Source: an uncultured Planctomycetia bacterium (GTDB lineage Bacteria; 4484-113; JAGGVC01). Taken from it: a DNA stretch of 64,000 bases. The position numbers and the translations under genes were made by a program. Positions 1-64,000 of the stretch are shown here, piece by piece; the first letter of the stretch is position 1, and each line of letters begins with the position of its first letter. Where the stretch lies: positions 336,215 to 400,214 of the forward strand of contig CAYMAI010000001.1 in assembly GCA_964388445.1 (NCBI GenBank). Reading direction: 5' to 3'. The notes under the pieces were generated by a model. That model saw only the letters and a program-made list of their open reading frames with translations. It did no database searches and was not told the origin of the DNA.

Positions 1-732
1 CAAAACGGATGTAAGAAAATATGCGAGCGGGTTCGGCGCGCCGAAAACGAGGGAACGGCTTCCAACCGTATTTCTTATCCGAATGACTAAGTCGCGGAAT
101 GCGTAAGATTCCGGTCCGGCCGCGTCGATTATTATGGAATCATTCGATTCGACGGCATCGGCAATTAGCTCCGCGAAATCTTCCACGAAAACTGGCTTGA
201 TTCCATATTTGCCGTTGCCGGGATAGACAAATAGTGGAAACTTTCGCAGAAAATATGCGATGTTGTTTATCAATATATCCTCATCGCCGAATAGCACCGC
301 GGGGCGCAAAATCGCGTATGACATTCGGCTCGATTGGATATGAGATTCCACTTCGGCCTTGCCGCGATAGTAAGGCGACGGACTGTCGAGAGATGGGTTA
401 AGTATGCTGACATGAACTATGCGCGGCACTCCGGCGTCAGCAGCGGCGTCGATCAGTTTAATGCTGTTGGCCACGGCCTTTTCGTGGGTCGCGCCGCGGT
501 GCCGATACCTTATCCAATATGTATTGACCAGCGCACTACATCCTTGCATGGCGTCTTTCAGCGAAGTTTTGTCGTCGAAATTCAGCGGGTGCGTATCCGC
601 AATGTATGAAGGCGCATCGTGCGGTTTTGGCCTTGAGGTCAAGGTTGCGAATTCGTAGCCCCGCTTTGCCAGCTCTTTTGCCGCGTATTTGCCACTGAAT
701 CCGTACGCGCCTGTTATCGCAATTCTCGGCAT
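1..732 (-). CDS. NAD(P)-binding Rossmann-fold protein (NmrA/SDR-like), partial; 3' end beyond window edge
   Basis: Own minus-strand translation from ATG at 732 (MPRIAITGAYGFSGKYAAKEL...) stays open to position 1; glycine-rich dinucleotide-binding N-terminus. Absent from ORF track because truncated. Confidence 0.5.
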   Translation of the reverse strand, partial: MPRIAITGAYGFSGKYAAKELAKRGYEFATLTSRPKPHDAPSYIADTHPLNFDDKTSLKDAMQGCSALVNTYWIRYRHRGATHEKAVANSIKLIDAAADAGVPRIVHVSILNPSLDSPSPYYRGKAEVESHIQSSRMSYAILRPAVLFGDEDILINNIAYFLRKFPLFVYPGNGKYGIKPVFVEDFAELIADAVESNDSIIIDAAGPESYAFRDLVIRIRNTVGSRSLVFGAPNPLAYFLTSVL

Positions 733-744
733 ATCCCCTTCCAA

Positions 745-1053
745 TCAGTCCGAGTCTTCCGCCGAGCCGCCGTTCATTCCTTTGATGACCCATTTGCCGT
801 CGGGCGTTTTTTCGACGTACTTTCCGACGCGCTTCTTGGCTTCCTTAAGGTAGCCGTCGCATTTTTTGATGAGAGCGACGCCTTCCTCGAAAAGCCGCAC
901 CATTTCGCCCAGTTTCACGTCTTCGCGCTCGAGTTCGCCGACGATTTCGCGCAGTCGCTCGAACGTTTCTTCGAAGTCCGCGAGCGAGTCCTCACCGCTG
1001 TCAGAAAGTTCTCCGCCTTCGAAAAGCTCCTTGTCTTCCGTCATTTCAATCAC
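745..1053 (-). CDS. xseB: Exodeoxyribonuclease VII small subunit
   Basis: 102 aa acidic helical protein with XseB-like core (FEETFERLREIVGELE...LFEEGVALIKKC); start overlaps xseA stop by 4 nt (GTGA); alternative ATG at 1044. Confidence 0.8.
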   Translation of the reverse strand: MIEMTEDKELFEGGELSDSGEDSLADFEETFERLREIVGELEREDVKLGEMVRLFEEGVALIKKCDGYLKEAKKRVGKYVEKTPDGKWVIKGMNGGSAEDSD

Positions 1054-2426
1054 CTTTCCTTTTCGTCATTTTCGTTAGCCATGCCGGTCGCGTCGGGTTC
1101 GCCCGCCGTTGCGAAAAATGCGCCGCGATGGGCGCGCACGCGTATTTCGTCGCCGGGTTTAACTTCGTTAGCAACGGTAATCGGCTCCGACTTCCCGCGC
1201 CGCGTGACGACGCTGAATCCGCGTTTGAGCTGTTTTTCAAGGTCGCCCGCGTAAATCGCGGAGCGGAATCCGGACAAACCCGATTCGAGCGAGCCGAGTT
1301 TTCCGTCTGCGCCGCGCGCGAGCGCAAGCGACGTCGCCGAGAGGTCGGATTCGCGCCGTGCCGCCGAAATAATTATCGCGGCAATCGTGCGGTGGTCCAG
1401 CGCGCGAGCCGTTTCCGCCCGCAGGCTTTCGATTCGCGCCGGAAGCCCGGTAGCCGCGCCCGCGGCGTCGTCCAAAGTTCTTTCCGCGTCTTCGATGCGT
1501 GCCGAAATAGCGCGCACGGCGCGCAAATCCGCGAGCCGCGCGAAGTCCGATTCGATAGTCCTGATTCGCCTATCGGCAAGCTCGAGTGCTTGTTGCGAAA
1601 GCCGCCCGTACTCGGCCAGAACTATCGGCCAATTGGCGGTGGCGATTTCCATCGCGGCGGTCGGGGTCGGCGCGCGAAGGTCGCTTGCGAAATCGCATAT
1701 CGTAAAGTCGATTTCGTGGCCGACGCCGCTAATCACGGGGATCGTGCAGTTCGCCACGGCGCGCGCGAGCGATTCGTCGTTGAAACACCAAAGGTCTTCG
1801 ATGCTTCCGCCGCCGCGGGCGACGATTACGAGATCGAACTGCCGCGGGTCGCTTTGCGCGGCTTCGAGCGCGGCGATGATTTTCGGCGGCGCCGAGTCGC
1901 CCTGCATAATCGTTGAAAACAGCTTCAGCTCCACGTGCGGCGCGTTTTTGTCGTGAATGTTCAGCATGTCCTGAAGCGCCGCGGTGGTCGGGCTCGTAAC
2001 GATCGCAATGCGGTGAGGAAGTTTCGGAACGGGGATTTTTCGCTCTTCGTCGAACAGCCCTTCCGCCTTGAGCCGGGCCTTGATTTTCTCGAACTCCGCG
2101 GCGAGCGCGCCGACGCCTTTCGGGACGACTTCGCTTACGGAAAGCTGATATTCGCCGCGAGGCATATAAACGGTTATCTTTCCGGTCGCGACCACTTGGT
2201 CGCCGTCGTTAAACGGCAGTTTTTTGCGCCCGTGACCGAACCAGACGCACTTTACCAGCGCGTCCTTTTCCTTGAGGTTGAAATACACGTGGCCGAGGCT
2301 CGATACCGTAGGCTGAGACACTTCGCCGGCGACCGAGACGTGCATGAATAGAGGTTCCGATTCGAGCGCGGCTTTTATGAGCTTCGTAAGCTCGAGCACG
2401 GTAATCGTTTTTCTCGCGGACGACAC
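1050..2426 (-). CDS. xseA: Exodeoxyribonuclease VII large subunit
   Basis: 458 aa ORF with XseA-like N-terminal OB-fold region and catalytic core (IAIVTSPTTAALQDML, VIVARGGGSIEDLWCFNDE, ISGVGHEIDFTICDF); coupled to xseB. Confidence 0.9.
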   Translation of the reverse strand: MSSARKTITVLELTKLIKAALESEPLFMHVSVAGEVSQPTVSSLGHVYFNLKEKDALVKCVWFGHGRKKLPFNDGDQVVATGKITVYMPRGEYQLSVSEVVPKGVGALAAEFEKIKARLKAEGLFDEERKIPVPKLPHRIAIVTSPTTAALQDMLNIHDKNAPHVELKLFSTIMQGDSAPPKIIAALEAAQSDPRQFDLVIVARGGGSIEDLWCFNDESLARAVANCTIPVISGVGHEIDFTICDFASDLRAPTPTAAMEIATANWPIVLAEYGRLSQQALELADRRIRTIESDFARLADLRAVRAISARIEDAERTLDDAAGAATGLPARIESLRAETARALDHRTIAAIIISAARRESDLSATSLALARGADGKLGSLESGLSGFRSAIYAGDLEKQLKRGFSVVTRRGKSEPITVANEVKPGDEIRVRAHRGAFFATAGEPDATGMANENDEKER

Positions 2427-2460
2427 GCTCCGATTTTACACGACGGCGGGTTCGCACGGA

Positions 2461-4566
2461 CTATTTGGCCGGCTTTGGATTATCGGCAGCGGATGGAAAC
2501 AGAAAAACGGCGGAAAGAAGCATGCCCGCGATTAAAAACCATACGGCTACTTTATCCTCGAATTTCTCTTCGAACTTGAATTCGAGTGCGTGCCCTCCGG
2601 GAGGAATCAAAACCGCTTGAAACGCGCCGTTCGCTTCGATAATTCGAACCCGATTTCCGTCGAGATACGCTTTCCATCCGGGATAGTTTGTCGCCGTTCT
2701 TACGAACAATGCGGATTTATCGGTGTTAATCGAATATTCCTGCAGCCGCGCGGTTGCCGACACAAGTCTCGCTTCCGAAACTTCGCCTCGCGATTCGATT
2801 GCGACGTTTTCGGTAACCAGCGCAATCTGGTCGAGAAACAGCGGATAGTGCGATTCGATATGTCCGAAAATGTCAGGTTCGGATTCGAATTTGCGGACGC
2901 TGTGTATGAGGTAGTATCCCCGAAGCGGCTCCGTAGCGCCGGGGAGTTCGGACGACGGAAGCGCATTCAGCCAGGCGGCTGTTTCGGCGGCGCGCGACTC
3001 CGCCATCGGGCCGTCTCCGCTTGCGAGCGCGGCGGAGTAAAAATCGCGAAAATTTTCGAGAACCAGTTCGCCGGCCCATCCCACGCTTCCGAGCCCCGCG
3101 ATTGACGGATAGCACGGTTTCGAAAACTCGGCGTCGTGATAATTTTCCGGCGCTTCGCCGGTATGGAATATTCGCTTTGCGCCGTCTTCGGCATTCATTT
3201 GTTTGAAAATTTCGGGCACCGGCAGGGCGGATTCCTTCGGCGACGTAAGGTTGAACGCGCGGTGAAACGAAAGCAGCGGGAGGAAGCACAATAGGAAGAG
3301 GGCGGAGGAGGCGATGCGGCGGGCGCGCGCCGAAATCGCGTTAAAAACCGCGCCGTCGAGCGAAATCGCGGCGAGCGCGCAGAGCATGAGAATGGCCGGA
3401 ATTATGAAGCGCGCGGGAATTCGAGTAGCGCTCATCCCAGGCACGAGCCAAAAAATCGCGTATATCCCGGCGTACTTGCCGAGCGCCAGAACGAGCGCCA
3501 CCGCGGCCGCGGAATATGCCGCGAGCGCGGCCTTGTACGCATGCGCGATCGGCAGGGCGAACTTCGATGTCTTGCGCGAAAGAATGCCGATGAAACCGGC
3601 GAGCGCGAAAACGGCCGGGATTACTCCGACGAGCGATACGTATTCGACGAATCCTTGCGGGCCGCGATAATCGGGCGATTGCCATGCGTTCGCCGGCCCG
3701 AACGCGAAAGGATAAAGCAAAGTGGCGAGCATCGTGGGCGGATAGCTGTAGGATAGGAAATCCGCGAACGTAAAATCCGAGCGGTTGCTCATGCCCAGAA
3801 GTTGAAGCGTCGAAAGCACTTGCGGAAGCGCGATAAACGCGCCGAGGAAAAAGCCCGCAGCCGGCGCGGCGATGAACGGCAATACTTTCGGCCTGTTTTC
3901 GCGCCGCTCGACCGCCAGTTTCGCGGCCAGGAGCAAGATTAGCGCGATGAATGAGATGGCTGTCATTTGCGGATGTCCGGCGAGAATCATCGACGCGGAG
4001 ACGATTGAAACGAGAGCGATTTTTTTGAGCAAGCCGGCGTTAGAAGTTCCGCGCAAATGCGCCGCGCGAGCGGCGTCCAGCCCCGCGGCAATAAGCCATG
4101 GCATAAGCGATGCGACCGCGACGAGATTGAAATGGCCGAGGTGGGCAATAAGCGGCCCGCTCGCCATGAACACGGTTGACATTATCGCCGCCCCCGAATG
4201 GCTTGCGGAAAGCCGCCGGAAAAGGAAGTATGCGCCAGCGCCCGCGAGAATCGTGTGCAAAAGACAGAAAAGCGAAATCGCCGTCCAAACGTCGAACAGC
4301 GAATGGAGGAAAAGGTTCGGCGGATAAAGCATCCCCGTCTGGCCTTCGGCGAACAGCGGAAATCCGCACGCCTGATCGGGATACCAAAGCGCGAGCCTGC
4401 CCTCCTTGAGTTCGGAGGCATAAAAGTTTCGCCACGGGTAATTTTGATAGACGATGTCGCCGCTGGGCGCGTAAACTTCGCCGAAGAACAGCACCGGAGA
4501 ATGCAGGACAATCGCCGCCGCGATTATCGCCGCAAGCGCGGCAAAAGCGCCTTTGAATTCCGTCAT
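2461..4566 (-). CDS. Large polytopic membrane protein, YfhO-like (candidate membrane glycosyltransferase family)
   Basis: 701 aa ORF, many hydrophobic segments, conserved-looking N-terminal loop (YQNYPWRNFYASELKEGRLALWYPDQACGFP). Family call from memory only. Confidence 0.5.
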   Translation of the reverse strand: MTEFKGAFAALAAIIAAAIVLHSPVLFFGEVYAPSGDIVYQNYPWRNFYASELKEGRLALWYPDQACGFPLFAEGQTGMLYPPNLFLHSLFDVWTAISLFCLLHTILAGAGAYFLFRRLSASHSGAAIMSTVFMASGPLIAHLGHFNLVAVASLMPWLIAAGLDAARAAHLRGTSNAGLLKKIALVSIVSASMILAGHPQMTAISFIALILLLAAKLAVERRENRPKVLPFIAAPAAGFFLGAFIALPQVLSTLQLLGMSNRSDFTFADFLSYSYPPTMLATLLYPFAFGPANAWQSPDYRGPQGFVEYVSLVGVIPAVFALAGFIGILSRKTSKFALPIAHAYKAALAAYSAAAVALVLALGKYAGIYAIFWLVPGMSATRIPARFIIPAILMLCALAAISLDGAVFNAISARARRIASSALFLLCFLPLLSFHRAFNLTSPKESALPVPEIFKQMNAEDGAKRIFHTGEAPENYHDAEFSKPCYPSIAGLGSVGWAGELVLENFRDFYSAALASGDGPMAESRAAETAAWLNALPSSELPGATEPLRGYYLIHSVRKFESEPDIFGHIESHYPLFLDQIALVTENVAIESRGEVSEARLVSATARLQEYSINTDKSALFVRTATNYPGWKAYLDGNRVRIIEANGAFQAVLIPPGGHALEFKFEEKFEDKVAVWFLIAGMLLSAVFLFPSAADNPKPAK

Positions 4567-4707
4567 CGCCGGATTTTATCATCCGCGCCCGCGGCGCCCG
4601 CAACCTTACCCTGCGGGCGGAGTCGATAATGACGGAGGGCGAGTCCGGTTCGATTGCGCCGGAAAATGGATAGAATATAGTTGTCGCGTCGTTCGCGGCG
4701 AAAAATT

Positions 4708-5550
4708 ATGGCGGCTGTAAAGTTTAACTGGGACATTGTTTGGAATATCGCTCTCATCGCGCTTTGGATTTGGCAGGCGCGATGGACGTGGCTCGACGCG
4801 CACGCGAAATACGGACGGGGGCCGTTTTTCGGGCTGTTGGCGCTTTTTCTGCCGGGTGCGGGGATATTGTTCTACTTTTTGTACCGCGAAAGCGCGCTGA
4901 TGGAAATCGACATGCTCGACGCCGAAACGGCGCTCGAAGTTTCGGACACGGTGCAGGTCAGCCGCACCGCCGGGGACAGGGCGAGTTCGAGAGACGTCAG
5001 AAATATGGCGAGAAATACCGGTCGTTTCATTAGCCGGCGCGACCGTCGCGACGCGAAGGAACTGCGCGAAAAAGCCGCCGCCGTGGAAAACGAAAATCCG
5101 CTTCTCGCGAAAGAGCTCAGGGAAAAGGCGGATCTTCTCGACCCGCCGCGCCCGCCGCGAAAGCCGTTTCGGCGCAGGTGGAAGGAGTTTTGGATTATTC
5201 AGCGCGACAAATGGGAAATCCGGCGGAAGAGGATGCGGGAGCGAAGGGAATATCTGAAGCGGCCGAAAAAACTGCGCAAGTACGACGAATTCATGGAGCG
5301 GCTTCAAAAGACGCCGGTCGTCGACCCTACGATGGAAGGGCTGATTTTCGAAGGGCAATACGAAGTTGCGCGCGAGCGTGCGATAATAAACCTGCAAATC
5401 GCGGAAGAAGCGGGCGACGAGCGCAAAATCATCACCTATCGGCGATACCTCGACCAAATCGAAAAAATCACGCATATGTATTTCCCCGAGCGCGCCGAAG
5501 AAGACGAGACGCTGGAAAAATACGATATGTCCGGCGGCGGAGAGGAGTAA
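4708..5550 (+). CDS. PLDc_N-domain membrane protein with charged coiled C-terminal region
   Basis: N-terminus matches PLD-nuclease N-terminal membrane motif (WIWQARWTWLDAHAKYGRGPFFGLLALFLPGAGILFYFLY) followed by K/E/R-rich repeats; first ATG at 4708 (track ORF begins with TTG at 4681). Long antisense ORF 4606..5676 judged spurious. Confidence 0.5.
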   Translation: MAAVKFNWDIVWNIALIALWIWQARWTWLDAHAKYGRGPFFGLLALFLPGAGILFYFLYRESALMEIDMLDAETALEVSDTVQVSRTAGDRASSRDVRNMARNTGRFISRRDRRDAKELREKAAAVENENPLLAKELREKADLLDPPRPPRKPFRRRWKEFWIIQRDKWEIRRKRMRERREYLKRPKKLRKYDEFMERLQKTPVVDPTMEGLIFEGQYEVARERAIINLQIAEEAGDERKIITYRRYLDQIEKITHMYFPERAEEDETLEKYDMSGGGEE

Positions 5551-5746
5551 ATTTTCGACATATGACGCGCGCGAACGGCGAGCGAGAGGACAGCGCGCGG
5601 CTAGCTGTTTCCTTTGCTTTGTCGAACCTTTCTGTAATGAAATGTAGAAAAAAAGCGAAAGGATGGCGAACGACAAAAAGGCCGCAAAAAGCTGATAACC
5701 CGGCCGAATTTAGGGTATGATATTTTGTCCTACTCCGAGGTGCGCT

Positions 5747-5989
5747 ATGCCGAAACTTAAAATCGCCGTGACAATAGACGAGGCGCTGTTGTGCGAACTC
5801 GACAAGCTCGTGGCGGATGAGGTTTTTCCTAGCCGCAGCAGCGCGATTGAAAGCGCGGTGAAACTTGCGCAAAAAGCCATGCGCCGCAAGAGGCTTCTTC
5901 GCGAGCTCGACAAGATTTCGCCGGAAGAAGAAATTGCCCTTGCCGAGGAATTCGAGACTGCGGATATTGAAACATGGCCGGAATACTAA
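5747..5989 (+). CDS. Ribbon-helix-helix (CopG-like) antitoxin
   Basis: Short protein MPKLKIAVTIDEALLCELDKLVADEVFPSRSSAIESAV, typical RHH N-terminus; overlaps the downstream MazF/PemK toxin by 16 nt. Confidence 0.7.
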   Translation: MPKLKIAVTIDEALLCELDKLVADEVFPSRSSAIESAVKLAQKAMRRKRLLRELDKISPEEEIALAEEFETADIETWPEY

Positions 5990-6309
5990 GGGGCGGAATA
6001 TATTGGTGCGAGCTGGAGCCGGGAGTAGGTCACGAGCAGAGCGGGAAAAGGCCGGTGTTGGTAATAAGCCACGCGCAAGTAAACGATAAGCTTCGTACCG
6101 CAATCGTAATCCCTTTGACGAGTTCGAGCCAGCGAGCCGGTTTTCCGCTGACCATGGAACTCGGCGATAAAAAACTGTCCAAAAAGTCTTGGCTGAAAAT
6201 TTCGCAAGTCAGAACGGTCTCGATTGCAAGATTGTCCAAGCTAATTACAAAAGTGAACGACCAAGTGCTAGTTAAGGCAATTTCGGGTTTAACGGAGCTT
6301 ATATCATAG
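5974..6309 (+). CDS. MazF/PemK-family mRNA interferase toxin
   Basis: 111 aa; GGIYWCELEPGVGHEQSGKRPVLVIS...AIVIPLTSS matches the PemK/Kid/MazF N-terminal signature; paired with upstream RHH gene. Confidence 0.85.
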   Translation: MAGILRGGIYWCELEPGVGHEQSGKRPVLVISHAQVNDKLRTAIVIPLTSSSQRAGFPLTMELGDKKLSKKSWLKISQVRTVSIARLSKLITKVNDQVLVKAISGLTELIS

Positions 6310-6523
6310 GCGGCTGCCGCATATTCGCGCCCTCGTGAGTTTTTCGCTTGAAATCGGACACATACCGGGATATTCTATTCAGGGCTTAGAACGGCCACCG
6401 GGATTTCCTTCGAGGGAGGAGCGAGATGAGAATTGCGGGAATTTTACTGGCGGCAATTTTGCTGCTTTCGCTGTCCGCCTACGCGTCTTCCTGCGGGAAG
6501 GCAGGCGGTGCTACACTTTCCGA

Positions 6524-7756
6524 ATGCCCATTGCGGCGGCGATACTTGTTTTGACCTACGTTCTGATTGCGCTTCAGCGCTTTCTGCGCACGCGGCTCAA
6601 AATGCCCTCCGGCGCGCTTCTCGGCGCGGCGTTGATGGCGGTGTTCGGCGGAATTCCTGCGGATAAAACGCTGTCGCACATACCCGCGGACATTCTGCTT
6701 TTCCTGACGGGGATGCTCGTTATCGCCGTGTATTTGCAGGCGGGGAACGCGGTTTCGTTTTTCGCCGGGAGCGCTCTGCGCCTCGCGAATTCGCCGGTCA
6801 AACTTTTGATTTTTTTCACGCTGACCGGCGCGATTGTTTCCGCATTGGCGCTTAACCTGACTGCGGCGATTCTCCTCGCACCGCTCGCGCTATCGATTTG
6901 CCGCAAGGTGGGCGAAAAACCGGCGCCATATTTAATAGCGCTGATACTGGGCATAAACCTCGGCAGCGCCGCGACGGCGATGGGCAGCCCGCAGACGATG
7001 TTCATCGTGTCGCTTTCCGGCATGGGATTTTGGGAATATTCCTCGAAAATGATGGTCGTTTCGGCCGTGGGGACCGCCGCGGCAATCGCATGGCTGCTCG
7101 CAATTTACGGCAGGCAAATGCGCGGCAGAAGCTTCGCGGGGGAAAAGGACGCGTCGGTAAGTCATGGCCTCGGTTTTACCGGCGCGACGAGCGTCATAGT
7201 CTCTGCGGGCGTGATAATCGCGCTTTTCCTCGGCGCGCCGCTGCCGGTGGCGGCGATGGCCGGCGCCGCGGTTCTAGTAGCGATAAATCCGCAACCGCCG
7301 AAGGACGTGCTGTCCATCGTCAACTGGCCGCTGATTATCTTCATCGGCTCTTTGTTTGTCATCGTCGGCGCGGCGGCCGATGCGGGAATCGCCGGGTGGC
7401 TTGGCGAAAGCGTACTGCCGTTTCTCGCTGCCGAGGCCAAGGCGGGAATGGCGCTGTTCGTGGCGGCTTTGACTGCGCTCACCGCGCTGTTTTCGGGGGT
7501 ACCTGCGGCGGCGCTCGTTTCGCCCGCGCTTGAAGGACTGGATGCGCCAAAGGCCGTCTGGTTCGCTATCGCTGTCGCTACGACGTTCGCGGGGAACGTT
7601 ACGCTGTACGGCTCGCTGTCGAACCTGTCCGTTATCGAACAAACCGCGGCTCACGACGAAGCACGCATAGGCGCGCTGGAATTTTTGCGGGCCGGGCTTC
7701 CCGTAACGTTGATTACGCTCGCAATCGGGCTTGCGATGCTTACTTTAGGCGGATAA
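6524..7756 (+). CDS. Polytopic anion/ion permease (ArsB/NhaD-superfamily-like)
   Basis: About 410 aa, Gly/Ala-rich with 10+ hydrophobic helices; start placed at first ATG giving a TM-first N-terminus (MPIAAAILVLTYVLIAL). Family call tentative. Confidence 0.55.
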   Translation: MPIAAAILVLTYVLIALQRFLRTRLKMPSGALLGAALMAVFGGIPADKTLSHIPADILLFLTGMLVIAVYLQAGNAVSFFAGSALRLANSPVKLLIFFTLTGAIVSALALNLTAAILLAPLALSICRKVGEKPAPYLIALILGINLGSAATAMGSPQTMFIVSLSGMGFWEYSSKMMVVSAVGTAAAIAWLLAIYGRQMRGRSFAGEKDASVSHGLGFTGATSVIVSAGVIIALFLGAPLPVAAMAGAAVLVAINPQPPKDVLSIVNWPLIIFIGSLFVIVGAAADAGIAGWLGESVLPFLAAEAKAGMALFVAALTALTALFSGVPAAALVSPALEGLDAPKAVWFAIAVATTFAGNVTLYGSLSNLSVIEQTAAHDEARIGALEFLRAGLPVTLITLAIGLAMLTLGG

Positions 7757-7771
7757 GAGCGGCGGTCCGGC

Positions 7772-8578
7772 TTACGTGCCCACCGGACGGCCGTCCGCGT
7801 CGAGAAGAGTTACATACTCGAAATCGAAAGCGGATGTTCGCGACGGCTCGCGGTCCGCGCTCGCTGCCTTTTTCTCTTCGAAAATCACGCGGGCTAGAAC
7901 CCCCGTGCCGCTGATTCCGCCTTGACCGCGCTTGCGGGTAATCGAAACCGCTACGACGCCTATCGGAGTTTTGTCCTTTTCGCCGATGAATAGGACGTCA
8001 TTCCCCAAGAAGTCGCCCTTTTCGACGGCTACGCAAGTGTATTTCGACTGCTGAAAATTGATGCGAAACGCCGCTTGAAACAGATTCGTCACGCCGCTTG
8101 CGCTTACGCTGACTACTTTGCGGCCTTGGGAGTCGGTCGTTACGCTCATCGTGGCGGCGGAATTGCCGATGACGATTCGCTTTTGGGCGCTTCTGTCGCC
8201 GATTGCCGCAGATAACGTGAACTCGCCGGGCGACGCTGGCGTGACCCAAAATATTTTGTTTTGCTTCGTTGTCAGGCTGGCCGCGCCCCCTGTTTGAGAA
8301 ATGCCGCGAAGCACCATAGTAAAGTCCGGCTGGGCTTCGTAAAGCGTGCCGCCGCTGGCGGTGTAGAGCTTCAATCTGTCGGATACCGGCGTGCCGGTCG
8401 CGGACGCGTCTATGGTCACTTCGACGAGCGCGGTCGTTCCGGGCGTCGCCGGATTAACGATTAGGTCGCGCACGTTCACGGCGTCGCCGGGCGAGCCGCC
8501 GTCTTTGCCGCCGCCGTTATTGCAGCCGGCAAGTGCGAGCAATAGCGAGAAAACGAGGATTACAACCGATTTAATCAT
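7772..8578 (-). CDS. Secreted lipoprotein, hypothetical (possible cohesin/Ig-like beta domain)
   Basis: Signal peptide plus lipobox (LLLALAGC) followed by Thr/Ser/Gly-rich beta-strand-like sequence. Confidence 0.5.
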   Translation of the reverse strand: MIKSVVILVFSLLLALAGCNNGGGKDGGSPGDAVNVRDLIVNPATPGTTALVEVTIDASATGTPVSDRLKLYTASGGTLYEAQPDFTMVLRGISQTGGAASLTTKQNKIFWVTPASPGEFTLSAAIGDRSAQKRIVIGNSAATMSVTTDSQGRKVVSVSASGVTNLFQAAFRINFQQSKYTCVAVEKGDFLGNDVLFIGEKDKTPIGVVAVSITRKRGQGGISGTGVLARVIFEEKKAASADREPSRTSAFDFEYVTLLDADGRPVGT

Positions 8579-8664
8579 GGCGCATGATTTTACCCCAAAT
8601 TCGCCGAATAAGGCACGCGCGCGAAGCCCGCTTCGTTGACTTTATGCGGGCGCGACTTTAAACT

Positions 8665-9879
8665 ATGCCCGTGCTTCAGGCTTGGCGAAGGTTTAACTAT
8701 GCGTTCTGGTCAACCGCATCCGACCTTGTGGACATCGCGAGGCGCGAAGGTCTGCACCGGTTCGCGCTGATAATAGCCGCGATTCTCGTTTTCTCCGCGC
8801 TGGGCGTTTTTCTTTTCGAATACGGAGCGAAGCCTGGCAGCTTCGGAAATATTTGGGACGCGCTATGGTGGTCGATCGTTACGGCCATGACCGTGGGATA
8901 CGGCGACATGTATCCGGTGACCGCGGGGGGCAGGGCGGTGGCGCTGTTCGAAATTCTGGCGTTCGGGCTTTTTGTAATGCCGCTGTTCGTCGCCACAATC
9001 ACGTCGGTTTACGTCTCTCGGCGCATCAAGGAGGGCAAAGGCTTGGAAGAAGTCAAATTCATCGACCATTTGATTATCTGCGGTTACAATCTGAACTGCG
9101 CCAATATTCTGGAAGGCTTGAGGAAGCTCGGCGATTCCGAGCCGGTGCCGGTAATTCTTGTTGCCGACCTGCCCGAAGACGATTCCTCGGAATTGCTTTA
9201 TCGATATTCCGACTTGAATCTCAAGTACGTTCACGGCGATTTCACATCCGAAAGCGTCCTTAAGCGCGCGAACGCACAGCACGCCAAGTATGCCATCGTG
9301 CTTGCGGAGTACGAGACGGAACAACTTCATAAAAGCGACGAACGGGCGATTCTGGCTACGCTAACGATTAAAAGCCTAAACAAAAGAATCACCGTGTCGG
9401 CGGAAATTTTGGACCCCGCCAACAAAGGGCATATGAAACGCGCCAACGCCGACGAAATAGTCGTGGTCGGCGAAGATTCCGGATTTCTGTTGACCGCGGG
9501 AGTTCTTGCGCCGGGCCTTCCCGAAGTCGTGCGGGAACTGACAAGCTGGGTGTTCGGAAGCGAGCTTTGGCATCGGAAGATACCGCGGGAATTCGAGGGC
9601 AAAACATTTTCGGAACTAATGAATCATTTCCTTCAAACCGACGGCTCGCTTTTAATCGGCCTAATCAGTTTCGAAAAGCCGATTTCGCTCGACGACATTT
9701 TGGGCGAGGACTTTTCGAGCATTGACCATTTCATCAAAATGCAATTCGAAAGGTCGGGCAAGAAAGATCTTGACGGCGGCGAAGACAACGTCGACGTGCA
9801 TATCAATCCCGGAGCGGACTACGCGGTGGGCGAAAACGACGTCGCGGTCGTCATCAACCCGCCGGGAGGGAAAAAATGA
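8665..9879 (+). CDS. 2TM potassium channel with RCK/TrkA-N-type cytoplasmic domain
   Basis: K+ selectivity filter TVGYGD (TAMTVGYGDMYPVT) between two TM helices, then Rossmann-like RCK segment (LIICGYNLNCANILEGL). Confidence 0.8.
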   Translation: MPVLQAWRRFNYAFWSTASDLVDIARREGLHRFALIIAAILVFSALGVFLFEYGAKPGSFGNIWDALWWSIVTAMTVGYGDMYPVTAGGRAVALFEILAFGLFVMPLFVATITSVYVSRRIKEGKGLEEVKFIDHLIICGYNLNCANILEGLRKLGDSEPVPVILVADLPEDDSSELLYRYSDLNLKYVHGDFTSESVLKRANAQHAKYAIVLAEYETEQLHKSDERAILATLTIKSLNKRITVSAEILDPANKGHMKRANADEIVVVGEDSGFLLTAGVLAPGLPEVVRELTSWVFGSELWHRKIPREFEGKTFSELMNHFLQTDGSLLIGLISFEKPISLDDILGEDFSSIDHFIKMQFERSGKKDLDGGEDNVDVHINPGADYAVGENDVAVVINPPGGKK

Positions 9880-10391
9880 GCATAGACTATCCCGACATCC
9901 TCGGTAAAGTGAGCCTGTTCGCCGGGCTTGGCGAAGAGCAGATTGCCGCCGTTGCGGAGCTGTGCCGGGAATTCAAAGCGCTCGCGGGCGAGCGGATAGT
10001 GACGGAGGGCGAGCGCGGCGACGGCGTTTATATCCTCATCGAAGGAAGCGTAGATATTTCCAAGAGGCTGACGCTGCTTTCGCGCGGCGAAAAGGACTTG
10101 CGGGACAAAAAGCTAGTTATTCTGCACGCCGACAAAGAGGCCGGGAAGTTCCCGGTATTCGGAGAAATGGGGCTGTTCTATCCCGACGAGCGAAGCGCGA
10201 CCGTGACCGCGGTTGCGACGTGCATACTTCTCGAAATCCGCAGCGACGAATTCGGCAATATTTGCGAGGCGGACAACCGGCTCGGCTATTTGGTCGCGAA
10301 AAACCTGGTCGAAATAGTCAGCGAGAGGCTGCGCAACGCCAATAGGGACGTACTTAAACTAACGACGGCGCTGTCGCTGGCGCTCGACTAA
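9876..10391 (+). CDS. Cyclic-nucleotide-binding (cNMP/CAP-type) domain protein
   Basis: 171 aa with CAP-effector-domain pattern (GERIVTEGERGDGVYILIEGSVDI ... FGEMGLF ... RSATVTAV); ATGA start/stop overlap with the K+ channel gene. Confidence 0.75.
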   Translation: MSIDYPDILGKVSLFAGLGEEQIAAVAELCREFKALAGERIVTEGERGDGVYILIEGSVDISKRLTLLSRGEKDLRDKKLVILHADKEAGKFPVFGEMGLFYPDERSATVTAVATCILLEIRSDEFGNICEADNRLGYLVAKNLVEIVSERLRNANRDVLKLTTALSLALD

Positions 10392-10400
10392 CGGCCCTTT

Positions 10401-10898
10401 CTAGTCGGAATGCTGGCCGTCTTTGAACAACAAGTCTAGCTGGTCGAGCGGGTGCTGCGAGCTTAAATGGCTGTGAGGATAGTCCGACGGATATTTGACC
10501 ATGTTGCGTTTGCATGGCAAATACTCGATTTTATGCATCGTTTCCGCAAGCAGCTTTTCGTTTTTAATCTGAGTCTCGATGACTTTTTCGTCCCAAACTT
10601 CGCCCGTGCGGCCGATTTCGCGATTTATCAGCCGCTCGCTTGCGCGCCGGATGTACCGGACTACCGTGTCCGCCGTGTTGTTGCCCTTGGGCGAAAAGAC
10701 GACGTGCACTTCGTCAGGCAAAACAACGTAACCGCCGAGAAGGCACTGGTTCAGCTCGCGAGTGTTCGCGATAAAGCTAACGACGATAGCGGCGATTCCC
10801 CCGTCCGCTAGCTGCTGCGCTCGCCTGACCGTATTCCAACTGACGGCAAAGATTTTCCCATGCTTGTGTTCCCCAGGCATTACCGCAATATTATACAC
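10401..10898 (-). CDS. IS200/IS605-family HuH tyrosine transposase-like protein (RayT/TnpA-REP-like)
   Basis: 165 aa; HuH-like motif LPDEVHVVF, downstream RYIRRASERLINREIG...GEVWDEKV and C-terminal Y-containing segment resemble Y1 transposases; single gene, no obvious IS ends or partner tnpB. Confidence 0.55.
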   Translation of the reverse strand: MYNIAVMPGEHKHGKIFAVSWNTVRRAQQLADGGIAAIVVSFIANTRELNQCLLGGYVVLPDEVHVVFSPKGNNTADTVVRYIRRASERLINREIGRTGEVWDEKVIETQIKNEKLLAETMHKIEYLPCKRNMVKYPSDYPHSHLSSQHPLDQLDLLFKDGQHSD

Positions 10899-10956
10899 AA
10901 AAACGGTGCATAGTCAAAAACTGACATACGGCGATTTCACAAATGGAAAAAGTCGT

Positions 10957-11373
10957 CTAGCTCGCCGGTACAAGCGTCCAGGTGAACGAAGTGCCTTCGG
11001 CGATTTGCTGCGAGAGCGTGGTGTCGGGCGTATTTTCGCCCGCGCCAAGCGAGTATGTCCCCGGAGCGACGGCAATCGTCACGGTCGCGCCGGTCGAAAT
11101 CGTCCCCCATACTTCCCCGTTTATCCAAAGCTGGATAGGCCTTCCGGTGTTATTCACCACGATGAGCGCGGTTTGAGGGGCCGATTCGGAAGTGTAATAG
11201 TAATACGCGCCGTACGCCGCCGCGCCTATACCCAGCATAATCGCCGCCGACATGCTTGCGTTCGGCTCGATTCCGCAGCCGGTTGCCGAAAGCGAAAGCG
11301 ACGCAAGAATCGCGAATGAAACCGCAAGAATCAAGCGTTTCAAGAGACATTCACCGCCGCAATTAAACCGCAA
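10957..11373 (-). CDS. Small lipoprotein, hypothetical
   Basis: Signal peptide plus lipobox (LSLSATGC), Tyr/Gly/Thr-rich mature region. Confidence 0.4.
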   Translation of the reverse strand: MRFNCGGECLLKRLILAVSFAILASLSLSATGCGIEPNASMSAAIMLGIGAAAYGAYYYYTSESAPQTALIVVNNTGRPIQLWINGEVWGTISTGATVTIAVAPGTYSLGAGENTPDTTLSQQIAEGTSFTWTLVPAS

Positions 11374-11498
11374 CCCGTCCGCAAATGCAATAGGCTTGAT
11401 AAAATTCCGTTTTGGATGGCGTCCGAATCGGTATTTCGCGTATCGCTTGCCAAACCGGAATTTGGGCTATAAAATCCAAGCCGTTCTAAAAAGGGTGA

Positions 11499-12236
11499 TT
11501 GAGGATGCAAAAGAGGGAAAAGCTGTACGAGGGCAAGGCCAAGGTACTTTGGTCCACGGACGACCCCTCGCTTTTGATTCAGGAATTCAAGGATGCCTTG
11601 ACCGCGTTCGACGGCGAGAAGTTGTCGTCTATGGGCGGAAAAGGCGCTATTAACTGCGAAATTTCGAGCGCCGTATTCGAAATGCTCGAAAAGCGCGGCG
11701 TCGCAACGCATTTCGTACGGCGCCTTTCGCCGAACGAGCAGCTTGTGCGCCATATGAAGATGATTCAGCTCGAAGTCGTCGTGCGAAATTACGTCGCCGG
11801 TTCGATTCAGCGCCGCACCGGACTTCCGGAAGGTAAAGAAATAGAGCGTCCCATCGTGGAATTTTATTACAAGTCGGACGAACTTAAAGACCCGCTTTTG
11901 GCCTTCGACCACATCTTCCTTCTCGGCTTTCTTAGTATGGCTGAATATAACTATCTCCGCAAAACCGCACTCGAAATAAACGAAGCGCTAATCGACATTT
12001 TCTTCGGCGCAGGAATCAAACTCGTAGATTTCAAACTTGAATTCGGCTGGTTCGAAACGAGCATTCTTTTGGGCGACGAAGTTACTCCGGACACTTGCCG
12101 GCTTTGGGACGCCAAGACCGGCGCCAAGCTGGACAAGGACGTTTTCAGGTTCGATTTGGGCGACGTGAGCACGGTGTACAACGATGTTTTGCGCAGAATC
12201 GGCGAGATTTCGAGCGGAGAATCCGCCGGCGCATAA
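11499..12236 (+). CDS. purC: Phosphoribosylaminoimidazole-succinocarboxamide synthase (SAICAR synthetase)
   Basis: N-terminus LYEGKAKVLWSTDDP and overall PurC-like sequence, about 240 aa. Confidence 0.9.
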   Translation: MRMQKREKLYEGKAKVLWSTDDPSLLIQEFKDALTAFDGEKLSSMGGKGAINCEISSAVFEMLEKRGVATHFVRRLSPNEQLVRHMKMIQLEVVVRNYVAGSIQRRTGLPEGKEIERPIVEFYYKSDELKDPLLAFDHIFLLGFLSMAEYNYLRKTALEINEALIDIFFGAGIKLVDFKLEFGWFETSILLGDEVTPDTCRLWDAKTGAKLDKDVFRFDLGDVSTVYNDVLRRIGEISSGESAGA

Positions 12237-12271
12237 TCGCGCGGCTTTGCCGCCACCAACAGGATAGGAAA

Positions 12272-12523
12272 ATGCAATTTAAAATCGAAGTCTATGTTTC
12301 GCCAAGAAAAGACATACTCGACCCTCAGGGGAAGGCGGTCGAGCAGGCGCTGCACAACCTGCGGTTCACCGGCGTTTCTAATCTTCGCGTGGGCAAATAT
12401 TTGATTTTCGATCTCGAAGCGGACACCGGCGAGGCTGCGAAAACGGCGGCGGAAGAAATGTGCAAAAACCTGCTTGCAAATCCCGTTATCGAAGATTTCG
12501 AAATCAGCGTATCTCAGGCCTGA
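12272..12523 (+). CDS. purS: Phosphoribosylformylglycinamidine synthase subunit PurS
   Basis: 83 aa MQFKIEVYVSPRKDILDPQGKAVEQALHNL..., classic PurS; ATG at 12272 verified, directly downstream of purC. Confidence 0.85.
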   Translation: MQFKIEVYVSPRKDILDPQGKAVEQALHNLRFTGVSNLRVGKYLIFDLEADTGEAAKTAAEEMCKNLLANPVIEDFEISVSQA

Positions 12524-12654
12524 TTCGCACTCTATTTTAGACCCGTCGTTTGGCCCACGTGGCGGCGGACTCTGCCTTGCCGCATATTTTTTTTCCGGAC
12601 GGCATGATTGTGATAAACTTGACGCGCCCATGTTGATAGCTTTCCGGAAGTGCC

Positions 12655-14850
12655 ATGTCAGGCGAGGTAATTGCAATGCGCATAGATAAATTTGCCCTGA
12701 TGGTTGTCGCGTTGATAGCCGCACTTGCGGCGTTTTCGGCGCCGGTTAACGCGGAAATCGTCAATCTCGTGTTTTTGCACACGGGAGACTCCGAGGGACA
12801 GCTTTATTCGTTCTATCCGAACGACGCCGCGCTTGCCGAAGTGGGGATTTCTTCGAAGCCGGTCGGCGGATATCCGAAACGGCACATTTTCTTCGCGGAC
12901 AAGCGGGCGAACAAGAAAATCCACTGGATTGCGCTGGACAGCGGAGGGGCGTTCGGCGGCTCGATGCTGTCGTTTTATACCCAAGGCTTTGCCGACATCG
13001 ACATGATGAACAGGCTCAAGTACGACGCGATGGCGCTCGGCTTGCAGGAATTCCGGTTCGGCCAGCCGGTGCTGAAAGAGCGGGTGGGAATGGCGCAGTT
13101 CCCGTTTCTGTGCGCGAATGTGAAGGTAGCGGACACCGGCGAATATTTCGCCAAGCCGTTCACGGTAATCGAAAAGGGCGGGCTAAAAATAGGGGTTATC
13201 GGGCTGATTTCCGGAAATGCGCAAAACCTGATCAACCCAAGGCATACGGAAGGATTGATTTTCAGCGACCCGGTCGAGTCGGTCAAAGCGATTTTGCCGG
13301 AAGTGCAAAGCCAGGCGGACGTTATCGTCGCGCTTACCCATCAAGGCGTGGATGCCGATATAAGGCTTGCCGCGGAAGTGCCGGAAATCAGCGTAATCGT
13401 CGGCGGAATGAGCAAGACCGAGCTTGAAGTTCCGATGCGCGTAGGCGATACGTACATCGTGCACGCCGGAATGTGGGGCGAAAAAGTCGGAATGTTCAAG
13501 GTGACGTTCGAGAGCGAGGACGGCGAAAGCTGGCACATCCGGTTTTTCGACGAAACGCTCGTCGCGATGGACGGTAGATACGCGGATAACACCGACATTC
13601 TCAAAGTGCTAAACGCCCACGCAAGCGACGTTCAAGCCAAACTAGGCGTCGTACTCGGGGAGTTTAAGGAAGAGCTTTCGAACCTCCGCGTAAAGGCGTC
13701 GGAAACCGAAATCGGCAACTTTGCGGCGGACGTGGCCCGCGAATTCGCCGGTGCGGACGCGGCGCTGATAACGGCGTCGAGCATACGTGCGCCGCTTCCC
13801 GAAGGGCCGATTACCGCCGGCGACGTGTATCGCGCGTTTCCCTGCGACGATGTTCTCGTCAGCTACGAGCTAAAGGGCTTCGAGCTGTGGCGGCTTTTGA
13901 ACGAAAGCGCAAGGCAAATCGGAACGAACGGTTTTCCGAGCGTCTCGAACATCGAATTCGGGATTTTCGACGGAAAGGCATACGACGTCATCGTAGGCGG
14001 CTTGAACCTAGTGCCGGATGGAACCTACACCGTCGTAACGACGAATTACGTTGCCGGTGGCGGCGAAGGTTACGGCGCGCTTCTGGGCAGAACGCCAGTT
14101 CTTTATACCGGCGTCACTTTGCGCGAAGCAATCGAGGATTACATCAAATCGCGCACCGGAATCGCTCCTGAAACAGAAGGGCGAGTTTATTTTCTTGCGG
14201 AACCGCCGGAATCGGAAGGTTCGGAGCCATACGAATATTACGTTCCGCCTTACGAGGAAGAGGAAACTTCCGGCGATGAAAGCGCGGAAACCGAAGAACC
14301 GGCGGATGGAGGCGAAGCGCTTCTGCCGGAGGACGGCATAGCGAATCTGGAGGAGATGGAGGCCACGCCTTCGTCCGGTTCTTCCGGAGGTCAACCGCCG
14401 ATGCTAACCGAAAATTACGTCGGAGTAGCGGAAATTACCGAGGAAGGTGTGCATTACGCATTCGCCGTTGTACCGCGCGAAGAACTGGGACAAAAGTATC
14501 TAGAATTCCGGCTTGACGTGACGAACGTGGGCGAAATCAACAAGCTGATTAATTTCCAAACTCATCAGCACGTGGACTTCGTAATCAAAGAAGGAAACAG
14601 AGTGGCTTGGAACTTCGGTTTCTGGCGTTACTGGCCGAATATCGTCGATTCGTTCACGCTCGAGCCGGGAAAATCCGTAACATACATCGCGAACTGGGAC
14701 GGGCTTGAAAACAGCGGGACGAAGGCCGCAAGAAAGCTTTACAGGTTCGAGGCGCAATACCTTTCCACCGGCGGCGCGACGCTAGGATTCACGAGCCTTC
14801 TCGAATGGAGCGGTTCCGCGGAAGGCGGGGAATCAGGAACATCCGAATAG
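12655..14850 (+). CDS. Secreted 5'-nucleotidase/metallophosphoesterase-family protein with degenerate metal-binding motifs and C-terminal BsuPI-like beta domain
   Basis: Signal peptide; N-terminal calcineurin-like and C-terminal 5'-nucleotidase-like regions; expected DxH, GD, GNH[DE] and GH positions read D-S-E, G-G, GLQEF, HQG; C-terminal ~130 aa resemble the intracellular proteinase inhibitor (BsuPI) fold. Confidence 0.7.
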   Translation: MSGEVIAMRIDKFALMVVALIAALAAFSAPVNAEIVNLVFLHTGDSEGQLYSFYPNDAALAEVGISSKPVGGYPKRHIFFADKRANKKIHWIALDSGGAFGGSMLSFYTQGFADIDMMNRLKYDAMALGLQEFRFGQPVLKERVGMAQFPFLCANVKVADTGEYFAKPFTVIEKGGLKIGVIGLISGNAQNLINPRHTEGLIFSDPVESVKAILPEVQSQADVIVALTHQGVDADIRLAAEVPEISVIVGGMSKTELEVPMRVGDTYIVHAGMWGEKVGMFKVTFESEDGESWHIRFFDETLVAMDGRYADNTDILKVLNAHASDVQAKLGVVLGEFKEELSNLRVKASETEIGNFAADVAREFAGADAALITASSIRAPLPEGPITAGDVYRAFPCDDVLVSYELKGFELWRLLNESARQIGTNGFPSVSNIEFGIFDGKAYDVIVGGLNLVPDGTYTVVTTNYVAGGGEGYGALLGRTPVLYTGVTLREAIEDYIKSRTGIAPETEGRVYFLAEPPESEGSEPYEYYVPPYEEEETSGDESAETEEPADGGEALLPEDGIANLEEMEATPSSGSSGGQPPMLTENYVGVAEITEEGVHYAFAVVPREELGQKYLEFRLDVTNVGEINKLINFQTHQHVDFVIKEGNRVAWNFGFWRYWPNIVDSFTLEPGKSVTYIANWDGLENSGTKAARKLYRFEAQYLSTGGATLGFTSLLEWSGSAEGGESGTSE

Positions 14851-14900
14851 GCGGTAGCTCGATGCAAGATGAAAACGCGAAGCGGAGCGTTTAGCCGCAA

Positions 14901-15764
14901 ATGGACTTCCTATTAGACCTGTTCAGCGTTGACGGCGTAGTGCTTTTCGTTTTCGGGCTTCTCACGATAATGAGCGTGGTGGACACGCTTAACCTATCCA
15001 TCAGAGTCGCCGGCGTAATCACGAAACGGCTCGCCATCGCTCTGACGCTTTTCAACATTCTGATGGTCTTCTCGCGCATGAGCAATATGATTCAGGCGCC
15101 GTTCGTCGGGGGAATGGTGGATGGCGCAATTCTCGCCAGTCCTGGCGGCCACGCCGAGTTAATCGTAATCCCTAAGTTCAGAATGCTCATTCTTGCGTAC
15201 ACGCTCGGCGCGATGCTCGGCGCGTTCTTGACGCCGACTTTTCAGCGGATTTTCAGCAGCGTCATAATGGAATTCGAGGAAAAAAAGAGCATGGCGCGCG
15301 CAGCGGCGAAGATTTTCAATCCTGCGAATTTATTCAAGCTGACTCTGCCCGGCAGGGGGCATTTCGAGCGATACTCGAACTGGAAAAACATTCCGAAAGG
15401 CTTCATCGTTTGGAATCTTTTCGTTACGAGTTTTTATACGGTCGGCGTTTTGAGCTCGCTTCTCGCCGGAGCGATGCTTCCCGAATTCAGGGCGACGGCC
15501 GCGACGCTTTCCGGGCTAGTCAACGGCATAGCCACGTTTCTTTTGTTCCTGATGGTGGACCCGACGGCGGCGCTCATTACCGATCATTGCATACTCGGAA
15601 AGCGGCCGGAAATCGACGTGAAGGTGATGAACTTTTACCTTATCTGGTCGAAAATTTTCGGCACGCTGCTTGCGCAGCTGCTGCTCGTGCCTATGGCGAA
15701 ATACGTCGGCTGGGCTGCCGAGATGGTGAACAGGCTTTCGGATTACTGGGCGCTTAACGTATAG
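14901..15764 (+). CDS. Polytopic membrane protein, Amj-like (DUF2837; candidate alternative lipid II flippase)
   Basis: 287 aa, N-terminal pattern L-x-LSIRVAGVITKRLAIALTLFNILMVFSRMSNMIQ reminiscent of Amj family; from memory only. Confidence 0.45.
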   Translation: MDFLLDLFSVDGVVLFVFGLLTIMSVVDTLNLSIRVAGVITKRLAIALTLFNILMVFSRMSNMIQAPFVGGMVDGAILASPGGHAELIVIPKFRMLILAYTLGAMLGAFLTPTFQRIFSSVIMEFEEKKSMARAAAKIFNPANLFKLTLPGRGHFERYSNWKNIPKGFIVWNLFVTSFYTVGVLSSLLAGAMLPEFRATAATLSGLVNGIATFLLFLMVDPTAALITDHCILGKRPEIDVKVMNFYLIWSKIFGTLLAQLLLVPMAKYVGWAAEMVNRLSDYWALNV

Positions 15765-15832
15765 GCCGCAAGAATGGCGTTACATAACTGATTTCGCAAG
15801 CAATTGCCGAAACAAATTGATATTATTAAACC

Positions 15833-17194
15833 GTGCCGAGCAGAAGCCTGAAAACATCCGGTCCGCGGAATCAGCGGTTTCCGCCGTCGCCTACCGAGAA
15901 GATAAGGCAGCGAAAACCGGCGAAAACCCCGATCAAAAGGAAGAATACGCTTGCCATCTCCTTGATAACTGCCGCCGCCGTAGCCGCCGTTATCGGCGTT
16001 ATAACCCTAATCAATTTCCGGCTTGAAGCGAAAGAGACCGCCCGCATTCTGTCGGAGCTTGCGCCGATGCTGAACAGCCAGCGGTTTTTCGTCGGCATCC
16101 AACTGAAACCGGAAGGCAGAGACACGCTATATGCCTTCGACCCGGAAACTCGAACCGCTGCAAATTTGGGCGTGCTTTCAAACGAGTTAATTGCGACAGT
16201 GAATCCCGAAAAAACGAGGCTGTTCTACCTGCGAAAACCGGTCGGGCTGAGCGTCGGACTGGCGCAGATTTTCGGAAAAACGATTTATTCCGCGGACGGC
16301 GTGGTTATCGAGCCCAAGGAAAGAAAAATTCGCGTACCGTTTCATTCGCTTCCCGGAAAACCGCTTTCGGTTGGGTACGGTGTAACCGGGATTTGGGGCG
16401 GCTCGGCGGACAGGATATTTCTATCACTTCTTAAATCGCCCGGAAACGTCGGCTCGGGTGGCTACATTTTTTACGGAGACGGCCAGACCTTGGAAGATAT
16501 GTCGCACGTCGTATTCGATTTGAGAGATAAGAAGCCGCGGCCGCATTTTCCGATTCCGGCGCGCGCGAATCTCCGGGACGCGCTTTTTATAGGCGACGAC
16601 GTATGGTACGCACAGGCGTATCCGCACAGGTTGGGTCTATCGACAATCGACGCCGAAAAGCATATGACGTTGGAAGTAGAAGACTCGATCAGCTCGCTTT
16701 TTTCCGTCAACGAAAATCAAATCGGAATCGTCAGCGGAATGCGGGCCGATCCGCTCTATAGAAGCGGCATTTTTACGCTCGACCCGGCGGACAAAACCAT
16801 CGACTTAAAATTCAAAACGGGCTCGGTCATAAGGAAAGAAAGCACGGACAAATTCAACCGCATGCTGTTTTTTATTCAGTCGGAGCTTAACGCCAAGCTC
16901 GTTTCGGACGACGAATTCAGCAACGAGCCGAGAACCACCTACGGGCTTTATGCGCTGCCGTATGAGGTGCTCGAAAGCGACGAGCCCGGCGAATTGTCCG
17001 ACTTGCGAAGGATAACTACGCTCGGACGAAGCGGGAGCGCGGGATATTTCGACGTGAATTACCGTACGAAAACCATTGTTTTTCGCGACTCGAGGGCGCT
17101 TTACGAAATTTCGTACGAAGGCGGGGAAGCAGAGGAGCTTTGGATGCCGCCCGAACTGAATCTTCAATGGATTCAGGCCATTTACTGCGATTGA
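15833..17194 (+). CDS. Membrane-anchored hypothetical protein (beta-rich extracytoplasmic domain)
   Basis: 453 aa, basic N-terminus and one TM helix (LAISLITAAAVAAVIGVITLI); no recognised catalytic motif. Confidence 0.45.
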   Translation: MPSRSLKTSGPRNQRFPPSPTEKIRQRKPAKTPIKRKNTLAISLITAAAVAAVIGVITLINFRLEAKETARILSELAPMLNSQRFFVGIQLKPEGRDTLYAFDPETRTAANLGVLSNELIATVNPEKTRLFYLRKPVGLSVGLAQIFGKTIYSADGVVIEPKERKIRVPFHSLPGKPLSVGYGVTGIWGGSADRIFLSLLKSPGNVGSGGYIFYGDGQTLEDMSHVVFDLRDKKPRPHFPIPARANLRDALFIGDDVWYAQAYPHRLGLSTIDAEKHMTLEVEDSISSLFSVNENQIGIVSGMRADPLYRSGIFTLDPADKTIDLKFKTGSVIRKESTDKFNRMLFFIQSELNAKLVSDDEFSNEPRTTYGLYALPYEVLESDEPGELSDLRRITTLGRSGSAGYFDVNYRTKTIVFRDSRALYEISYEGGEAEELWMPPELNLQWIQAIYCD

Positions 17195-18849
17195 AGCCGG
17201 TCCTTGAGCTTCGCGAATTCGGCGGGATTGACCGTAACGCTTTTTTCTTCGCGCATAAGCACACGGCCCGGAGGCGAGTTTTTCGGCTTCCGCAAGTGTT
17301 TCATCTGAGTGTAGCTTACATCCACGGAATGCTCGTCTTTGTCCTTGCTGTGCGCTGCCGCGACGATAGCACATTCGATTCTCGTGCGGTCGGGCAGGGC
17401 GGCGCGTCCGGTAAGCGCGATTACCCAGCTTCCCGGCACGTCGCGCGAATGAAACCACCAATGCGGCGTCGAGCCGTATCGTTTCAGCAATGCTTCGTTC
17501 GCCCTGTCGCTAAGCCCGACTATTATCGCAACGCCGTCGCTCGAAAAATAAAGCTTGTGCTTGATGCCGAGCTTGCGCAGCGAAGAAATTTCCTGTTTCC
17601 GCTTTTTGCCGAGTTCGCTCGATATCCCGGCTGTTTTTCCTTTGGAAGTTTTTTCCGAATCGCCCAATAGGGACTGTAGCTTCGGAATCGCCGCTTTGTA
17701 TCTTTCCGCAGTTTTAATTAAAAGTCCTGCAAGGATTTCGGGCGGTTCGTTTTTTTGCAGCAGTTTTTCGATTTGCGGCGGGCATCCGGTTTTACTTGCC
17801 ACTCCGAGCGCTCTCGCCCGGAATTCGTCGGGAATGGGATTTCCGAGCAGGCCGTCCGCGCTCGCCTGTTCGACCAGCCATCCCGCAAGTCCGGATACTG
17901 CCGGATGCCGCTCTATCTGCCGAAGTTCTTCCTGCATTTGCGCCGTCCGCCTGTCCGCGGAGTACCTTGGCGTCCATGGTTTAGAGGTCTTCGATTCCTT
18001 TGCGGAAAAGGCGTTTCTAAATTGGACTTCAAGGATTTCTTCGATACTTCCGGCGGCAAATTCCCCGCCCGGCGAGACGCCGTTCTCCATTGCCTTGAAC
18101 GCTTCGAACAATCGAGTCAACCAGCCGCCATTCGAAACCAAACGGCCAATCGTCGCGTCTGCGGATATTTCCAAACTCGAAAATACCAGTTTTAGCAATC
18201 CCGTATTCAGGCCGGAAAAAACGGCTTGGAGCGCGCTTATCGCCGCTTCACCGTCATTTTCAACCGCATAATCTATTAGGAGCTTTGCGAAATCTGCATG
18301 GTTTATACCGATAATGCTTGCTTTCGAAAGCGGCGGCGGTTCGGGGTACGGTTTTCCCGTGATTATCCGGCGAAAGGTGTTTTTTGATTGGTCGTACTTT
18401 CTGGCGGCGCTTATGACGAAACGATTTTCGTTCAGCAAATACGCTCCGCTGTGCCTGCCCATAATTTCAATGACAAGGTGGCGGACGATTTCCTTTCCGA
18501 ATTCGGTGCGTCTGGCGAATTTTAGCTCCGCCCGGCGCTCTCCCGCCGGAAAAGCAATGCCGCAGAGAATCGAACCTGAAAGCTGAAACGAAAGCGACTT
18601 TGTGAAATTATCCGGTTCTTGAGTGGTGAACTCTTGCACGGTAGTTCCGCTCTCGCCCCGGATAACGGCGAATACCGGCGCGTCCGGCTGCACGGAAACG
18701 GCGGCCAATAACGGCTCGCCGCCGGCAAATTCCAATGCGAATCCGCCCCGGAGCCCTTGAACCGAAGCAAGCCGTTTTCCTGCGCCGGATTCTGCAAGCA
18801 AGCGGACGGCATGGTTGAACGTGAAAATATCCACCGGAGCATGATACAA
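17182..18849 (-). CDS. NFACT-family protein (RqcH/FbpA-like ribosome quality control factor)
   Basis: N-terminal NFACT-N-like region with MGRHSGAYLL motif; C-terminal NFACT-R/DUF814-like segment (VAIIVGLSDRANEALLKRYGSTPHWWFHSRDVPGSWVIAL). Confidence 0.7.
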   Translation of the reverse strand: MYHAPVDIFTFNHAVRLLAESGAGKRLASVQGLRGGFALEFAGGEPLLAAVSVQPDAPVFAVIRGESGTTVQEFTTQEPDNFTKSLSFQLSGSILCGIAFPAGERRAELKFARRTEFGKEIVRHLVIEIMGRHSGAYLLNENRFVISAARKYDQSKNTFRRIITGKPYPEPPPLSKASIIGINHADFAKLLIDYAVENDGEAAISALQAVFSGLNTGLLKLVFSSLEISADATIGRLVSNGGWLTRLFEAFKAMENGVSPGGEFAAGSIEEILEVQFRNAFSAKESKTSKPWTPRYSADRRTAQMQEELRQIERHPAVSGLAGWLVEQASADGLLGNPIPDEFRARALGVASKTGCPPQIEKLLQKNEPPEILAGLLIKTAERYKAAIPKLQSLLGDSEKTSKGKTAGISSELGKKRKQEISSLRKLGIKHKLYFSSDGVAIIVGLSDRANEALLKRYGSTPHWWFHSRDVPGSWVIALTGRAALPDRTRIECAIVAAAHSKDKDEHSVDVSYTQMKHLRKPKNSPPGRVLMREEKSVTVNPAEFAKLKDRLQSQ

Positions 18850-18920
18850 TTTATTCGCGCATGGCCAAATCCGGCGATTTTCGGGAACACGAATTTACGG
18901 CGCCGGTCTAAACATGCGAG

Positions 18921-19529
18921 ATGACTATGGCCGTCATTTCAGTAGAGAATCGATTCAACGCCGTGGAAGTCAACGAGCTAATCGCAAGGTGTCAACGTGG
19001 CGAGCGGACGGCGTTCGACGAGCTGATCACGCGGTATCAGCGGTACGTGTTCAACTTGATTTACCAGCACCTCGGCAACTCGGCGGACATCGAAGACATC
19101 GCCCAGGAAGTGTTTATCCGGATATTTCGTTTTATTAAGAAGTATCGCGGCGAAGCTTCCTTCGAAAGTTGGGTATACAAGATTGTGCTCAATTATTGCC
19201 GCAGCTATGCGAGGCGCAGGTCAATGCTGAACCGCATCTTTTTCGTGCCTGTCGAGCGCGAAGAAGACGAGAAGTCGGTGGACATTATCGGCGACCAGCC
19301 GCAGCCGGACGCCAATCCGATGATGCTCGTGGAAAACCGGCGAATTGCGGACGACATACTCGGCGAACTAAGAAGGCTTCCTCCGATTTATAAGGACATT
19401 CTGATTATGCGCGAGGTGAACGAGCTGTCGTACGAGGAAATCGCCGAAATTCTCGGCATTTCGATCGGCACGGTCAAAAGCCGTATTTCGCGCGCACGTT
19501 CGATTATCAGGGACAAGGTGAAGTTGTAG
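18921..19529 (+). CDS. ECF-subfamily RNA polymerase sigma-70 factor
   Basis: About 200 aa with sigma region 2 (FDELITRYQRYVFNLIYQHLGNSADIEDIAQEVFIRIF) and region 4 HTH (LSYEEIAEILGISIGTVKSRISRARS). Confidence 0.85.
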   Translation: MTMAVISVENRFNAVEVNELIARCQRGERTAFDELITRYQRYVFNLIYQHLGNSADIEDIAQEVFIRIFRFIKKYRGEASFESWVYKIVLNYCRSYARRRSMLNRIFFVPVEREEDEKSVDIIGDQPQPDANPMMLVENRRIADDILGELRRLPPIYKDILIMREVNELSYEEIAEILGISIGTVKSRISRARSIIRDKVKL

Positions 19530-20368
19530 TGGGAAGAGACGAATTCTACAAATTGATTACCGCTTACTTGGACAACCAACTCGACGCCGACACGCTTAGG
19601 CAGTTCACCGAGCGGCTTAGGACCGATTCCGCGCTTCGTGCAGAGGTTCAGGCTCAGCGCAGGATTAAAAACTATCTGCAACACCTGCCCAAAGTCGAAA
19701 TTTTGAACGACAACTTCAAAAAGCAGCTCCTTCACCGGGTGGAGCGCGAAGTCATTCCTCCGAAGCGCAGTTACCGCCTGAATTACGCAACCGTCACGCT
19801 CGCCGTGATATTCGCAAGCTTCCTGTTGGGCGGCGCCGTATTCGGGCTCAAACTTGCTATCGAAGAAATCAGCAAGACCGAAACCTACATAGCCCGCGTC
19901 GAAACCGGCGTCGCGGCCGCGTCGCGGCAATATTCGCGGGAATTCCACTCTCAGCAACCGGCGCTGGAAGCCAAAGTGACGAAGAGAATCCGCTACGACG
20001 TTGTCGGCGTCGTCCCGGAGGAGTTTTTCTCCAGCGTTCTTGCCAGCTATCAAAGCGGCGAAGTTCGCAAGGAAATACTTGCGCCGTTTTTCATACAAAC
20101 CTCGATTTTCGACGGCGCAACGGTCAGCCTCCCCGAAAACGGGATTCTCGGCGGCAAAACCCATTGGGTGAATTTCTCGAAAAGCATACCCACCGAAGTG
20201 CACATCGTCATTCCGTCCTCGCTTGAACCCGGTTTTCGCGACTTCATGAGCCGCCAGAAAGGAACGGTTATGCCGTCGGCGAACACAGGCATTCTTGGAA
20301 ATACGCTGTCCGCAGGCGAAGGCGAGCACGTGATAATAGACATTAGGTTCAGCTCATTCGGCGGTTAG
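19529..20368 (+). CDS. Putative membrane-anchored anti-sigma factor
   Basis: Starts at the sigma gene stop; cytoplasmic N-terminus, single TM (VTLAVIFASFLLGGAVFGL), extracytoplasmic C-terminus; call by context and architecture. Confidence 0.55.
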   Translation: MGRDEFYKLITAYLDNQLDADTLRQFTERLRTDSALRAEVQAQRRIKNYLQHLPKVEILNDNFKKQLLHRVEREVIPPKRSYRLNYATVTLAVIFASFLLGGAVFGLKLAIEEISKTETYIARVETGVAAASRQYSREFHSQQPALEAKVTKRIRYDVVGVVPEEFFSSVLASYQSGEVRKEILAPFFIQTSIFDGATVSLPENGILGGKTHWVNFSKSIPTEVHIVIPSSLEPGFRDFMSRQKGTVMPSANTGILGNTLSAGEGEHVIIDIRFSSFGG

Positions 20369-20389
20369 CGGACCGCCGTTTCGCCTTTG

Positions 20390-20629
20390 TCATTTTTCCT
20401 TGCCGGTTCTTTCCCTGGCGCCGTCCATGATTTTGTTTACGGCCTCATGGCTTTCTTCCAGCCGTTTTTCCACCTCTTCCTCGCTTTCCGGTATTCCGGA
20501 TTCGCGCAGGCTTGCGGCTATCAAGCGTCTTACCGCCCAAAAAACGAAAATCGAAATCGCGATAAAAACGAGCACGGTAAGCGCCGTGTATTTCGTGAGA
20601 AGCTCTGCCGTTTGATTCAGCGGGTTCAT
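20390..20629 (-). CDS. Small membrane protein with acidic/charged tail
   Basis: 79 aa from internal ATG (MNPLNQTAELLTKYTALTVLVFIAISIFVFWAV...); ATGA overlap with upstream gene; the longer track ORF 20390..20824 would overlap that gene. Confidence 0.4.
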   Translation of the reverse strand: MNPLNQTAELLTKYTALTVLVFIAISIFVFWAVRRLIAASLRESGIPESEEEVEKRLEESHEAVNKIMDGARERTGKEK

Positions 20630-21174
20630 ACTTTCGGAAGACTCTCCACGAAATCGTCCCAGTATTCGAAGTCGCCTTCGGGATGGATGTAAAGGTACTT
20701 GCTCATAGTATTCGGATTCGCCGAATGAAAATCGGCGAAACACGCCCTGTGAACGCCGAACTTTTGTTCGATGAAATACACGATTTCCATGTCTTCGCTG
20801 TGGTCCAGCATGCAATGAGGACATGATTTCGCGAACGACTCGACGTCCACCGACAACCCGCCGATTTCCTCCATAATCTTTTCGCGAATTTTAAGCTGCT
20901 CTGCCTGTTTCTCCCGCTCCATTTTTTTCGCTTCGGCCATGATTAAAAGCGTGTCTTTCTCGGCACGAAACTCCCGGTCGATTTCGGCAACGGGGCTACG
21001 CTTGAAATATTCCTTCACGTACCAGATGACGAGGAACAATGCGATGACGATGAAAATTATGAAAATCGTGGGCACCATTATGGCGCGTGCCACGTCGGAA
21101 GAGGCTGGGCCGGCCTGCAAAACCGGAAGCTGATAAAAAATCGGTATATTGCCGATGGGGAATGTGCCGGTCAT
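20626..21174 (-). CDS. Membrane protein with Cys/His-containing cytoplasmic domain
   Basis: One TM helix then charged helical segment and CPHC...H...C...H cluster (possible metal site); 4-nt overlaps with both neighbours. Confidence 0.5.
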   Translation of the reverse strand: MTGTFPIGNIPIFYQLPVLQAGPASSDVARAIMVPTIFIIFIVIALFLVIWYVKEYFKRSPVAEIDREFRAEKDTLLIMAEAKKMEREKQAEQLKIREKIMEEIGGLSVDVESFAKSCPHCMLDHSEDMEIVYFIEQKFGVHRACFADFHSANPNTMSKYLYIHPEGDFEYWDDFVESLPKV

Positions 21175-21578
21175 TTGCCGTCCTCCTTTGCTCCACCCGC
21201 CGCATCCGCGCCGCCCGGGGCGGATTCGGCGATTTTTTCAAGTTCTATTCTAAGGCTGTCCATGCTCTGTCTCATTTCCCTGCCGAGCAGCTTGTAACTA
21301 ATTTTCCACCGCATATATAGATAGACTACAAGCGTAATCAAAAACACCGACAAAACCGAAATCGCGAGCGCAAAAAGCTGGCGCGTAAAGAAGAGCTTGA
21401 ACGTGAAAGCGACGCACATGTATAAAAGGCAAAGGTTGATTACCCAGCCGAGAGTCGTTGTCCAAACGCGCTCGGCGGGGCCGAGGTAAGAAATGAACTT
21501 CCGCTCCGCGCCGTATCCCCAGACGCCCACGCCGATTATTACGAGCGAAATGACGAATCCGGGAACGTCGAAAGCCAT
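21171..21578 (-). CDS. Small polytopic membrane protein
   Basis: 135 aa, three to four hydrophobic helices, charged C-terminal tail; tightly packed in operon. Confidence 0.5.
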   Translation of the reverse strand: MAFDVPGFVISLVIIGVGVWGYGAERKFISYLGPAERVWTTTLGWVINLCLLYMCVAFTFKLFFTRQLFALAISVLSVFLITLVVYLYMRWKISYKLLGREMRQSMDSLRIELEKIAESAPGGADAAGGAKEDGK

Positions 21579-21582
21579 ACGG

Positions 21583-22665
21583 TTAATGTCCTCCGATCGG
21601 TCTTATCCCGATATCCCGGAACATTCCGCCGAGCGAAACGTCGTAGATGACCTCTTCGGTTTCAATGTCTATTGCCGTAAGCCAGCCGCTTCCCGACGAA
21701 TCCACGATGAATATAGTGTCGTCGAACGGGCTTATTTCGATTACTTCCGCGGGGTGCGGAATCGGAATCGTTTTGGTCACGCGCCCCGCCGCGACGTCCA
21801 TTACGGCAAGCTGGCGTGTTTCGGAAAGCGGCACGTAAAGAATGCCGCCGTCGCGCGTCGATGCCATCTGGCGGCTCCTGCCGACTCGAACGGTTTTCAT
21901 AATCTCGTTCGTATATCTGTCGATTACGAATATCATTCCGCGCCGGATGGTCGAGACAAAAAAGTTGCGTCCTTCCGGCGGAAAATACATGTCAATCGGC
22001 GCGCCGTTGATTTCGATTGTATTCACGAGCGAATTATTGGCGAGGTCGTACACGAAAAGCTTTGAATCCTTGCTGTCGATTGCATATAGCAGTCCGGTTT
22101 GCCGGTCGATTTCGATTCTTCCGGTCAGCTTCAAATCGCGAGCGCGAAAAATCCTCGCCTTTTTCCCGGCGCCCGTCGGGCTTTTTTCCATAAGGTCTAG
22201 CACGTCGAATCCGCTAGCCATAAAGTCGGTTTTCGCTCCGTTTACGACGACGAGCCTTCTGTTGTCCGATGCGACTGCAAGGTCTTGCGGAATGCCGTCA
22301 ACTTCGATGACCTCGGTTTTCAAAAACCTGTGGGCGTCTATGACGGTTACTTTGTTCGTCACGTCGACCGCGTTCGATATAAAGGCATATTTTCCGTCCG
22401 GGCTGAAAACGAGCTTCTGCAATCCGTCCGCAATCGCCATTTTCTTTTCGATTTCGCCAGTCGCCGCGTTGACGACGAGAAGTTCGTCCGGCGCGTGATT
22501 AAGAAGAAACAATCTTACGCCGGTGTCTTTCACGCTGACCGCGGCCGTAATCGCGAAAAACGCGACCCAAAAAACGATTTGCACAATCCAAAGCGTTTTC
22601 GCCGCGCCAGCCTTGCCGCGCGCGGGCGCGCCTTTTGCTTTAGCAGTTTTGCCCGTATCAGTCAT
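21583..22665 (-). CDS. Membrane-anchored YVTN/YncE-like beta-propeller repeat protein
   Basis: N-terminal TM helix then repeated beta-strand motifs (LVVVNGA, LYAIDSKDSKLFVYDL, IFVIDRYT, IFIVDSSG). Confidence 0.6.
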   Translation of the reverse strand: MTDTGKTAKAKGAPARGKAGAAKTLWIVQIVFWVAFFAITAAVSVKDTGVRLFLLNHAPDELLVVNAATGEIEKKMAIADGLQKLVFSPDGKYAFISNAVDVTNKVTVIDAHRFLKTEVIEVDGIPQDLAVASDNRRLVVVNGAKTDFMASGFDVLDLMEKSPTGAGKKARIFRARDLKLTGRIEIDRQTGLLYAIDSKDSKLFVYDLANNSLVNTIEINGAPIDMYFPPEGRNFFVSTIRRGMIFVIDRYTNEIMKTVRVGRSRQMASTRDGGILYVPLSETRQLAVMDVAAGRVTKTIPIPHPAEVIEISPFDDTIFIVDSSGSGWLTAIDIETEEVIYDVSLGGMFRDIGIRPIGGH

Positions 22666-23485
22666 CTTTAAGCACCCTGTTCCTGACGAGAGAGGCGGCG
22701 CGAGGATGAAGCGCCTTCAGGACCGAAAGTATATCACGCCTGGTCATTCCCGCGCTTTTCATAATCTCCACGGCGCTCTCCCAATCGTTTAGATTCGCTT
22801 CGGCGATTTTGGTTTCATCCGCGGCGCCTTCCACGACGATTGTGAATTCGCCCCTGTTCATTATGCCCGCTTCCGGCGGCGAGCCTAGCTCGAAAATCAA
22901 AATTTCTTCGAATTTTTTCGTCATCTCTCGCGCCGCAAGCGCCCGGCGTTCCTTTCCGCATGATTCCCGCAATTCCTCGACGAGTTTTTCCACGCGTCCC
23001 GGCGCCTCGAACATCACGCTCGGATGGTCGCGCGCCGCAATTTCGCGCAGCCTGTCCGCTCGCTCGCGGCCTTTGCGCGGCAGGAATCCCTCGAATGCGA
23101 ACCGCTGGGCGGTGAACGGCGCATAGGCGAGAGCCGTCGTAAGCGCGCTTACGCCAGGAATAACCTCGACTCTGATTCCACGTACAAGCGCCGCCGCCAC
23201 AATCTCATGGCCCGGGTCGCTTAGGGTTGGCATACCCGCGTCCGTCACGTACGCCACATCCGCTCCGGCCTCGACTTCGTCCAACAGCTTTGCGATTTTC
23301 GACTCGCCGCTATGCGCGTGCAGGCTGAACAGCCGTCCGGAAACTCCGTACTTCGCAAGCAGGATGCGAGTCCGCCGCGTGTCTTCGCACGCGATAAGCC
23401 CGGCTGATTTCAACGTTTCGAGCGCCCGCAGCGTGATGTCCGCAAGGTTGCCGATCGGCGTGCCGATTATAAAAAGCTTGCCCAA
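22658..23485 (-). CDS. rsmI: 16S rRNA (cytidine1402-2'-O)-methyltransferase
   Basis: N-terminus MGKLFIIGTPIGNLADITLRALETLKSAGLIACEDTRRTRILL is the RsmI tetrapyrrole-methylase-type signature. Confidence 0.9.
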   Translation of the reverse strand: MGKLFIIGTPIGNLADITLRALETLKSAGLIACEDTRRTRILLAKYGVSGRLFSLHAHSGESKIAKLLDEVEAGADVAYVTDAGMPTLSDPGHEIVAAALVRGIRVEVIPGVSALTTALAYAPFTAQRFAFEGFLPRKGRERADRLREIAARDHPSVMFEAPGRVEKLVEELRESCGKERRALAAREMTKKFEEILIFELGSPPEAGIMNRGEFTIVVEGAADETKIAEANLNDWESAVEIMKSAGMTRRDILSVLKALHPRAASLVRNRVLKDD

Positions 23486-24385
23486 TCAATCCTCCCGGTT
23501 TTCCTTACCGGCTTTGTCCGATTTTTTGGCGGGCGAAAGCGCGGCTGCTATTGCGGAGAGATTTTCACGCGAAAGGTTTTCCGGCCGCTCGCCCGGCGAT
23601 ACTCCCGCCGCGCCGAAGGCCGCTTCGATTTGCTCGCCCGATAAGTGCGGAAAAGTCCGCTTGAGCGCGTTCGCCGCGGTTTTCCGCCTGTGCTTGAAAA
23701 TCCCGGAAGTCAGTTTGAAATATAAATTCGATTCGGGAAGATCGCTCAAATTACGGCTGCGCGGCGCCATCGCGATAATCGCGCTTTCAACCTCCGGCTG
23801 CGGGATAAACGCGTCCGGCGGAACGCCAATCACGCGTTCGGTTGCGAAATACGTTTGCATGAACACCGACAAGCTGCCGTACGAGCGGCTACCCGGCGAG
23901 GCGGTCAGGCGGTCCGCTACTTCGCGCTGGAGCATCACGCACACGAGCGAAATCCACTCGGCATATTCCACCATCGCCTTTAGGAACAGCGATGAAATCT
24001 GATATGGCAGGTTCGCGCAGACCTTTATTCCGCCGCCGCCGAGCGACGGTTCGATTTCTTCGATCAGCTCGCCGAAGCTGTAGGCGTTGAAGCTCTTTTT
24101 GATTAGCGTAATATTCGGAAATTCCTTGAACTCGCGCCCCAAAAACTCGAAGAAAAAATCCTCGATTTCGAACGTGTAAACGCGGCCCGCCTCTCGCGCC
24201 AGCCTGCGCGTAAGAGTGCCTAGGCCGGCGCCCACTTCGACGGCGGTGTCGGTTCGGGCAAGATTCGCCCGACGCGCCAGCGCCTCTTGCGCGCTTTCGT
24301 CAACGAGAAAATTCTGGCCGCGAAGACGGCTCGGCCTGAATCTGAGGCTTTTAAGCGATTCTCGCGTATAGGTTTCCAAAGACAC
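23486..24385 (-). CDS. rsmA: 16S rRNA (adenine1518/1519-N6)-dimethyltransferase
   Basis: KsgA/RsmA signature (RGQNFLVDESAQEALARRANL...VEVGAGLGTLTRRLA). Confidence 0.9.
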   Translation of the reverse strand: MSLETYTRESLKSLRFRPSRLRGQNFLVDESAQEALARRANLARTDTAVEVGAGLGTLTRRLAREAGRVYTFEIEDFFFEFLGREFKEFPNITLIKKSFNAYSFGELIEEIEPSLGGGGIKVCANLPYQISSLFLKAMVEYAEWISLVCVMLQREVADRLTASPGSRSYGSLSVFMQTYFATERVIGVPPDAFIPQPEVESAIIAMAPRSRNLSDLPESNLYFKLTSGIFKHRRKTAANALKRTFPHLSGEQIEAAFGAAGVSPGERPENLSRENLSAIAAALSPAKKSDKAGKENRED

Positions 24386-24481
24386 CGGCGCATGGTAACA
24401 CGCGGCAACGCGCCCCGGCGGGATTATCCGCCGCCGGAGCGCCGAATGTTGCGCATCAGCCCTTCAAACTAGCGCGGCAAG

Positions 24482-25045
24482 TCAAGATTCTTCGGCGGGA
24501 AGAACGGTGATAGGTATTTCAAGCATTTTTGAGTGTGGAGGAGAAGGCTCTATCGGTTGAAATGGACTTATGACATGGCCTTCGTAGGTAACGCTAAATC
24601 CGCCCCATTCTAATGATTCAGCAGTAGTAATGCGGAGCAAGTAATTCCCGGCATTCAAAAGGGGAAGTGTGAATGATGCGGATTCGAGAACAGGGTTGTA
24701 GTCCTGTGTGAAGTACTTAGTAATCCAAGTACTTAAAGTTATGACTCCGCCCTCATTTAGTACAAATGCATTGTCGGTATCCGGCCTCAGGTATTTTAAA
24801 ACATCCGGGTTGAGCCTAGTAGAGAAATGCAAGACAATTTCTGCGTGTTCCCCTTCTTTAACTTGTTCAGGAACATCTACTGCAGTTATGTAGGGGAGAT
24901 AGGCAGTTATCTGGCTCTTTGGATTCGGCGGGGCTATGGCGGTCATCTTACATCCTGCAACCATTATTATTTGCATTAAGGCAGTTGCAAATAACAGCCC
25001 AAATGCGACTACAAATAACTTGCGAAACTCATGAAAGATTTTCAT
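24482..25045 (-). CDS. Lipoprotein of paralogous PITVLPxEES family (member L1)
   Basis: Lipobox (IIMVAGC), conserved YLPY and TAESLEWGG motifs, C-terminal PITVLPAEES; preceded by leader repeat copy. Confidence 0.6.
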   Translation of the reverse strand: MKIFHEFRKLFVVAFGLLFATALMQIIMVAGCKMTAIAPPNPKSQITAYLPYITAVDVPEQVKEGEHAEIVLHFSTRLNPDVLKYLRPDTDNAFVLNEGGVITLSTWITKYFTQDYNPVLESASFTLPLLNAGNYLLRITTAESLEWGGFSVTYEGHVISPFQPIEPSPPHSKMLEIPITVLPAEES

Positions 25046-25487
25046 ATTTCAACTCCTACCATGCGTTAATTGCTGAATAGTAATTTAAGAAACCCGCGAT
25101 GTCGCGCCGCGCAACGCGCATCATCGCCGCATTCGAGCGAATCATTAATAGACTTTCTCTACAAAAACTCTCTCCGTCCACATTCCCGCTCCGAACTTCC
25201 GGAATCCGATTTCCAAATTCGCAAACCCGCTTGTTTCCCAATTCGCAATCCAGTTTGGCGTTTTCCACGCTCCGGGTTTAAACAACGCTCCCGGTTTAAT
25301 AAGAAACACAATCTCCCGCTTCGCTTTGCATCTTGAATACACCTCAGAGTGCGCCACCGCATCCTTGGCGCACAACGGGATTTTACCCCGATTTGCAGGT
25401 TTTAAACCGGCATCAGGCTCGCGTAAATAATCACAATCCCAAGCCGCGGGAAAGCGGTGAAAATGGTGTATAAATCTGTATAATGCG
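25046..25487 (-). repeat. Conserved ~400 bp leader/promoter element, copy 1 of 3
   Basis: Near-identical to 33783..34228 and 56913..57352 from about 25106 (divergent nearer the L1 start); contains inverted repeat GTGCGCCA-N9-TGGCGCAC (25349..25373) and two pairs of direct repeats. Confidence 0.8.
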
Positions 25488-25565
25488 TGTAAAATACATC
25501 GGCGGGTTTATTTGGAAAAGCCAATGATGAGACGAAAACCGAGGTAGTTGCCGTAGGCGCCCGTA

Positions 25566-26846
25566 TTGCAATATCTTGAAGGATGTGAGATATTACGGAC
25601 CGTGACGCATGGTCATCAAACAAAAGGCAAGAGATACAAGCTTCGGACGCTGGCGCTTTACTACAGAAAAGGGGAAGTTGCCGTCGTCGAAAGCTGGCTG
25701 GTTGTAGGCCGGAAGGCTTACGAACTCTCAGCCGTGAGCAGGGAAAGCCTCGACGGCCTTCTTCCTCCGGCTTTTCGCGATGCCATTACGCTCGGCAATA
25801 TCCGGCAAGCCGTGTCGCGTGCCGAAAAAAGCGTCATTGCGGGTGACCGGGTTTACGCACCGGGAGTGAGGCCGGCGATATATTATTGCGGAAAGGAATT
25901 TATCATATCGGATTTGTTTTTCATCGACTCAGAACAGGCGATAAGTTCGTACGAGTTAACGGCGGTAAAACTTGAACGCCCGCACCTGATAACCGCAATA
26001 ACATCTGCCGCTCTATTACCGTTTTGGCACTATTACGGTTTCGATTACGTCGCCAAGTTTTTCGAATCGCGCTACGATATGTATTTAACCTATGTCGCGA
26101 TGCTGGTTCCCGCGATGTATTACTTTTTTCAAAGGCGCACGCTCAAAATAGAATTCGGAGGCCGGTTCGAGCACGTTTACGGCACTCACAAGCTCTCCGG
26201 GGGAGAATTGCCCGAAGTATGCAGCGCGATATCCGCGATGCTCGACAAAAGGCCGCACCTGGAAACGGTTGCCGCCGCGCCTTCGGCCAATGAATCCGCT
26301 AATGCGCTCGTCGGCGAAGGAAAAACGGGCGAAAGCGCTTCGGAGCGGGAATGGGAAAACGCAGACGGCGTTTATGACGAACAAGAAAGAATAAACTCGC
26401 ATATGCGAAAGCGAATGGCGCAAAAGTATTCGGCAATGCAGATGAAGGAGGACTCGCGCGGCTATTACGTGGATGAAAATGATGTGACGGTAACCGCGAA
26501 CAGAGCAAGGATATTCGGAGTCGAATTCCAAATCGACGACGTGGATTCGGTTGAAATTAGGCAAATGGGCTGCTTTGCAATGTTGGCTAATATTATTGGC
26601 ATAATCGCAATGCTCTACGTTTTAATTGATGGAAAAATTCCCGTACCAAAGCCATATAATATGATACTTATTGTTGCATCGCTTGGATATCTTATGTTAA
26701 TTCAATGGCTGTCGAATAAGCAAAAACTTATCGTATATTTCAAAGACGGGACGGTCGAATATTTTCATTCGAATCGCGGAAAGCAACTCGATAAGGCTCA
26801 TCAAGCGCTTTTCTTTTTAACGCTGGACGATGGAGGAGAGGGCTAA
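25566..26846 (+). CDS. Hypothetical membrane protein
   Basis: 426 aa, hydrophobic helices mid-protein and at C-terminus; 3' third noticeably AT-richer than background; non-ATG start in track, true start uncertain. Confidence 0.4.
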   Translation: MQYLEGCEILRTVTHGHQTKGKRYKLRTLALYYRKGEVAVVESWLVVGRKAYELSAVSRESLDGLLPPAFRDAITLGNIRQAVSRAEKSVIAGDRVYAPGVRPAIYYCGKEFIISDLFFIDSEQAISSYELTAVKLERPHLITAITSAALLPFWHYYGFDYVAKFFESRYDMYLTYVAMLVPAMYYFFQRRTLKIEFGGRFEHVYGTHKLSGGELPEVCSAISAMLDKRPHLETVAAAPSANESANALVGEGKTGESASEREWENADGVYDEQERINSHMRKRMAQKYSAMQMKEDSRGYYVDENDVTVTANRARIFGVEFQIDDVDSVEIRQMGCFAMLANIIGIIAMLYVLIDGKIPVPKPYNMILIVASLGYLMLIQWLSNKQKLIVYFKDGTVEYFHSNRGKQLDKAHQALFFLTLDDGGEG

Positions 26847-26864
26847 TGGGTTTCGCGCTTGCAA

Positions 26865-29018
26865 TTATTCCCGCGCCTCTGAGTTGATTTTTCCGTTTCC
26901 AAATTTCGCCGCCAATTTCAAATATGCCGCGTATACAACGTAAAGGAGGCTGCCGTTTATCATCCCGATTGCCGCGCCGAGAAGCGTGCGGGTAAGGCTG
27001 ATTCCAATCGGCGTATGCAAATGGCAGAACGTGTTGACGATGCTCGTGAACGCCACCGCGCCGATGAGAAGAAGCACGATGGAGGGTTGTTTGCGCCTGA
27101 AAAAGTACGCGAGGAAAAAGAAAAACGCCGGAAGCCCGAACAGCTCTTTCGTTCGCGGCCTGACTGCAAGCAGGTCTTCGAGCCGCTCGCGGAACAAAAG
27201 CTCCAATTGCGCGACCCCGATCGGCGCTTCGTTTCCGCTGCGAAGAAGTATCAGCGCGAGCGCGGCGATGCCGAGAAACACGACCATCATATCCACGAAT
27301 TTTATGTCGAGGTCGAGGAGCGAATTCAGCCGTTCAATCCAGCCCGGAAGTTTTTTCGCATTTCCGTTTTCGCCGCCGCCGGAAACCTCGCCCTTAAACT
27401 TGAGCGATGCAAGATTCCAAAAATACACCGCGATTAAAAGAACGGGCAGCGCGAGAGATAGCATAACGCCTTTGAAGGTTTCCACTTTTACGAACGCGTC
27501 CGCCGAGTTTATCAGCGCGTACACGAAAATTCCGCCCAGCGCGCTTGCGGCGATTGCGATTAGATATGCCGAAAGCACGCGGCCGTAGTTCGCCGGAACT
27601 TGTTCCTTGCCGCGAAGCAGCAGCGCGATGGCGAGCGCGGCGCCCGCGACCGGCGCGAGAATCGCGGCGACAAGCGCCCAGCCGGAATATAGCAGGGCGG
27701 GCGATTTGATAAACAGCGCGGCGCTTCCCGCGATGGAAAGAGCCCAGAAAGCCGGCTCCATCCACATCGGCGCCGCGAAAAACAGCCGGATCATCAATGC
27801 TGCGAGCGAGATGACGCCGAGCGCGGCGAGAAGTTTCAGCGGATGCAGGTCTTGAAAATCCGGCGGCGACGGTTCGCGCGCGACGTTGAAGCCGTGGCGG
27901 TTTATCGCATCGAAAAGCGAGCCGTAATATTCGAGGTTGAATTCGAGAGCGCTCTCGGATTTTGCGCCGCGCCCTTCGTCCACGAAAAGCCCGGTGAAAA
28001 ACGGACGGACGTATACCAGCCTGACGTTTCTTTCCTTCAGCGCTCGAACGAACCGCGACTGCGCGACGGATGGCTTTTGTTTGACCATTTCTTCCGCGCT
28101 GATGCTGTGCGTTATTACGACGTCCGGCGAAAGCATCGACGCGAGCGCGCCGGCGCCGTCCTGAATTTCGAATTCTATCCAGCCCCAATACCAGCCGTAT
28201 TTTTCGATTTCCGCTGCGGTTGCGGCGACGTTGTTCGGATAACCGAGAACCGCGTCGCCCTCGAAAATGACGGTGCGCACGTCCGCGGGCGCGGCCGGCG
28301 AAATCGTAAGCTCGCTCACCTTTTGCAAATCGGCGAAGACCGCGGCAAGGTCGTTTGCGTCGTACTTCGGATTATTCGTCACTCGCGCGACGACGTCGAA
28401 GCCCGCCGCTCGTACCCGACGCCATTCGCCCTTGTCGAAACCGAGATTTATTTTATTCAGGTCAACTTCGGCTTCGCGCGGAATGCTGATTAGAAACCAG
28501 CCGCCCGCGGCAGCCCCCGCATCCGGCGATGGCAGCCGTTCGAGCGCGACCGGAACCGAAATGAAATTTTCGCCGTATAGCAGCTTCAGCCTTTCGCGCG
28601 CAGCCTCCTCGCGCTCTTCGCCGAAAATGCAGAAATTGCGGCGCGCCAAAACCGAATCGAGAATATCCGCCAGGCGCGGATTATCCTCCGCCCACTTTAA
28701 AATCAAGTCGTCGCCGGCTTCGAATAGGTAACCCTTTTCATGCGCTGCGAGAAAAGTGAGTTCGCTGACCGCCATGCTGGAAAAGCCGGTCGAGCGAAGC
28801 CTTGCGAGCACGCTTTCTATCGATTGGCCGCTAACCTGCGCAAGCTGGAAAGCCGCGTTGTAATCGAGACAAACGACGGCGTCGCGATAGCGCCGGTCCC
28901 AATCGGCGCGCTGTACGAGCAGCAGAATCGCCGAAATCGTTCCGAGCGCGATCAAAAACAGCGGGATGAAAACGCTTGCGGGTACGCCGATTATTCGCAA
29001 AGGAGTTTTACCTGCCAT
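26865..29018 (-). CDS. Large membrane protein: N-terminal extracytoplasmic domain plus C-terminal polytopic domain
   Basis: 717 aa; single N-terminal TM, ~300 aa soluble region, then 8+ hydrophobic helices; no catalytic motif recognised. Confidence 0.55.
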   Translation of the reverse strand: MAGKTPLRIIGVPASVFIPLFLIALGTISAILLLVQRADWDRRYRDAVVCLDYNAAFQLAQVSGQSIESVLARLRSTGFSSMAVSELTFLAAHEKGYLFEAGDDLILKWAEDNPRLADILDSVLARRNFCIFGEEREEAARERLKLLYGENFISVPVALERLPSPDAGAAAGGWFLISIPREAEVDLNKINLGFDKGEWRRVRAAGFDVVARVTNNPKYDANDLAAVFADLQKVSELTISPAAPADVRTVIFEGDAVLGYPNNVAATAAEIEKYGWYWGWIEFEIQDGAGALASMLSPDVVITHSISAEEMVKQKPSVAQSRFVRALKERNVRLVYVRPFFTGLFVDEGRGAKSESALEFNLEYYGSLFDAINRHGFNVAREPSPPDFQDLHPLKLLAALGVISLAALMIRLFFAAPMWMEPAFWALSIAGSAALFIKSPALLYSGWALVAAILAPVAGAALAIALLLRGKEQVPANYGRVLSAYLIAIAASALGGIFVYALINSADAFVKVETFKGVMLSLALPVLLIAVYFWNLASLKFKGEVSGGGENGNAKKLPGWIERLNSLLDLDIKFVDMMVVFLGIAALALILLRSGNEAPIGVAQLELLFRERLEDLLAVRPRTKELFGLPAFFFFLAYFFRRKQPSIVLLLIGAVAFTSIVNTFCHLHTPIGISLTRTLLGAAIGMINGSLLYVVYAAYLKLAAKFGNGKINSEARE

Positions 29019-29412
29019 TTCTTACGAGCACCTGAACTTCGGTGGCAAACTTGATGGGGAAGTCTCCGCTCGCGGCGCATATGTAGTGGCGGTTCACGGA
29101 AAGCGCGGAATCTCCGGCAACCGCTCCTTGAGTCAGGTCGATCACTTTGTCCATTTTGGCCTTGTCCGCCTCGACGGAAATCGCAAGGTCGTTCGCGAAA
29201 ATGACGACGAATTCGGTGCCTTCGCCAATAGTCAAGGTTCCGCCCGCCGGAATTTGTACGCGCTGCCACTTGCCGAGGCTGTCGGCGTAGCTTTTGGTAA
29301 TAAGCGGGTCTTCGCGGCTTCCCGGTGCGGGGTCTTTCGACGCCCACACAATGCCGGCAAGCAACAAAATTGCGGCGAGCGCCGCCGCCGAAAGCAGGTA
29401 GATACGATTCAT
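29008..29412 (-). CDS. Small secreted protein, hypothetical
   Basis: Signal peptide (LLSAAALAAILLLAGIVWA); overlaps start of downstream large membrane protein gene. Confidence 0.45.
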   Translation of the reverse strand: MNRIYLLSAAALAAILLLAGIVWASKDPAPGSREDPLITKSYADSLGKWQRVQIPAGGTLTIGEGTEFVVIFANDLAISVEADKAKMDKVIDLTQGAVAGDSALSVNRHYICAASGDFPIKFATEVQVLVRNGR

Positions 29413-29472
29413 GGCGCCTCCCGCGTGGATTATATCAAAGCCGCATCGGGAAGCGCGCCTGCCGCCGCCGGC

Positions 29473-29760
29473 TTATCTGTCATGGGCGTGAACGTTGAAC
29501 AGAAGCGACTGCAGGAAATAGAACATCGTCATCGCGATAGCGGCTACGAAAACGATGAGGAGTTTGTTGAGGGACGCGGTCCAATAGGCGCTGACGCCGG
29601 TTACCTCGAATAAGAGGTATGCGGTGAACGCCGACACGCCGAGCGCCAGAATTTTCTTCAAAAAAGCCAGCTTGGCGGGAAGCAGCCATATGACAACTCC
29701 GCCCGCAAGCCAGAGCACGACGACGAACTGCCAAAAGTAAACTTTCACCATTTCGACCAT
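29473..29760 (-). CDS. Small membrane protein
   Basis: 95 aa, three hydrophobic helices; between TrkA-like gene and secreted protein gene. Confidence 0.4.
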   Translation of the reverse strand: MVEMVKVYFWQFVVVLWLAGGVVIWLLPAKLAFLKKILALGVSAFTAYLLFEVTGVSAYWTASLNKLLIVFVAAIAMTMFYFLQSLLFNVHAHDR

Positions 29761-29823
29761 TGATCAGACACCTCTCCAAGCCCGCTTCAAAGTGCCATCC
29801 CCAACGTTAAATAATACCCCGGC

Positions 29824-30477
29824 TTACCCGAAATGATGCAGAAATTTTTCAATATCCGAATCGGTTCCAATGACCCACAAATGAGAATCAGCCGGTATTT
29901 CCCCGTCAGGATTGGGATTTACGTCAAGTTTGCCGCCCGTCTCCAGCGCGACCACGTTGAAACCGTGCTTTGCCCTAAGGTCTGCGCCGCGCAACGTCTT
30001 TCCGACCAGCTTTTTGGGAGTTTGAACTTTCGAAAACTTGTAGCCGCCCGGAAGGTCCACGATTTCGCCGATGGCGTGGAACTCGATTAAATGCACCAGC
30101 CGTTTCGCCATGTCCTTTTCGGGAATGATAACCTCGTCAGCCCCGACTTTTGAAAGAATGCGTGCGTGAACTTCGTCGCGCGCCTTCGCCAGAACCCGCG
30201 GCACGCCGAGCTCTTTTAGGCACATCGTGGCGAGAATGCTGGCTTCTAGGTCGCGCCCGATGGCGACGATTACGGCGTCGAAATTGGAAATGCCGACGGC
30301 TTCCAGGCTCGACGGGTCGGTCGCGTCAAGTTCCACCGCGTTTCGCGCGATGTCCGACGCCTTTTGGACGATCGACAGGTCGCGGTCGATGGCAAGCACC
30401 TCGTGCCTGTCCGCGAGAAGCGTCTCGACCGCCGCCAGCCCGAAGCGCCCAAGCCCGATTACAGCGTATTGACCCAT
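29824..30477 (-). CDS. TrkA/KtrA-like RCK regulatory protein (TrkA-N plus TrkA-C)
   Basis: From internal ATG: MGQYAVIGLGRFGLAAVETL... Rossmann TrkA-N motif and C-terminal TrkA-C-like segment. Confidence 0.8.
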   Translation of the reverse strand: MGQYAVIGLGRFGLAAVETLLADRHEVLAIDRDLSIVQKASDIARNAVELDATDPSSLEAVGISNFDAVIVAIGRDLEASILATMCLKELGVPRVLAKARDEVHARILSKVGADEVIIPEKDMAKRLVHLIEFHAIGEIVDLPGGYKFSKVQTPKKLVGKTLRGADLRAKHGFNVVALETGGKLDVNPNPDGEIPADSHLWVIGTDSDIEKFLHHFG

Positions 30478-30673
30478 AGGGTTGACCCGCCGCAATTATA
30501 TCACGCGACGCCGCCACAACCGGAGCGCGATTGAAGGCCGATTCGGCTCCAGAACTTGGCCGGTTCGGCTGGCCGGAATACGCTTAAGGTATCAAGCGCC
30601 AAGAGCGCCCCGGCGGGAGAGGCCGCCGGAGCGCCGTAAACTGGGCGTCAACCCATCAATCTAGCGCGACGAG

Positions 30674-31279
30674 TCAGGAACCTTCGGGGGGGAGGACGGT
30701 GATGGGTATCAGTAAGTAAGTTGCATGTTCGTGATTTGGTCTAAGGCTAGAGCCTTGCCAATCTCCATTAATCGCTGGAATTCCATTGCCGTATTCATAC
30801 GAAACACCCAATCCGCCCCATTCGGCGGAATCCGCTGTCGGAATTTCCAGCATATACTCACCTTTCGCTAGTCCATCGATATAATACGAAACTGATGTCT
30901 TAGAAGGTTTCACAATGCCCACAACCCGAACCCAAGTGGTTAATCTGATAATCCCGGCGGAATTAGGTTTCAATGGCAAGGCACTTTCAAGGAAATACTC
31001 CTTAAGCGCGTCCGGAAATCTGTCTGCCGAAACTTCCAAATCAACCTTAAAAGCCTCTCCTTCGCGAATCTTATCTGGAATGGTTACCTCCTTGACGTAA
31101 GGTAAATATTCCGCAACACCAAAACCGCCGGGGGTGGCATAGCCGATTTTGCAGGAACTTGAAAAGCAAAAAACAGCAAATGCAAGGGTAAACACGGTAA
31201 TGGTCAAATGCCCGCAAGCGTCGGAGAAATTAGGTTTGTTGTTCATGTTCATTGCCTGTTTGTTACGTAAGTTAAACAT
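30674..31279 (-). CDS. Lipoprotein of PITVLPxEES family (member L2)
   Basis: Lipobox (FCFSSSC), EYLPYV, TADSAEWGG, C-terminal PITVLPPEGS; start may be an internal Met (31252 or 31246). Confidence 0.6.
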   Translation of the reverse strand: MFNLRNKQAMNMNNKPNFSDACGHLTITVFTLAFAVFCFSSSCKIGYATPGGFGVAEYLPYVKEVTIPDKIREGEAFKVDLEVSADRFPDALKEYFLESALPLKPNSAGIIRLTTWVRVVGIVKPSKTSVSYYIDGLAKGEYMLEIPTADSAEWGGLGVSYEYGNGIPAINGDWQGSSLRPNHEHATYLLIPITVLPPEGS

Positions 31280-31285
31280 TTCAGG

Positions 31286-31795
31286 TCAGGATTCTTCGGC
31301 GGGAAGAACGGTGATGGGGAATTCCAAAGTTGTCTCGTGCTCGTGTTTAGGCCTATCCCTACCATAAAATCCATAATACTTAATTTCGGTGCCCCCCCAT
31401 TCCTCTGAATCCGCAGTTGCAATTACAAGTATGTATGTACCTGCGCTTAGTGGCGGAATTGAAACCGAAATTGAAGATCGCAAAGGGGAACTTGCGAAAT
31501 CGAAAGGATCATATTGCATCCATGTGCTTACTAGAATCTTGTCTCCCGGCATATAAGTGTAATTTGCAGGATCGCTCTCGCCCGCCATAAAACCCCGAAG
31601 TGCATTGGGATTGCGCAATGCTGAGACTTGCAGTATGACATCAAATTCTTCATCTTCAAAAAGATATTCAGGGACAATTGCAGACTCCACAAATGGAAGA
31701 TATTCCCTATTCCAATTGGGAACAGGGCCTGCAATTCCGCGGTTACTGCACGAAGTCAATGTCAAGCTCATCAGACACAGCAAGACAAATCTCAT
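31286..31795 (-). CDS. Lipoprotein of PITVLPxEES family (member L3)
   Basis: Start set at internal ATG 31795 (MRFVLLCLMSLTLTSC, SD-like AAGGTGG upstream) rather than track start 31897, which would overlap the peptidase; EYLPFV, TADSEEWGG, PITVLPAEES. Confidence 0.6.
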   Translation of the reverse strand: MRFVLLCLMSLTLTSCSNRGIAGPVPNWNREYLPFVESAIVPEYLFEDEEFDVILQVSALRNPNALRGFMAGESDPANYTYMPGDKILVSTWMQYDPFDFASSPLRSSISVSIPPLSAGTYILVIATADSEEWGGTEIKYYGFYGRDRPKHEHETTLEFPITVLPAEES

Positions 31796-31853
31796 GTACA
31801 GCTTACCACCTTGTTGTTGAGCGTGTGGGTGTATGTTTCTCATTCCTAACCTC

Positions 31854-33782
31854 CTACCATCCATTGATTGCAGCGTAGTAATTTGCAATGCCAGCAATTG
31901 GCACTGCTCCGGTTTGATCCAAGTCCCGTCTGCGAGTATTTACTATTCTTGCTTGAACTTGGATATAGGTTGAGTCTGGGCGAATTCGGTACAAATGAAA
32001 TGCAAGCGATGAAACTTGTGGTGCACATGCGGATGTCCCATTAAAGTGATCGTAGCCGGAAAAAGGTATTGTTGATAAATGGCGACTTCCAGACATGAAA
32101 TCCATAAAGTCATATATTCCCGATACCGGATAGGTTGTGTAGTTATCGCTGAAATAGTTAGAACCGTTGCCGATTTCTCCCGTGTCCCACTGAGTTCCGT
32201 AAAAGTTTGTCCTAAGCCCACTCACGCCTAAAACGTTGTCATGCGCCGCGGGATATGTGCGCAAGTGCTTGCGCTCGTTTCCAGCGCTTGCAACATATAA
32301 CCGATCGTTTCGCCTTAGATCAAGCGATATTTCATCCTTCATGGTCTTCGGAGGATTCCAGTCCATGTACTTCCATCCTCCACCAAAACTCATATTGACT
32401 ACTCTTACCTTCTCTCTCCAATTGAGATGAGGCTGTCGTGGATCGTGATGAAATTCGAACCTTAGCGCTCTTATTGCTTTTAGCATCGAACCTGCAGTAA
32501 ACTTTTCCAAATATCCATCGACAATATTGTCAACCTTTAATCGTATGGGGAGAATTTTTGCATTTGGAGCCATGCTTGCAGTGCCGATGGAGTTGTTCGT
32601 AGCAGCCGAAATAATTCCCGCAACATTTGTACCATGTTTTGCCAGATTTCCGGTAACAGGATCGATAAATGTAGGCTCTCCCTTACCTTTGCCTACTTCA
32701 TAGGACTTATCCCAGCAGTCGACACCGATGTTGCTAATATGCCAATCTCGAACTCCTCCACCTTGAGTTGGACCGTTCAGATCTGGATGGTTTCTATAAA
32801 CCCCCGAATCAATGACCGCAACCATTTGGTCCGAAAAATTAGCGCTTCCTTGACCCCCTTCGGGCCCATAAGGTATTTGAGGAATCTGGTTCACGAAAAA
32901 GTGATTGATATAAAGCGCTTTGTTGCTGGTGTAATGCGTGTCGTTCGGAGGAGGATAATCTGCGGTATATTCGTCCATTGTATTTGGCTGAGCCTGTTCA
33001 ATCTTCTGATGAGTGCTGAAATATGCGTAAGCGAGGTCGAATGTAGAAAATCTTTCCTCAGTGAATCTAAACTGAAACCATGCGATTGAATTTCCCTCTT
33101 CTGGTTCTTCCGGCCCTTCAAACCAAGAAAAGATTACGTAAAGATCGTTAGCGGCAATGAAATTGCTAATTTCCTGCTCCGTCACTTCCTGCTTGAATAA
33201 CACAATCATCTCGTCTTCAGCGATTTCGAATTCCCCGCCAGCGGGTGCAGTCCAAATAATTGTCTCCGGTGATTCTTCATTATAGTTTGTAGTAAAAAAG
33301 TCCTGCAGAGGTTCGTTAGTTACCAGAATGTTTCCGTTGGGCAGTTGATACGTGCCTGTAAACGGATCGGGACTTGAGAGGCGGTTAACGGTAACAAATT
33401 GCCCCGGAGAAATCTCGACAACGCTTTGGGAGATTACAGGACCCCAGGGATTAATCTGGTCCAAATAAGGATCCAACAGCGATTGCGGATCACCGATAGG
33501 ACCTGCTATCTGCCTTTCCCAGCCTTCAGGCGGGTCGCCGCCGCTATCGAATGGCCCTTCGCCTCCGCCACCGGGATCGTTAGCAATTGCGGTTTGCCGA
33601 GTTTTCTCTGGGTCTTTGGAATCGGCACCATCCTGCGATTGCTGCGAATCGATTCTTGCCCCTGCGGTCATCTTGGCGTCCCTGTCACAAGACATCAGCG
33701 CAAAGGCGCACATCATTACAAGGGCGAGTAAAACTACCCCCCCCCCCCAGCCGGGGGCAAACGAAAACTTGGACTTTTTCAT
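31854..33782 (-). CDS. S8-family (subtilisin-like) serine peptidase, lipoprotein
   Basis: Catalytic triad motifs AVIDSGV, HGTNVAGII, GTSACAP; lipobox ALMSC; first ~40 aa and upstream leader nucleotide-identical to the peptidase at 55161..56912; 12-nt G run in signal-peptide codons. Confidence 0.85.
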   Translation of the reverse strand: MKKSKFSFAPGWGGGVVLLALVMMCAFALMSCDRDAKMTAGARIDSQQSQDGADSKDPEKTRQTAIANDPGGGGEGPFDSGGDPPEGWERQIAGPIGDPQSLLDPYLDQINPWGPVISQSVVEISPGQFVTVNRLSSPDPFTGTYQLPNGNILVTNEPLQDFFTTNYNEESPETIIWTAPAGGEFEIAEDEMIVLFKQEVTEQEISNFIAANDLYVIFSWFEGPEEPEEGNSIAWFQFRFTEERFSTFDLAYAYFSTHQKIEQAQPNTMDEYTADYPPPNDTHYTSNKALYINHFFVNQIPQIPYGPEGGQGSANFSDQMVAVIDSGVYRNHPDLNGPTQGGGVRDWHISNIGVDCWDKSYEVGKGKGEPTFIDPVTGNLAKHGTNVAGIISAATNNSIGTASMAPNAKILPIRLKVDNIVDGYLEKFTAGSMLKAIRALRFEFHHDPRQPHLNWREKVRVVNMSFGGGWKYMDWNPPKTMKDEISLDLRRNDRLYVASAGNERKHLRTYPAAHDNVLGVSGLRTNFYGTQWDTGEIGNGSNYFSDNYTTYPVSGIYDFMDFMSGSRHLSTIPFSGYDHFNGTSACAPQVSSLAFHLYRIRPDSTYIQVQARIVNTRRRDLDQTGAVPIAGIANYYAAINGW

Positions 33783-34228
33783 GTCCTACTCCTTTGGTTG
33801 AATTTTGAAATATCGCGTACGCTTGGGCGGGCGTTCTTACGCCGCGCCGCGCGCATCATCGCCGCTTTCGAGCGAATCCTTAATAGACCTTCTCTACCAA
33901 AACTCTCTCCGTCCACATTCCCGCTCCGAACTTCCGGAATCCGATTTCCAAATTCGCAAACCCGCTTGTTTCCCAATTCGCAATCCAGTTTGGCGTTTTC
34001 CACGCTCCGGGTTTAAACAACGCTCCCGGTTTAATAAGAAACACAATCTCCCGCTTCGCTTTGCATCTTGAATACACCTCAGAGTGCGCCACCGCATCCT
34101 TGGCGCACAACGGGATTTTACCCCGATTTGCAGGTTTTAAACCGGCATCAGGCTCGCGTAAATAATCACAATCCCAAGCCGCGGGAAAGCGGAGAAGCTT
34201 TTGTATAAATTTGTATAACCGGTCCGCG
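33783..34228 (-). repeat. Conserved leader/promoter element, copy 2 of 3
   Basis: Identical or near-identical to 56913..57352 and 25106..25487; identity continues into the peptidase coding region to about 33660. Confidence 0.85.
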
Positions 34229-34304
34229 AATCGAAGTCGATTAACAAGGTTGCACAAATCGAATCGGCAGATAACTATTTCGCAGCCATGCAAAAAGCCT
34301 GTCG

Positions 34305-35603
34305 TTACAGCCTGTCGGCTTCGGTTAAATCGGGCTTTCCGCCAAGGTAATTGCGAAGCGCGTCCGGCACGTCAACGCCGCCGTCCGGGCGCTGATAGTT
34401 TTCGAGAATCGCAGCGTACAGCCGCGGCAGCGCAAGCCCGCTTGCGTTCAGCGTATGCGCGAAAAACGGCTTGCCGGTGTTAGGGTCGCGATAGCGGATG
34501 TTCGCACGCCGCGCCTGATAGTCCTCGTAGTTGCTCGAACTCGACACTTCCTGCCAGCTGCCGTCGCTCGGCAGCCACACTTCGAGGTCGTAAGTTTTCG
34601 CGCTGCCGAAAGTCATATCGCCCGTCGGCAAAAGCGTGCGCCTGAACGGCAAATTCAGTTTTTTGAGAATCGCTTCGGCTTCGGCAGTCAGCCCTTCGTG
34701 ACGCTCGTAGCTTGCGACCGGCGTCGTGAAGTTGACTAGCTCTACCTTGTCGAATTGATGGACGCGAATAAGCCCGCGCACAGCCTTGCCATGGCTGCCC
34801 GCCTCGCGCCTGAAGCACGCGGTATACGCGCAAAATTTAATCGGCGTTTCGAGATTGTCGAGAATGGTGTCGCGATAGTAATTCGTGACCGGCACTTCGG
34901 CGGTGGGGATAAGATACATTTTCCCGTCTTCGAGTCCGTACATATCTTCCGCGAATTTCGGAAGCTGGCCCGTCCCTACCATCGAATCGGCAAGCACGAT
35001 GTATGGCGCGCTTAGCTGCACGTATCTGTGCTCCGTCTGATGAACGTCGAGCATGAATTGGATAATCGCCTGTTGAAGCCGTGCGCCCCAGCCGCGGAAG
35101 AAATAATAGCCGTGGCCGCTTACCCTGGCGCCGGCTTCGAAATCGATAAGCCCAAGGCGGCCCGAAATGTCGAGGTGGTCTTTGGGCTCGAAATCGAACG
35201 TACGCTTTTCGCCCCACTCAGAAACGATTTTTTTGTCGTCTTCGTTCAAGCCGTAGGGCACGGATGGGTGCGGAATGTTCGGGAATTCCAGCAAGAGCCG
35301 CTCTGTACGGTCGCGAAGTTCGGTAAGCTCGTCTTCCATCGCCTTGATGTGAAGCGAAAGCGTTTTCATCGCGTCGATGCGGGGGACGGCTTCCTGCCTT
35401 TTGCCGGCTTTCTGCAGCTCGCCGATTTCCTTCGATTCCTTGTTTCGCTGTTCCTGTAACTCGTTAAGCGTTTGCTGCGTTCGGCGCGCTTCCTCGTCAA
35501 TGGCGAGAAACTTGTCAACGAGTTTCGGAAAATCGTGTCCGCGCTTCGACAGCGCGTCCTTCGCCTCCGCCGGGTGCTCCCGAATGAACTTGCGGTCAAG
35601 CAT
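34305..35603 (-). CDS. serS: Seryl-tRNA synthetase
   Basis: 432 aa with N-terminal coiled-coil arm and class II aaRS core; clear SerRS-like sequence. Confidence 0.95.
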   Translation of the reverse strand: MLDRKFIREHPAEAKDALSKRGHDFPKLVDKFLAIDEEARRTQQTLNELQEQRNKESKEIGELQKAGKRQEAVPRIDAMKTLSLHIKAMEDELTELRDRTERLLLEFPNIPHPSVPYGLNEDDKKIVSEWGEKRTFDFEPKDHLDISGRLGLIDFEAGARVSGHGYYFFRGWGARLQQAIIQFMLDVHQTEHRYVQLSAPYIVLADSMVGTGQLPKFAEDMYGLEDGKMYLIPTAEVPVTNYYRDTILDNLETPIKFCAYTACFRREAGSHGKAVRGLIRVHQFDKVELVNFTTPVASYERHEGLTAEAEAILKKLNLPFRRTLLPTGDMTFGSAKTYDLEVWLPSDGSWQEVSSSSNYEDYQARRANIRYRDPNTGKPFFAHTLNASGLALPRLYAAILENYQRPDGGVDVPDALRNYLGGKPDLTEADRL

Positions 35604-35838
35604 TCAAATACCCCAGCAGGCCGCCTTCCGCCACCTTGCCTTCCGGCACGAGTATTTCGGCCAGCGTGCCCTCGGCTTCCGCTTCGCATACTACGGTCGC
35701 CTTGTCGGTTTCGACTTCGAAAAGTTCGTCGCCCATTTTGACCAAATCGCCGACGTTTTTCAGCCAGCCGCTAAGTTCGATTTCCTGGCTCGCCATCCCG
35801 ATTTCCGGCATGCGTATTTCGATTTTCGCGGTGTTCAT
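35596..35838 (-). CDS. Stand-alone lipoyl-attachment (biotin/lipoyl-type) domain protein
   Basis: 80 aa with hybrid-barrel pattern and ETDKA lysine motif (LFEVETDKATVV). Confidence 0.6.
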   Translation of the reverse strand: MNTAKIEIRMPEIGMASQEIELSGWLKNVGDLVKMGDELFEVETDKATVVCEAEAEGTLAEILVPEGKVAEGGLLGYLNA

Positions 35839-36269
35839 TTTGCGCTCCCGGCAACCTGCGATTCGTGGCTTTCCGCGGCGTACTTACGTACGCTTTGGGC
35901 GATGCTTTCAAGTTTGGTTCCCGGTCCCATCACTTCCTTCACGCCCGCCGCGACGAGAGCGGCCGCGTCTTCGCCGGGAATGATTCCGCCCGCGAGAACG
36001 GCGATATGCCCCGCTCCGCGGTCCCGCAGCTTTTGCACGATGGCCGGCACCAGCGTCAAATGCGCGCCGGAAAGTATGGACAGACAAAGAACAGCGGCGT
36101 CTTCTTCGATACAGGCGCGGACAATTTGGTCCGGCGTTTGATGAAGCCCGGTGTAAATCACTTCCATACCGGCATCCCGCAGCGCGCGGGCGACGACTTT
36201 CGCGCCGCGATCGTGGCCGTCCAAGCCGGGTTTCGCAACCACCACTCTGATTGTTCGCACAATTTCCAT
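35835..36269 (-). CDS. Cobalamin (B12)-binding domain protein (mutase small-subunit-like)
   Basis: 144 aa Rossmann-like domain with DxHxxG B12-binding motif (KPGLDGHDRGAKVV). Confidence 0.65.
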   Translation of the reverse strand: MEIVRTIRVVVAKPGLDGHDRGAKVVARALRDAGMEVIYTGLHQTPDQIVRACIEEDAAVLCLSILSGAHLTLVPAIVQKLRDRGAGHIAVLAGGIIPGEDAAALVAAGVKEVMGPGTKLESIAQSVRKYAAESHESQVAGSAK

Positions 36270-36788
36270 TTTCTCACCGCAAGGCGCGCATCCGCGCCGC
36301 CTCGCAACCGCGAATTTTACACCAGCAAGGGCGCTTCGGCAAAATAGAGCTTAGAGGCGGATAAAACTAAAATTTTCCAAAAGTCGCGGTTTTGGGTTTG
36401 CTTTAAAAATTCAGCCAGTTCAAAAAGCCTTCTCCAGTCGAGCCTGCATCTTGAATAAAACCTATAGGCAAACCGCGGGAAATGTCCTAACCCGCGTGGA
36501 CAGGCGCCGAAACTCATTCGGTTTCCGTGGATTCGGGATCGTCTTCGAGCAATGCAATGACAAGTTTGCGAATTCGTTCCATTAAGGTTGCCATGTCGGG
36601 AGCTTGGGTTCTGCAACTTCTATCGGACGGAACGCTTGCTATGATGCAGTCCTCGTCCCGTTCGACGATTCCTTGAAGTCCTTTGGTGAGCACGTAAAAA
36701 ATATGAAGGCGGCTGTCTTTTTTGCATGCTCGATTGCTCTGCTATACTCGTAATTTCGCCGCGAGGCGCGGATTTGCGGAGCGTGTAA

Positions 36789-37622
36789 ATGGTCATAACT
36801 CAACGGCAGATTGAAGAAAGCGTACGCGAAAGCGTTGACTTCATCCGCAAGACGACGGACTTGAAACCGGACGTAGCGGTCGTTCTCGGCACGGGCACTG
36901 GCGATTTTACGAGCTTCATCAGGCGCCCGGCCGTGATTCCTTTCGCGGAAATTCCGCATTTCGGGCGCACGACCGTGGAAGGGCATCCCGGCAATCTGGT
37001 GTGCGGAAAATTCGAAGATAAATCGGTCGCGGTTTGCGCGGGCAGGTTTCACTATTACGAAGGCTATTCGATGCACGAGGTTGCCTATCCCGTGCGCGTT
37101 CTAAAGGCGCTCGGAGCGGGAACCGTAATGCTCATTAACGCGGCGGGCGGCATCAAGCGCGATATGCAGACCGGCGATTTGATGATTCTCGCGGACTACA
37201 TCAACGTAATGGGAGATTCCCCTCTCAGGGGGATTTTAACCGAGCCGCCGAGCGCGAAATTCACGCCGATGAATCGCCCGTTCGACGAGGAACTGACCGA
37301 CATAGCGTTTCGCAGCGCGGTAAGGCGCGGTTTTCGCGTGCATCGCGGAACGTACGTTGCGGTTCATGGGCCGAGTTACGAAACGGACGCCGAACTTCAG
37401 TTTTTCCACGTGATCGGCGGCGACGCGGTCGGAATGAGCACGGTGCCCGAAGTAATAATCGCGCGCCACCTTGGCATGCGATGTCTGGCGATAAGCGTCA
37501 TAACGAACCTCACGTTCGGAGCGGACAGCGTGCACGTAAGTCACAAGCAGGTTCTCGAAACCGCGCGCGGCTCGCTATCGGCGCTTCGTGAAGTGTTCAA
37601 AGATATTTTGGAAGCGATTTAG
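36789..37622 (+). CDS. Purine nucleoside phosphorylase / methylthioadenosine phosphorylase family protein
   Basis: PNP family-2 features (VVLGTGTGDF, YEGYSMHEVAYPVRVLKALG, GPSYETDAELQFFHVIGGDAVGMSTVPEV). Confidence 0.85.
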   Translation: MVITQRQIEESVRESVDFIRKTTDLKPDVAVVLGTGTGDFTSFIRRPAVIPFAEIPHFGRTTVEGHPGNLVCGKFEDKSVAVCAGRFHYYEGYSMHEVAYPVRVLKALGAGTVMLINAAGGIKRDMQTGDLMILADYINVMGDSPLRGILTEPPSAKFTPMNRPFDEELTDIAFRSAVRRGFRVHRGTYVAVHGPSYETDAELQFFHVIGGDAVGMSTVPEVIIARHLGMRCLAISVITNLTFGADSVHVSHKQVLETARGSLSALREVFKDILEAI

Positions 37623-37630
37623 CGCAAACG

Positions 37631-38443
37631 TCAAACTAAAGCCTCGGCACTGCCGCCCCGGATTCTGCGCCTTACTTTGTCCCACGAATCCGTGATGAGA
37701 AAGCTTTCCCGCGCGTTTTCGACCATCCGCTCGAAAAGCGGAAACGGCACCGCGAAACTCAATACGCCTGCGGGAACGTACGGCCTGGCGGACACGTCGA
37801 ACATTCCCAAAACTGCCCGCGGCTTTTCGGATTCCAGTTCGCGCATCGGCCAGTAAACGATCGAACCGCAACCCGCAGCGAACGGAGCGATAACCGACTG
37901 CGGCGAGTCGTCTTCAAACCCCGACAAAGTGAAAAGTCCCGAAAGTACGTCCGGCGGCGAAAAGAAAATTACCACTTGCGGGTTGTCGGCTTCGGTCAGC
38001 GCGTCCCACCTTTTAAACACCGCATACTTCGCCGGAGCCGAAAACGGCTGCCATTTGTCGAGAAGGCTAATCACGGTTTCAGGCGAGTTTTTATACCTTT
38101 CGCCCTCCATCACGCCGCGTATGCCGCTCGACAAAAAATATTCAAAGCCTTCGCGCAACTCGCCCGTATATCCGAGATAGCGCATCGCCCCGCCGCACTT
38201 GATGTTTTCGCTGCCGAGCGCCAGCCGCTCGCCGCGCCTTACGCGCGCAAGCTCGGCGATTATGCAGCGCCATTCCTTGGCGGGCTCTGCGATTTCCGCG
38301 CCGAGAGTGTCCGCCGAGTATTCGAAAGTAATCGGCAAATCCGCGCAGGGAAAAAACTCGTCCCATACGGCGGCGAAACCTTCCAAAATTCTCTTTTCCA
38401 TAACGCCCTCCGCGACGTTTTTGTCGCACTTCAAGTTTACCAC
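37631..38443 (-). CDS. Hypothetical protein
   Basis: 270 aa, no TM segments or recognised catalytic motif. Confidence 0.45.
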   Translation of the reverse strand: MVNLKCDKNVAEGVMEKRILEGFAAVWDEFFPCADLPITFEYSADTLGAEIAEPAKEWRCIIAELARVRRGERLALGSENIKCGGAMRYLGYTGELREGFEYFLSSGIRGVMEGERYKNSPETVISLLDKWQPFSAPAKYAVFKRWDALTEADNPQVVIFFSPPDVLSGLFTLSGFEDDSPQSVIAPFAAGCGSIVYWPMRELESEKPRAVLGMFDVSARPYVPAGVLSFAVPFPLFERMVENARESFLITDSWDKVRRRIRGGSAEALV

Positions 38444-38513
38444 GCGTGCCGAAGCGATTCAGCCCGAGTTTAACCTTTAATTACCGGGCTTGTGCAGATC
38501 AAATCACATGAAC

Positions 38514-38529
38514 TTTAACATATGTTAAA
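38514..38529. promoter_or_regulatory. Perfect 16-bp palindrome TTTAACATATGTTAAA (candidate operator)
   Basis: Read directly from sequence; lies in the AT-rich stretch between a minus-strand gene start and a GC-rich untranslated region. Confidence 0.3.
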
Positions 38530-38962
38530 TCGTAATAGACTTGTAAAAAATCGCGAACAAAGTTAAAATGTATAAGTCTGTACAATCGGCGAAGAACATG
38601 CTGTATCTTCAGCGCTAGTGCAGCAGGCGAATGGCCCGCCCGGCCGCCATACCGGGCGATGCGGATGTACGAGTGGCCCGGGGTTGCCGCCGGAAGTTCG
38701 CAAAACCGGCAGCAGGCGGATTTTTCCGCCGGATCGCCGGCGGATAAGGCTCCGGCTCCGGCCGGAAGAGGGATGAGGCTTGCGCTGCCAGCCGACGGCG
38801 AAGCAGCGCGGTGGATTCCTAACTCAGTCATCACCGCATCCGGGCGGGAAAGCGTGACCTGCCCGGGTGCGGAATGAATGACGGGTTAAAGAAGCCGGTC
38901 CGCAAATCCAACCAGCGTACCCCGGCAAACGTCTTGGCATTAAAGCGCTTGGCATCGCTTGG

Positions 38963-39002
38963 AAATGGCGGCACCCCCGCCATTTTTTCTTTGCCGTTTT
39001 TT
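38963..39002 (+). terminator. Intrinsic terminator-like hairpin with U-tract
   Basis: 9-bp stem AAATGGCGG / CCGCCATTT with 5-nt loop, then TTTCTTTGCCGTTTTTT; about 85 bp upstream of the sugar transferase gene and closing a ~400 nt non-coding stretch. Confidence 0.5.
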
Positions 39003-39085
39003 GAATCGGCGCTTCCAGCTTGCAGTTTCACAATTGGTTACGCCTCTATTGCTATCCCGGTCTGCCTTTCTGTTAAAATGACGGC

Positions 39086-40522
39086 GTGGCAAACGGCGAT
39101 CCGGGTTACCCCGCATCCAGCGGCGCATCCTCCATCGGCAACCTCGCAAGCGGCGAGGGCGTACCCGTATCTTGGATTCATTTGGTTTTGGAAGCGGCAG
39201 TATTTTTTTCGGCATTCGCGGCGGCGCATACTTTGAGATTCGCCACTTCGATTTTCCCCGCACCGACCGAGTTTATTCCGCTGTCGAAGTACATATATTT
39301 CGCTGCCTTAATCGCTCCGGTGTGGCTTCTTTTGCATCTCGGGCATGGCCTATATTTCCAAAAAATTCACGCTTCGTTTTCGGAGGAGTTCGGCGCGCTC
39401 GTGAACGCCCAAACGCAGGGCTTTCTTATGTTGATTATGCTCAGCTTTTTCGAGCGCGATTTTCCGTCCAGTAGAATCACACTGCTTTTAATTCTGGCGG
39501 CATGTTTCGCCGGCTGCTTGCTTATGAGAATAGCGCTAAGGCTGGCGAAAAACTATATGCTCGCAAACGGGGTCGGCGTGCGGCCACTCATCGTCGTCGG
39601 CGAAAGCGTGCTCGGCGAGCTATTGATAAAACGAATCGAGCAAAACAGGTCGCTAGGTTTCATACTGGGCGAAAGGATTTCAATCGGCGGCGAAGATTCC
39701 GGCGATTGCGTGCGGGTATTGCGTCACCTCATTGCGGAACGCATCGAAACGCCTGCCGTTCTGGTCGCCGCAACGCTGCCGGACGACAAGCTCGCCGCGA
39801 TTATCGCGGAGTGTCATCGCAGCGGCGTGGAGTGCATACTCCCGTCCGAAAAGAGCGCCGCAGCCGGACTGCCGGCTACCGCGGTCACGATGGAAGGCGT
39901 TCCCGTCGTTAAAATCGTTTCCGCGGGCGAACTTGCATGGCTTAGGCTCAAGAAGCGGACATTCGACCTTGCCGTGGTCGCTCTTACGTCGCCTCTTTGG
40001 CTTCCGCTTTTGATTATCGTCGCGATATTATCGCTATTGCTGCAGGGCGCTCCGGTGTTTTTCACTCATCTGCGGCTCGGAAGGCGCGGGCGGATAATAC
40101 CGACGTATAAATTCCGCACGATGGTGAAAGATGCAGACAAACTTCCGCCGCCCGATGAATTCGCGGAAGGCTTCAAGGCGAAAGACGACCCTCGCATTAC
40201 GCAATTCGGCAAAATTTTGCGCAAGACGAGTTTGGACGAGCTTCCGCAAATAATCAATATAATTCGCGGCGACATAAGTCTTGTCGGGCCGCGTCCCATT
40301 GTAACTGGCGAGCTTGAAAAATACGGCGCTTGGGGCGGGCTGCTTTTGAGCGTGCCGCCGGGACTGACCGGGCTTTGGCAAGTGAGCGGCAGAAGCGACC
40401 TTAGCTATGCCCAGCGCGTGGAGCTTGACGCCTATTACATTCACAACTGGTCGCTCGCCCTCGACGTGCGGATACTTTTGCAAACTCTCCCCGCCGTGCT
40501 GAAAAGGCGGGGCGCATATTGA
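39086..40522 (+). CDS. Polyprenyl glycosylphosphotransferase (bacterial sugar transferase, WbaP/WcaJ/EpsL-like)
   Basis: N-terminal TM helices, central Rossmann-like region, C-terminal Bac_transf-like motifs (KFRTMVKDAD, DELPQIINIIRGDISLVGPRP). Confidence 0.85.
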   Translation: MANGDPGYPASSGASSIGNLASGEGVPVSWIHLVLEAAVFFSAFAAAHTLRFATSIFPAPTEFIPLSKYIYFAALIAPVWLLLHLGHGLYFQKIHASFSEEFGALVNAQTQGFLMLIMLSFFERDFPSSRITLLLILAACFAGCLLMRIALRLAKNYMLANGVGVRPLIVVGESVLGELLIKRIEQNRSLGFILGERISIGGEDSGDCVRVLRHLIAERIETPAVLVAATLPDDKLAAIIAECHRSGVECILPSEKSAAAGLPATAVTMEGVPVVKIVSAGELAWLRLKKRTFDLAVVALTSPLWLPLLIIVAILSLLLQGAPVFFTHLRLGRRGRIIPTYKFRTMVKDADKLPPPDEFAEGFKAKDDPRITQFGKILRKTSLDELPQIINIIRGDISLVGPRPIVTGELEKYGAWGGLLLSVPPGLTGLWQVSGRSDLSYAQRVELDAYYIHNWSLALDVRILLQTLPAVLKRRGAY

Positions 40523-40525
40523 GGA

Positions 40526-41140
40526 TTGTCACGGTTAGCACAATCGCAAAACGCTTGCGGTGATAAAATACGCGGCGTGGAAATCCGCATCGAGCCAATG
40601 GAACTTCGTCATTTGGACGAGGTAATGGAAATCGAGCTGTACAGCTTCCCCACGCCGTGGGAAAGGCGAATGTACGAAATGGACATCGCGGAAAACGAGC
40701 GCAGCAGGTTTTACGTTGCGCTTGCAAATTCCAACGCGGCTTCCGCTGCTTCGCAATCTCCAGCTTCATCCGCGTATGCGCACGCGCGAAGCGCCGAAGT
40801 GGCGGGATATATCGGCAACTGGTTTATCATCGACGAATGTCATGTGGGGACGGTTGCGGTCAGCCGGGATTTTCGCGGGCTCGGCATTGCCAAGCTTATG
40901 CTCGGATATACCGCCGAAAAGGCGCTGGCCGAAGGCGTGACCCACATAATTCTCGAGGTAAGGGTAGGCAACGAAGCGGCAATCGGGTTGTATCACGGCT
41001 TGGGTTTCAAAATCGTCGGCAGGCGCAAGGGTTACTATCAGGACACCGGCGAGGATGCGCACCTGATGATGGCAACGAACCTTGAGGACATCGCGGCCAG
41101 ATATTCCGGCGCCGGCCCGGCGGGAGTGCGCGTCCTCTGA
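40526..41140 (+). CDS. GNAT N-acetyltransferase, RimI-like
   Basis: GNAT core (VAVSRDFRGLGIAKLMLGY...ILEVRVGNEAAIGLYHGLGFKIVG); start may be the internal ATG at 40598. Confidence 0.75.
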   Translation: MSRLAQSQNACGDKIRGVEIRIEPMELRHLDEVMEIELYSFPTPWERRMYEMDIAENERSRFYVALANSNAASAASQSPASSAYAHARSAEVAGYIGNWFIIDECHVGTVAVSRDFRGLGIAKLMLGYTAEKALAEGVTHIILEVRVGNEAAIGLYHGLGFKIVGRRKGYYQDTGEDAHLMMATNLEDIAARYSGAGPAGVRVL

Positions 41141-41182
41141 CGGCGCATGTTTGCAGCGGCAATCGGATTATCGGAGGGGAAA

Positions 41183-42526
41183 ATGGAGAAGTTTTTCCGG
41201 CTTAGGGAAAGCGGGACGGACGTACGCACCGAAGTCATCGCGGGCGTGACGACGTTTATGACGATGGCATACATAATCTTCGTCAATCCCGCAATTTTGT
41301 CGAGTCCGCATGGCGCGGCGATGCCGTTCGAGGGCGTAATGGCCGCAACGTGCATATCGAGCGCGCTTGCCACGCTTCTTATGGCGGTTTTCGCCAGATA
41401 TCCAATCGCGCTTGCGCCGGGAATGGGGCTTAACGCGCTATTCAGCTTCACAATTTGCGGCGCGATGGGCGTGCCTTGGCAGACCGCGCTCGGAATGGTT
41501 TTCATCAGCGGCACGATATTCACGGTTCTCACGTTCGTCAAAGCGCGCCAGATGCTGGTGGATTCCATTCCCATAAACTTAAAGCTCGCCATCGCGGTGG
41601 GCGTGGGTTTCTTTATCGCTTTCATCGGGCTGAAAGACGCCGGGCTTATCGTTGCCGACCCGAACACTTTCGTCAAACTCGGCTCGTTCAAAGAACCGGC
41701 GGTGCTATTGTCCGTTTTCGGACTATTGCTCACCACCGGGCTTTACGCTCGCGGCGTCAAAGGCGCGATTTTAATCGGCATTTTCGCGACCGGAATAGCT
41801 GGGCTCGCATTCGGAATAATCAAGTACGAAGGCGTTTTCGGCTATGCCGACGTGTCGAGCGTGGCGTTCAAACTGGACATTTTGCACGCGCTCAGCTTCG
41901 CGTTCGTCGTGCCGATTTTGGTGCTTTTGTTTTTCGATATGTTCGACACAATCGGAACGCTTATCGGGGTCGGCGAGCGAAGCGGTTTTCTGAAGGACGG
42001 CAAGCTGCCGCGAATCACGCAGGCGCTTGCCAGCGATTCCATAGGCACAATCGCCGGTTCGCTTTCCGGAACGAGCACGGTGACGAGCTATATCGAAAGC
42101 CTGACGGGCATCGCGGCGGGCGGTCGCACGGGACTCGCGAGCGTTGTCACGGCCGTTTTGTTTTTATCAGCGCTGTTCTTCGCGCCGGTCGCGCGAATGT
42201 TCGGCGGCGGCATCATTCCTTCATGGGCGCTTGCCGACGCGCCGGTTTTTCTTTTCCCCGTAACCGCGCCGGCGCTGATCATCGTCGGATATTTCATGAC
42301 GCAGAGCATAATAAAAATCGACTTCAAAGACCCTTCCGAGGCAATTCCAGCGTTCCTTACGATAATCCTTATGCCGCTTACTTTCAGCATCGCGGAAGGG
42401 CTGGCAATCGGGTTTATCAGCTATCCGGTCCTGAAAATCGCCTGCGGAAAATATTCCGACGTCTCTCCGCTCGTTTATATTCTTGCGCTCCTGTTCGTGC
42501 TGCGATACGCGTTTTTGCTGACGTGA
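41183..42526 (+). CDS. NCS2-family nucleobase permease (AzgA-like)
   Basis: N-terminus FRLRESGTDVRTEVIAGVTTFMTMAYIIFVNPAILS typical of AzgA-type permeases; start at internal ATG 41183. Confidence 0.8.
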   Translation: MEKFFRLRESGTDVRTEVIAGVTTFMTMAYIIFVNPAILSSPHGAAMPFEGVMAATCISSALATLLMAVFARYPIALAPGMGLNALFSFTICGAMGVPWQTALGMVFISGTIFTVLTFVKARQMLVDSIPINLKLAIAVGVGFFIAFIGLKDAGLIVADPNTFVKLGSFKEPAVLLSVFGLLLTTGLYARGVKGAILIGIFATGIAGLAFGIIKYEGVFGYADVSSVAFKLDILHALSFAFVVPILVLLFFDMFDTIGTLIGVGERSGFLKDGKLPRITQALASDSIGTIAGSLSGTSTVTSYIESLTGIAAGGRTGLASVVTAVLFLSALFFAPVARMFGGGIIPSWALADAPVFLFPVTAPALIIVGYFMTQSIIKIDFKDPSEAIPAFLTIILMPLTFSIAEGLAIGFISYPVLKIACGKYSDVSPLVYILALLFVLRYAFLLT

Positions 42527-42663
42527 TTCCTTCCGGAACGCGGCTGGCGTTAATGCAGGCGAAGTCTGCCTTTGCATAAGCGGTCCTAACGAGTTCACAA
42601 GCCGTTTCTCGCGCCTTCGCCCGATTTTCTTGACACGATGCGCCTCGCGCCATATACTTGCGG

Positions 42664-42735
42664 TGCGGGGTGGAGCGGTGGTAGCTCATCGGGCTCATAA
42701 CCCGAAGGTCGGGGGTTCAAATCCCCCCCCCGCAA
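42664..42735 (+). tRNA. tRNA-Met (anticodon CAT)
   Basis: Manual cloverleaf fold: 7-bp acceptor stem TGCGGGG/CCCCGCA, D-arm GAGC/GCTC, anticodon stem TCGGG/CCCGA with loop CTCATAA, T-arm GGGGG-TTCAAAT-CCCCC; CCA not encoded. Elongator Met versus lysidine Ile2 not distinguishable. Confidence 0.8.
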
Positions 42736-42807
42736 TTTAATTCCATCGCTCCCGGCCCTATTTTCAATCCAAAGCCTGCCCATAGGCACTTTCCGGCCGC
42801 AAAAAAA

Positions 42808-42841
42808 CGGCGGGGGTAAACCCCGCCGCTACCTGTTTTTT
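42808..42841. terminator. Bidirectional intrinsic terminator between tRNA-Met and rho
   Basis: 8-bp GC stem CGGCGGGG-TAAA-CCCCGCCG flanked by AAAAAAA upstream and TTTTTT downstream. Confidence 0.6.
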
Positions 42842-42926
42842 GCCATCCGCACCGAACAGAAATCGCGGAAATCGGCGCACGGAGAAACTCGTGCGTACAA
42901 TGGCTTGACGTCGATTAATGCGGCAA

Positions 42927-44864
42927 TCAATACCCGCCGGAGTCCACGGCCTTCTGCACCTGCAGGAGCAGCTCGACGTTGCTCTTCGTTTTGATGAGCT
43001 TGCTGATGAGCCTGTTCATCCGCTCCGCCTCGTCCATTTCGGCAATCATCTTGCGAAGCTGCCACAGGCAATCCATTTCGTCGGGATTGTAAAGAAGCTC
43101 CTCGTGACGAGTGCCGCTCTTCAACAGGTCGATGGCTGGGAATATTCGCTTGTCCGCAAGCTCCCGCATAAGGTGGATTTCGCTGTTCGCCGTGCCTTTG
43201 AATTCTTCGTAAATGATGTCGTCGAGGCGCGAGCCGGTTTCGACGAGCGCGCTCGAAAGAATCGTCAGGCTTCCGCCGCCCTCGATGTTGCGCGCCGCGC
43301 CGAGAAAGCGCTTGGGTTTGTGCAGAGAGTTCGGGTCGAGACCGCCGGTCAGCGTCTTGCCGCTGGGCGGGCAGGTCAAGTTGTACGCGCGGGCGAGTCT
43401 GGTGAGGCTGTCGAGAAGTATCATCACGTCTTTGCCCTGTTCCACGCGGCGCTTGGCATATTCGATTGCAAGCTCCGCCGTTTGGATGTGGCTTTCCGGC
43501 TTTTCGTCGAACGTGGACGAAATGACGAGGCCTTGGATGTTGCGCTCGAAGTCGGTCACTTCTTCTGGGCGCTCGTCGATGAGTAGTGCGATAAGCTCGA
43601 TTTCGGGATGATTGCGCGCCACGGACGCCGCGATTTTCTTCAAAAGGACGGTTTTGCCGGCCTTGGGTTTCGCCACGATTATGCCGCGCTGGCCGCGCCC
43701 GATTGGCGAAAACAGGTCGAGAAGCCGGGTGCTGGTTTCGAACTGGTCGGTTTCGAGAAATATCCGCTGGTCGGGGTAAATCGGAACGAGCTTTTCGAAC
43801 GGCGTCGGGATACGGTAAGAGTCGGGATAGTGCCCGTTTATTTTGTCGATTTTGACGACGCTCTTATAGCGTTCCTGATCGCGCGGCGGCCTTATGGTGC
43901 CTACCACGACGTCGCCGGAACGAAGTCCGAATTTCTTGATTTGGCTGATGCTTACGTAAATGTCTTCTTCGCCGTAACGGAATTCCTTCTGGCGGATGAA
44001 CCCGTAAGTGCCGTCGGGATGTATATCCAGAACTCCCTTCTGAGCTTCTCCGTCGCCGGACGCCTGAGGTTGATAAGCGGTACGCTTAGCTTGTTGGACG
44101 CGCTGTTCGCTCTTGGGCGGTCTGCCGCGCCTCGGACGGTCGTCGCGCTGAGGTTCGTCCGCGGCGATTTCGTTGTCAATGTCGTCATATACCGGCGCAC
44201 GCTCGGGAGTTTTTTCCCGTGAGCCGAAGTCTTTGCTTACAGGCGGCTCGACGATTTCCTCTTCTTCCTCTTCGTACACTTCCGGTGTTCTGGCTCTGGC
44301 GGGACCGGCCTGGCGAACCGGCTCGGGCCTTTCTTCCTCTTCTTCCCGTTCTTCGCGCACGTATGCCGGCGGCTCGCGCTTTACAACGGGGCGAAGCGGC
44401 TCGCGCTGAACGGCAGGCGGCGAATACTCGCGGCGCGCCGCGGGACGCTGAGGTTCGGGCTCGATTTCGTCCACCCCACCATCCCGGAGTTCGAATTCGT
44501 CTTCGTATTCGTCCGGATCGGGCAAGGGAGCGGGCTTGGGGATCGGCGGCCGTTCGTACGGCTTGCGCGCGGGAACGAAGGAATCTCTGGTCGGCCCGGG
44601 GCGAGACCTTTCCTCCTCGCTCTTGGCATCTTGCACCGCTTCGATTTCCTTGGGCGCTGCGTGCGTTTTGGGCGCTCCCGGCGCACTCACGATGCTTACC
44701 GAAACCTTTCTGAAAAGCACGCGCTCGACGTCCATTATTTCGTCGATGATTTCGTTCTTTTTAAGCTTTCGGTAATTTTTGATTCCCCTTTCCTTGGCGA
44801 GATCGTAAAGATCGTTAAGGGTCATCGCCTCAAGCTCTTCAGCGCTTCTGGACCTGTTCGACAT
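42927..44864 (-). CDS. rho: Transcription termination factor Rho with long low-complexity N-terminal insertion
   Basis: 645 aa; Rho N-terminus (LNDLYDLAKERGIKNYRKLKKNEIIDEI), ~230 aa Arg/Glu/Pro-rich insertion, then RNA-binding and RecA-type ATPase core (Walker A GKTVLL). Confidence 0.95.
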   Translation of the reverse strand: MSNRSRSAEELEAMTLNDLYDLAKERGIKNYRKLKKNEIIDEIMDVERVLFRKVSVSIVSAPGAPKTHAAPKEIEAVQDAKSEEERSRPGPTRDSFVPARKPYERPPIPKPAPLPDPDEYEDEFELRDGGVDEIEPEPQRPAARREYSPPAVQREPLRPVVKREPPAYVREEREEEEERPEPVRQAGPARARTPEVYEEEEEEIVEPPVSKDFGSREKTPERAPVYDDIDNEIAADEPQRDDRPRRGRPPKSEQRVQQAKRTAYQPQASGDGEAQKGVLDIHPDGTYGFIRQKEFRYGEEDIYVSISQIKKFGLRSGDVVVGTIRPPRDQERYKSVVKIDKINGHYPDSYRIPTPFEKLVPIYPDQRIFLETDQFETSTRLLDLFSPIGRGQRGIIVAKPKAGKTVLLKKIAASVARNHPEIELIALLIDERPEEVTDFERNIQGLVISSTFDEKPESHIQTAELAIEYAKRRVEQGKDVMILLDSLTRLARAYNLTCPPSGKTLTGGLDPNSLHKPKRFLGAARNIEGGGSLTILSSALVETGSRLDDIIYEEFKGTANSEIHLMRELADKRIFPAIDLLKSGTRHEELLYNPDEMDCLWQLRKMIAEMDEAERMNRLISKLIKTKSNVELLLQVQKAVDSGGY

Positions 44865-44903
44865 TTGTTTAACTCCAATCCTTGAAAAATACGGGATTCA
44901 CAT

Positions 44904-45431
44904 CTAGTTGATCGCGTAGATGTCTTTGAACTGACGATACTTGTGCTCGAAATCGAGACCGTAGCCCACTACGTAATGATCGGGAATTTTGAAGCCGACG
45001 TAGTCGAGAGTCAAATCCACTTTACGTCTGCTGGGGCGGTCAAGAAGACTTGCAAGCGCCAGGCTTGCCACCTTGCGGGTCCGGAGATTACGCTCGATGT
45101 AATGAAGCGTAAGCCCGGTGTCTATTATATCCTCTATTACCAGAACATGTCTACTTTCGATGTCTTCGTCAAGATCTTTCGTGATTCGCACCACTCCGCT
45201 CGATTCCGTTCCGTGATAGCTCGCGACCGAAAGGAAGTCGAACGTAACAGGCACGTCAATCGCCCTGACGATGTCCGCGAGAAAGTAGGCAGCGCCTTTA
45301 AGGACGCAGATAATATGCAGTTCCTTTCCGTCATAGCGCGCGGAAATTTCCCGTCCGAGTTCTTCAACCCGCCGGGCGATGTCTTCCTGGGAAAGTAAAA
45401 GCTTGAAATGTGGAGGAATTTTAAGAGTCAT
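44904..45431 (-). CDS. hpt: Hypoxanthine-guanine phosphoribosyltransferase
   Basis: 175 aa with PRPP-binding motif (VLVIEDIIDTGLT) and Hpt-like overall sequence. Confidence 0.9.
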   Translation of the reverse strand: MTLKIPPHFKLLLSQEDIARRVEELGREISARYDGKELHIICVLKGAAYFLADIVRAIDVPVTFDFLSVASYHGTESSGVVRITKDLDEDIESRHVLVIEDIIDTGLTLHYIERNLRTRKVASLALASLLDRPSRRKVDLTLDYVGFKIPDHYVVGYGLDFEHKYRQFKDIYAIN

Positions 45432-45492
45432 AAACAGCCCCGTAAGTCATTATAGCATTCTTGCGCGCGCGCAAGCCCTCGCGCCGAAACGA

Positions 45493-47052
45493 TTACTCCC
45501 ACTCTATGGTCCCCGGCGGTTTCGAGGTGATGTCGAGAACCACCCGCACCACGCCGCGCACTTCGTTAAGCACCCGGTTCGCGATTTTGTCCAACACTTC
45601 GTACGGTACGCGCGTCCAATCGGCCGTCATCTCGTCGTCGCTCGAAACGGCGCGGATAACCACCGGATAGCCGTACGCCCGCGCGTCGCCGGTGACGCCT
45701 GTCGTTTTCACCGTCGGAAGCACGCCGAACGCGCGTGTCCTGCCGTCATAGAGGTTCGCCGCGATAATTTCTTGGCGAATAATCGCGTCGGCTTCCTGAA
45801 GTATTTCTATTCGTTCGCTCGTCACTTCGCCGACGATTCTGATGCCGAGACCCGGGCCGGGAAACGGCGGGCGGTAGGCGATCGAATCGGGAAGCCCAAG
45901 TTCCACGGCAAGCGTGCGGATTTCGTCCTTGAAAAGGTCCCGCAGCGGTTCGATGAGCGCAAGATTCATTTTTTCGGGAAGACCGCCGACGTTATGGTGG
46001 CTTTTGATTACGTGCGCATGGTGGCCTATTCCGCTCGATTCGATGATGTCGGGATAGCTCGTGCCCTGAGCCAAATATTTAATGCCTTCAAGCTTCGCGG
46101 CTTCCTCTTCGAACACCCTTATGAATTCCTCGCCGATAATCTTGCGCTTTCGTTCCGGCTCGTCCACGCCGGCAAGTTTTTCGAGGAATCTTTCGCTCGC
46201 GTCTATTCTTATGAGCTTACTGTGGAAGCTGGCGTTGAACGCCTCTTCCACTTCGTCCGCCTCGCCCAGGCGCATCATTCCGTGGTCAACGAACACGCAA
46301 ACCAGTTGTTCGCCGATTGCCCTGTCCACTATAGCGGCCGTAGTTAGGCTGTCCACGCCGCCGCTGAGCGCGCAAAGCACCTTTTCGCCGCCCACTTTTT
46401 CGCCGATATCCTTGACGCTGCGTTTGATGAAATCGGCCATTTTCCACTTCGGCTCGGCGCCGCACACGCGATATAGAAAATTCGCGAGAAGGTCTTTGCC
46501 CCAAGGCGTATGGGTAACTTCAGGATGAAATTGGACGCCGTAAATTTTCCGTTCGCGATTTTCGAAGCTGGCGACCGGAGTATTAAGCGTATGACTGGTC
46601 GAAACGAATCCTTCCGGCGAGACCGCCGTGATGTCGCCATGACTCATCCAGCAAATCAAGTCGGGGTTCAATCCGTGATAGAGCAGGCTCGTTTCGTCCG
46701 TTACGGTAAGCTCGGTCTTGCCGAACTCGCGGTGTTTCGCGCCGGTAACCTCCACGCCGAAAACCTTGCCGACAAGCTGCATTCCATAGCAGATTCCGAG
46801 AATGGGAACTCCTAGCTCGAAAATGCCCGAATCCACTTCGGGGCTGCCGTATTGATAGACGCTGTTCGGGCCGCCGGAGAGAATTATTCCCGCGGGAGAC
46901 ATTTTCTTTAACTCTTCCGCGGTCAATGTGTTGTTGAAAATCTCGCTATAAACCTTGAGTTCGCGTATCCGGCGCGCGATCAGCTGGGTGTACTGCGACC
47001 CGAGATCGACTATCGCTACTTTGTCGAAATTGCCTTTCGCTTGCCAGACCAT
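45493..47052 (-). CDS. guaA: GMP synthase (glutamine-hydrolysing)
   Basis: 519 aa; class I glutamine amidotransferase N-terminus, ATP-pyrophosphatase SGGVDS motif, GMP synthase C-terminus. Confidence 0.95.
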   Translation of the reverse strand: MVWQAKGNFDKVAIVDLGSQYTQLIARRIRELKVYSEIFNNTLTAEELKKMSPAGIILSGGPNSVYQYGSPEVDSGIFELGVPILGICYGMQLVGKVFGVEVTGAKHREFGKTELTVTDETSLLYHGLNPDLICWMSHGDITAVSPEGFVSTSHTLNTPVASFENRERKIYGVQFHPEVTHTPWGKDLLANFLYRVCGAEPKWKMADFIKRSVKDIGEKVGGEKVLCALSGGVDSLTTAAIVDRAIGEQLVCVFVDHGMMRLGEADEVEEAFNASFHSKLIRIDASERFLEKLAGVDEPERKRKIIGEEFIRVFEEEAAKLEGIKYLAQGTSYPDIIESSGIGHHAHVIKSHHNVGGLPEKMNLALIEPLRDLFKDEIRTLAVELGLPDSIAYRPPFPGPGLGIRIVGEVTSERIEILQEADAIIRQEIIAANLYDGRTRAFGVLPTVKTTGVTGDARAYGYPVVIRAVSSDDEMTADWTRVPYEVLDKIANRVLNEVRGVVRVVLDITSKPPGTIEWE

Positions 47053-47107
47053 AAGTGAACCTTCGCCCGCACGAAGCGGACATAACTTATACGATTATCG
47101 AAACCCT

Positions 47108-48268
47108 TTACGGCCGCTGCTTAAGTTGAAGCGATTTGCCTTCGGTTCTGAAGCTGGTGCTAACGTAAAGCGAGGTTTTTTGAAATTCCTTTATCGTCGC
47201 CGCGCCGGCAAGCCCCATACTGCTTCTGATGCCGCCAGTTATGTTCTGCGTGCCGTTAGAAACTCTCGCCGGTCCGAACAGCACTTGTTCGATGGACACT
47301 CCGCCATCCGATTTGACGCGCGTGCCCCTCGGCAGATTCGGATGCGGCGCCGCCATTCCCCAATGATACGGATGCGCCGGCGCTTCCGGGCAGCCGGTGA
47401 ATACGCTGCCGAACATTACCGCGTCCGCCCCGGCCGCAAGGCACTTGGCGACTTGCCCGGAGGTGCGCATTCCCCCGTCCGTTATGACTGCCACGCGCTT
47501 TCCGGTCTCGCGTTCGAAGTCGTCGCGGGCGTCCGCGGCTTCTGCGGTCGCCGTAATCTGGGGTACGCCCACGCCCGTCACGTCTCTCGTCGTACATGCC
47601 TGTCCGGGGCCGACGCCGATTAAAATGCCGTCCGAGCCTGCGCGCATAAGTTCGAGCGCAACTTCGTATCCCACGCAATTGCCGACGATTAACGGAACCT
47701 TCGCATCCCATGTTGACGAAACGAGATCGCCGATGTCGAGAACCTCGCCGGATTTGCTTCTGTGTTTCGGGCTCGTCACCGTGCTTTGAACCACGAGTAT
47801 TTCCGCCCCCGACTCTCTCGCGGCTTCCCAATAGCGCTTGACTCCGAGAGGCGTGAGACTGACCGCGGCGATTGCGCCTTCGTCTTTCAGCGCCTTCACG
47901 GAGCGCACTACAAGTTCTTCCGTAACCGGCCTGGCGCTGTAAACCTCTTGAAGAATCGGCGTCGCTTCATCGTCCGAAGCAGCCGCGATTTTGGAGAGAA
48001 CTTCATAAGGATTTTCATACCTTCCCCAAACGCCTTCCAAATTCAGCACCGCGAATCCGCCGAATTTCGTAAAGCGCGCCGCCATTTTAGGATCAACCAC
48101 GCTGTCCATCGCCGCCGCGATAATGGGCAGCGCGAACGTCCGGTCGCCTATGGCGAAGCTAAGGTCCACGTCGTCGGGGTCAACGGTGGAAGCGGATGGC
48201 GCAAGCGACACGTCGTCGAAACCCAGTGCCAGCCTCGCCTTCCTGTATTTGGATATAAGGAACTCCAC
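47108..48268 (-). CDS. IMP dehydrogenase / GMP reductase family protein (no CBS pair evident)
   Basis: 386 aa TIM-barrel IMPDH-family sequence (PIIAAAMDSVV...GILIGVGPGQACTTRDVTGVGVPQ); size fits CBS-less IMPDH-like or GMP reductase; assignment open. Confidence 0.75.
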   Translation of the reverse strand: MEFLISKYRKARLALGFDDVSLAPSASTVDPDDVDLSFAIGDRTFALPIIAAAMDSVVDPKMAARFTKFGGFAVLNLEGVWGRYENPYEVLSKIAAASDDEATPILQEVYSARPVTEELVVRSVKALKDEGAIAAVSLTPLGVKRYWEAARESGAEILVVQSTVTSPKHRSKSGEVLDIGDLVSSTWDAKVPLIVGNCVGYEVALELMRAGSDGILIGVGPGQACTTRDVTGVGVPQITATAEAADARDDFERETGKRVAVITDGGMRTSGQVAKCLAAGADAVMFGSVFTGCPEAPAHPYHWGMAAPHPNLPRGTRVKSDGGVSIEQVLFGPARVSNGTQNITGGIRSSMGLAGAATIKEFQKTSLYVSTSFRTEGKSLQLKQRP

Positions 48269-48437
48269 TATGGAACCGTCCTGGGAAAAAAGTAGGGCGA
48301 AGAATCTCCCGAAGATGCGGCAGTATATACAACGTTATGTGAACGGTGTCAACAGCGGCGGGCTTCGGGTGAAATCTCTTATACCCGCTTTCACAAAGAA
48401 TATCGCCGCCCCGGGCCGATTGTGGTAAATTCCACGC

Positions 48438-49472
48438 GTGCGAACCGCAGTGATACTTCTCGGAGGCGCCGGAACCAGACTTGCGCCGCTTACGAACAGC
48501 ACGCCGAAGCCGGCCGTTCCGTTTTTGGACAAGCCGATTATTTCCTACCTAATCGGCCTTCTGAAAGACGCCGGCATCGGGCGGCTCGTTTTATGCCTCG
48601 GTCACGGTAGCGAATCTATACTGGGACTAATGGAAGCGAACTCCGGGTTCGGCCTCGAATTCACGCCGGTAATCGAAGAATCGCCGCTCGGAACGGGAGG
48701 CGCTCTGAGGGCGGCGTATTCGAAACTTGCGCCGGATGAACCCTTCATCGCGGTGAACGGCGATTTGCTCTGCAACATCGATATTTCGGCGATGAAATCC
48801 AGAATGAGCGCGCTCGGTTGCGATTGTGCGATAGCGCTTAAGGCTGTCGATAATCCTTCACGGTTCGGCCTGGTAAAACTCGACGAAGAAGGCAGGGCGG
48901 CTTCGTTCGTCGAAAAATCGGCAGAGCCCGGCGAGCCGCCGTATCTGGTCAACGCCGGAATGTACGTATTGCGGCCCGAGCTGCTCTTGCGATTTCCCGA
49001 AAGCGAGCCGCTGAGTTTGGAACGGGATATGTTTCCCCGTTGGATTGGCGAAGGCGTGAAAATAGCCGGTTACGAACATAACGGATACTGGCGGGACATC
49101 GGTACGCTGACGAGCTATTTCCGCGCGCATTTCGAGGTCTTGCATCATTACTATCTCTACGATCCGGCGTTCGCGAACAGGGATGAAAAGGGATTCAGCC
49201 TGTTCAAAGGTTACATTTATATCGAAAACAGCGTGAAAATGGCCGGAAAAGCGCGGCTGGACGGGCATGTCGTACTGATGAAAGGCTGCGAGGTGGGGGA
49301 AGGCGCCCATTTAAGCCGCGTGATTGCGCTGCCGTATTCCAAAATCGGGGAAGGCGCAATACTGCGCGACGCGATTATCGGGCCGGACGTAACTATCGAG
49401 TCCGGAGCCCGCGCCGAAGAAATCTGCATTACCGCCGACACGAAAGTGCCGCTCGATACTTACGAGGATTGA
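48438..49472 (+). CDS. Sugar-phosphate nucleotidyltransferase with C-terminal left-handed beta-helix
   Basis: N-terminal NTP-transferase motif (AVILLGGAGTRLAPLT) and C-terminal hexapeptide repeats; GTG start. Confidence 0.8.
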   Translation: MRTAVILLGGAGTRLAPLTNSTPKPAVPFLDKPIISYLIGLLKDAGIGRLVLCLGHGSESILGLMEANSGFGLEFTPVIEESPLGTGGALRAAYSKLAPDEPFIAVNGDLLCNIDISAMKSRMSALGCDCAIALKAVDNPSRFGLVKLDEEGRAASFVEKSAEPGEPPYLVNAGMYVLRPELLLRFPESEPLSLERDMFPRWIGEGVKIAGYEHNGYWRDIGTLTSYFRAHFEVLHHYYLYDPAFANRDEKGFSLFKGYIYIENSVKMAGKARLDGHVVLMKGCEVGEGAHLSRVIALPYSKIGEGAILRDAIIGPDVTIESGARAEEICITADTKVPLDTYED

Positions 49473-50062
49473 TCGCCGGAGTTTAGCCGTCGCGTGCCGG
49501 TTAGTTTCTCGAAATATTCAAGCTGAGCTTTGCCATGGATTCGCTGTTTTTCCCGGTTGGATTTTTGCGTTTCTGCGAACCTTTCCAATTCCACTTCGGT
49601 TTTGCCTTCGATTTCCGGCTTTGTGAAATCCGCGCTCCATATTTGGCATTCCGTTTCCAGCCGATCTTTCAGCATCCATGCAATCTCCATCGTTTCGGCG
49701 CGGAAATGCGCGCCTGCTTGGCCGCTTGCGCAATCGCCGCAGAAACTCATCGAGTCTCCCATGGCGATTCCGTTAATCACTGGCGGCATAGCGACGCCGT
49801 TCACGGTTTCAAGGACGATGTAGTTCACGCCCAGGTCGGTAATGTGCTGGCGGATTACCCCGTCCGACGGAAAAGAAAAACCCGAAAAACTTTTGTTCGA
49901 CGCCTGCGCCTGCAGCGAAGCGGGATAAGGCAAAGGCTGCTGCGGTTCGGCGAATGATGGATTCGGCAGCTTTCCGAGCGCGAAATACATCGCCAGCGCG
50001 CCGAATATGAACGACAGTGCGGCAACCCTGAAGATGAAAAACAAACCCGGTCTTTCGTTCAC
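49460..50062 (-). CDS. Membrane-anchored hypothetical protein (unclassified family, intact copy)
   Basis: N-terminal TM, conserved block FSFPSDGVIRQHITDLGVNYIVLETVNGVAMPP, Cys-containing C-terminal region; paralog of the disrupted copy at 50373..50978. Confidence 0.5.
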   Translation of the reverse strand: MNERPGLFFIFRVAALSFIFGALAMYFALGKLPNPSFAEPQQPLPYPASLQAQASNKSFSGFSFPSDGVIRQHITDLGVNYIVLETVNGVAMPPVINGIAMGDSMSFCGDCASGQAGAHFRAETMEIAWMLKDRLETECQIWSADFTKPEIEGKTEVELERFAETQKSNREKQRIHGKAQLEYFEKLTGTRRLNSGDQSS

Positions 50063-50372
50063 GAATTTCCACCCAAACTCCCGAATATGGACGGCTAAAC
50101 AGACTCGAAAGCGCAGATTTTGTTCCTTGCTTGACTTTTGCGAAAATTAAAACATCATCCGCTGGGTGATACCTTTGACCACCACAATCTGACTGACTAT
50201 CGGTGAAGCAACGAATGAGCGCATGGAAGAATTTGTAAAAGTGTGGAGGTAGCCGCTTTACCAAAAAACACTCACACAACAGGATGTTTAGTTTCCTGCA
50301 ACTTTAATGGATACTTTGCAGGTACCCATTTTGTAAAATTGAGCTTCCTCCTTTAGATAAAAGGTCTGGGCT

Positions 50373-50978
50373 TCATTGGTTTTGCGGTGCAGTTGTGGAC
50401 TCTGAATAACTAGCTATGAATCCCTCAATATACTCCAGCTGTGCTCTACGGTGGTTGTTAATAATCGTGCGTCGCGCAAGCTTGCTATTGTAAATCTTAT
50501 CGATTTCCTTATCTGTTTTACCCTCGATTTGATGAAGCTTGATTGGAACTTCCTCTATTGCCACTCTTTGCTTGATATCTCTGCGGATTTGCATTGCTAG
50601 TTCCATAGTTTCTTTCATAAATGCCGACCCGGCATCGCGGCCACCTCAGCCCGCCCCGATTGACGGTTCAGACCCAAGCTCGATACCATTTACAATCGGA
50701 GGCAAAGCCATGCCGTTCACCGTTTCCAGTACAATGAAGTTTACGCCGCAGTAGTTGGTAATTTGCCTTACCGCACCATCAACCGGAAAGGAATAATCCG
50801 TAATTATGGAATCGCTTCTTTCCAATAAAATTGATGACGGGTACTTCTGCAAGCCTACCTCCTGGGCGGCCGCATAATTCAGCTGGCATACAAATGACAA
50901 GTAAACTGCCACGCCGCCTAGGGCGAAGCAGATAGTGGCAATTCTGAATGCACTAAAGAACTGAAAACCCTTCTTCAT
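50373..50978 (-). pseudogene. Disrupted paralog of 49460..50062 (split into two frames)
   Basis: Track ORFs 50646..50978 and 50373..50618 match the N- and C-terminal halves of the intact copy but are in different frames; region is AT-richer than background. Confidence 0.5.
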
Positions 50979-51069
50979 CTCGTACCTCCGCTGCGCTAAT
51001 TCGCAGTTCTGAAATGTTACCTAATATTATGAAAATCTTCAATCCGGTGTTTTCCAGACTGCCCGTCCT

Positions 51070-51294
51070 TTAAAACATCATCCGCTGGGTGATTACGACG
51101 ACGATTGCGAGAACGAGCGTAAGAAGAATGTTGAAAAGAACCGCAAGTTCCATACAGCCCATTATTTCGCCGTGTTTGTAAGAGCCTCTCGTGGATTTTT
51201 TCAAAAGAAATCGTATTTCGAACGGCAGTAAAATTAGCTCGATTGCGAGAATGAAAACCAAAAAATTCCTTACGAAAAAATCGAGCGCGTTCAA
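51070..51294 (-). CDS. Small two-helix membrane protein (possible flippase-like partner of GT2/GT-C genes)
   Basis: 74 aa, two hydrophobic helices; directly downstream of GT2 gene; function inferred from context only. Confidence 0.4.
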   Translation of the reverse strand: MNALDFFVRNFLVFILAIELILLPFEIRFLLKKSTRGSYKHGEIMGCMELAVLFNILLTLVLAIVVVITQRMMF

Positions 51295-51327
51295 ACTGAC
51301 GCTCCTTGTCCGGCTGGTTCCGCGGTT

Positions 51328-52086
51328 TTACGGAAGCGCTTTCGGGATTTTTTTAAGCACGCGCAGCCTGAAACTAATGGAAAATATTTCAAACAGCATT
51401 TTCGTTGCGTCCCGCAGAAAATTCACCTTGCTTTCCGGACTGTCCACCCAAATGACCGGCACTTCTTTGTATTTGAAACCCAAAAGGCTTGCAAGCGCAA
51501 GAAGTTCGAGGTCGAAACTCCATCCCCAGACGCGCTGGCGTGGAAAAATCTCGTCCGCGGCTTTCGACGAAAACAGCTTGAAGCCGCACTGCGTGTCGCG
51601 CACGCCCGGAATAATCAGGGCGCGGGTTATCGAGCGCATCACGTTTCCCGCAAGCCGCCGGTGAATTGGCTGGCGGACTCGCACGTCGCTGTCCGGCAGG
51701 CTTCGCGACCCGAAAACGACGTCCGCCCCTTGTTCCGCCCAAAACAGCAGCTTTTTCACCTCGCCAATCGGCGTGGATAAATCCACGTCCGAAAACAGAC
51801 GATATTTGCCGCGAGACTCCTGCATACCGCGGTTGACCGCCGCGCCTTTCCCTTTTCTGGATTCCGGCGTCGAAACGAGCCTTAATCTAATCTCCGGGTT
51901 CGCCGCCGCGAAGTCTTTCACGATTTCCGCGGTCGCGTCGCTCGAATGGTCGTCAACCACGATAATTTCGACTGGCCGCGTGCTTGCCGACGCGAAATCG
52001 AAAAGCGCGGCAAGGCATGCCGGCATGCGCTTTTCTTCGTTGAACGCCGGCACTACGATTGACAAAAATATTCCACTTTCAGCCAA
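51328..52086 (-). CDS. GT2-family glycosyltransferase (polyprenyl-phosphate sugar synthase-like, DPM1/GtrB/ArnC-type)
   Basis: GT-A N-terminus LSIVVPAFNEEKRMPACL...EIIVVDDHSSDATAEIV with DxD-type acidic motifs. Confidence 0.85.
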   Translation of the reverse strand: MAESGIFLSIVVPAFNEEKRMPACLAALFDFASASTRPVEIIVVDDHSSDATAEIVKDFAAANPEIRLRLVSTPESRKGKGAAVNRGMQESRGKYRLFSDVDLSTPIGEVKKLLFWAEQGADVVFGSRSLPDSDVRVRQPIHRRLAGNVMRSITRALIIPGVRDTQCGFKLFSSKAADEIFPRQRVWGWSFDLELLALASLLGFKYKEVPVIWVDSPESKVNFLRDATKMLFEIFSISFRLRVLKKIPKALP

Positions 52087-52134
52087 GGCACCGGATTTTA
52101 CTTTATATTCCGCCCGCTGGGATAGAAATTCGGG

Positions 52135-53922
52135 TTAATTACGCAAATCGTATATCCAAATCGCGCCGTTCGCGATTACCTCGTCCGGCCGCGAATTCAG
52201 GAACGCGGCGGATAATTCATGCGCACGCGCCGATTGTTCGACGAATAAATTTACGTCGGTTATTTCGGAGTAACCGGTTGCAACCCAAAGACTAACCGCA
52301 TAGACGTTTCCCGGCTTGAAATCTCGGGGTAGGACGTCGTCCGGCGTTACTAGCGTTGCGTTTAGACCGTACACCGCCGGGTTGTCGCGCAAATTTCCGT
52401 AATACAACTTCACTCCTGCCACGCCGTTTTCGTCCATCCATTTTTTCAGCGCTGGCAGGCCCTGTCCCCAGTCCAAATTCGAGTCGCTAAGCAGATATGC
52501 CCGTCTTGCCGGCGATCCAGCGAATTCATTCATGTAACTTATCGGATATGGCATTTGACTAAGGCTCGACGTCGCCGCAAATAAAACCAAGGCCGCGCAA
52601 ACCGCCGTTCCGTACTTTTTCAACGCTGGAATGCGATCGAACCCCGTTAATGCGCCGGACGCGTAAACGAAAAGCAACGGATAAACGAACAGCAGGTGTC
52701 TTACTCCGAAATTCATACCGCTGAATATCGCGATGGCCGAGTAAATGAAAACGGGGATGAGCAGCGCAGTCTCGAAATCGCGGACCTTTGCCGGTTTGGC
52801 GAACGTAAGTGCCGCGCTCGACAAAATTAACAGCATAATCGCGATCGGAGTTTTGAAAAAAAATACCGCGGGAAAATAATGCCACCATCCGCGCAGGCTG
52901 AATTCGCCGAACAAATAAGCCGGATGTCCGAGTGATATGTGATGGAATACCTGATATATGCCCAGCATTGTTTCCTTTTGCACGGGTACTGCGGTAAGCG
53001 CTCCGGCAATCGCATCCTCGATAGGCGTGTCCCCAGGTATCGCGGAATCAATCCTTTCCTCGAATCGCGGCGAATTTTCGGGAGTGATTTTTTTCATCGT
53101 GAACGCGTAAGCCAAGGGAATAGCAAGCGCCAAAGCGGCGGCAACAAAAGCCAAGTAAAAAAGTATAAAACCGCAAAGAGCTCCGCATGGCGATTTGCCC
53201 GGTAACTTGATGCGAAAAATTCGAGTGGGAATTTTGAATGCTCCGCGCTTGAAAAGCCATGCGAAAATTGCAATAGAACAAAGCGGCACGGCAAGCCCGC
53301 TGAATTTTGTCAGCGCCGCTGCCGCGGTGAAAAACATCAGAAGCGAAAAGCTAAGCATCGAACCGGTTTTTGCGAAACGAATCGTGAAATACACGGACGC
53401 CAAAACCGCCGCTGCGATTGCCGCGTCGCTGTTCGCAAGCGCGGCGTGCGCGATAAGGTTCGGCTCGATGGCGAAAATCGCAATCGCAAGAGTGCCGGCC
53501 TTTGTGCCGTAAATTTCGCGCGCCGACAGGAACGCGAATACACTTGAAAGCGAGACCAAAATCAGCAGGGGCAGCCTCGCAGCGAACAGAATCCAAAGTT
53601 GATTTTTTTCGTTTACGCGCCAAAATTCCTCGGAAAACGCGATTTGATCCTTTGCGTTCCACGCGCCGCCGCCAATCGGCGATTTAACGCCCGCTGCCGC
53701 GAGCGGCATACCGATTAGCCATTTTGTGAGCGGAGGATGCTCGGTGTTCATTCTGAAGTCCCGAGCGCCATAATATGAAACTGCGGCGGGAATGTGCAAT
53801 GCCTCGTCGTTGGTAAGCCCGTTTTTGTGGGCAACCCAAGCGCCTTGAGCAAAAAATATCGCAATTAACAGCGCGATGGGTAGCCCCTGAATTCCGGTTG
53901 AAAAAAGGCGCTTCACGCACAA
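52135..53922 (-). CDS. GT-C membrane glycosyltransferase (PMT/ArnT-like, COG1807-type), paralog 1
   Basis: 595 aa polytopic protein; first extracytoplasmic loop with acidic DE motif (GLTNDEALHI), large C-terminal soluble domain; about 50-60% identical in aligned N-terminal blocks to 57463..59307. Confidence 0.8.
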   Translation of the reverse strand: MCVKRLFSTGIQGLPIALLIAIFFAQGAWVAHKNGLTNDEALHIPAAVSYYGARDFRMNTEHPPLTKWLIGMPLAAAGVKSPIGGGAWNAKDQIAFSEEFWRVNEKNQLWILFAARLPLLILVSLSSVFAFLSAREIYGTKAGTLAIAIFAIEPNLIAHAALANSDAAIAAAVLASVYFTIRFAKTGSMLSFSLLMFFTAAAALTKFSGLAVPLCSIAIFAWLFKRGAFKIPTRIFRIKLPGKSPCGALCGFILFYLAFVAAALALAIPLAYAFTMKKITPENSPRFEERIDSAIPGDTPIEDAIAGALTAVPVQKETMLGIYQVFHHISLGHPAYLFGEFSLRGWWHYFPAVFFFKTPIAIMLLILSSAALTFAKPAKVRDFETALLIPVFIYSAIAIFSGMNFGVRHLLFVYPLLFVYASGALTGFDRIPALKKYGTAVCAALVLFAATSSLSQMPYPISYMNEFAGSPARRAYLLSDSNLDWGQGLPALKKWMDENGVAGVKLYYGNLRDNPAVYGLNATLVTPDDVLPRDFKPGNVYAVSLWVATGYSEITDVNLFVEQSARAHELSAAFLNSRPDEVIANGAIWIYDLRN

Positions 53923-53980
53923 AGTTTACATCAAATTCGAAATTCGCGGCTAACAGGCGTGGATAAACCTCATTGCGCGC

Positions 53981-54075
53981 TAAGGCGCGAATATCCGAAT
54001 CGCGCCGTTCGCGATTACGCCGTCCGGCCGGCGCCCCGCGATGACCGCAAATCTCGCTTCGCGACCCCCGATTGG
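53981..54075 (-). other. Fragment homologous to the 3' end of the GT-C glycosyltransferase genes (gene remnant)
   Basis: About 90 nt near-identical to the last codons and stop region of 57463..59307 and 52135..53922 (CGCGAATATCC(G/A)AATCGCGCCGTTCGCGATTAC...), between lipoprotein L4 and GT-C paralog 1. Confidence 0.5.
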
Positions 54076-54157
54076 AACACGCGGCAACGCGCCCCGGCGG
54101 GAGAGGCCGCCGGAGTGCTGTAAATTGCGCATCAGCCCTTCAATTTAGCGTGACAGG

Positions 54158-54607
54158 TCAGGATTCTTCGGAGGGAAGAACGGTGATGGGGTATTGAAAT
54201 TGCCTGCTTCTCTCTTCGCCGTCCAAGTACACTACCTTTAGCTTGGGAAGATAGCTACCCGGCGACAAGTATGTTTTTTGTAATTGGTGCGAGTACAAGT
54301 GGTCTTCATATTTGCCTGAAATCGCGATTTCAACGTAACCGTTACCGTCGTCGAAGTCGATTTGAATGGATTTTACAAAGCCGGCGATGGATTGGTTGTT
54401 GCTAATCCAAAGGTCAAATTCGACCGAAAAAGGAGCGGTACCTTCATTCGATGTCAGCCTCTGAAACAAAACCCCTCTTGAAGGCCATAAGCCGTATTTA
54501 ATGCCGCTTCGGCCGTTGCAGCTGCTTAGCAAGCTGACTGCCGAAAAATCGGCGAGCATTATCGCCATCAGAAAAAAGCCTGAACAAACTTGATTTATGA
54601 ACTTCAT
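54158..54607 (-). CDS. Lipoprotein of PITVLPxEES family (divergent member L4)
   Basis: Lipobox (LLSSC), C-terminal YPITVLPSEES; 3' flank shares the conserved hairpin-containing sequence with L1 and L2. Confidence 0.5.
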   Translation of the reverse strand: MKFINQVCSGFFLMAIMLADFSAVSLLSSCNGRSGIKYGLWPSRGVLFQRLTSNEGTAPFSVEFDLWISNNQSIAGFVKSIQIDFDDGNGYVEIAISGKYEDHLYSHQLQKTYLSPGSYLPKLKVVYLDGEERSRQFQYPITVLPSEES

Positions 54608-54644
54608 CTAATCCACCTACCTTAATGATTTTCGCTTGGCTGCG

Positions 54645-55151
54645 CTACTCGACTGACACAACCGGATACGAATGGAATTGGATGCTGGTTTCGAATATTT
54701 CCCGGCCGTAGTAAACGCGCGAAATGATGTTGTAAACGCCGGGCGTCTCGAATGTGTAGGTAAGCAGCAGCGATTCGTCGAAATTCCTCGACCCGTAAAG
54801 TCCATCATATTTTGGCGATTTCAGGAATTTCAGCGCATCTTCTGTAACGTCAACTACCTCATCGCCGAAATTTACTTCAATCTTGTCCGGGTAAACGCGG
54901 CTTCGGTCAATCTCGCGATGAACTGGGCGCATCCAAACCCAATACTTGATCGAAAATGGGGCAGCGCCAGAGCTTTCCCCTTCTACGAAAACAATCGTAG
55001 ATACAGGTGGGTAAAAGTAGTATCCATCTTCCGGATACCCCCAGTCGTAACCGGGAAATTTGGACTTGTAATTTGTACTGGAGCAACCGGCAAAGATCGC
55101 AGTCAAAACAAGCACAACAAGCGCGGTGGAAAAAGTAAGTATCTTTATCAT
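54645..55151 (-). CDS. Small lipoprotein, distant relative of L4 (member L5)
   Basis: Lipobox (IFAGC); shares APFS...W block with L4; C-terminus YPVVSVE instead of PITVLPxEES; 10 bp downstream of peptidase 2. Confidence 0.5.
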   Translation of the reverse strand: MIKILTFSTALVVLVLTAIFAGCSSTNYKSKFPGYDWGYPEDGYYFYPPVSTIVFVEGESSGAAPFSIKYWVWMRPVHREIDRSRVYPDKIEVNFGDEVVDVTEDALKFLKSPKYDGLYGSRNFDESLLLTYTFETPGVYNIISRVYYGREIFETSIQFHSYPVVSVE

Positions 55152-55160
55152 ATCAACCTC

Positions 55161-56912
55161 CTAGGGACGTAATGTCTCGTACGCATTCAACTTCCAAGCG
55201 CCAAGATTGGGGTCGTAAGTGGCGCGCTGAAGAATCCGGTTCTTAGCGAGTTGTGGCGCTGAGTATTGGGGTCTCGTTACCAGCATCCCTGCTACAGCGC
55301 TCACATGTGGAGTGGCAGCGGACGTGCCGCTAAAAGCTGCGGTCAAGCCTTCCGGGTCACTTCGATAGCCAAGGTCGTACAAACCATTTGGGCTCTTTCC
55401 AACCATATCGACTGTCCAAATGAGCTGGTTTCCGGATCCTTCTCCACCTGGAGCAAATACGCTTCCCAATTTGCTGTATCCTGTCATTTGCCCAGATATC
55501 TTGTACGCACCTACAGACAATACTCTAGGATGTCTTGCAGGCCAATCTTCGGGCCATCTGGGTTCAGCGACTTCTTTGCGATTTCCTGCCGCGGCTACAA
55601 AAAGCATGTGTTGGGTGAGCTTGTCGAGAAAGCGCATATTCGTCTCACCTAAAGACGGTCCGCCGAAGCTACAATTTACAACCTCAATATTAGTATAAGG
55701 TACTTGCGGAACGAAAGGATAATACTCCCAATCCGCGCGGTAAATCCTCTTGACGCATCCTATAGCGAGGAATGAATTGGCTAAAGTAGAAGTTGAAAAA
55801 CCGCTATTGTGATACATTGCGATCGGCAGAATACGAGGACAACGAACAATTCCGCAAATATCCTGCTCGTCGTCTAACTGGTAGCCGGGGTCGTTATTGA
55901 TTGCGGATCCGATTATTCCAGCGACACAGGTACCATGACCCGCACTGCGAGCTGATACTGCACTAGCGTTTAACACACTTGGACTTGGCTGACCATGCCC
56001 TTGACCGAATGTTGTCCACCATTTGCTATCGTACGTGTTAACGCCCCATGAAAGAAATGCGGAACCTAGATCTTTATTGGCTTGCCTTCTCTGAACTCCA
56101 GTATCCAATATCGCAATTATGCCGGAATCGTAATAGTAATTCTTCCAAGCGTTCTGAATTCTAATGCTCTGTCCACTCGCATCGCGTATCGCCCATTGAA
56201 ACGGAAACAGATCGTCATCGGGCTCTGCGTCTATTGGCCATGCGCAGGTCGAAGCCAACGCATCCGGATCGACGGAATCGATTAAGTCGGGATATTCGTC
56301 CGGCCAATATTCGACTGCATACTCAATGCTTGTTCCTTGCGGCAACAGCGCGCCTATGCACTTTACCGCGTTCCACTCCACAAAGACTGCCAATTCTTCG
56401 GCAAGCACAAAATCGGCAACATCTTGATCCTCCGATACGGTGCTGTATGATGTTTGATGATAGTACTCATCCTCTGGGGATATTTCCTCATCGAAGTAGT
56501 TCGGGTCAACATCGGGATATTCCGGCGGGTTCTTGAACGCGATTATTACTCTTCCGTCGATTATAGGGTATGTCTCCTGGGTACGCGGATCGGTAAAGTC
56601 GCGAATGTCCCATTCGTCTTCTTCGTCGAATCCGCCGCCGCTTCCGCCCGGGCCGCCGTCCATCGGCTCTTCTCCGCCTCCGCCGAAATCTCCCGCGGAC
56701 GAGTTTCCGCGACTTTTGGTTGCGGATTGGCTTTCCGTAATGGCATCCTGGCCGGCTGCCGGTGTTGCTGGAATCAAACCGGTCGCATCCCCTGCGGTCA
56801 TCTTGGCGTCCCTGTCACAAGACATCAGCGCAAAGGCGCACATCATTACAAGGGCGAGTAAAACTACCCCCCCCCCCCAGCCGGGGGCAAACGAAAACTT
56901 GGACTTTTTCAT
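55161..56912 (-). CDS. S8-family (subtilisin-like) serine peptidase, lipoprotein, paralog 2
   Basis: Triad motifs IAILDTGV, HGTCVAGII, GTSAATPHVSAVAGML; N-terminal 40 aa and 5' leader identical to the peptidase at 31854..33782; same 12-nt G run. Confidence 0.85.
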   Translation of the reverse strand: MKKSKFSFAPGWGGGVVLLALVMMCAFALMSCDRDAKMTAGDATGLIPATPAAGQDAITESQSATKSRGNSSAGDFGGGGEEPMDGGPGGSGGGFDEEDEWDIRDFTDPRTQETYPIIDGRVIIAFKNPPEYPDVDPNYFDEEISPEDEYYHQTSYSTVSEDQDVADFVLAEELAVFVEWNAVKCIGALLPQGTSIEYAVEYWPDEYPDLIDSVDPDALASTCAWPIDAEPDDDLFPFQWAIRDASGQSIRIQNAWKNYYYDSGIIAILDTGVQRRQANKDLGSAFLSWGVNTYDSKWWTTFGQGHGQPSPSVLNASAVSARSAGHGTCVAGIIGSAINNDPGYQLDDEQDICGIVRCPRILPIAMYHNSGFSTSTLANSFLAIGCVKRIYRADWEYYPFVPQVPYTNIEVVNCSFGGPSLGETNMRFLDKLTQHMLFVAAAGNRKEVAEPRWPEDWPARHPRVLSVGAYKISGQMTGYSKLGSVFAPGGEGSGNQLIWTVDMVGKSPNGLYDLGYRSDPEGLTAAFSGTSAATPHVSAVAGMLVTRPQYSAPQLAKNRILQRATYDPNLGAWKLNAYETLRP

Positions 56913-57352
56913 GTCCTACTCCTTTGGTTGAATTTTGAAATATCGCGTACGCTTGGGCGGGCGTTCTTACGCCGCGCCGCGCGCATCATCGCCGCTTTCG
57001 AGCGAATCCTTAATAGACCTTCTCTACCAAAACTCTCTCCGTCCACATTCCCGCTCCGAACTTCCGGAATCCGATTTCCAAATTCGCAAACCCGCTTGTT
57101 TCCCAATTCGCAATCCAGTTTGGCGTTTTCCACGCTCCGGGTTTAAACAACGCTCCCGGTTTAATAAGAAACACAATCTCCCGCTTCGCTTTGCATCTTG
57201 AATACACCTAAGGCAGCGCCACCGCATCCTTGGCGCACAACGGAATTTTACCCCGATTTACAGGTTTTAAACCGGCTTCAGGCTCGCGTAAATAATCACA
57301 ATCCCAAGCCGCTGGAAATCAGTGAAAATTGTGTATAAATCTGTATAACGCG
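56913..57352 (-). repeat. Conserved leader/promoter element, copy 3 of 3
   Basis: Matches 33783..34228 and 25106..25487; identity extends into the peptidase coding region to about 56790. Confidence 0.85.
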
Positions 57353-57462
57353 GGAATGACGCCGCGAGAAATGCCTATTATCGCGAGGGGCAAGCACTTA
57401 ATTAGAATGCAGCCTCGCGGCTCGCGCATATAGGCATCGAGCTAACGTGTGCGAATGGCTCG

Positions 57463-59307
57463 CTACGGCGCGAATATCCAAATCGCGCCGTTCGCGATTA
57501 CCTCGTCCGGCCGGCGGCTTACTATGTCCGCATATCTCGCTTCCGCGGCGCGCCAGTCCTCTTCGTTATCGAAAAATCCGTACGTCAGATTCATGTCCGC
57601 GACCGTCCACATGCTTATCGCGTACACTTCGCCCTCGATGAATTCGTCCGGGTTCAGCTCTAGCGGGTCTTTGAGAATATAGTTAAAGTCATATAGCGCG
57701 GGATTATCGCTAAGGTTTCGATAAAACAGCCGAACGGTTTTAATGCCGTGCTTTTGCGTCCACTTTTCCAGCGCGGGCAAGCCCTGTCCCCAGTCGAGGT
57801 TCGAATCGCTCAAAAGCCACGCGCGCCGCTGATGGCCGCCCGCGAATTCGTTCATATAGCTTATGTAATACGGCGCCTCGTGAAGCGGCGAGAAAATCAT
57901 GAACGCCGCCAGTGCGCCTATCGCCGTTTGCAGCGCTAGGTTTTTAACGTTCAATTCTTTTCGCTTGACCGGTTTTCCGCCGACTTTGTATTCGTCCGGG
58001 TCGAACCGCGGCTTCGTCCTGAACCCGACGGCGAGTATTCCCGACGCGTAAACGAATAACAGCGGGAATATAAACAGCAAATGCCGCACGCCGAGATTGA
58101 TGCTGCCGAGAATCGCGGTAGCGGCATAAATCAATATCGGAATGACTAGGACGGATTCGCTTATCCAAATTTCACGGTCTTTGCGGTAAGCGAAAACAAC
58201 GCTCAAAAGTATTAGCGCCATAAGCGCAATCGGAGTTTTGAAAAAGAATACGACGGGAAAGTAATACCACCATCCGTGAAGCGCATATTTTCCGAGCAGA
58301 AAGGAAGGATGCCCCACGTCGTTATGCTGAAACACTTGATATAAGCCCATTATGTATTCTTTGGGCAGCGGTATTTTTTGAGCGAAGTCGATTAGCTGCT
58401 CGCGAAGCGGAAAACCGTCGGGAATTCGTACGTCGCAAATGTATTCGAAATTCGGCGAGTTTTCGGGAGTGATTACCGTCAATTTGAAACCGTAACTCAA
58501 AAGCACTGCGAAGAGACCCGCGAGGAAAAACCAAAGAGACATAATAAGTATGAACGCCGCGCCGCGCGCGCCGCGCGATTTAAACGGCAGTTTGATGCCG
58601 AGAAGCGTGCGAGGTATTTGATATTGCGTGGGATAGTTTCTTAAAAGGTATATGTATAAAAATATCAATAGCGGAAGCACAAATAGCCCGCTGTATTTAA
58701 TCAAAATCGCGATAGACGAAAAGACGAGAAGGAAAACGAAATCGATGTGTTTGAGAGATTTTAAAAACTTCAGCGCAAAGTATATACAGGCGGCAACGGT
58801 CAATCCGAGAGGCGCGTCGCTGTTCGCAAGCGACGCATGAGCGATGAAATTCGGCTCGAAAGCGAATAGGAACATCGCGAAAAGCCCGGCCTTTTCGCCG
58901 TAAATCTCGCGCCCTAAAAGGAAAATGAACGCGCCCATCAGCGCGCAAAAAAGAAGGTTCGGAATGCGGGCGAGGAATAAAAACTTGCGCTGGTTAGACG
59001 AGTTCTCCTTCCAAAAATCGCGTGCGTATTCGATTTGCTTTTTTGCGTCCCAATACGGCGAATCCGCTGGAAGTCGCGCGCCCGCGGCGGCAAGCGGCAG
59101 CCCCGCCAGCCACTTCGTAAAAGTGGGATGCTCCGTGTTCATACGAAAATCGCCCGCCTTCCAATATGTCACACCGGACGCGATGTGAACGAGTTCGTCC
59201 GTGGTCATCCCGTTGCTTTTCGCAACCCAAAGACCCTGAGCGAAAAAGATAAGGGCGAAGAGCGCAACCGCTCCCCAAACCAACGGTCCGCTTTTGATGG
59301 TTTCCAC
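57463..59307 (-). CDS. GT-C membrane glycosyltransferase (PMT/ArnT-like), paralog 2
   Basis: 614 aa; same architecture and motifs as 52135..53922 (MTTDELVHI loop, conserved C-terminus RPDEVIANGAIWI). Confidence 0.8.
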   Translation of the reverse strand: METIKSGPLVWGAVALFALIFFAQGLWVAKSNGMTTDELVHIASGVTYWKAGDFRMNTEHPTFTKWLAGLPLAAAGARLPADSPYWDAKKQIEYARDFWKENSSNQRKFLFLARIPNLLFCALMGAFIFLLGREIYGEKAGLFAMFLFAFEPNFIAHASLANSDAPLGLTVAACIYFALKFLKSLKHIDFVFLLVFSSIAILIKYSGLFVLPLLIFLYIYLLRNYPTQYQIPRTLLGIKLPFKSRGARGAAFILIMSLWFFLAGLFAVLLSYGFKLTVITPENSPNFEYICDVRIPDGFPLREQLIDFAQKIPLPKEYIMGLYQVFQHNDVGHPSFLLGKYALHGWWYYFPVVFFFKTPIALMALILLSVVFAYRKDREIWISESVLVIPILIYAATAILGSINLGVRHLLFIFPLLFVYASGILAVGFRTKPRFDPDEYKVGGKPVKRKELNVKNLALQTAIGALAAFMIFSPLHEAPYYISYMNEFAGGHQRRAWLLSDSNLDWGQGLPALEKWTQKHGIKTVRLFYRNLSDNPALYDFNYILKDPLELNPDEFIEGEVYAISMWTVADMNLTYGFFDNEEDWRAAEARYADIVSRRPDEVIANGAIWIFAP

Positions 59308-59535
59308 GCCGGAAGTTTACATTATCGCCAATGCCAAGGCAACTGCTCTTTCGTTGACGGATGCAGCAGGCGCATCGTCCGGAAGCTGAAGTATTTTGTT
59401 GAGCGATGTAGATTATTGGCGGTAAATGCGGAAACGCTGCCGAATCCGGTCGATAAGCAGAGGAAATCCTTATCGGAAATAGTTGATATTTGAGTATTGC
59501 TGTTAGGAATTTCGCCGGCGAACGTTATGCCCCGG

Positions 59536-60951
59536 TTACGGTTTTACATCGCCGTCTTCGAGCACCGCGCCGCCGTCGAGAAGCATTTTCCTGACGGACG
59601 GATATAAATCGTCCACGCCGCCGATTCCGCCTACTTTTGCGATTACCGCGGCTGTACATCCGGCGGCATGTCCGACCGCCATGCAGGTCGGCATCACGCG
59701 AGTTGATGCAAACGCCTCGTGCGTCACTCCGATGTGCCGTCCCGCCATCACTAGATTATTCGCTTCTTCGACGAGCAGCGAGCGAAGCGGTATGTCGTAA
59801 TGTCCGCGCTCGCCGAGCGATTCGGTTTTCAGTTCCGCGCCGCTTGCCGAATGAATGTCTATCGGAAACGCGCCCAACGCGACGGCATCGCCGAAACGCG
59901 CGCCGCCGACCACGTCTTCGCGCGTCATCACATATTTGGCAATAGTGCGATAGCTTTCCCTGACGCCCAAATAATCCGCTTTTCTCGATATATAGCAGTC
60001 TTTGAATCCCGCCACGTGGTCGCGGAAAAAGTCGAGCAGGAATATTATCTGGCGCATTCCTTCTTCCCGGAGCGCTTCGTCCGTTCCGAATTCATGCGGG
60101 ATTCTCGTCGTATTCACCATCACTTCGCCGTAAGCGGGAGTCTCGAAAAACAAGAGCCTGTCGCGCGGCACTTCCCATTCCCCACGTTCCTTCGCCGCCT
60201 GGACAAGCGAGAAAAACCCGCTAACTCCCACGTAATCGCCGTACGCGGCGCTTTTGTCGGCGCTAAGCACGAAGTCGTCCGGATGATCTTTTATGTACGC
60301 CCGTATTTTCGCCATTTCCACGCCCGCAAGCGCGAACAGCCACGACATCGGCTGTCTTTGTCCGGACATTTCGGTTTCCGCGCCGGAAAGCCTTGCAAGT
60401 TTCGCGCTCCCCGTCGCGTCGACGTACGCTGCGGCGGAAAGATTCCATTCCTTTACGATGGGGAGTTCGAGTTTCTGCCAGTGTCCGAAAGGAATTCCGC
60501 TGGGCATTTTCGACTGGTCGAGCGTGCCCATCGTAACTTGCTCCAATTTTTCGCCCGTGTTTTCAGCGCCGGTAACGCAGGTGTTCAAAAGCAGCGTCAC
60601 GCCCTCTTCGTAAAGCCATTCGAGCATGACGTGGCGGGAAATCCTGTCGTCCATCGGAGTGAGCGTAGAGGCGAATCCTATCGGGTCAGGCACGTGGCCC
60701 AAAGTTCCGCCGTGCAATTTCATTCTGTCCACATATTCCTGCGCGATTCCGCGTATTACCTGGCCTTTGCGGGAATGGAAAGTTTGATATGGCTGTACGA
60801 GGGCCTGATTAGCCATTCCGCCGGGATAGGAACACGCTTCCGCGAGCACGACGTCGCAGCCCGCGCGCCTTGCCGCGACTGCGGCGACAACGCCGGCCAC
60901 GCCGCCGCCGGCAACCAAAACGTCCGTCTTTTCAGGAAAATCGCCGGTCAT
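59536..60951 (-). CDS. FAD-dependent oxidoreductase
   Basis: N-terminal FAD dinucleotide-binding motif (DVLVAGGGVAGVVAAVAARRAGCDVVLAE); 471 aa. Confidence 0.8.
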   Translation of the reverse strand: MTGDFPEKTDVLVAGGGVAGVVAAVAARRAGCDVVLAEACSYPGGMANQALVQPYQTFHSRKGQVIRGIAQEYVDRMKLHGGTLGHVPDPIGFASTLTPMDDRISRHVMLEWLYEEGVTLLLNTCVTGAENTGEKLEQVTMGTLDQSKMPSGIPFGHWQKLELPIVKEWNLSAAAYVDATGSAKLARLSGAETEMSGQRQPMSWLFALAGVEMAKIRAYIKDHPDDFVLSADKSAAYGDYVGVSGFFSLVQAAKERGEWEVPRDRLLFFETPAYGEVMVNTTRIPHEFGTDEALREEGMRQIIFLLDFFRDHVAGFKDCYISRKADYLGVRESYRTIAKYVMTREDVVGGARFGDAVALGAFPIDIHSASGAELKTESLGERGHYDIPLRSLLVEEANNLVMAGRHIGVTHEAFASTRVMPTCMAVGHAAGCTAAVIAKVGGIGGVDDLYPSVRKMLLDGGAVLEDGDVKP

Positions 60952-61020
60952 ATTTGCCTACAAAATAATCGAAAGAACGGTTATCAATACCTGCACGGCT
61001 GCGAAAATAACTATGGAAAT

Positions 61021-62799
61021 TTACGGCTCGATACGCTCTTCTTCTTGATACAGCTCTTCCATATACTTGTCGTCCGCATATACGCGCACGTCAACTTCGA
61101 ACAACCTGTTCCACGGGAAAGTTATCTCCGGCTCGATCGTATTCGGCGCTTTGATGCCGCGGCCGCGGTAAATTGCACGGTGCTTGGTGTCGTAGCTCGA
61201 TTTCATCGGTTTTCTCAAGTCCAAACAGCCTTTCTCCACGAGTTCGATAGTGTACAGGTCGAAGTTCCAGGGGTCTCCGCCGTTTGCGGTAACAATTTGC
61301 CAGAATTTTTGCCGGACGATAATCGGAAACCACCTGTCCGATAAAAGCGACTCGAATTTGAAGCGCTCGGCGGCCCACACCGCCGCGGTAGTCGTTCTTT
61401 CGGCGGGGTCGTTCGCAATCCGGTATCCTCTGCAGACGATTTGCGCCAGCGCTTTTCCGAAAGTGTTGCCCGCGGTGTTCCAGCTTGAATATCCGCAAAG
61501 GTAATTTCCGTTGCCCTGCGCGAACGCCTCGTCAAGCGCCGGATCGCCGCCGTTCGCCCACGCGATGTCCGCGACGTATACGTCAACCGTATTCGCCAAT
61601 AAAAGCGGGCCGAGAAACGGTATGGGATTGTTAACGTGCTGCGATATGGGACAGGGCTTGCCGTCCTTCATATGGTCGCCTTGCTCTCGCTCGAAATTGT
61701 TTATTATCAACAGCGGCACTTTGCGCTTGATGATGTCTTCGTCGGCGCCGCCGAGAACGATTTGCGGGTCGTTCGACCACGTTCCGATGCCGGGGTCAAG
61801 AGGGGAAAGCCGAAGGTGTTCCAGGAATTTGGCGAGGTTTTGTCCGGACGTGTAACACTCGAACTTCGCAATTCGCGCCGCCGAATCGGGATACGACCAC
61901 CAAATGCCGACCGGCAAACGGCCTTCGATTCCGTCGCGCAAATGGCGCGCCAGCATTACCATTCCCTGCTCGTCGCAGCCGTTCACGACGGATATTTTCC
62001 TCGCCAAGTCGGTCGAAACCGAGTTCATAAGTTCGTCAACTTCGTCAAGCTGAGGGCCGGTTTCGGAGCCGTCCTCGACCGATATGCACCAAGAGGTCGC
62101 CATCGGCAAAAGCGAGCCGAGGAGTTCCAAATGGTCTTCTTGATTGCGCTTTCTGGCGCTCAGATATTCCGTGTATGCGACGTCCGCAAGCTCCTTAAAC
62201 GCCTTTTCCTTTTCGATTTCGTCCGCGGATTTTTCTGGCTGGCCTTCACCTCCTGCGGTTTCGGGAATTTCGCCGGAGCCCTGTCCCCTTTTGAGGATTT
62301 CATTATAAAGATTAAGCTCGGAAGACTTGAGAAGGGTGGTTCCGATGCGCGGAACGGTTTTGAAGCAATGCAGCCTGCATCCCGGCCTCGACCTTAAAAA
62401 TATCCCGATGAATTCGGCGATTTGTTCAGGCGATTTTTCGCGCACGTCGGCGGTTCGCGATTGAACGAGACCGCCGTAAAGCAGCGCGTCGATGGAAACG
62501 AGCAGCCCTTCCAGTTGGATGGGAAGCCCGCTTAGCCAGTCGAAAAGCGCCTGCGCGTCGCCGGCTTTTTCGCGCCAGCCGAGGAATTCCAGCGGCGGCA
62601 CCATCAGCCGCACGCCGGCGACGTCGGCAAGCCGCAGCGGATATAGCCAGTTGCAAGGCCTGCTGTCGAGCGGAATAAGCGCGATAAGCGGCGCGAGCGT
62701 GTCGGTGAAGATTGCCTCTTCCATCGGGTTGGACAGAGTGTCTCCCGTAAATTCCGCCACGCCCAGTTCGGTATCGACCGGTGAAGTCACGTTTCCCAT
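61021..62799 (-). CDS. Conserved hypothetical protein
   Basis: 592 aa soluble protein, coherent sequence without low-complexity; no catalytic motif recognised. Long antisense ORFs judged spurious. Confidence 0.5.
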   Translation of the reverse strand: MGNVTSPVDTELGVAEFTGDTLSNPMEEAIFTDTLAPLIALIPLDSRPCNWLYPLRLADVAGVRLMVPPLEFLGWREKAGDAQALFDWLSGLPIQLEGLLVSIDALLYGGLVQSRTADVREKSPEQIAEFIGIFLRSRPGCRLHCFKTVPRIGTTLLKSSELNLYNEILKRGQGSGEIPETAGGEGQPEKSADEIEKEKAFKELADVAYTEYLSARKRNQEDHLELLGSLLPMATSWCISVEDGSETGPQLDEVDELMNSVSTDLARKISVVNGCDEQGMVMLARHLRDGIEGRLPVGIWWSYPDSAARIAKFECYTSGQNLAKFLEHLRLSPLDPGIGTWSNDPQIVLGGADEDIIKRKVPLLIINNFEREQGDHMKDGKPCPISQHVNNPIPFLGPLLLANTVDVYVADIAWANGGDPALDEAFAQGNGNYLCGYSSWNTAGNTFGKALAQIVCRGYRIANDPAERTTTAAVWAAERFKFESLLSDRWFPIIVRQKFWQIVTANGGDPWNFDLYTIELVEKGCLDLRKPMKSSYDTKHRAIYRGRGIKAPNTIEPEITFPWNRLFEVDVRVYADDKYMEELYQEEERIEP

Positions 62800-62833
62800 A
62801 GCGATGATTTTACCAAACCGGCAAAAGATGTAA

Positions 62834-63895
62834 ATGGCGAAGCGGCGTTTGCCGGATTATAATGAAAGCGTGGAATCGAATTCCGAGCGCGTATCGAATG
62901 TCAAAGTTGCGGTCATCGGCGGCGGAAGCTGGGGCACCGGCTTCGCATGGCTGCTCGGCGAGGCCGGCCGTCGCGTATCGCTTTGGGCGCGCGAGCCGGA
63001 AATAGTGCGCGGAATAAACGAAAACCGCCGCAATCCGCTTTTCAACACGGAAGCGTTTTTGGCGCCGGGCGTTTCCGCAACGGAAAGCATGGGCGATGCG
63101 CTTGAAGGCGCGTCCATCGCCGCGGTCGCCGTGCCGAGCAAGTTTCTATACGAAGTTATCGAATCTCTCAAACCGGCTTGGCAGACCGGTTGCATATATC
63201 TTTGTCTCACGAAAGGACTTTGCGGCGAGCCCGCGGATTTCGTAAGCGGTTTCGTCAAGTCGGCCTGGCCGATTTTGGGAGCCGAAAAATTCGCGATTCT
63301 GGGCGGGCCGAATCTTGCTGGCGAAATCGTTCAAGGTTATCCGACGGCCGCCGTCGTGGCGAGCGAAAGCGCGAAAACCGCCGAATCGGTTCGCGCCGCG
63401 GCGAGCGGCAATACTTTCAGGATTTATACGTCCGGCGACGTTCTTGGCGTAGAAATCGGCGGCGCTGTGAAAAACATAATCGCAATCGCCGCCGGAATGC
63501 TGGACGGCCTCGGATTCGGCGTAAATGCGCGCAGCGTGCTGATTACGCGCGGCCTCGTGGAAATGACGAGGCTGGCCGAAAAGCTCGGCGCGAAGCGTGA
63601 AACGCTTATGGGGCTTTCGGGACTCGGCGATCTCGTAACGACCTGTTCCAGCCCCAATTCCCGGAATTTCACCGTGGGGCGAAGGCTTGCCGGCGGCGAA
63701 ACTCTCGCGGAAATCACGGCGTCGATGAAAATGATTGCCGAAGGCGTCACGACGACCGCCGCCATAGTGAAACTTGCGCGAGGATATGGCATAGAAATGC
63801 CGATAGCGGAACAGGTTCAGGCGGTTCTCGAAAGCGGCAAACCGATTAAGGACGCCATTTTGGAACTGATGACGAGACTGCCGAAGGCGGAATAA
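62834..63895 (+). CDS. gpsA: Glycerol-3-phosphate dehydrogenase [NAD(P)+]
   Basis: NAD-binding VAVIGGGSWGTGFAWLL, GPNLAGEI, GGAVKNIIAIAAGMLDGLGFGVNA and C-terminal domain are GpsA hallmarks. Confidence 0.9.
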   Translation: MAKRRLPDYNESVESNSERVSNVKVAVIGGGSWGTGFAWLLGEAGRRVSLWAREPEIVRGINENRRNPLFNTEAFLAPGVSATESMGDALEGASIAAVAVPSKFLYEVIESLKPAWQTGCIYLCLTKGLCGEPADFVSGFVKSAWPILGAEKFAILGGPNLAGEIVQGYPTAAVVASESAKTAESVRAAASGNTFRIYTSGDVLGVEIGGAVKNIIAIAAGMLDGLGFGVNARSVLITRGLVEMTRLAEKLGAKRETLMGLSGLGDLVTTCSSPNSRNFTVGRRLAGGETLAEITASMKMIAEGVTTTAAIVKLARGYGIEMPIAEQVQAVLESGKPIKDAILELMTRLPKAE

Positions 63896-64000
63896 AAAGC
63901 GCCATTGATTCCTTGATACGGAATTGCGCAAGCTGCGGCTATGTTCTAAAGGCGCATTATGTAAGGTATAATATTTTTGCCGCGCGCCTTTGCGGCATAA

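Follow-up and report, generated by a model that had tools for sequence, protein, structure and literature searches.

To our knowledge, repeat-driven phase variation is documented mainly in pathogens and commensals adapted to a host, with immune evasion as its usual explanation. In PilC of Neisseria gonorrhoeae, a poly-G tract lies in the region coding for the signal peptide, and frameshifts in it turn expression on and off. The Vlp/Vsp lipoprotein paralogs of Mycoplasma combine a conserved promoter, 5' UTR and prolipoprotein signal peptide with divergent mature regions, each gene being switched independently via a homopolymer. In the Opa family of Neisseria, CTCTT repeats occupy the leader-peptide codons and slipped-strand mispairing toggles each copy (PMC3960869). 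NalP (AspA) of Neisseria meningitidis is a lipid-anchored subtilisin-like protease with a coding poly-C switch that is ON in about half of strains (PMC5472700); its tract is a poly-C/G run of 9–13 in the coding region (PMC5472700; PMC5953494). Variation in the length of a homopolymer also truncates surface or secreted proteins in Gardnerella (nanH3, coding poly-C; bioRxiv 10.1101/2020.09.16.300947) and in Listeria (inlA, poly-A at the 5' end of the gene; PMC2831843).

Two peptidase operons, B and C, are found in the window, the whole 64-kb stretch of DNA that was analysed. Judged from their sequence, they are probably slipped-strand phase-variable (contingency) loci, and as such would constitute a new case of slipped-strand phase variation, analogous to Neisseria Opa and NalP. 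Each operon consists of an S8 peptidase, a putative lipoprotein, and two small Ig-like lipoproteins, and a related leader stands before a further small lipoprotein gene, A. The features are as follows.

33659..34219, minus strand: 5' switch module, copy B (leader of ~437 nt, ribosome-binding site, ATG and 41 codons)
33945..34034, minus strand: direct repeats in the copy B leader (24-nt tandem pair at 33945-33992; 15-nt pair at 34002-34034)
33737..33748, minus strand: G12 tract of peptidase B (CDS nt 35-46, W12-G-G-G-V16)
31854..33782, minus strand: S8 peptidase B, putative lipoprotein, 642 aa
31286..31843, minus strand: small lipoprotein B1, 185 aa in the strain-2 gene call, beginning 11 nt past the peptidase B stop
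30674..31246, minus strand: small lipoprotein B2, 190 aa, C-terminal end ...PITVLPPEGS
30605..30706, minus strand: conserved 3' end of operon B (last B2 codons and a GC-rich hairpin)
56789..57349, minus strand: 5' switch module, copy C (56789-57209 exactly matches copy B)
56867..56878, minus strand: G12 tract of peptidase C, position and context as in B
55161..56912, minus strand: S8 peptidase C, putative lipoprotein, 583 aa
54645..55151, minus strand: small lipoprotein C1, 168 aa, beginning 9 nt past the peptidase C stop
54158..54607, minus strand: small lipoprotein C2, 149 aa, C-terminal end ...PITVLPSEES
25096..25484, minus strand: leader copy A, ~390 nt, without a tract and with its own ribosome-binding site and signal peptide
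24482..25045, minus strand: small lipoprotein A, 187 aa, the sole gene behind leader copy A

The Pfam family Peptidase_S8 (PF00082) matches peptidases B and C with E-values of 2e-29 and 2.5e-26, respectively, and both are distant subtilases (PDB E-values ~1e-9) with an N-terminal region of their own of ~300 aa. In peptidase B the residues D325, H383 and S584 are present, and this Asp-His-Ser triad is invariant in the family alignment. The Peptidase_S8 domain of B spans residues 319-617 of 642, nearly reaching the C-terminus; a C-terminal autotransporter beta-domain is absent, Peptidase_S8 being the only Pfam family found in the window peptidases. The shared N-terminus combines a basic n-region with a hydrophobic core and a lipobox, L-M-S-C, so that, with the lipobox judged by eye and not by a predictor, B and C are putative lipoproteins. 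Exact-protein look-ups of the two peptidases gave no match. No Pfam family covers the small lipoproteins, and neither their sequence nor their fold has a significant match in the PDB, so that they can be named only as Ig-like; small lipoprotein A is modelled as an Ig-like beta sandwich with a pLDDT of 71.

Both S8 genes carry the uninterrupted run of 12 G that had been reported for them in an earlier note on this DNA, at 33737-33748 and 56867-56878. On the coding (minus) strand the codons read TGG GGG GGG GGG GTA in both, where the n- and h-regions of the signal peptide meet (an interrupted form of the tract would read GGGCGGGAGGGG). The runs of G or C in the window comprise 27 of length 5, one of 6, two of 7, one of 9 (within a tRNA) and two of 12; homopolymers of the other bases include T8 at 12587-12594 and A8 at 52856-52863. 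GGG accounts for 14.6% of Gly codons, and its use in other Gly-Gly-Gly tripeptides is 0/14 (20 genes). The G12 tract is beyond chance, a far outlier in both run length and codon use, and, present twice, it exceeds the cut-off of at least 9 that PhasomeIt applies to poly-G/C (PMC5953494). Tracts of 9, 12 and 15 G are in frame; 10 or 13 G lead to a TGA after 32 codons and 11 or 14 G to an immediate TAG, off-length stops falling overall within 16–32 codons. A change of one repeat unit thus alters the frame in both B and C, a property of contingency loci, and the earlier statement that gain or loss of a single base would disrupt either gene is borne out.

The two genes had also been described as sharing an identical first ~120 nt of coding sequence. 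The identity itself stands, but its extent was understated: in an ungapped comparison the exact block covers 421 nt (33659-34079 = 56789-57209), mainly non-coding leader, and module homology extends to about 34219, with sharp edges on both sides, to give 124 nt of coding sequence and ~437 nt upstream. Copy B has an AAGGAG ribosome-binding site at 33789-33794 and its ATG at 33782, and its 41 codons specify the lipoprotein signal peptide MKKSKFSFAPGWGGGVVLLALVMMCAFALMSC followed by DRDAKMTAG. The proteins are identical over aa 1-41 and diverge thereafter, with 26% identity overall (BLASTP). Leader copy A, which stands before the small lipoprotein gene at 24482-25045, shares 95-97% identity with copies B and C and matches B without a difference over 33899-34192. 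A comparable arrangement occurs in the related MAG AUK046, where an exact 190-nt front end with a G9 tract is common to the paralogs L012 and L017, mirroring copies B and C. The sharp bounds, the third copy and the pattern in AUK046 fit the suggestion in the earlier note of gene conversion or a shared 5' module, and we infer that the B and C modules have been homogenised by gene conversion. The B and C tracts are one duplicated event, without independent origin.

The direct repeats at 33945-34034 are candidate regulator sites, and a sigma-70 consensus scan identified no promoter. Rfam searches of the leader with E up to 10 gave no match, those of the whole window at the gathering threshold returned only tRNA-Met, and the z-score of the leader RNA fold was −1.76, which is not significant; a known structured RNA leader (a riboswitch or other Rfam family) was rejected on these grounds. 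A terminator-like hit was likewise discarded, as it is merely C5-GGCT-G12, at chance level.

A constant 5' module that ends sharply at aa 41, ahead of highly divergent bodies, also invites a reading as cassette or antigenic variation, in which one constant expression module would receive different peptidase bodies by recombination, as in pilE/pilS and vlsE. The 3' ends of the operons are conserved as well (paralogous copies of the operon B end lie at 24413-24514 and 54089-54190, with 72-84% identity), and an 89-nt direct repeat brackets operon C. However, a complete leader, a ribosome-binding site and a start codon accompany each of the three copies, with no promoterless silent copy in the window, and a silent-cassette system is therefore unsupported; the B and C bodies each have their own, separate orthologs elsewhere, and the gene arrangement is unchanged in a second strain to the limit of its contigs. 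Of A, B and C, only operon C has flanking direct repeats that might indicate mobility. We consider cassette variation very improbable. Of the earlier proposal of a phase-variable or cassette-like system, the phase-variable part is supported by the frame effect and the mixed alleles described below, whereas the silent-cassette part is not.

Besides the strain of the window, the searches recovered one other strain of this species, GCA_013328955.1 (contigs L001/L002), which is 99.07% identical to the window over 8.7 kb and matches its gene arrangement as far as the contigs extend. A 30-nt leader pattern that is identical in copies A, B and C had 0 matches in GTDB species genomes and, in JGI metagenomes, matched only the contig of the second strain; same-species contigs from Logan (runs SRR36519100, SRR36519102, SRR10580906 and SRR10807893) and NCBI end at or before the repeat. 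The tract in peptidase B has 13 G in the second strain versus 12 G in the window, confirming variation of tract length among strains as the earlier note had envisaged, and the protein called there (P0001) equals window peptidase B from Met23 onward. As there is no SNP between 28757 and 33838, the tract is the only difference in operon B besides two leader SNPs, at 33838 and 33855.

A homopolymer error, or the use of different sequencing platforms, could account for the difference between 12 and 13 G. More generally, the loci could reflect no more than a recent segmental duplication or gene conversion, with the G run as a passenger and both the 12/13 G difference and the out-of-frame relatives described below as errors or pseudogenes. 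The derivation of the window tracts from a single duplicated event, the availability of just one other strain and the error-prone nature of homopolymers are all compatible with such an origin, but it does not account for the extreme codon usage at the tract, nor for the tract being the sole difference in operon B other than the two leader SNPs.

The related genomes bear on this question more broadly. The relatives, at 33-47% identity, are MAGs grouped with 'Planctomycetales bacterium 4484_113'; they keep the same operon and carry a repeat within the first ~60 nt of the CDS. Poly-G tracts of nine are out of frame in four (L009, L012, L014 and L017) and in frame in L071. In-frame dinucleotide repeats occur as (AG)9 in L010, (GA)7 in L015 and (CT)7 in L072, and an in-frame pentamer repeat, (AGAAG)3, in L018; the (GA)7 of L016 is out of frame, one unit short. 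In L013, an in-frame GGGCGGGG gives the canonical signal peptide MKRIKMIQGGVGAFSATLIAVSVAFFIFAC; this gene is the syntenic ortholog of L012 (85% nucleotide identity), and the two differ exactly at the tract. With the window included, 8 of 14 alleles are in frame and 6 out of frame, and in every out-of-frame allele the frame is restored by a change of one repeat unit. In 172 kb of these loci, the only comparable repeats elsewhere are a C9 within a tRNA and, in L072, a C8. The variation that the earlier note had anticipated for the tract thus extends to distant orthologs, whose repeats occupy the corresponding position, some of them in frame and some not. L011 has no repeat and also a 1-nt deletion in its linker, and the C-type relative L073 has no repeat; both can be counted as decayed family members in favor of a passenger tract. 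Against this stand the recurrence of at least five different repeat sequences at the same site in independent assemblies, the restoration of every out-of-frame allele by one unit and the precise difference between L012 and L013, and we judge a passenger origin unlikely. A random on/off switch by phase variation is the most likely explanation, because unstable repeats lie at the same site in the relatives, variously in and out of frame.

A chimeric N-terminal query (the constant 41 aa with the B and C linkers) returned only C-prodomain relatives; this query missed even the window's own proteins, so that its lack of hits to further carriers of the constant N-terminus is weak evidence of their absence. 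In the JGI relatives P0008 and P0012, the gene calls begin at the lipobox 'MSC'.

All five out-of-frame poly-G alleles (the G13 and four G9) are at the ON length plus one, never minus one, a uniform excess that could stem from technical bias or from recoding. In the latter case, ON+1 alleles would be expressed through RNA polymerase slippage that drops one G, or through a +1 ribosome shift on GGG-G, and the tract would set a product ratio rather than an on/off state. The G run is Shine-Dalgarno-like and could pause ribosomes, and the third frame has a TAG after the tract in both module types. A fixed recoding site, however, is out of frame in all orthologs, whereas here B, C, L071 and L013 are in frame; the route is unusable for the members with dinucleotide repeats, the independent ON+1 observations number only ~4, and no stimulatory element was found. 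Programmed recoding is thus quite unlikely as the explanation for the loci; as a smaller possibility beside phase variation, the consistent ON+1 state may mean that slippage also allows the G run to be read through.

In the proposed phase-variation mechanism, the same module (leader, ribosome-binding site and lipoprotein signal peptide) would head each peptidase operon, and slipped-strand mispairing during replication would cause the hypermutable G12 tract to gain or lose one or more G. With 12 G (or 9 or 15), translation from Met1 would produce an intact signal peptide and the peptidase would be exported and lipid-anchored, the ON state; with 10, 11, 13 or 14 G, a stop within 16–32 codons would give the OFF state and would probably have a polar effect on the closely linked genes behind the peptidase. 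As part of this scheme we infer the rate and reversibility of switching, and the surface exposure of the peptidases. Gene conversion would hold the paralog modules identical, and the tract-less leader copy A would bring its small-lipoprotein gene under the transcriptional control presumed for the two operons.

Set beside the described systems, the loci share with Opa a multi-copy family of surface proteins (predicted to be such in the window), a simple repeat in the signal-peptide coding region, frame-based on/off control, conserved paralog 5' regions and, in Opa, frequent within-genome recombination. Opa proteins, however, are beta-barrel adhesins with a pentamer repeat in a host-adapted pathogen, whereas the window encodes S8 lipoprotein peptidases of an uncultured sediment lineage, with poly-G or GA/CT as the family repeats and a three-gene operon behind the switch. 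NalP is likewise an S8 serine protease, held at the cell surface by a lipid anchor (putatively so in the window) and phase-variable by a coding poly-C/G tract, but it is a single-copy autotransporter with a beta-domain, which the two window paralogs lack; the window peptidases are an analogue of NalP, not a member. A literature search for the exact combination of a phase-variable subtilisin lipoprotein and a homopolymeric tract gave no match, NalP having been located by another route. PilC has the same poly-G in signal-peptide codons in an unrelated, pilus-associated adhesin. Vlp/Vsp genes also place a conserved 5' module, with a homopolymer per copy, before divergent mature parts; their control is transcriptional, as the poly-A tract lies in the promoter, whereas control in the window would be translational, as the tract lies in the coding sequence, and their mature proteins are repetitive antigens, not enzymes. 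In nanH3 and inlA a length change in a coding homopolymer similarly truncates an exported product, but these are single genes of host-associated bacteria, without a shared paralog module or varied repeats across a family.

The signature described here, a long signal-peptide tract, mixed ON/OFF alleles, repeat types converging on one site and homogenised modules, concerns operons of putative surface peptidases in an uncultured candidate lineage of seeps, vents and springs. We regard it as evenly balanced whether this whole, apparently free-living anoxic-sediment lineage ('Planctomycetales bacterium 4484_113', AUK046, CSMAG_2248, Zod_Metabat.1143 and the present genome) runs its S8-peptidase operon family as contingency loci, with at least five repeats (two poly-G contexts beyond that of the window, GA, CT and AGAAG) having arisen at one spot and paralog modules kept identical by gene conversion. 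If so, the selective benefit may lie in stochastic bet-hedging over extracellular proteolysis in deep-biosphere bacteria, for example between producer and cheater states or in avoidance of phage receptors. Confirmation would extend the 'phasome' concept to free-living sediment bacteria and would suggest pressures other than immune evasion, for instance from phage, from predation or from what public goods cost. In 6 of the 14 alleles the genes were truncated or given a wrong start by gene callers, and the repeat interrupts short-read assemblies, so that MAGs systematically mis-annotate loci of this kind.

The genes for two S8 peptidases, B and C, begin alike on the minus strand with ATGAAAAAGTCCAAGTTTTCGTTTGCCCCCGGCT-G12-TAGTTTTACTC, and the G run occupies nucleotides 35–46 of each coding sequence. 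Each heads an operon, and operons B and C are paralogous to a third, operon A, which encodes a small protein only.

Features of the three operons
31854–33782, minus strand, S8 peptidase B (642 aa, Pfam Peptidase_S8 E=2e-29)
33737–33748, minus strand, G12 tract of peptidase B (run count)
31286–31843 and 30674–31246, small proteins of operon B
55161–56912, minus strand, S8 peptidase C (583 aa, Pfam Peptidase_S8 E=2.5e-26)
56867–56878, minus strand, G12 tract of peptidase C (run count)
54645–55151 and 54158–54607, small proteins of operon C
24482–25045, single small protein of operon A (187 aa)
25096–25484, leader copy A, ahead of the operon A gene

An earlier note on this DNA had described both G12 runs, which are borne out, and an identical coding block of about 120 nt; the identity is real, but its extent was understated, as the exact match spans 421 nt (33659–34079 = 56789–57209, ungapped comparison) and is mostly upstream leader. 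The shared block comprises ~437 nt of leader, an AAGGAG ribosome-binding site, the start codon and 41 codons; beyond the exact match, homology continues to 34219 with about a dozen mismatches, and identity is at background outside both edges. The proteins are identical over residues 1–41 and split thereafter (26% identity overall with 24% gaps, BLASTP). Read directly from the sequence, their common N-terminus, MKKSKFSFAPGWGGGVVLLALVMMCAFALMSC, combines a basic n-region with a hydrophobic core and an L-M-S-C lipobox; both are distant subtilases in which the family-invariant Asp325, His383 and Ser584 are present. The small proteins form a single family with a C-terminal PITVLPxEES motif and matched no Pfam family; the operon A protein was modelled as an Ig-like beta sandwich (pLDDT 71), for which no structural match was significant. 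A conserved GC-rich hairpin closes all three operons.

Counts of G/C runs in the window drop about five-fold per extra base (27 of length 5, one of 6, two of 7, one of 9 and two of 12), and the only runs longer than 7 nt are the two 12-mers and a C9 in tRNA-Met. GGG makes up 14.6% of glycine codons, and the 14 further Gly-Gly-Gly tripeptides encoded by 20 window genes do not use it at all. Given this run-length distribution and codon usage, the G12 tract can hardly be put down to chance. The tRNA-Met C9 (42723–42731 within 42664–42735) is structural, forming the T-stem 3' strand and the 3' acceptor strand, and lies away from gene starts. Both 7-nt runs fall in operon B, within its small lipoprotein genes (31392–31398 and 30686–30692). 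The sequence C5-GGCT-G12 (33740–33757) could fold into a GC hairpin of 5 bp ahead of TAGTTTT; a scan for terminators matched it at chance level, and the hairpin is not conserved in the AUK-type module.

Tract lengths were substituted in silico. With 9, 12 or 15 G the gene stays in frame with one glycine fewer or more, 10 or 13 G give ...WGGG(G)SFTRPCNDVRLCADVL and then a stop, and 11 or 14 G place a TAG immediately after the glycines. Since the tract lies so early in the coding sequence, an out-of-frame allele yields a peptide of at most 32 residues. The next in-frame methionine is residue 23, and a product started there (MMCAFALMSC...) lacks the n-region and half of the hydrophobic core, from which we infer that it would not be exported. 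An early stop may also lower expression of the downstream genes through polarity, because these begin 9–11 nt after the peptidase stops; Rho is encoded in the window at 42927–44864.

The window, part of a 425,984-nt NCBI contig, was compared with a second strain of the same species (fragmented assembly GCA_013328955.1, contig JAANMV010005703.1, loci L001/L002), which is 99.07% identical in an 8.7-kb alignment containing 77 SNPs and four indels. Across 28757–33838 there are no SNPs, and operon B differs solely in two leader SNPs (33838 and 33855) and in the tract itself, which has 13 G against 12 G in the window. As a result of the 13-G tract, the peptidase of the second strain is called from Met23 (620 aa, equal to window residues 23–642). 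Tract-length variation of the kind that the earlier note had proposed to look for is thus seen, although 12 versus 13 G is a single comparison that may reflect homopolymer error. No GTDB species genome has the leader pattern, and in JGI metagenomes it occurs only on JAANMV010005703.1; Logan contigs of the species end short of the repeat. The SNP-free stretch of ~5 kb adjoins 3.4 kb (25370–28757) with 75 SNPs, which suggests recent recombination or a sweep over operon B. A 426-aa ORF (25566–26846, plus strand), whole in the window, is called as two genes in the second strain because of a 1-nt deletion (AATTTATC to AATTATC); that strain also has a T9 run where the window has TTTGTTTTT.

The only relatives of the peptidases found, at 33–47% protein identity, come from MAGs named 'bacterium' or 'Planctomycetales bacterium' (AUK046, CSMAG_2248, Zod_Metabat.1143, 4484_113 and Ww346) and from unbinned contigs. 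Wherever downstream sequence is readable, the gene order is kept, with one or two small-protein genes behind the peptidase. The window GuaA shares 64% identity with its AUK046 counterpart and 60% with that of 4484_113; these identities place the source organism in the same deep uncultured group, which appears from its name to be GTDB candidate phylum 4484-113, a phylum with no cultured members (bioRxiv 10.1101/2022.11.20.517286).

Repeats at the 5' ends of family members
L009, L012, L014, L017: ATGAAACGAATTAAGATGATTCA-G9-TAGGCGCA, out of frame, TAG three codons past the glycines
L013: GGGCGGGG, interrupted and 8 nt long, in frame with the canonical lipoprotein signal MKRIKMIQGGVGAFSATLIAVSVAFFIFAC
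L071: TCA-G9-CAG, in frame (MSGGGQALLW...)
L010: (AG)9, in frame (MGHREREREAL...)
L015: (GA)7, in frame (MYEREREVF...)
L016: (GA)7, out of frame, one extra unit gives MNRFTRERERHLLKGALAVVLVCFVFTLSAC
L072: (CT)7, in frame (...SSLSLSLAV...)
L018: (AGAAG)3, in frame

L013 is the syntenic ortholog of L012 (85% nucleotide identity over 9.6 kb) and, being in frame with 8 nt, shows that the predicted ON length of the G9 module is 8. Including the window and the second strain, eight alleles are in frame and six out, each of the latter one repeat unit short of or beyond a textbook signal peptide. Elsewhere in the loci (172 kb), G/C runs of at least 8 or AG/CT arrays of at least 7 units are limited to the tRNA C9 and one C8, the latter at 3410–3417 of L072 near the 3' end of the peptidase gene. 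Repeats of differing sequence that occupy one functional spot across diverged orthologs, with frames mixed, are the comparative signature of a contingency locus, and this family-wide pattern is the strongest evidence for the proposed switching. The repeat is common and not universal, as two members do not carry it: L011, which also has a 1-nt deletion in the linker, and L073 (3001–4734), a low-GC C-type relative in which an in-frame TAA splits the gene into two calls.

Passive duplication combined with sequencing error, which would leave the tracts without function, is weakened by the same pattern and by the codon bias, and we consider it unlikely. Programmed recoding draws on the observation that all five out-of-frame poly-G alleles are at the ON length plus 1; these represent only about four independent cases, and the in-frame alleles and dinucleotide-repeat members speak against a fixed recoding site, making this explanation improbable. 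We favor, as the probable reading, phase variation of two surface peptidase operons, in which slipped-strand mispairing at the coding poly-G tract would move the peptidase in or out of frame and gene conversion among the paralogs would keep the switch modules alike. The phase variation proposed in the earlier note is supported by the frame logic, the 13-G strain and the family-wide pattern.

Its suggestion of gene conversion or a shared 5' module is likewise sustained. Leader copy A equals copy B exactly over 33899–34192 (294 nt), and the AUK046 paralogs L012 and L017 have a 190-nt exact common block, with identity decaying afterwards, that holds a TATAAT-containing upstream region, ribosome-binding site, G9 signal peptide and ~38 codons. 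This recurrence, the sharp block edges and the third leader copy argue that the paralogs have repeatedly exchanged the switch module by gene conversion; a single recent duplication fits the block pattern less well. A cassette-like system in the pilE/pilS sense, also raised in the note, would draw on silent copies; no promoterless silent copies were seen within the 64 kb, leaving that part unsupported and, in our estimate, very improbable.

The mechanism favored here, switching by tract slippage, is of a known kind and by analogy would be that of three Neisseria cases, PilC, Opa and NalP. In PilC, a poly-G tract lies among the signal-peptide codons. Mycoplasma Vlp/Vsp similarly place a conserved promoter-plus-signal-peptide module before divergent bodies, but switch in the promoter. 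Opa, a multi-copy family of surface proteins, is switched by CTCTT repeats within the leader-peptide codons (PMC3960869), and NalP, a lipid-anchored subtilisin-like protease, is switched by a coding poly-C tract of 9–13, with about half of strains ON (PMC5472700; PMC5953494). Homopolymers also turn off exported proteins in other bacteria: Listeria inlA has a poly-A tract at its 5' end (PMC2831843), and Gardnerella nanH3 has a poly-C tract within the coding sequence (bioRxiv 10.1101/2020.09.16.300947). The window peptidases belong to none of these protein families and, unlike NalP, have no autotransporter domain (Pfam). The novelty lies in the setting, an uncultured sediment lineage, and in the breadth, with apparently convergent repeats and conversion-homogenized switch modules across a whole peptidase-operon family.

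Copy A parts from B and C ~50 nt ahead of the peptidase start codon and has its own ribosome-binding site, a different signal peptide and no G run. The leader matched no Rfam family, even with E relaxed to 10, and its fold was not significant (z=-1.76); a promoter scan found no sigma-70 consensus in it. The leader may be a common transcriptional control region, and its direct repeats (33945–34034; a 24-nt tandem TTGCGAAT(T)TGGGAAAC... and a 15-nt TTAAACC(C)GGGAGCGT) are candidate regulator sites. The distal part of leader A in the second strain (L002 97–277 = window 25307–25487) has 14 clustered substitutions, such as GTGCTTTTTTGCGCAAGTTTAATTTTGG, that match none of the three window copies, which hints either at mosaic conversion or at more leader copies in other parts of the genome.

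The operon patches (24001–26000, 30001–34000 and 50001–58000) have a G+C of 0.48–0.52, against 0.55–0.57 in the housekeeping genes around them, among which are rho, guaA and xseA. Direct repeats flank operon C and neither A nor B; the ~89-nt copies (53972–54060 and 57455–57543) are 85% identical and share a 56-nt core of 93% identity. One copy forms the 3' end of a PMT_2 glycosyltransferase gene (57463–59307), the other is found immediately upstream of the paralogous gene (52135–53922), and operon C looks to have been inserted between tandem PMT_2 genes or to have replaced part of them. An ECF sigma factor and a neighbor that may be its anti-sigma factor are encoded at 18921–20368, ~5 kb from operon A.

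Follow-up and report, generated by a model that had tools for sequence, protein, structure and literature searches.

Within the window (the whole 64,000-nt stretch of DNA analysed here), a 684-nt gap separates a DUF169 gene on the minus strand from a sugar transferase gene on the plus strand, a Bac_transf polyprenyl glycosylphosphotransferase at 39086-40522. The length of the gap depends on where the DUF169 gene begins. Its ORF is listed at 37631-38443 (minus strand), with a GTG start at 38443. Judging from the sequence, the true start is probably the ATG at 38401, where a Shine-Dalgarno sequence, GGAGGG, comes just before, and in the database the protein is 256 aa long; it is this start that leaves 684 nt between the two genes. 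No long polysaccharide operon follows the transferase, which stands here as a single gene.

The gap had been described in an initial annotation, made from the letters alone, as a GC-rich non-coding stretch with an AT-rich, promoter-like start, and the base composition agrees with both. GC content is 0.62 over 38576-38992 (maximum 0.685 in 200-nt windows) versus 0.54 for the window as a whole, and it is 0.40-0.49 in the promoter region. The promoter is of the sigma-70 type (38541-38569, plus strand), with a -35 box TTGTAA at 38541-38546 and a -10 box TAAAAT at 38564-38569, and its 17-nt spacer carries a conserved CGCGAAC (38552-38558). This TTGTAA-17 nt-TAAAAT arrangement is the sole sigma-70-like site that a promoter scan reports in 38000-39500, and it places the start of transcription near 38576, 7 nt past the -10 box.

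At the other end lies an intrinsic terminator (38962-39002, plus strand), with a stem of 10-11 bp (38962-38971/38977-38986) and a 5-nt loop, followed by UUUUUUCUUUGCCGUUUUUU. The hairpin reads AAATGGCGG-CACCC-CCGCCATTT at 38963-38985, then TTTTTTCTTTGCCGTTTTTT, and when folded alone it forms an 11-bp stem with a 5-nt loop. The strong plus-strand hairpin and U-tract first noted at 38963..39002 can thus be recognized both as an inverted repeat and in the direct fold. A simple terminator scan flagged 0 sites here, the hairpin being missed by its rule set, so the terminator call is based on the direct fold. From these two signals we infer an RNA of ~415 nt at 38576-38992 (plus strand), with its 5′ end 7 nt past the -10 box and its 3′ end in the U-tract. 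The RNA is single-copy within the window.

Upstream of the promoter, at 38514-38529, lies the perfect 16-bp palindrome TTTAACATATGTTAAA, exact as initially reported. It had been taken to bound the stretch, and it is probably not a boundary of the RNA: 12 nt separate it from the -35 box further downstream, and it lacks conservation, the palindrome form not being kept in the alignment with the close relative L081. One such palindrome is not rare here, as there are 4 perfect 16-bp palindromes in the window versus ~1.1 in shuffles. The three others, CGTAAGCGCGCTTACG, CTTGCGCGCGCGCAAG and TGAAATCGCGATTTCA, are found at 23138, 45460 and 54317. The right half, ATGTTAAA, has no second copy anywhere in the window, and it is seen again ahead of the -35 box in more distantly related loci, L082 and L088/L105, 30-41 nt upstream of CGCGAAC. 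The palindrome may consist of a pair of -10-like boxes set back to back, or it may serve as a regulator site.

Conservation and fold of the predicted RNA

Relative loci were recovered using the transferase as a handle. Two of them, L084 and L085, are from the same species and identical in the region. The locus L081 (and the near-identical L102) has a transferase 79% identical to that of the window and the same DUF169-gap-transferase layout; that both SerRS proteins belong to a single 90% cluster shows how close the two organisms are. More distant relatives recovered are L082, L083, L086, L088, L089, L090 and L103. Searching with DUF169 as a handle gives one close relative, of the L081 lineage, and others ~55-60% identical that are spread across phyla. 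With GuaA as a handle, we also find L105-108, which carry an RNA of the type seen in L088, and L109, with nothing nearby. By GuaA, the relatives of the host have 82-94% identity and the next ones ~60-64%. The only close relatives found to carry the RNA type of the window are those of the L081/L102 lineage.

The comparison with L081 delimits the RNA. Identity is 69% in the RNA body, 68% in the promoter and 83% in the terminator, whose stem is invariant, both substitutions being in the loop. It falls to 42% in the DNA between the DUF169 start and the promoter, and to 30% in the 74-nt spacer between the terminator and the -10 box of the transferase. These flanking values correspond to an effectively random alignment, which means that conservation starts at the promoter and stops at the terminator, with purifying selection limited to this part.

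The RNA folds better than its dinucleotide shuffles on both strands, with z = -5.25 for the plus strand and -4.39 for the minus strand. An RNAalifold consensus of the window and L081 has 104 pairs, all of them standard in both sequences, and 16 show compensatory double changes, a number that comes from a single pairwise comparison and from a structure predicted from that same alignment. As a control, sliding the 3′ partners by 1-3 columns leaves 0-3 double changes, and 35-45% of the cells are then paired. The comparative alignment that the initial annotation had proposed therefore shows a conserved body with compensatory changes well above the slid control, limited to one pairwise comparison because only two lineages (the window and L081/L102) carry this RNA type. 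Shallow alignments give provisional covariation evidence (PMC11234323). The consensus energy is -134 kcal/mol on the plus strand and -105 kcal/mol on the minus strand, where the consensus has 83 pairs and where the G-U pairs of the plus strand turn into A-C mismatches. The better plus-strand consensus agrees with the orientation of both promoter and terminator.

In the fold model, support differs from helix to helix. The weakest part is the long-range closing helices, 38588-38603 pairing with 38923-38938 on the plus strand (helices 1 and 2, with 11 pairs, 2 of them compensatory); the 3′ strand includes the first CUUGG repeat. Helix 6, the hairpin CCCGG-CCGCCAUA-CCGGG at 38639-38658, is invariant between the window and L081 and for that reason gives no covariation information. 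The predicted hairpin at 38738-38764 (helices 11-12) contains the invariant 17-mer CGGAUAAGGCUCCGGCU and has 2 compensatory pairs. The next one, at 38770-38820 (helices 13-15), has strands GGGA...GCGCUGC and GCAGCGC...UCCU around a loop ending GGCGAA, and it hardly varies, showing 2 one-sided changes, both compatible with pairing. The best-supported helix of the model is helix 16, a 22-bp hairpin at 38824-38881 with the conserved loop (A/U)AAGCGUGA, which shows 5 compensatory double changes and 3 one-sided changes, with 0 pairs broken. As an example, G-C becomes A-U and C-G becomes U-A at adjacent pairs of this helix. Towards the 3′ end, the hairpin AAGCG-CUUGGCAU-CGCUU (helix 18, 38943-38960) lies within a 40-nt block that is identical in L081, and inside the same block are three tandem CUUGG(C/A)A repeats (38932-38965).

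The earlier view that the stretch holds no convincing ORF stands. The 72-aa, 111-aa and 120-aa ORFs found in it have no Pfam match, no reading frame is conserved in L081, and indels of 1, 2, 3, 2 and 2 nt with respect to L081 disrupt all frames. The most conserved 40 nt show no synonymous or third-position-type variation, and they extend into the terminator stem. The frame-breaking indels, together with this lack of third-position-type variation in the best-conserved 40 nt, rule out a conserved peptide.

Could the stretch be without any RNA function, that is, a GC-rich spacer, the remnant of a decayed gene or a short coding gene, with its structure being a by-product of GC content? We find this quite improbable. 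GC-rich DNA folds well by default, the minus strand included (z = -4.4), but the dinucleotide shuffles fold much worse, and conservation is far above that of the flanking non-coding DNA. There are stop-free stretches of ~100 codons in both relatives, but the frames are broken by indels and carry no Pfam domain. And even if chance alone will produce some apparent compensations when just two sequences are compared (PMC11234323 warns of such shallow alignments), we observe 16 double changes versus 0-3 in the slid controls, and the conserved part coincides exactly with what lies between the promoter and the terminator.

An independent gene or a transferase leader?

A structured stretch ending in a terminator upstream of a gene can be read in two ways, as the gene of a small RNA or as a riboswitch or attenuator leader of the gene downstream, and the initial annotation had offered both. 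The first alternative is backed by the promoter, the structured and conserved body, and the terminator. The second is weakened by the transferase gene having a -10 box of its own.

That box is an extended -10 box, TGTTAAAAT, at 39071-39079 (plus strand), which lies outside the RNA and is followed by 6 nt and then by the GTG start at 39086. No Shine-Dalgarno sequence precedes this GTG. A box of the TAnAAT type 6-7 nt before the transferase start is found also in L081, L082, L086, L089, L090 and L103, and in L086, L089, L090 and L103 the leaderless layout occurs with no upstream RNA. Elsewhere in the window, at least 8 other long ORFs begin 6-8 nt after a TAnAAT-type -10 box, from which leaderless mRNAs appear to be common in this organism. 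(The start codons listed behind such boxes are at 2426, 4566, 8578, 15833, 39086, 40577, 52086 and 62799; DUF169 at 38401, among others, uses a GGAGGG Shine-Dalgarno sequence instead.) On this sequence evidence the transferase is most likely made as a leaderless mRNA. Since it has its own -10 box, and since the leaderless signature recurs, the RNA is most likely a separate transcription unit and not a riboswitch leader. More generally, where an organism uses leaderless mRNAs, finding GC-rich DNA with a terminator at its end ahead of a gene does not have to mean a riboswitch.

The alternative is that the RNA serves the transferase as a 5′ leader acting in cis (a riboswitch, an attenuator or an antitermination RNA), which we regard as unlikely, and equally so the mode of action that goes with it, in which a ligand or a factor would decide whether transcription stops at 38962-39002 or reads into the transferase. 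The position of the RNA does suit a leader, as it lies on the same strand directly upstream of the transferase and has the terminator at its end, and the order promoter-RNA-transferase is kept in three lineage groups in which the outer neighbours differ. But in a transcript reading through the terminator, the GTG would lie internally, lack a ribosome-binding site and be a poor place to start translation, the relatives that have no upstream RNA keep the leaderless layout all the same, and the spacer from the terminator to the gene is unconserved. A riboswitch or an attenuator is located in the 5′ UTR of its gene, and read-through yields a translatable mRNA; judged by its own -10 box and by the lack of a Shine-Dalgarno sequence, the transferase would not have the RNA in its 5′ UTR. 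An attenuator would also have a conserved anti-terminator pairing in competition with its terminator. The single candidate in the window is 13 nt at 38679-38691 that are 92% complementary to 38967-38979 and can pair with the 5′ half of the terminator; in L081, as read by eye, only 9/13 positions remain complementary.

Polysaccharide loci of other bacteria do use leader-based antitermination. Examples are JUMPstart/ops with RfaH, the leader hairpin of LoaP, and the EAR element of Bacillus eps. What the RNA shares with these leaders is its place ahead of a priming glycosylphosphotransferase gene, in the same orientation, and its intrinsic terminator. It differs from them in having neither ops nor EAR, and in that the downstream gene has its own leaderless promoter and no polysaccharide operon behind it. 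For ops (GGCGGTAGnnTG, at most 1 mismatch), we find 3 matches in the window, which is the chance level, and 0 in 38500-39100. EAR would be expected in Rfam, and the absence of an EAR match follows from there being no Rfam match at all. Neither does any riboswitch family match even at E<=10, nor any known aptamer class or leader family.

We are thus inclined to see here a stand-alone gene for a structured non-coding RNA of ~415 nt, probably a new, lineage-restricted sRNA, and we hold this reading with moderate confidence. The sequence signals of a stand-alone sRNA gene are all present: a promoter, a non-coding conserved body, a terminator, and separation from the neighbouring genes. Among the points that weigh on the other side, wherever the promoter is conserved, the RNA is always directly upstream of the transferase and on the same strand, which also fits a role in cis; and the RNA type is found in only two lineages, the window and L081/L102.

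As a stand-alone gene, it would be transcribed from ~38576 at the sigma-70-type promoter up to the intrinsic terminator near 38988, giving a discrete ~415-nt species whose multi-hairpin fold would be maintained by selection. The RNA would act in trans rather than as a transferase leader, in a regulatory role or with a protein or a second RNA as its binding partner. Its level might be set by a factor that recognises the promoter, through the CGCGAAC spacer and the upstream ATGTTAAA box, and its role might be tied to the transferase or to the synthesis of undecaprenyl-linked glycans of the envelope. As for what it could act on, when the RNA is paired in duplex predictions with the mRNA 5′ ends of its two neighbours, the transferase and DUF169, the results are no better than those for shuffles, and the complement of the repeated CUUGGCAU was not located at gene starts. 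No target, partner protein or conserved seed was identified, and the block at 38932-38965 has no evident partner.

Known RNA families

The RNA matches no known RNA family, and on its sequence we consider it a credible candidate for a new structured RNA family. An Rfam scan had been suggested at the outset, and we performed it with the 4227 models of Rfam 15, using gathering thresholds over the whole window, and permissive filters with E<=10 over 38350-39200. At the gathering thresholds, the only feature of the window to pass is a tRNA-Met at 42664. At E<=10, the region has seven scattered and unrelated sub-threshold matches, the best of which reaches 19.5 bits against a threshold of 45 bits. 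There is nothing at the L081, L082 and L088 loci either.

The initial annotation had seen by eye no hallmarks of RNase P RNA, tmRNA, SRP RNA or the riboswitch classes it checked, and the scan at E<=10 is empty for these RNAs and for all known riboswitches. Still, one may ask whether the RNA could be a highly diverged housekeeping RNA or an analogue of one (RNase P, 6S/Ms1-like, SRP, tmRNA) that Rfam misses. Its size, its GC richness, the strong promoter, the terminator and the single copy are all typical of housekeeping RNAs, and the host is distant from named taxa, with GuaA only ~60% identical beyond the closest relatives. Yet neither the window RNA nor its L082/L088 counterparts match any of these families at E<=10, and at 82% GuaA identity between relatives, a housekeeping RNA does not become unrecognizable. 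We deem this possibility very improbable.

The hallmarks of the individual families lead in the same direction. RNase P RNA is recognized by its P4 helix, with the conserved strands GAGGAAAGUCC and ACAGAA-CCGGCUUA; RF00010 and RF00011 have no match at E<=10, and on reading the sequence the P4 motifs are absent. A tmRNA has a tRNA-like acceptor/T-arm domain and a tag reading frame; no tRNA-like end is seen on reading the sequence, and ARAGORN reports no tmRNA, the tRNA-Met being its sole product in the window. For SRP RNA, marked by the domain IV helix with its GNAR loop and conserved internal loops, RF00169 and RF01854 do not match at E<=10. A resemblance to the SRP-like GAAGCAGC in the hairpin 38770-38820 was rejected, as it has no tetraloop and differs in L081. 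Finally, 6S RNA is a rod-like fold of ~180-200 nt whose ends are paired and whose centre opens into a large bubble; RF00013 and related models do not match, and the fold predicted here is multi-branched, not a rod, and spans ~415 nt.

As to a mobile origin, the two most conserved blocks are not found in viral contigs and no plasmid resembles the region, so there is no sign of derivation from a mobile element.

Counterparts in relatives and comparable RNAs

The promoter is conserved well beyond the reach of the RNA. The 47-nt promoter stretch (38536-38581) is 79% identical to that of L082, whose transferase is only 61% identical to that of the window. The arrangement CGCGAAC...GTTAMAAT is unique in the window, and its sole other occurrences are at the orthologous position of L082, L088 and L105-108. 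The form shared by the window and these loci has a -35 box TTGnAA, then CGCGAAC, and a -10 box (T)GTTA(A/C)AAT. The first transcribed bases would be GUCUGU in both the window and L082, and GUGUCC in L088/L105-108. The transferases of L088/L105-108 are 59% identical to that of the window, and their GuaA 82%.

Behind the shared promoter there is in each case a GC-rich stretch, ~220 nt in L082 and ~375 nt in L088/L105, then a terminator-like hairpin and the transferase. These stretches form a second candidate structured RNA, at 3734-3955 in L082, 98-475 in L088 and 1040-1408 (minus strand) in L105. The L082 RNA and the L088/L105 RNAs are 62% identical over 167 nt, with 8 compensatory pairs in a 36-pair consensus, and have in common a three-way junction and a hairpin whose loop contains GGUCGAA.

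Are these RNAs homologous to that of the window? A BLAST comparison of the window RNA with the L082 and L088 RNAs aligns only the promoter. A covariance model built on the core of the window RNA (R1) has no match in the L082/L088-type RNAs, and the reciprocal model of L082, L088 and L105 (R2) gives one weak partial match, at 38678-38740 in the window (E = 0.12), which we reject as evidence of homology since L081 lacks it and the window/L081 consensus contradicts it. The shared 7-mers GCGGTGG and CAAATCC were also rejected, being at chance level (our own estimate is ~5), and so was a shared hairpin with a loop ending GG(U)CGAA, present also in L089, as such a loose motif with a 6-bp stem is common throughout the loci. 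Neither R1 nor R2 matches the upstream regions of 80 unrelated transferase genes. The bodies of the L082 and L088/L105 RNAs are therefore not detectably homologous to that of the window, and what is conserved across genera is the promoter, not the RNA.

In L089, where no long RNA precedes the transferase, a 12-bp hairpin (2890-2935), made of GCGUCGAUCGCG and CGCGAUCGUCGC around GACUUAACGGUCGAA, is found upstream of that gene. The loop of this hairpin ends in GGUCGAA as in L082 and L088, which may be due to chance or may mean that the hairpin is what is left of the same element.

The linkage to the transferase is the other constant. Outer neighbours change from DUF169 and RimI in the window to BacA and LarA in L082, a dockerin protein in L105 and LarA in L088, and the order promoter-RNA-transferase is the only conserved linkage. 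This suggests that the role of the RNA is tied to the transferase, or to undecaprenyl-linked glycan synthesis, or that the two are under shared control. On the other hand, L086 has a transferase 78% identical to that of the window and no RNA upstream. Both of its flanks differ from those of the window and the gene may be a relocated copy or a paralogue, so L086 is weak evidence that the RNA is dispensable. Scanning genome contigs with the transferase gives only distant transferases (at most 35% identical over the full length, up to 52% in the C-terminal catalytic domain) with no RNA.

How does the RNA compare with other systems? For the GacA-dependent RsmX/Y/Z-CsrB RNAs and the sigma-E-dependent sRNAs, promoter boxes are better conserved than the RNA body. 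The same is seen here, where the promoter, the ATGTTAAA box and the first transcribed bases can be aligned across genera and the body cannot. A Csr/Rsm-type sponge RNA carries many GGA motifs, mostly in hairpin loops. Unlike such sponges, the RNA here has no GGA enrichment (11 in 417 nt versus 9.0 +/- 2.5 in shuffles; in L081, 9 versus 7.8) and no known regulator site, and it is longer and more structured.

Large RNAs offer another parallel. To our knowledge, few RNAs of more than 400 nt with a complex fold exist outside the universal ones, and each one that has come to be understood, such as OLE and raiA, has revealed unexpected biology. The raiA motif RNA, OLE RNA and similar large structured ncRNAs, some with functions found only recently and others with none assigned, come from long GC-rich intergenic regions (PMC10861870, PMC9723947, PMC11109978), and such regions are enriched for structured RNA elements of this kind (PMC11109978, PMC8632094). 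The candidate RNA has in common with raiA and OLE that it is a stand-alone, non-coding gene in a long GC-rich intergenic region, with many hairpins and invariant islands, and that at ~415 nt it is well above the size of typical base-pairing sRNAs. It differs in having no sequence or structure match to any of these RNAs in Rfam 15, in being found in two close lineages versus hundreds, in a far thinner covariation support, and in having no identified associated protein genes.

A bolder proposal would make it the first representative of a new class of large complex-folded RNA from an uncultivated, deep-branching lineage, acting as an RNP in the priming step of undecaprenyl-linked envelope glycan synthesis, which strikes us as rather improbable. 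Within that proposal, the L082 and L088/L105 types would be fast-evolving counterparts with the same promoter and position in sister genera, which is just as doubtful. If the stand-alone gene is real, a lineage known only through metagenome-assembled genomes contributes a new large structured RNA, one without known relatives. It would also have an unusual pattern, in which the promoter is conserved across genera, the RNA bodies have diverged beyond recognition, and an enzyme that initiates envelope glycans always adjoins. With two close lineages its reach is limited, which makes it a candidate and not a discovery.

A metagenome scan with the promoter pattern AAANNNCGCGAACWWWNGTTAMAAT gives 11 matches, about the number expected by chance, in unrelated low-GC contigs; L088 itself is absent from the collection, and three of the 11 matches are one IS-like element. 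In three low-GC contigs the promoter string TTGAAAAA-ACGCGAACATATGTTACAAT precedes an ORF (L091 at ~1076, minus strand; L092 at 564; L093 at 12743). We take this ORF to resemble an IS605-family TnpB/OrfB transposase-associated protein, and the match is probably a coincidence created by the search pattern.

Two further observations concern the window at large. The 8-mer CTTGGCAT/ATGCCAAG has 6 copies in the window versus 1.45 expected, two of them inside the rho gene, whose mRNA carries the complement. The Rho factor itself (42927-44864, minus strand) has 645 aa, its N-terminal and RNA-binding domains being set apart by ~230 additional residues; its length is 605 aa in the L105 relative and 540 aa in L109.

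Follow-up and report, generated by a model that had tools for sequence, protein, structure and literature searches.

In the present study, a stretch of DNA of 64,000 nucleotides (hereafter, the window) was analyzed, and a locus was characterized in which glycosyltransferase, peptidase and lipoprotein genes are tightly packed, all on one strand (Table 1). Read along the minus strand, GT-C2 is followed by the cassette leader, S8 peptidase 2, L5, L4, GT-C1, GT2 and a 74-aa two-helix membrane protein, and the gene order described in the initial annotation was thus confirmed for 8/8 elements, with their coordinates and strand. The L4 stop and the GT-C1 start are separated by 235 nt. Both junctions of the cassette were 100% identical in L096, L007 and L006, contigs that had each been assembled separately, and the arrangement is therefore not a misassembly. 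A probable selenoprotein was also noticed in passing in the window.

Table 1. Features of the locus, with positions in the window
Feature	Position	Strand	Description
GT-C2	57463..59307	(-)	614 aa, C-terminus ...IWIFAP*; Pfam PMT_2 2.3e-13, PMT 4.6e-8
Cassette leader	56913..57348	(-)	436 nt, promoter / 5' UTR region, starts with TTATACAGATTTATACA
S8 (subtilase) lipoprotein peptidase 2	55161..56912	(-)	583 aa; PF00082 2.5e-26
L5 lipoprotein	54645..55151	(-)	168 aa, lipobox FAGC; divergent relative of L4
L4 lipoprotein	54158..54607	(-)	149 aa, lipobox LSSC
Cassette 3' element	54075..54157	(-)	G+C-rich hairpin CTCCGGCGG...CCGCCGGGG; three-way alignment
Relic of type-2 GT-C 3' end	53980..54060	(-)	81 nt, translation EARFAVIAGRRPDGVIANGAIRIFAP*
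GT-C1	52135..53922	(-)	595 aa, C-terminus ...IWIYDLRN*; PMT_2 7e-10
GT2	51328..52086	(-)	252 aa; PF00535 4e-30
74-aa two-helix membrane protein	51070..51294	(-)	Homologues, alignment
GMPPB-like sugar-1-phosphate nucleotidyltransferase	48438..49472	(+)	Convergent neighbour; Pfam NTP_transferase 3e-39

Among PDB sequences, GT2 matched DPMS (9e-12), followed by ArnC and GtrB, and the best 17 Foldseek matches of its AF2 model (pLDDT 92) were all ArnC, DPMS or GtrB, with TMq values of 0.71-0.77. The NCBIfam ArnC model scored 49.5 bits on GT2 (cut-off 529), and NCBI and JGI annotate GT2 homologues as dolichyl-phosphate beta-glucosyltransferase. A TM segment is lacking in GT2, and likewise in its 120 closest homologues. 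Sequence and predicted structure together place GT2 in the ALG5/DPM1/GtrB/ArnC class, as a putative polyprenyl-phosphate hexosyltransferase without TM segments. The best match of the GMPPB-like neighbour was mannose-1-phosphate guanylyltransferase (NCBIfam man1P_GTase 4e-66, below cut-off), and its PDB matches were of the GMPPB type, at about 1e-37. This gene is kept as a neighbour in L006 and L090-L094, and its product is a possible candidate for the supply of NDP-hexose.

The homologues of the 74-aa protein formed 10 clusters, every one exactly 74 aa long and 62-89% identical, indicating that this small ORF is a real gene. In all relatives (L001/2, L004, L088 and L090-95), it adjoins the GT2 gene, always directly downstream and 8-111 nt away. 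The helices contain conserved polar residues (E19, E26, E49, N55, T59 and Q70), the inter-helix loop is basic, and the cytoplasmic loop comprises approximately 12 residues. A profile search of 1.84 billion representatives returned only 3 clusters, all orphans of 74-75 aa, and no family was obtained from Pfam, NCBIfam or PADLOC, with only noise in Pfam at E<=10. The protein therefore has no Pfam match at E<=10 to support membership in DPM2/DPM3, and a GtrA, SMR-like or MATE flippase identity was rejected from the presence of two helices and the lack of a family match. Judged from its sequence, the 74-aa protein is no recognizable flippase and represents an orphan family, and its gene linkage and conserved polar helix residues suggest that it is a dedicated partner of GT2.

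GT-C1 (type 1) and GT-C2 (type 2, GT39-like) are 46% identical across their full length, and both are PMT_2-type enzymes with a GT-C_A fold. The AF2 model of GT-C2 (pLDDT 84) showed the GT-C_A fold, as in STT3/PglB, Pmt, ArnT and DPY19, and Pmt4 gave the best TM-score for the GT-C model (TMq 0.48). The loop-1 signature T35-x-D37-E38-x-x-H41 is invariant in the GT-C family, with the DE motif present in both GT-Cs; GT-C1 retains 47/47 invariant family columns, and every invariant residue is also found in GT-C2. With PF02366 (PMT), GT-C2 scored 33.3 bits against a cut-off of 22.7, whereas GT-C1 reached only PMT_2. The GT-C profile had no match among PDB sequences at E<=0.01, both GT-Cs were without a match in the NCBIfam scan, including the ArnT equivalog, and neither a PMT_4TMC nor a MIR domain was found. 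Membership in ArnT (GT83) lipid A modification was rejected, as neither GT-C had an NCBIfam match and no arn genes lie nearby. A C-terminal soluble domain with the motif DSNLDWGQ is particular to this GT-C family. The GT-C2 orthologues P0002-P0005 showed 50-53% identity, GT-C1 grouped with the GT-C of L093 in the NJ tree (58% identity), and type-1 and type-2 GT-Cs are old paralogues in this tree.

The 64-kb window contains three copies of the cassette, two of which bear a peptidase, and the leaders of the three copies are 91-100% identical. The further leader copies lie at approximately 33783-34222, upstream of peptidase 1, and 25046-25487, upstream of L1, and these two cassettes are located between housekeeping genes, i.e. 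ksgA/DUF6232-like and trkA-like/serS. The leader had no Rfam match at E<=1, and its folding was unexceptional (z = -1.0). Peptidase 1 (31854-33782) shares its first 41 residues, including an identical signal peptide, with peptidase 2, and beyond this N-terminus the two are 27% identical. The catalytic residues of peptidase 2 (D270/H326/N413/S531) follow the canonical S8 order and motifs, as do those of peptidase 1. A search with the lipobox pattern [LVI][ASTVI][GAS]C assigned LMSC to both peptidases (Cys32 in peptidase 2), LSSC to L4, FAGC to L5, VAGC to L1 and LTSC to L3, and no canonical lipobox was matched in L2. In the peptidase, the linker following the lipobox is rich in Ser/Thr/Gly/Pro/Asp/Glu, which account for 65% of residues 32-100. 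L4 and L1-L3 share a C-terminal PITVLPxEES motif by alignment, L4 gave a PKD-like signal below threshold (PKD_4, E=0.1), and no family was found for L5 in Pfam, NCBIfam or PADLOC. The 3' element, a hairpin without a U-tail, also follows L1 and L2. In addition, a G12 tract was observed at 56867-56878, inside the signal sequence of peptidase 2; in the window, G12 tracts were found in the two peptidase genes and nowhere else (6 overlapping 10-mer matches versus 0.06 expected).

The background GC content of the window is 54-55%, and not the approximately 60% assumed in the initial annotation, in which the lipoprotein and paralogue segments were considered AT-rich, in keeping with horizontal acquisition. 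This description holds for the cassette at the locus, which has 49.8% GC, approximately 2.7 sd under 3.3-kb windows elsewhere, and a GC3 of 0.51-0.55. For all cassettes, the GC content is 0.47-0.50, compared with 0.550 +/- 0.019 elsewhere in the window, and GC3 is 0.41-0.55, compared with 0.63-0.71 for backbone genes. The GT-C paralogues are only slightly AT-richer, with GC3 values of 0.62 for GT-C2 and 0.58 for GT-C1 (0.65 for GT2), and their lower total GC mainly reflects the low GC2 of membrane proteins. Horizontal acquisition thus fits the composition of the cassette and not that of the glycosyltransferase genes.

A triad of GT-C, GT2 and the 74-aa gene, in this order, recurs across related uncultured genomes; the close clade is small and all metagenomic. 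Among 71 distant GT-C loci, 13 have an ALG5-like GT2 within 10 kb and 8 have a second GT-C. The peptidase/lipoprotein cassette was sought in the GT modules of these relatives and found in none: the triad is present without it in L001/L002 and L093, and in L004 another gene is inserted between GT-C and the GT2-74-aa pair, with the cassette absent. In L093, the two GT-C types stand in direct tandem, with approximately 45 nt between the end of type 2 and the type-1 gene; nt 1-97 encode ...PDAVAGGCIWIFAP, the type-2 C-terminus (CIWIFAP), just upstream of the type-1 GT-C, and this uninterrupted tandem is seen directly in this one relative, over 97 nt of sequence. At the present locus, the 81-nt relic is 85% identical to 57455-57543 at the GT-C2 3' end. 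The relic lies just past the cassette and upstream of GT-C1, approximately 55 nt from its start, with the same signature and position as the L093 tandem, and it marks the ancestral GT-C2/GT-C1 junction.

Herein, we propose that two unrelated units have been juxtaposed, i.e. a native four-gene glycosylation operon and a later inserted, compositionally foreign cassette, and we regard this as the likely explanation of the locus. The native operon (GT-C2, GT-C1, GT2 and the 74-aa protein) would constitute a lipid-linked-sugar glycosylation pathway. On the cytoplasmic side of the membrane, GT2 would transfer a hexose to polyprenyl phosphate, with an NDP-sugar as the donor; this donor is plausibly GDP-mannose from the GMPPB-like neighbour, with UDP-glucose equally possible, and the identity of the sugar is presumptive. 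The 74-aa hairpin might anchor or organize GT2 in the membrane or aid the crossing of the polyprenyl-phosphate-sugar, and the GT-C paralogues would move the sugar to acceptors in the periplasm or at the cell surface, probably at two different sites, in different linkages or on different acceptors. The cassette, comprising the leader, the S8 lipoprotein peptidase, two lipoproteins and the 3' hairpin, would have been inserted at the GT-C2 3' end, with a duplication of approximately 90-120 nt of GT-C2 that left the 81-nt relic before GT-C1. A Campbell-type single crossover would yield such a duplication and is the presumed mechanism. As the adjacency results from an insertion event, it is not a conserved functional linkage, and the neighbourhood of a secondarily inserted cassette provides no evidence that the glycosyltransferases glycosylate the cassette proteins. 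Nevertheless, the cassette lipoproteins could have become substrates through later co-option after insertion; in Corynebacterium, lipoprotein glycosylation depends on polyprenyl-phosphate-mannose synthase (PMC3460810).

The initial annotation had suggested a closer relationship: the substrates of GT-C1, of GT-C2 or of both would be the S8 peptidase, L4, L5 or a polymer on which these proteins act. Although the genes are packed tightly on the same strand, the cassette is missing from all related GT modules, 2/3 of the cassette copies in the window lie away from any GT-C, secondary insertion is shown by the relic and the L093 tandem, and the codon composition of the cassette is unlike that of the GT genes. 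Moreover, an S8 peptidase or L-family lipoprotein gene was found in 0/71 distant GT-C loci, and the genes that frequently adjoin members of the wider GT-C family do not include S8. PMT-type enzymes modify regions like the linker of the peptidase, GT-C2 exceeds the Pfam PMT threshold with a GMPPB-like gene close by, and precedents exist in PPM-dependent lipoprotein glycosylation (PMC3460810) and Ppm1/Pmt protein O-mannosylation (PMC5882110); on balance, this closer relationship is nevertheless unlikely. It had also been stated that the idea would fail if the GT-Cs were normally linked to O-antigen or teichoic-acid loci and lay near peptidases only here, and the outcome was divided: a position beside peptidases is peculiar to the present locus, but O-antigen or teichoic-acid loci are not the typical location of the GT-Cs. 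A purely transcriptional coupling is improbable. In this case, GT-C1, GT2 and the 74-aa gene would now be under the cassette promoter/leader and coupled to a possibly phase-variable protease cassette, with no enzyme-substrate relationship. The shared strand, the short distance between L4 and GT-C1, the missing U-tail of the cassette 3' hairpin and the confinement of G12 tracts to the two peptidase genes are compatible with such rewiring; however, the conserved G+C-rich hairpin may well terminate transcription, a G-tract frameshift alters peptidase translation and not necessarily downstream transcription, and the triad is expressed in relatives without such an element.

A further alternative, which does not conflict with the insertion model, relates to the acceptor alone. 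The GT module might modify a lipid or glycan, such as lipid A/LPS core in an ArnT-like manner or another envelope polymer, with the 74-aa protein as a non-flipping accessory. ArnT-like enzymes and many uncharacterized GT-Cs of bacteria fall within PMT_2, ArnT was one of the structural matches, the sequence gives no acceptor, and the neighbours of the wider GT-C family are heterogeneous. Conversely, no O-antigen, LPS, teichoic-acid or arn genes flank the GT module here or in relatives, no NCBIfam ArnT match was obtained, and the best TM-score was for Pmt4, leaving a lipid or glycan target as a possible, although less favoured, alternative. Downstream of the triad, L001 encodes a Big_1/invasin-like protein, whereas a protein of 685-707 aa is encoded in L004/L088; these secreted or surface proteins in two other lineages are weakly compatible with nearby-encoded protein targets. 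More speculatively, the 74-aa protein might be a newly recognized minimal partner of a TM-less GT2, either as an oligomeric hairpin flippase/scramblase with intramembrane Glu/Asn/Gln or as a DPM2/DPM3 analogue, combined with a Pmt1/Pmt2-like GT-C heterodimer and a G12 cassette that makes the operon co-vary with a phase-variable protease. This combination is rather unlikely.

Under the insertion model, the native operon can be compared with known systems. The three-component-like reading of the initial annotation is largely supported by the fold matches of GT2 and the GT-Cs and by the conserved triad, but the small protein belongs to no known flippase family. GtrA/GtrB/GtrC carry out three-component periplasmic glycosylation, known from Shigella/Salmonella O-antigen glucosylation and since generalized (PMC11127046). 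As in Gtr systems, a GT2 of the GtrB/ArnC/DPMS fold is clustered with one or more GT-Cs and a small membrane protein, and the cluster is conserved. In contrast, GtrB and ArnC have a C-terminal TM hairpin that is missing from the present GT2, the small protein, with two helices in 74 aa, is neither GtrA nor SMR or MATE, and two tandem GT-C paralogues occur in neither an O-antigen nor a prophage context. In the ArnC/ArnE-ArnF/ArnT pathway, which also has small membrane proteins as the proposed flippase, ArnC gave the best structural match to GT2 and ArnT is among the GT-C matches; the present locus differs in having no arn genes and no equivalog-level ArnT/ArnC match, and ArnE and ArnF are 4-TM SMR-like proteins. 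Similarities were also observed with Ppm1/Pmt protein O-mannosylation in actinobacteria and with the ppm operon of Corynebacterium (PMC5882110, PMC3460810), in which a TM-less polyprenyl-phosphate-sugar synthase accompanies PMT-family GT-Cs with the loop-1 DE motif, and a GDP-mannose pyrophosphorylase-like gene adjoins here. However, the GT-Cs are only 15-18% identical to solved PMTs (TMq <= 0.48), PMT_4TMC/MIR domains were not detected, and GT-C1 misses the PMT model. The paired paralogous GT-Cs may resemble the eukaryotic Pmt1-Pmt2 heterodimer. By analogy with DPM1/DPM2/DPM3 (PMC7728079), a TM-less catalytic GT2 is found with a two-helix partner of approximately 75-90 aa as a possible tether or stabilizer; the 74-aa protein has no sequence similarity to DPM2/DPM3, and strict gene adjacency suggests its partnership with GT2.

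The cassette has other counterparts. In the dentilisin PrtP complex, as here, a lipobox-bearing S8 peptidase is followed by small lipoproteins, and weak NCBIfam matches of the peptidase to PrtP (5e-6) and mycosin were obtained, far under the family cut-offs; however, no homology to PrcA or PrcB was detected for the cassette lipoproteins. The cassette also resembles multi-copy surface-lipoprotein families, with a near-identical leader in three copies, an identical 41-aa N-terminus in two copies and G12 tracts, and the G12 tract alone suggests that the peptidase may be phase variable.

In the present study, the gene order proposed in the initial annotation, from position 59307 down to 51070 on the minus strand, was recovered with every ORF precisely in place, and this order does not stem from misassembly, because both cassette junctions are reproduced with 100% identity to the window in three separately assembled public contigs. 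Two PMT_2-type glycosyltransferase paralogues (GT-C1 and GT-C2, 46% identical from end to end), a GT2 gene and the gene for a small two-helix protein enclose or adjoin a cassette composed of a leader, an S8 lipoprotein peptidase that retains D270/H326/N413/S531 and a lipobox, and the small lipoproteins L5 and L4. Herein, we propose that a native polyprenyl-P-hexose glycosylation operon has probably been split by the insertion of a lipoprotein-peptidase cassette, one of several copies and foreign in composition.

Features of the glycosyltransferase locus, the cassette family and their surroundings (window coordinates)
Feature	Position	Strand	Description
GT-C2	57463-59307	minus	614 aa; Pfam PMT_2 and PMT
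Leader, cassette 3	56913-57348	minus	non-coding, 436 nt, 3' of GT-C2
S8 peptidase 2	55161-56912	minus	583 aa; Pfam Peptidase_S8 (2.5e-26)
L5	54645-55151	minus	168 aa; lipobox; no Pfam match
L4	54158-54607	minus	149 aa; lipobox; no Pfam match
GT-C1	52135-53922	minus	595 aa; Pfam PMT_2
GT2	51328-52086	minus	252 aa; Pfam Glycos_transf_2 (4e-30)
74-aa ORF	51070-51294	minus	two hydrophobic helices; no Pfam match
Cassette 1	~24413-25487		cargo L1 alone
Cassette 2	~30605-34222		cargo peptidase 1, L3 and L2
Cassette 3	54075-57348		cargo peptidase 2, L5 and L4
Leader, cassette 2	~33783-34222		before peptidase 1
Leader, cassette 1	~25046-25487		before L1
G12 tract, peptidase 2	56867-56878	minus	codons 12-16 of signal peptide
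G12 tract, peptidase 1	33737-33748	minus	codons 12-16 of signal peptide
Relic of GT-C2 3' end	53980-54060		81 nt
Near-identical 3'-end segments	52149-52191, 53988-54030, 57471-57513
AT-rich region adjoining cassette 1	25566-26846	plus	GC 0.45-0.49
AT-rich region adjoining cassette 1	24482-25623		GC 0.45-0.49
Candidate selenoprotein ('p110' + 'p81')	50373-50978	minus	in-frame TGA at 50646-50648
Cys-containing paralogue	49460-50062
GMPPB-type nucleotidyltransferase	48438-49472		convergent neighbour

The cassette is read as a recent insertion because a relic of the interrupted gene persists beside it and a relative carries the tandem uninterrupted. The relic lies directly after the 3' element of the third cassette and ~55 nt before the GT-C1 start; it encodes EARFAVIAGRRPDGVIANGAIRIFAP followed by a stop codon, is 85% identical at the DNA level to the true GT-C2 3' end, and has the C-terminal signature of type-2 (GT-C2-like) proteins, IFAP and stop. 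In the related contig L093, the 97 nt before the type-1 (GT-C1-like) gene encode a sequence ending in PDAVAGGCIWIFAP and a stop codon, so that only ~45 nt separate the end of the type-2 GT-C from the type-1 gene and nothing is inserted there. In a neighbour-joining tree, GT-C1 groups with the L093 GT-C and GT-C2 with its orthologues P0002-P0005, and therefore the paralogues are older than these lineages. The ancestral order would thus have been GT-C2-GT-C1-GT2-74aa, and the cassette would have entered at the GT-C2 3' end, duplicating ~90-120 nt. In addition, GT-C1 and GT-C2 share 98% DNA identity over their final ~14 codons despite the divergence of the proteins as a whole, and the L093 paralogues also share their own version of the 3' end (PDAVAGGCIWI). 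This pattern of sequence identity suggests that the tandem paralogues have repeatedly undergone gene conversion at their 3' ends.

The composition of the window (GC 54.2%; 55.0 +/- 1.9% outside the cassettes, in 3.3-kb windows) differs from that of the three cassettes (46.9-49.8%). Horizontal acquisition had been proposed from the AT-richness of the lipoprotein and duplicated-paralogue segments; this explanation fits the cassette, whose genes have a GC3 of 0.41-0.55 compared with 0.63-0.71 for backbone genes, but not the glycosyltransferase genes (GT2, 0.65; GT-C2, 0.62; GT-C1, 0.58), whose lower total GC is largely a consequence of the low GC2 typical of membrane proteins. The leader is 91-100% identical among its three copies and opens with the direct repeat TTATACA-N3-TTATACA. 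Between peptidases 1 and 2 the identity extends through the first 41 codons, covering the signal peptide and lipobox, and the mature enzymes are only 27% identical, while each cassette ends in a common ~85-nt element with a G+C-rich hairpin. Of the other two copies, one is flanked by ksgA and a DUF6232-like gene and one by a trkA-like gene and serS, with no glycosyltransferase near either.

Several interpretations of the cassette have been rejected. The leader does not resemble a known or strongly structured RNA, as Rfam gave no match, either at the gathering threshold or with E<=1, and the folding energy was unexceptional (z-score -1.0). Against a role as an anti-phage defence system, PADLOC returned only generic subtilase matches for the cassette, and terminator and promoter scans remained at background level. 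Both S8 peptidase genes contain a G12 homopolymer, and these two tracts are the sole G runs of at least 10 in the 64-kb window, where 0.06 are expected. Homopolymeric G tracts are classic slipped-strand phase-variation switches. Cassette 1 adjoins a region that is likewise AT-rich; this region codes for a 426-aa protein weakly matching DUF6232 and may be part of one acquired island together with the cassette.

Comparison with relatives shows the glycosyltransferase module to be conserved and native. The close relatives of GT-C2 are a handful of metagenomic proteins with 43-53% identity, and broader relatives (25-31%) occur in Patescibacteria, Acidobacteriota, Omnitrophota, deltaproteobacteria and some archaea. 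Among the matches listed in a profile search of genome contigs, the GT-C relatives were distant (at most 31% identity), and a metagenome scan returned the same organism and distant relatives only; the close-clade loci were reached via exact-protein look-ups. Contigs L001/L002 carry GT-C (611 aa), GT2 (248 aa) and the 74-aa gene in this order, as does L093 with a GT-C of 593 aa; L004 has an opposite-strand gene between GT-C and the GT2-74aa pair, and L088 has the pair with no GT-C within 13.5 kb. The gene in L004 (3593-5221 of that contig; GCA_021158185.1) encodes a protein with a DnaJ domain, a charged coil, a transmembrane segment and WD40 repeats, and thus the GT-C/GT2 junction seems insertion-prone in this clade. 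In one JGI assembly (37,990-bp contig), gene prediction splits the GT-C2 orthologue into proteins of 184 and 426 aa (P0131, P0132), suggesting that the gene is frameshifted or disrupted there, in either the population or the assembly.

The initial annotation had proposed that the GT-Cs glycosylate the co-encoded peptidase or lipoproteins. This view has some plausibility, as lipoprotein glycosylation requiring a polyprenyl-P-mannose synthase is on record (PMC3460810) and the peptidase linker is rich in Ser/Thr/Gly; however, conservation gives it no support. No S8 peptidase or L-family lipoprotein was observed in the close-relative loci L001/L002, L093, L004 and L088, or at any of 71 distant GT-C loci flanked by at least 3 kb on each side; of these 71, 13 have an ALG5-like GT2 within 10 kb and 8 have a second GT-C paralogue. 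The immediate neighbours of GT-Cs at 65 diverse loci (130 proteins) were most commonly PMT_2 (10), T2SSE/MshEN (7), FtsQ POTRA (6) and GT2 (5) proteins, and neither S8 peptidases nor O-antigen or teichoic-acid machinery was prominent among them. The counter-scenario of GT-Cs normally linked to O-antigen or teichoic-acid loci and only here adjoining peptidases is half correct, because the S8 link is found in this genome alone, yet the GT-C family does not typically reside in such loci. The substrate proposal is therefore not borne out, and the locus provides a clear example of gene adjacency misleading; reading the cassette as a secondary insertion avoids the over-interpretation of a dedicated protease-glycosylation system.

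The enzymes themselves resemble those of lipid-linked sugar pathways. The best PDB sequence matches of GT2 are P. furiosus DPMS (9e-12), ArnC and GtrB, and the 17 best Foldseek matches of its AlphaFold model (pLDDT 92, built from 42 sequences) are ArnC, DPMS and GtrB (TMq 0.71-0.77); its homologues are annotated in public sources as 'dolichyl-phosphate beta-glucosyltransferase'. In contrast to GtrB, ArnC and PfDPMS, GT2 has no transmembrane segment; residues 223-243 form an amphipathic helix at its C-terminus, and its nearest 120 homologues and the orthologues beside distant GT-Cs share this design. A PDB sequence search with the GT-C profile found no match and no close solved relative, and therefore structure prediction was needed. 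The GT-C2 model (pLDDT 84) has a GT-C_A fold and matches STT3/PglB/AglB, Pmt4 (best TMq 0.48), ArnT and DPY19, enzymes whose donors are without exception polyprenyl-linked. The best structural match is Pmt4, and Pfam PMT is matched by GT-C2 while GT-C1 matches PMT_2 only; the paralogues may belong to GT39/PMT, and they do not classify with ArnT. All 47 invariant family columns are retained in both, including DSNLDWGQ in the C-terminal soluble domain, which is specific to this family, and the first-loop T35-x-D37-E38-x-x-H41, which we take to be the position of the PMT 'DE' motif. The closest match of the GMPPB-type sugar-1-phosphate nucleotidyltransferase is a mannose-1-phosphate guanylyltransferase, and its gene adjoins the triad (GT-C, GT2 and 74-aa gene) in the nearest relatives too; the enzyme may supply the sugar for the pathway.

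The 74-aa ORF is, judging by its conservation, a real gene: its homologues form ten 90%-identity clusters, each of exactly 74 aa and 62-89% identical, with invariant E19, P24, E26, E49, N55, T59, T69 and Q70 and a basic loop joining the two helices. Neither Pfam nor NCBIfam nor PADLOC gave a match even at E<=10, only three clusters of 74-75 aa emerged when 1.84 billion representatives were searched with its profile, and distant loci with GT-C and GT2 have no homologue or small partner adjoining GT2; on these searches the protein is an orphan confined to the close clade. Gene fission, in which it would be the split-off C-terminal hairpin of a GtrB/ArnC-type GT2, was suggested by the combined length (252 + 74 = ~326 aa), the common frame and the 33-nt gap. 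This idea has been rejected as unsupported, as all of the nearest 120 homologues of GT2 (median 245 aa), like the orthologues adjoining distant GT-Cs, are ~245 aa long and TM-less, and no longer or fused homologue of the 74-aa protein occurs among the 1.84 billion proteins. The 74-aa protein is most likely a partner of GT2, because its gene travels with GT2 and not with GT-C, being adjacent to GT2 (8-111 nt) in every close-relative locus examined. It could anchor GT2 by analogy with DPM2/DPM3, which anchor the TM-less DPM1 (PMC7728079), or could be part of the flipping step, since acidic and polar residues in the membrane are conserved.

Two further subjects come to the fore, the cassette family as such and a neighbouring candidate selenoprotein. 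Two ORFs form one frame broken by a single TGA, which is kept in the related contigs L091 and L093/L094 within the motif G(A/E)G-TGA-GG(R/G)(D/E)AGSAF and aligns with the second Cys of the CGDC motif in a Cys-containing paralogue. A 6-bp hairpin (ATGCCG-GGT-CGGCAT) lies 10 nt 3' of the TGA, with one compensatory change in L093. The frame probably encodes a membrane-anchored selenoprotein of ~201 aa from an uncharacterised family; its gene is conserved directly downstream of the triad, and no Sec machinery was seen within the 64-kb window. The most interesting things lie beside the main finding, namely this probable selenoprotein, the G12 tracts and the identical cassette leaders.

From family knowledge, we hypothesize that GT2 would use an NDP-hexose to form polyprenyl-P-hexose, which would be flipped across the membrane and the sugar transferred by both GT-Cs onto extracytoplasmic acceptors. 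The three-component-like reading of the initial annotation stands for the GT2 synthase and the GT-C, but the small membrane protein is not a recognisable flippase. If our reading is right, the third component would be a 74-residue orphan hairpin closely tied to a synthase that is itself TM-less, bearing on how polyprenyl-P-sugars are anchored and flipped. By analogy, the module would work like the Gtr-type three-component system (PMC11127046) and the Ppm1/Pmt pathway of Actinobacteria (PMC5882110), and would be a further case, in an uncultured lineage, of the widespread GT2 and GT-C logic of lipid-linked sugars. Unlike these systems, its synthase has no transmembrane segment, two GT-Cs stand in tandem, and a two-helix orphan occupies the place of the GtrA, SMR or MATE flippase.

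Follow-up and report, generated by a model that had tools for sequence, protein, structure and literature searches.

The locus lies on the minus strand of a 64-kb window (the whole stretch of DNA that was analysed, 64,000 nucleotides, from an uncultured Planctomycetia bacterium) and carries the following genes, given in 5' to 3' order of that strand:

61021–62799, minus strand: gene for a DUF4127 protein, the first in this order
59536–60951, minus strand: gene for an FAD oxidoreductase, between the DUF4127 gene and P2
57463–59307, minus strand: P2, a GT-C paralog of 614 aa with Pfam PMT_2 and PMT matches
54076–57352, minus strand: module C, ~3.3 kb, made up of a ~440-nt leader, an S8 peptidase gene, two lipoprotein genes and a tail, and recognised by homology to other modules
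55161–56912, minus strand: gene for the S8 peptidase, first gene of module C
54645–55151, minus strand: gene for a 168-aa lipoprotein, second gene of module C
54158–54607, minus strand: L4, gene for a 149-aa lipoprotein, third gene of module C
52135–53916, minus strand: P1, a GT-C paralog with a PMT_2 match, starting with GTG at 53916
51328–52053, minus strand: gene for a GT2 glycosyltransferase, immediately 3' of P1; in relatives it accompanies the GT-C gene as a conserved partner

P2 exceeds the Pfam gathering score for both PMT_2 (51.1 bits) and PMT (33.3 bits), and P1 matches PMT_2 with 39.8 bits (cut-off 26.1). By this domain content P1 and P2 are GT-C, family 39 (PMT-like) glycosyltransferases; the two proteins are 46% identical, with 55% identity in the aligned DNA. 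The product of the neighbouring GT2 gene presumably resembles a polyprenyl-phosphate sugar synthase. Inspection of the sequence revealed lipobox-like signal peptides in all three module C proteins (LMSC, FAGC and LSSC).

Between the stop of L4 (54158) and the GTG start of P1 (53916) there is a gap of 241 nt, and it is here, as a preliminary description of this DNA had reported, that an orphan fragment of a GT-C gene is found (hereafter R'). The features that bear on its origin are the following:

57455–57547, minus strand: R, the functional 3' end of P2 and, by alignment, the partner repeat of R'
57353–57454, minus strand: unique spacer of 102 nt separating the module leader from the P2 3' repeat
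54076–54157, minus strand: tail of module C with a GC hairpin, recognised by homology to other module tails
54064–54075, minus strand: junction spacer, about 12 nt long, that separates R' from the module tail
53972–54063, minus strand: R', the end of a P2-type GT-C gene comprising its final 27 codons, the stop and 8 nt of 3' flank, delimited by alignment to P2
53988–54030, minus strand: core common to R', P2 and P1, matching the P1 copy at 39 of 43 positions (91%) and the P2 copy at 40 of 43
53998–54016, no strand assigned: perfect palindrome AATCGCG-N5-CGCGATT within the core, present in the R', P2 and P1 copies
53980–53982, minus strand: TAG stop kept in R', in register with the P2 stop by translation and codon comparison
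53917–53971, minus strand: unique stretch of 55 nt between R' and the P1 start
52149–52191, minus strand: core copy at the 3' end of P1, 42 of 43 positions identical to the P2 copy (57471–57513)

The ungapped match of 53972–54060 to 57455–57543 comprises 76 of 89 positions (85%), and a single gap lengthens it to 54063 and 57547. In a search of the 64-kb window this match has a BLAST E value of 3.9e-23, and its local alignment score of 114 stands against a maximum of 27 among 200 shuffles; at the protein level the identity is 77% over 26 amino acids (tblastn E 5e-9). Alignment against both GT-C 3' ends thus places the similarity far above chance level. Chance or GC-rich composition is excluded as its source by the shuffle scores, the BLAST E value and the count of a 28-mer from the core, which has three matches at up to three mismatches in the 64-kb window where 0.00 are expected. 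Translated from the minus strand, R' reads EARFAVIAGRRPDGVIANGAIRIFAP followed by the stop, as compared to EARYADIVSRRPDEVIANGAIWIFAP followed by the stop in P2.

The preliminary description had placed the fragment at 53981–54075 and regarded it as a reproduction of both GT-C ends. The repeat is real and present there, but its true extent is 53972–54063 and its likeness to P1 is limited to the 43-nt core (39 of 43 positions, 53988–54030 versus 52149–52191). Because the P1 match spans only this core, R' is to be read as a copy of the P2 end and not equally of both genes. The non-core part of R' aligns with P2 alone, and R' ends in FAP before the stop, as do P2 and the orthologues P0002 and P0003 of other organisms, whereas P1 ends in YDLRN. 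Judged from these alignments, R' is derived from a P2-type gene and not from P1.

R' has neither a start nor a gene body, and its homology to P2 ends at codon −27. Gapped local alignment detected no significant homology in the flanks of the 92-nt fragment (40% and 77% of shuffles scored at least as high as observed), and a protein-level search with eight family members found nothing else resembling GT-C from the stop of P2 to the start of P1 (53917–57462). A longer degraded pseudogene is thus excluded, the homology being confined to the 92 nt and no GT-C remnant lying elsewhere between P2 and P1.

Eight codons differ between R' and P2, six nonsynonymously and two synonymously, in what is a small sample of 27 codons. 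R' has exchanged for arginine a tryptophan that is kept in seven of the eight family C-termini compared, and it carries a glutamate-to-glycine change inside the PDE motif. As judged by these substitutions, R' is under relaxed protein constraint and decaying. The gene callers applied to three assemblies called no gene at R'. Taken together, the homology to P2, the missing gene body and the relaxed constraint identify R' as a real, sharply bounded pseudogene fragment. The mismatches are unevenly spread, with seven of the 13 clustered within 17 nt in a poorly conserved protein segment, a pattern that weakly favours divergence while both copies still belonged to functional genes, as a foreign allele or a paralog would, over decay of identical copies. 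At the 13 mismatched positions (53974–54050 versus 57457–57533) nine are G or C in the orphan, and nine are A or T in the genic copy (seven of them A); R' appears to be drifting toward higher GC, or the genic copy to be held AT-richer.

An assembly artefact is excluded as the source of this arrangement, since three further assemblies (JAANMV, JAANMU and Logan) agree with the window at 100% over the junctions. The orphan is covered at 100% identity by JAANMV010007992.1 (50272–56620), JAANMU010006523.1 (53472–54192) and a Logan contig (47381–54110), and the P2/module junction is covered, again at 100%, by JAANMU010014505.1 (57218–59992). Exact-protein look-ups of L4, P1 and P2 for an arrangement in which P2 is directly followed by P1 returned only window-identical contigs, and among the contigs found there was a single arrangement throughout and no recombinant or deletion variant. 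One of these contigs has a peculiarity of its own: JAANMU010006523.1 (L008, 1–4901) matches the window only over 53472–54192, with P1 broken at codon ~150, and beyond 53472 it carries unrelated housekeeping genes (NusA, an ABC ATPase, an EF-Tu fragment and a DMP19-like gene). It is probably a chimeric assembly; a real rearrangement is possible.

The position of R' relative to module C could be defined precisely, since the module has paralogous copies elsewhere in the window (30605–34219 and 24397–25487) and homology to these two fixes its ends at 57352 and ~54076. Self-comparison of the window showed that the three modules have near-identical ends and divergent bodies. The leader and first 41 S8 codons of module C (56789–57349) are 97.3% identical to 33659–34219, with a 300-nt stretch inside at 100%, and 56970–57352 is 95.3% identical to 25105–25487. 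The tail (54076–54195), which includes the C-terminal PITVLPSEES, the stop and the GC hairpin, is 84% identical to 24397–24518 and 30605–30706. The S8 catalytic domains, in contrast, share only 26% identity among the modules. R' starts at most 12 nt beyond the module tail, and R lies in the same orientation at a distance of 3483 nt; since the limits of the module are fixed independently, R and R' flank the 102-nt spacer plus the module as direct repeats. The spacer (57353–57454) has no homology to the sequence downstream of R'.

Neither of the other two modules has flanking direct repeats (scores of 21 and 19 versus shuffle means of ~19), so target duplication is not a regular property of the module, and a systematic duplication of its target is excluded. 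Foreign composition was likewise discarded as an explanation, with no clear GC signal: GC content is 0.47–0.56 inside the module versus 0.45–0.58 outside.

The ends of the modules have several features in their own right. The three leader copies (56789–57352, 33659–34219 and 25105–25487, all minus strand) contain ~440 nt of non-coding DNA that is 95–100% identical, and in two of them the identity reaches the first 41 codons of the S8 genes, which encode the lipoprotein signal peptide; this suggests recent gene conversion or a common regulatory region. The leader has no Rfam match. No long ORF is uninterrupted in every copy, although a 65-aa ORF at 57010–57207 is. A 24-nt tandem direct repeat at 57075–57122 (TTTCCAAATTCGCAAACCCGCTTG / TTTCCCAATTCGCAATCCAGTTTG), about 165–210 nt upstream of the S8 start, could be a candidate binding site for a direct-repeat-recognising regulator. 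In the tails (54076–54195, 24397–24518, 30605–30706 and 31282–31323) the small lipoproteins end in PITVLP(A/S/P)E(E/G)S, and the roughly 80 nt that come next contain a GC hairpin, CTCCGGCGG-N6-CCGCCGGGG, that has no U-tract. Logan contigs break at 54086 and 54110, on either side of the tail hairpin. If the hairpin after L4 stops transcription, a promoter or 5' UTR of P1 would have to sit in 53917–53971 or in R'.

The 43-nt core, which R' has in common with both GT-C genes, is better conserved between them than the rest of their sequence. Over the terminal residues RPDEVIANGAIWI, P1 and P2 use identical codons at 13 of 13 shared residues, versus the same codon at only 50% of identical residues gene-wide, and this 13-codon run is the longest in the gene (permutation p = 0.016). 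P1 and P2 also have in common the residues VIANGAI, as compared to VVGG(S/C) in orthologues. These features point to gene conversion between the P1 and P2 3' ends inside this genome, and the near-identity of the core in R, R' and the P1 end is most simply explained by short-tract gene conversion. The pattern agrees with the much stronger homogenisation of the module leaders. A second inverted repeat, ACGGCGCGA-N9-TCGCGCCGT (57466–57492, minus strand), spans the last nine sense codons of P2; its 7-bp arms are kept in R' and missing from P1.

Representative genomes in GTDB hold nothing closer than 31% identity, and synteny was therefore assessed on four metagenomic contigs. The GT-C proteins of the best metagenomic relatives are 50–53% identical to P2 and 42–44% to P1. 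Two relative contigs have a single GT-C gene followed, after a gap of 54 nt, directly by GT2 and then by a gene for a 74-aa protein, and a third has one opposite-strand gene between GT-C and GT2. The GT2 proteins of the relatives are 71–72% identical to that of the window, and the synteny can therefore be considered real. Neither the module nor an orphan tail is present at these GT-C/GT2 loci, though the relatives are distant (50–53% GT-C identity), and they are also without P1, with none having more than one GT-C gene at the locus. Since the loci of the relatives are without the module, its position between two GT-C genes would be derived in the window lineage. The sample of one relative also contains, at another locus between uvrD-like and plsY-like genes, a module of three genes (S8, about 160 aa and about 170 aa) whose small proteins end in VLPPE(D/E)AGS, similar to the tail motif of the window.

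GT-C and GT2 form a conserved pair across the relatives (window 51328–53916; L004 10001–12870; L006), of which GT2 is far more conserved (71–72%) than the GT-C genes (43–53%). P1 occupies the syntenic position, yet P2 is closer in sequence to the GT-C genes of the relatives.

These results sustain the earlier suggestions that the fragment is a scar of duplication or recombination and that the peptidase/lipoprotein cassette was inserted or exchanged beside a pre-existing GT-C gene. Support comes from the relaxed constraint on R', its abutting of the module end, the flanking direct repeats, the GT-C to GT2 order of the (distant) relatives, with neither module nor orphan, and the occurrence of the same three-gene module elsewhere in one of their samples.

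We next consider what R' is and how it arose. Our main reading, to which we assign a probability of about 0.75, is that R' is a non-functional rearrangement relic; this figure jointly covers its generation by insertion of the module and by truncation of a further paralog. Nothing in the tests that we applied supports any function of R'. Rfam gave no match at E ≤ 1, the minimum-energy folds of the three core copies differ from one another and are no better than those of shuffles (z −0.3 to −1.3), no sigma-70 promoter consensus was found in the L4/P1 gap, and no terminator-like site in 53923–54157. A structured RNA, a riboswitch and an intrinsic terminator are excluded by the missing Rfam match, the lack of a significant or shared fold and the lack of a terminator pattern. 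A Pfam scan of 55 ORFs across the 64 kb detected no integrase, transposase, recombinase or reverse transcriptase. A mobile element with its own recombinase is thus excluded among the scanned ORFs, and the insert encodes only the S8 peptidase and two lipoproteins.

The origin of R' that we favour, at about even odds, is a single insertion of the module at the 3' end of P2. In this scenario the 3.3-kb S8-peptidase/lipoprotein module, along with the 102-nt spacer, would have integrated into the chromosome where P2 ends and left the last ~92 nt of the gene on both sides, giving the order P2 body and R, spacer and module, R', P1 and GT2. R would still end a working P2, while R', having no gene body, would drift. 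The route may have been a single crossover in a common 3' end or a duplicative insertion, either of which would yield such a geometry, and the 43-nt core would afterwards have been kept near-identical in R, R' and the P1 end by short-tract gene conversion. We infer both the one insertion event behind the two repeats and the type of recombination. Against this scenario stand the lack of an integrase, transposase or recombination gene in the module and in the 64 kb, the lack of flanking repeats around the other two modules, the clustering of the mismatches and the distance of the relatives used for synteny.

A precedent for this geometry is the icd gene of E. coli K-12, where e14 is located at the 3' end, the gene is intact and a diverged C-terminal pseudogene, icdC, lies at the far end of the element (PMC13626634). 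Recombination between icd and icdC would excise e14, leaving a chimeric gene (PMC13626634; Hill, Gray and Brody 1989, as cited in that paper). The window resembles icd/e14/icdC, and likewise phage 21, in having an insert at the 3' end of a coding sequence, an intact gene, a C-terminal relic on the far side and direct repeats, with R and R' flanking 54064–57454. It differs in other respects: e14, a prophage of 15 kb, encodes an integrase of its own and has a defined att core, whereas the insert here comprises 3.3 kb of cellular-type paralogous genes, with no integrase or recombinase in or beside it and no recombinase in the 64 kb, and R and R' are, unlike the repeats of the e14 system, only 85% identical.

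The second form of the relic, which we consider unlikely although it is the best of the alternatives, is that R' is all that survives of a third GT-C paralog (P3), similar to P2 and once situated between module and P1. About 95% of P3, from the module tail as far as codon −27, would have been deleted and only its 3' end spared. Two tandem-oriented GT-C paralogs are already present at the locus, the junction with the module tail is abrupt and no recombinase is needed. The R/R' mismatches, moreover, fall mostly in the poorly conserved segment, the conserved C-terminal motif being largely kept, as would be expected of once-functional copies; this clustering fits either a former P3 or a version of the insertion model in which a foreign allele was brought in. 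However, the P3 explanation requires at least three events (duplication, module insertion and deletion) as compared to one, and no 5' or internal GT-C remnant survives. P3 would also have to be a much younger duplicate than P1, since R' is 85% identical to P2 at the DNA level and P1 only 55%, and no relative has more than one GT-C gene at the locus. Remnants of genes in tandem arrays are likewise short, promoterless 3' fragments beside intact paralogs and under relaxed constraint, but here a discrete module lies between R' and the end of the intact gene, and there is no other piece of a lost gene. The data are compatible both with insertion accompanied by target duplication and with a truncated third paralog.

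It is improbable, in our estimation, that the 43-nt core with its 7-5-7 palindrome is a selected cis element (an operator or promoter, an RNA hairpin or a recombination site) and that R' is kept for the regulation of P1 or for programmed rearrangement. The palindrome is perfect in all three copies with none of the 13 R/R' mismatches inside it, two of the core copies lie 63–72 nt upstream of the next start codon (those of GT2 and P1), and the three direct copies bound two segments, the module and P1; the run of 13 identical terminal codons could be read in the same way. Set against this, the third core copy is 560 nt from the next gene, and the palindrome is missing from the equivalent position in the orthologues L004, L006 and L007, which excludes a family-wide cis element. 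The Rfam, folding, promoter, terminator and recombinase searches described above were all negative, and the identical codons do not require a function, since short-tract gene conversion accounts for them. A 24-mer of the core had no match in 185,579 representative genomes and was found in metagenome contigs at the same three sites only. With three copies in the window and the 24-mer nowhere else in the collections searched, a dispersed repeat of the REP or MITE type is excluded as well.

That the three core copies are active recombination sites at which the module, P1 or both are reversibly deleted and reinserted is more improbable still. Like integron attC and shufflon sfx sites, they are direct-orientation sites with an internal inverted repeat that bound gene-sized segments. 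In contrast to those systems, there are only three copies and an integrase is lacking, the sites coincide with coding 3' ends of paralogs, orthologues do not share the palindrome and there is no sign of mobility. If such sites were active, they would switch the GT-C gene that precedes GT2 between P2, P1 and a chimera of P2 with the P1 tail, amounting to programmed on/off or variant switching of envelope glycosylation in an uncultivated lineage, and the near-identical leaders and tails of the three modules would belong to the same cassette exchange.

Direct-repeat recombination between paralogs yields chimeric genes, as in the cpsG/manB deletions in the LTEE (PMC13626634), and the P2 end, R' and the P1 end are similarly short similar segments of diverged paralogs in direct orientation. 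By this analogy they are substrates for deletion or gene conversion. The difference is that the window contigs show one arrangement, with no recombinant or deletion variant.

There is very little to commend the view that R' makes up the 3' portion of an expressed small ORF, 46 codons from ATG to TAG (MRNLQHSGG...IRIFAP). Upstream of the kept stop the frame stays open for 54 codons and includes the ATG, but the ORF was not called by the gene callers on any of the three assemblies, its 5' half crosses the conserved non-coding tail and GC hairpin common to the other modules, the conserved tryptophan is lost and there is no homologue apart from GT-C tails. Finally, although R' is an imperfect repeat of ~90 nt close to the 3' end of its gene and the P2 copy has adenine at seven of the 13 mismatches, we rejected R and R' as template and variable repeats of a diversity-generating retroelement acting on the GT-C C-terminus, since no reverse transcriptase is encoded in the 64 kb, the other six mismatches are at bases other than adenine, the adenines lie in the copy inside the gene, opposite to the arrangement in such elements, and the target would be a conserved GT-C tail, not a C-type-lectin or Ig-like variable domain.

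Collectively, our results suggest that R' is an ordinary scar of genome rearrangement, a further example of a familiar type of feature that alone raises no new biological question. The appropriate annotation is that of a pseudogene fragment; it should neither be called as a small ORF nor be passed over as anonymous intergenic DNA. The direct repeats predict instability of the locus, with loss of the module or of P1 and formation of chimeric GT-C genes as the outcomes. For the biology of this uncultivated bacterium, R' would serve as a historical marker that places and dates a lineage-specific rearrangement, in which a secreted-protease/lipoprotein operon came to lie between two PMT-like genes, and the locus illustrates how paralogous genes and modules diverge in their bodies but remain near-identical at their ends.
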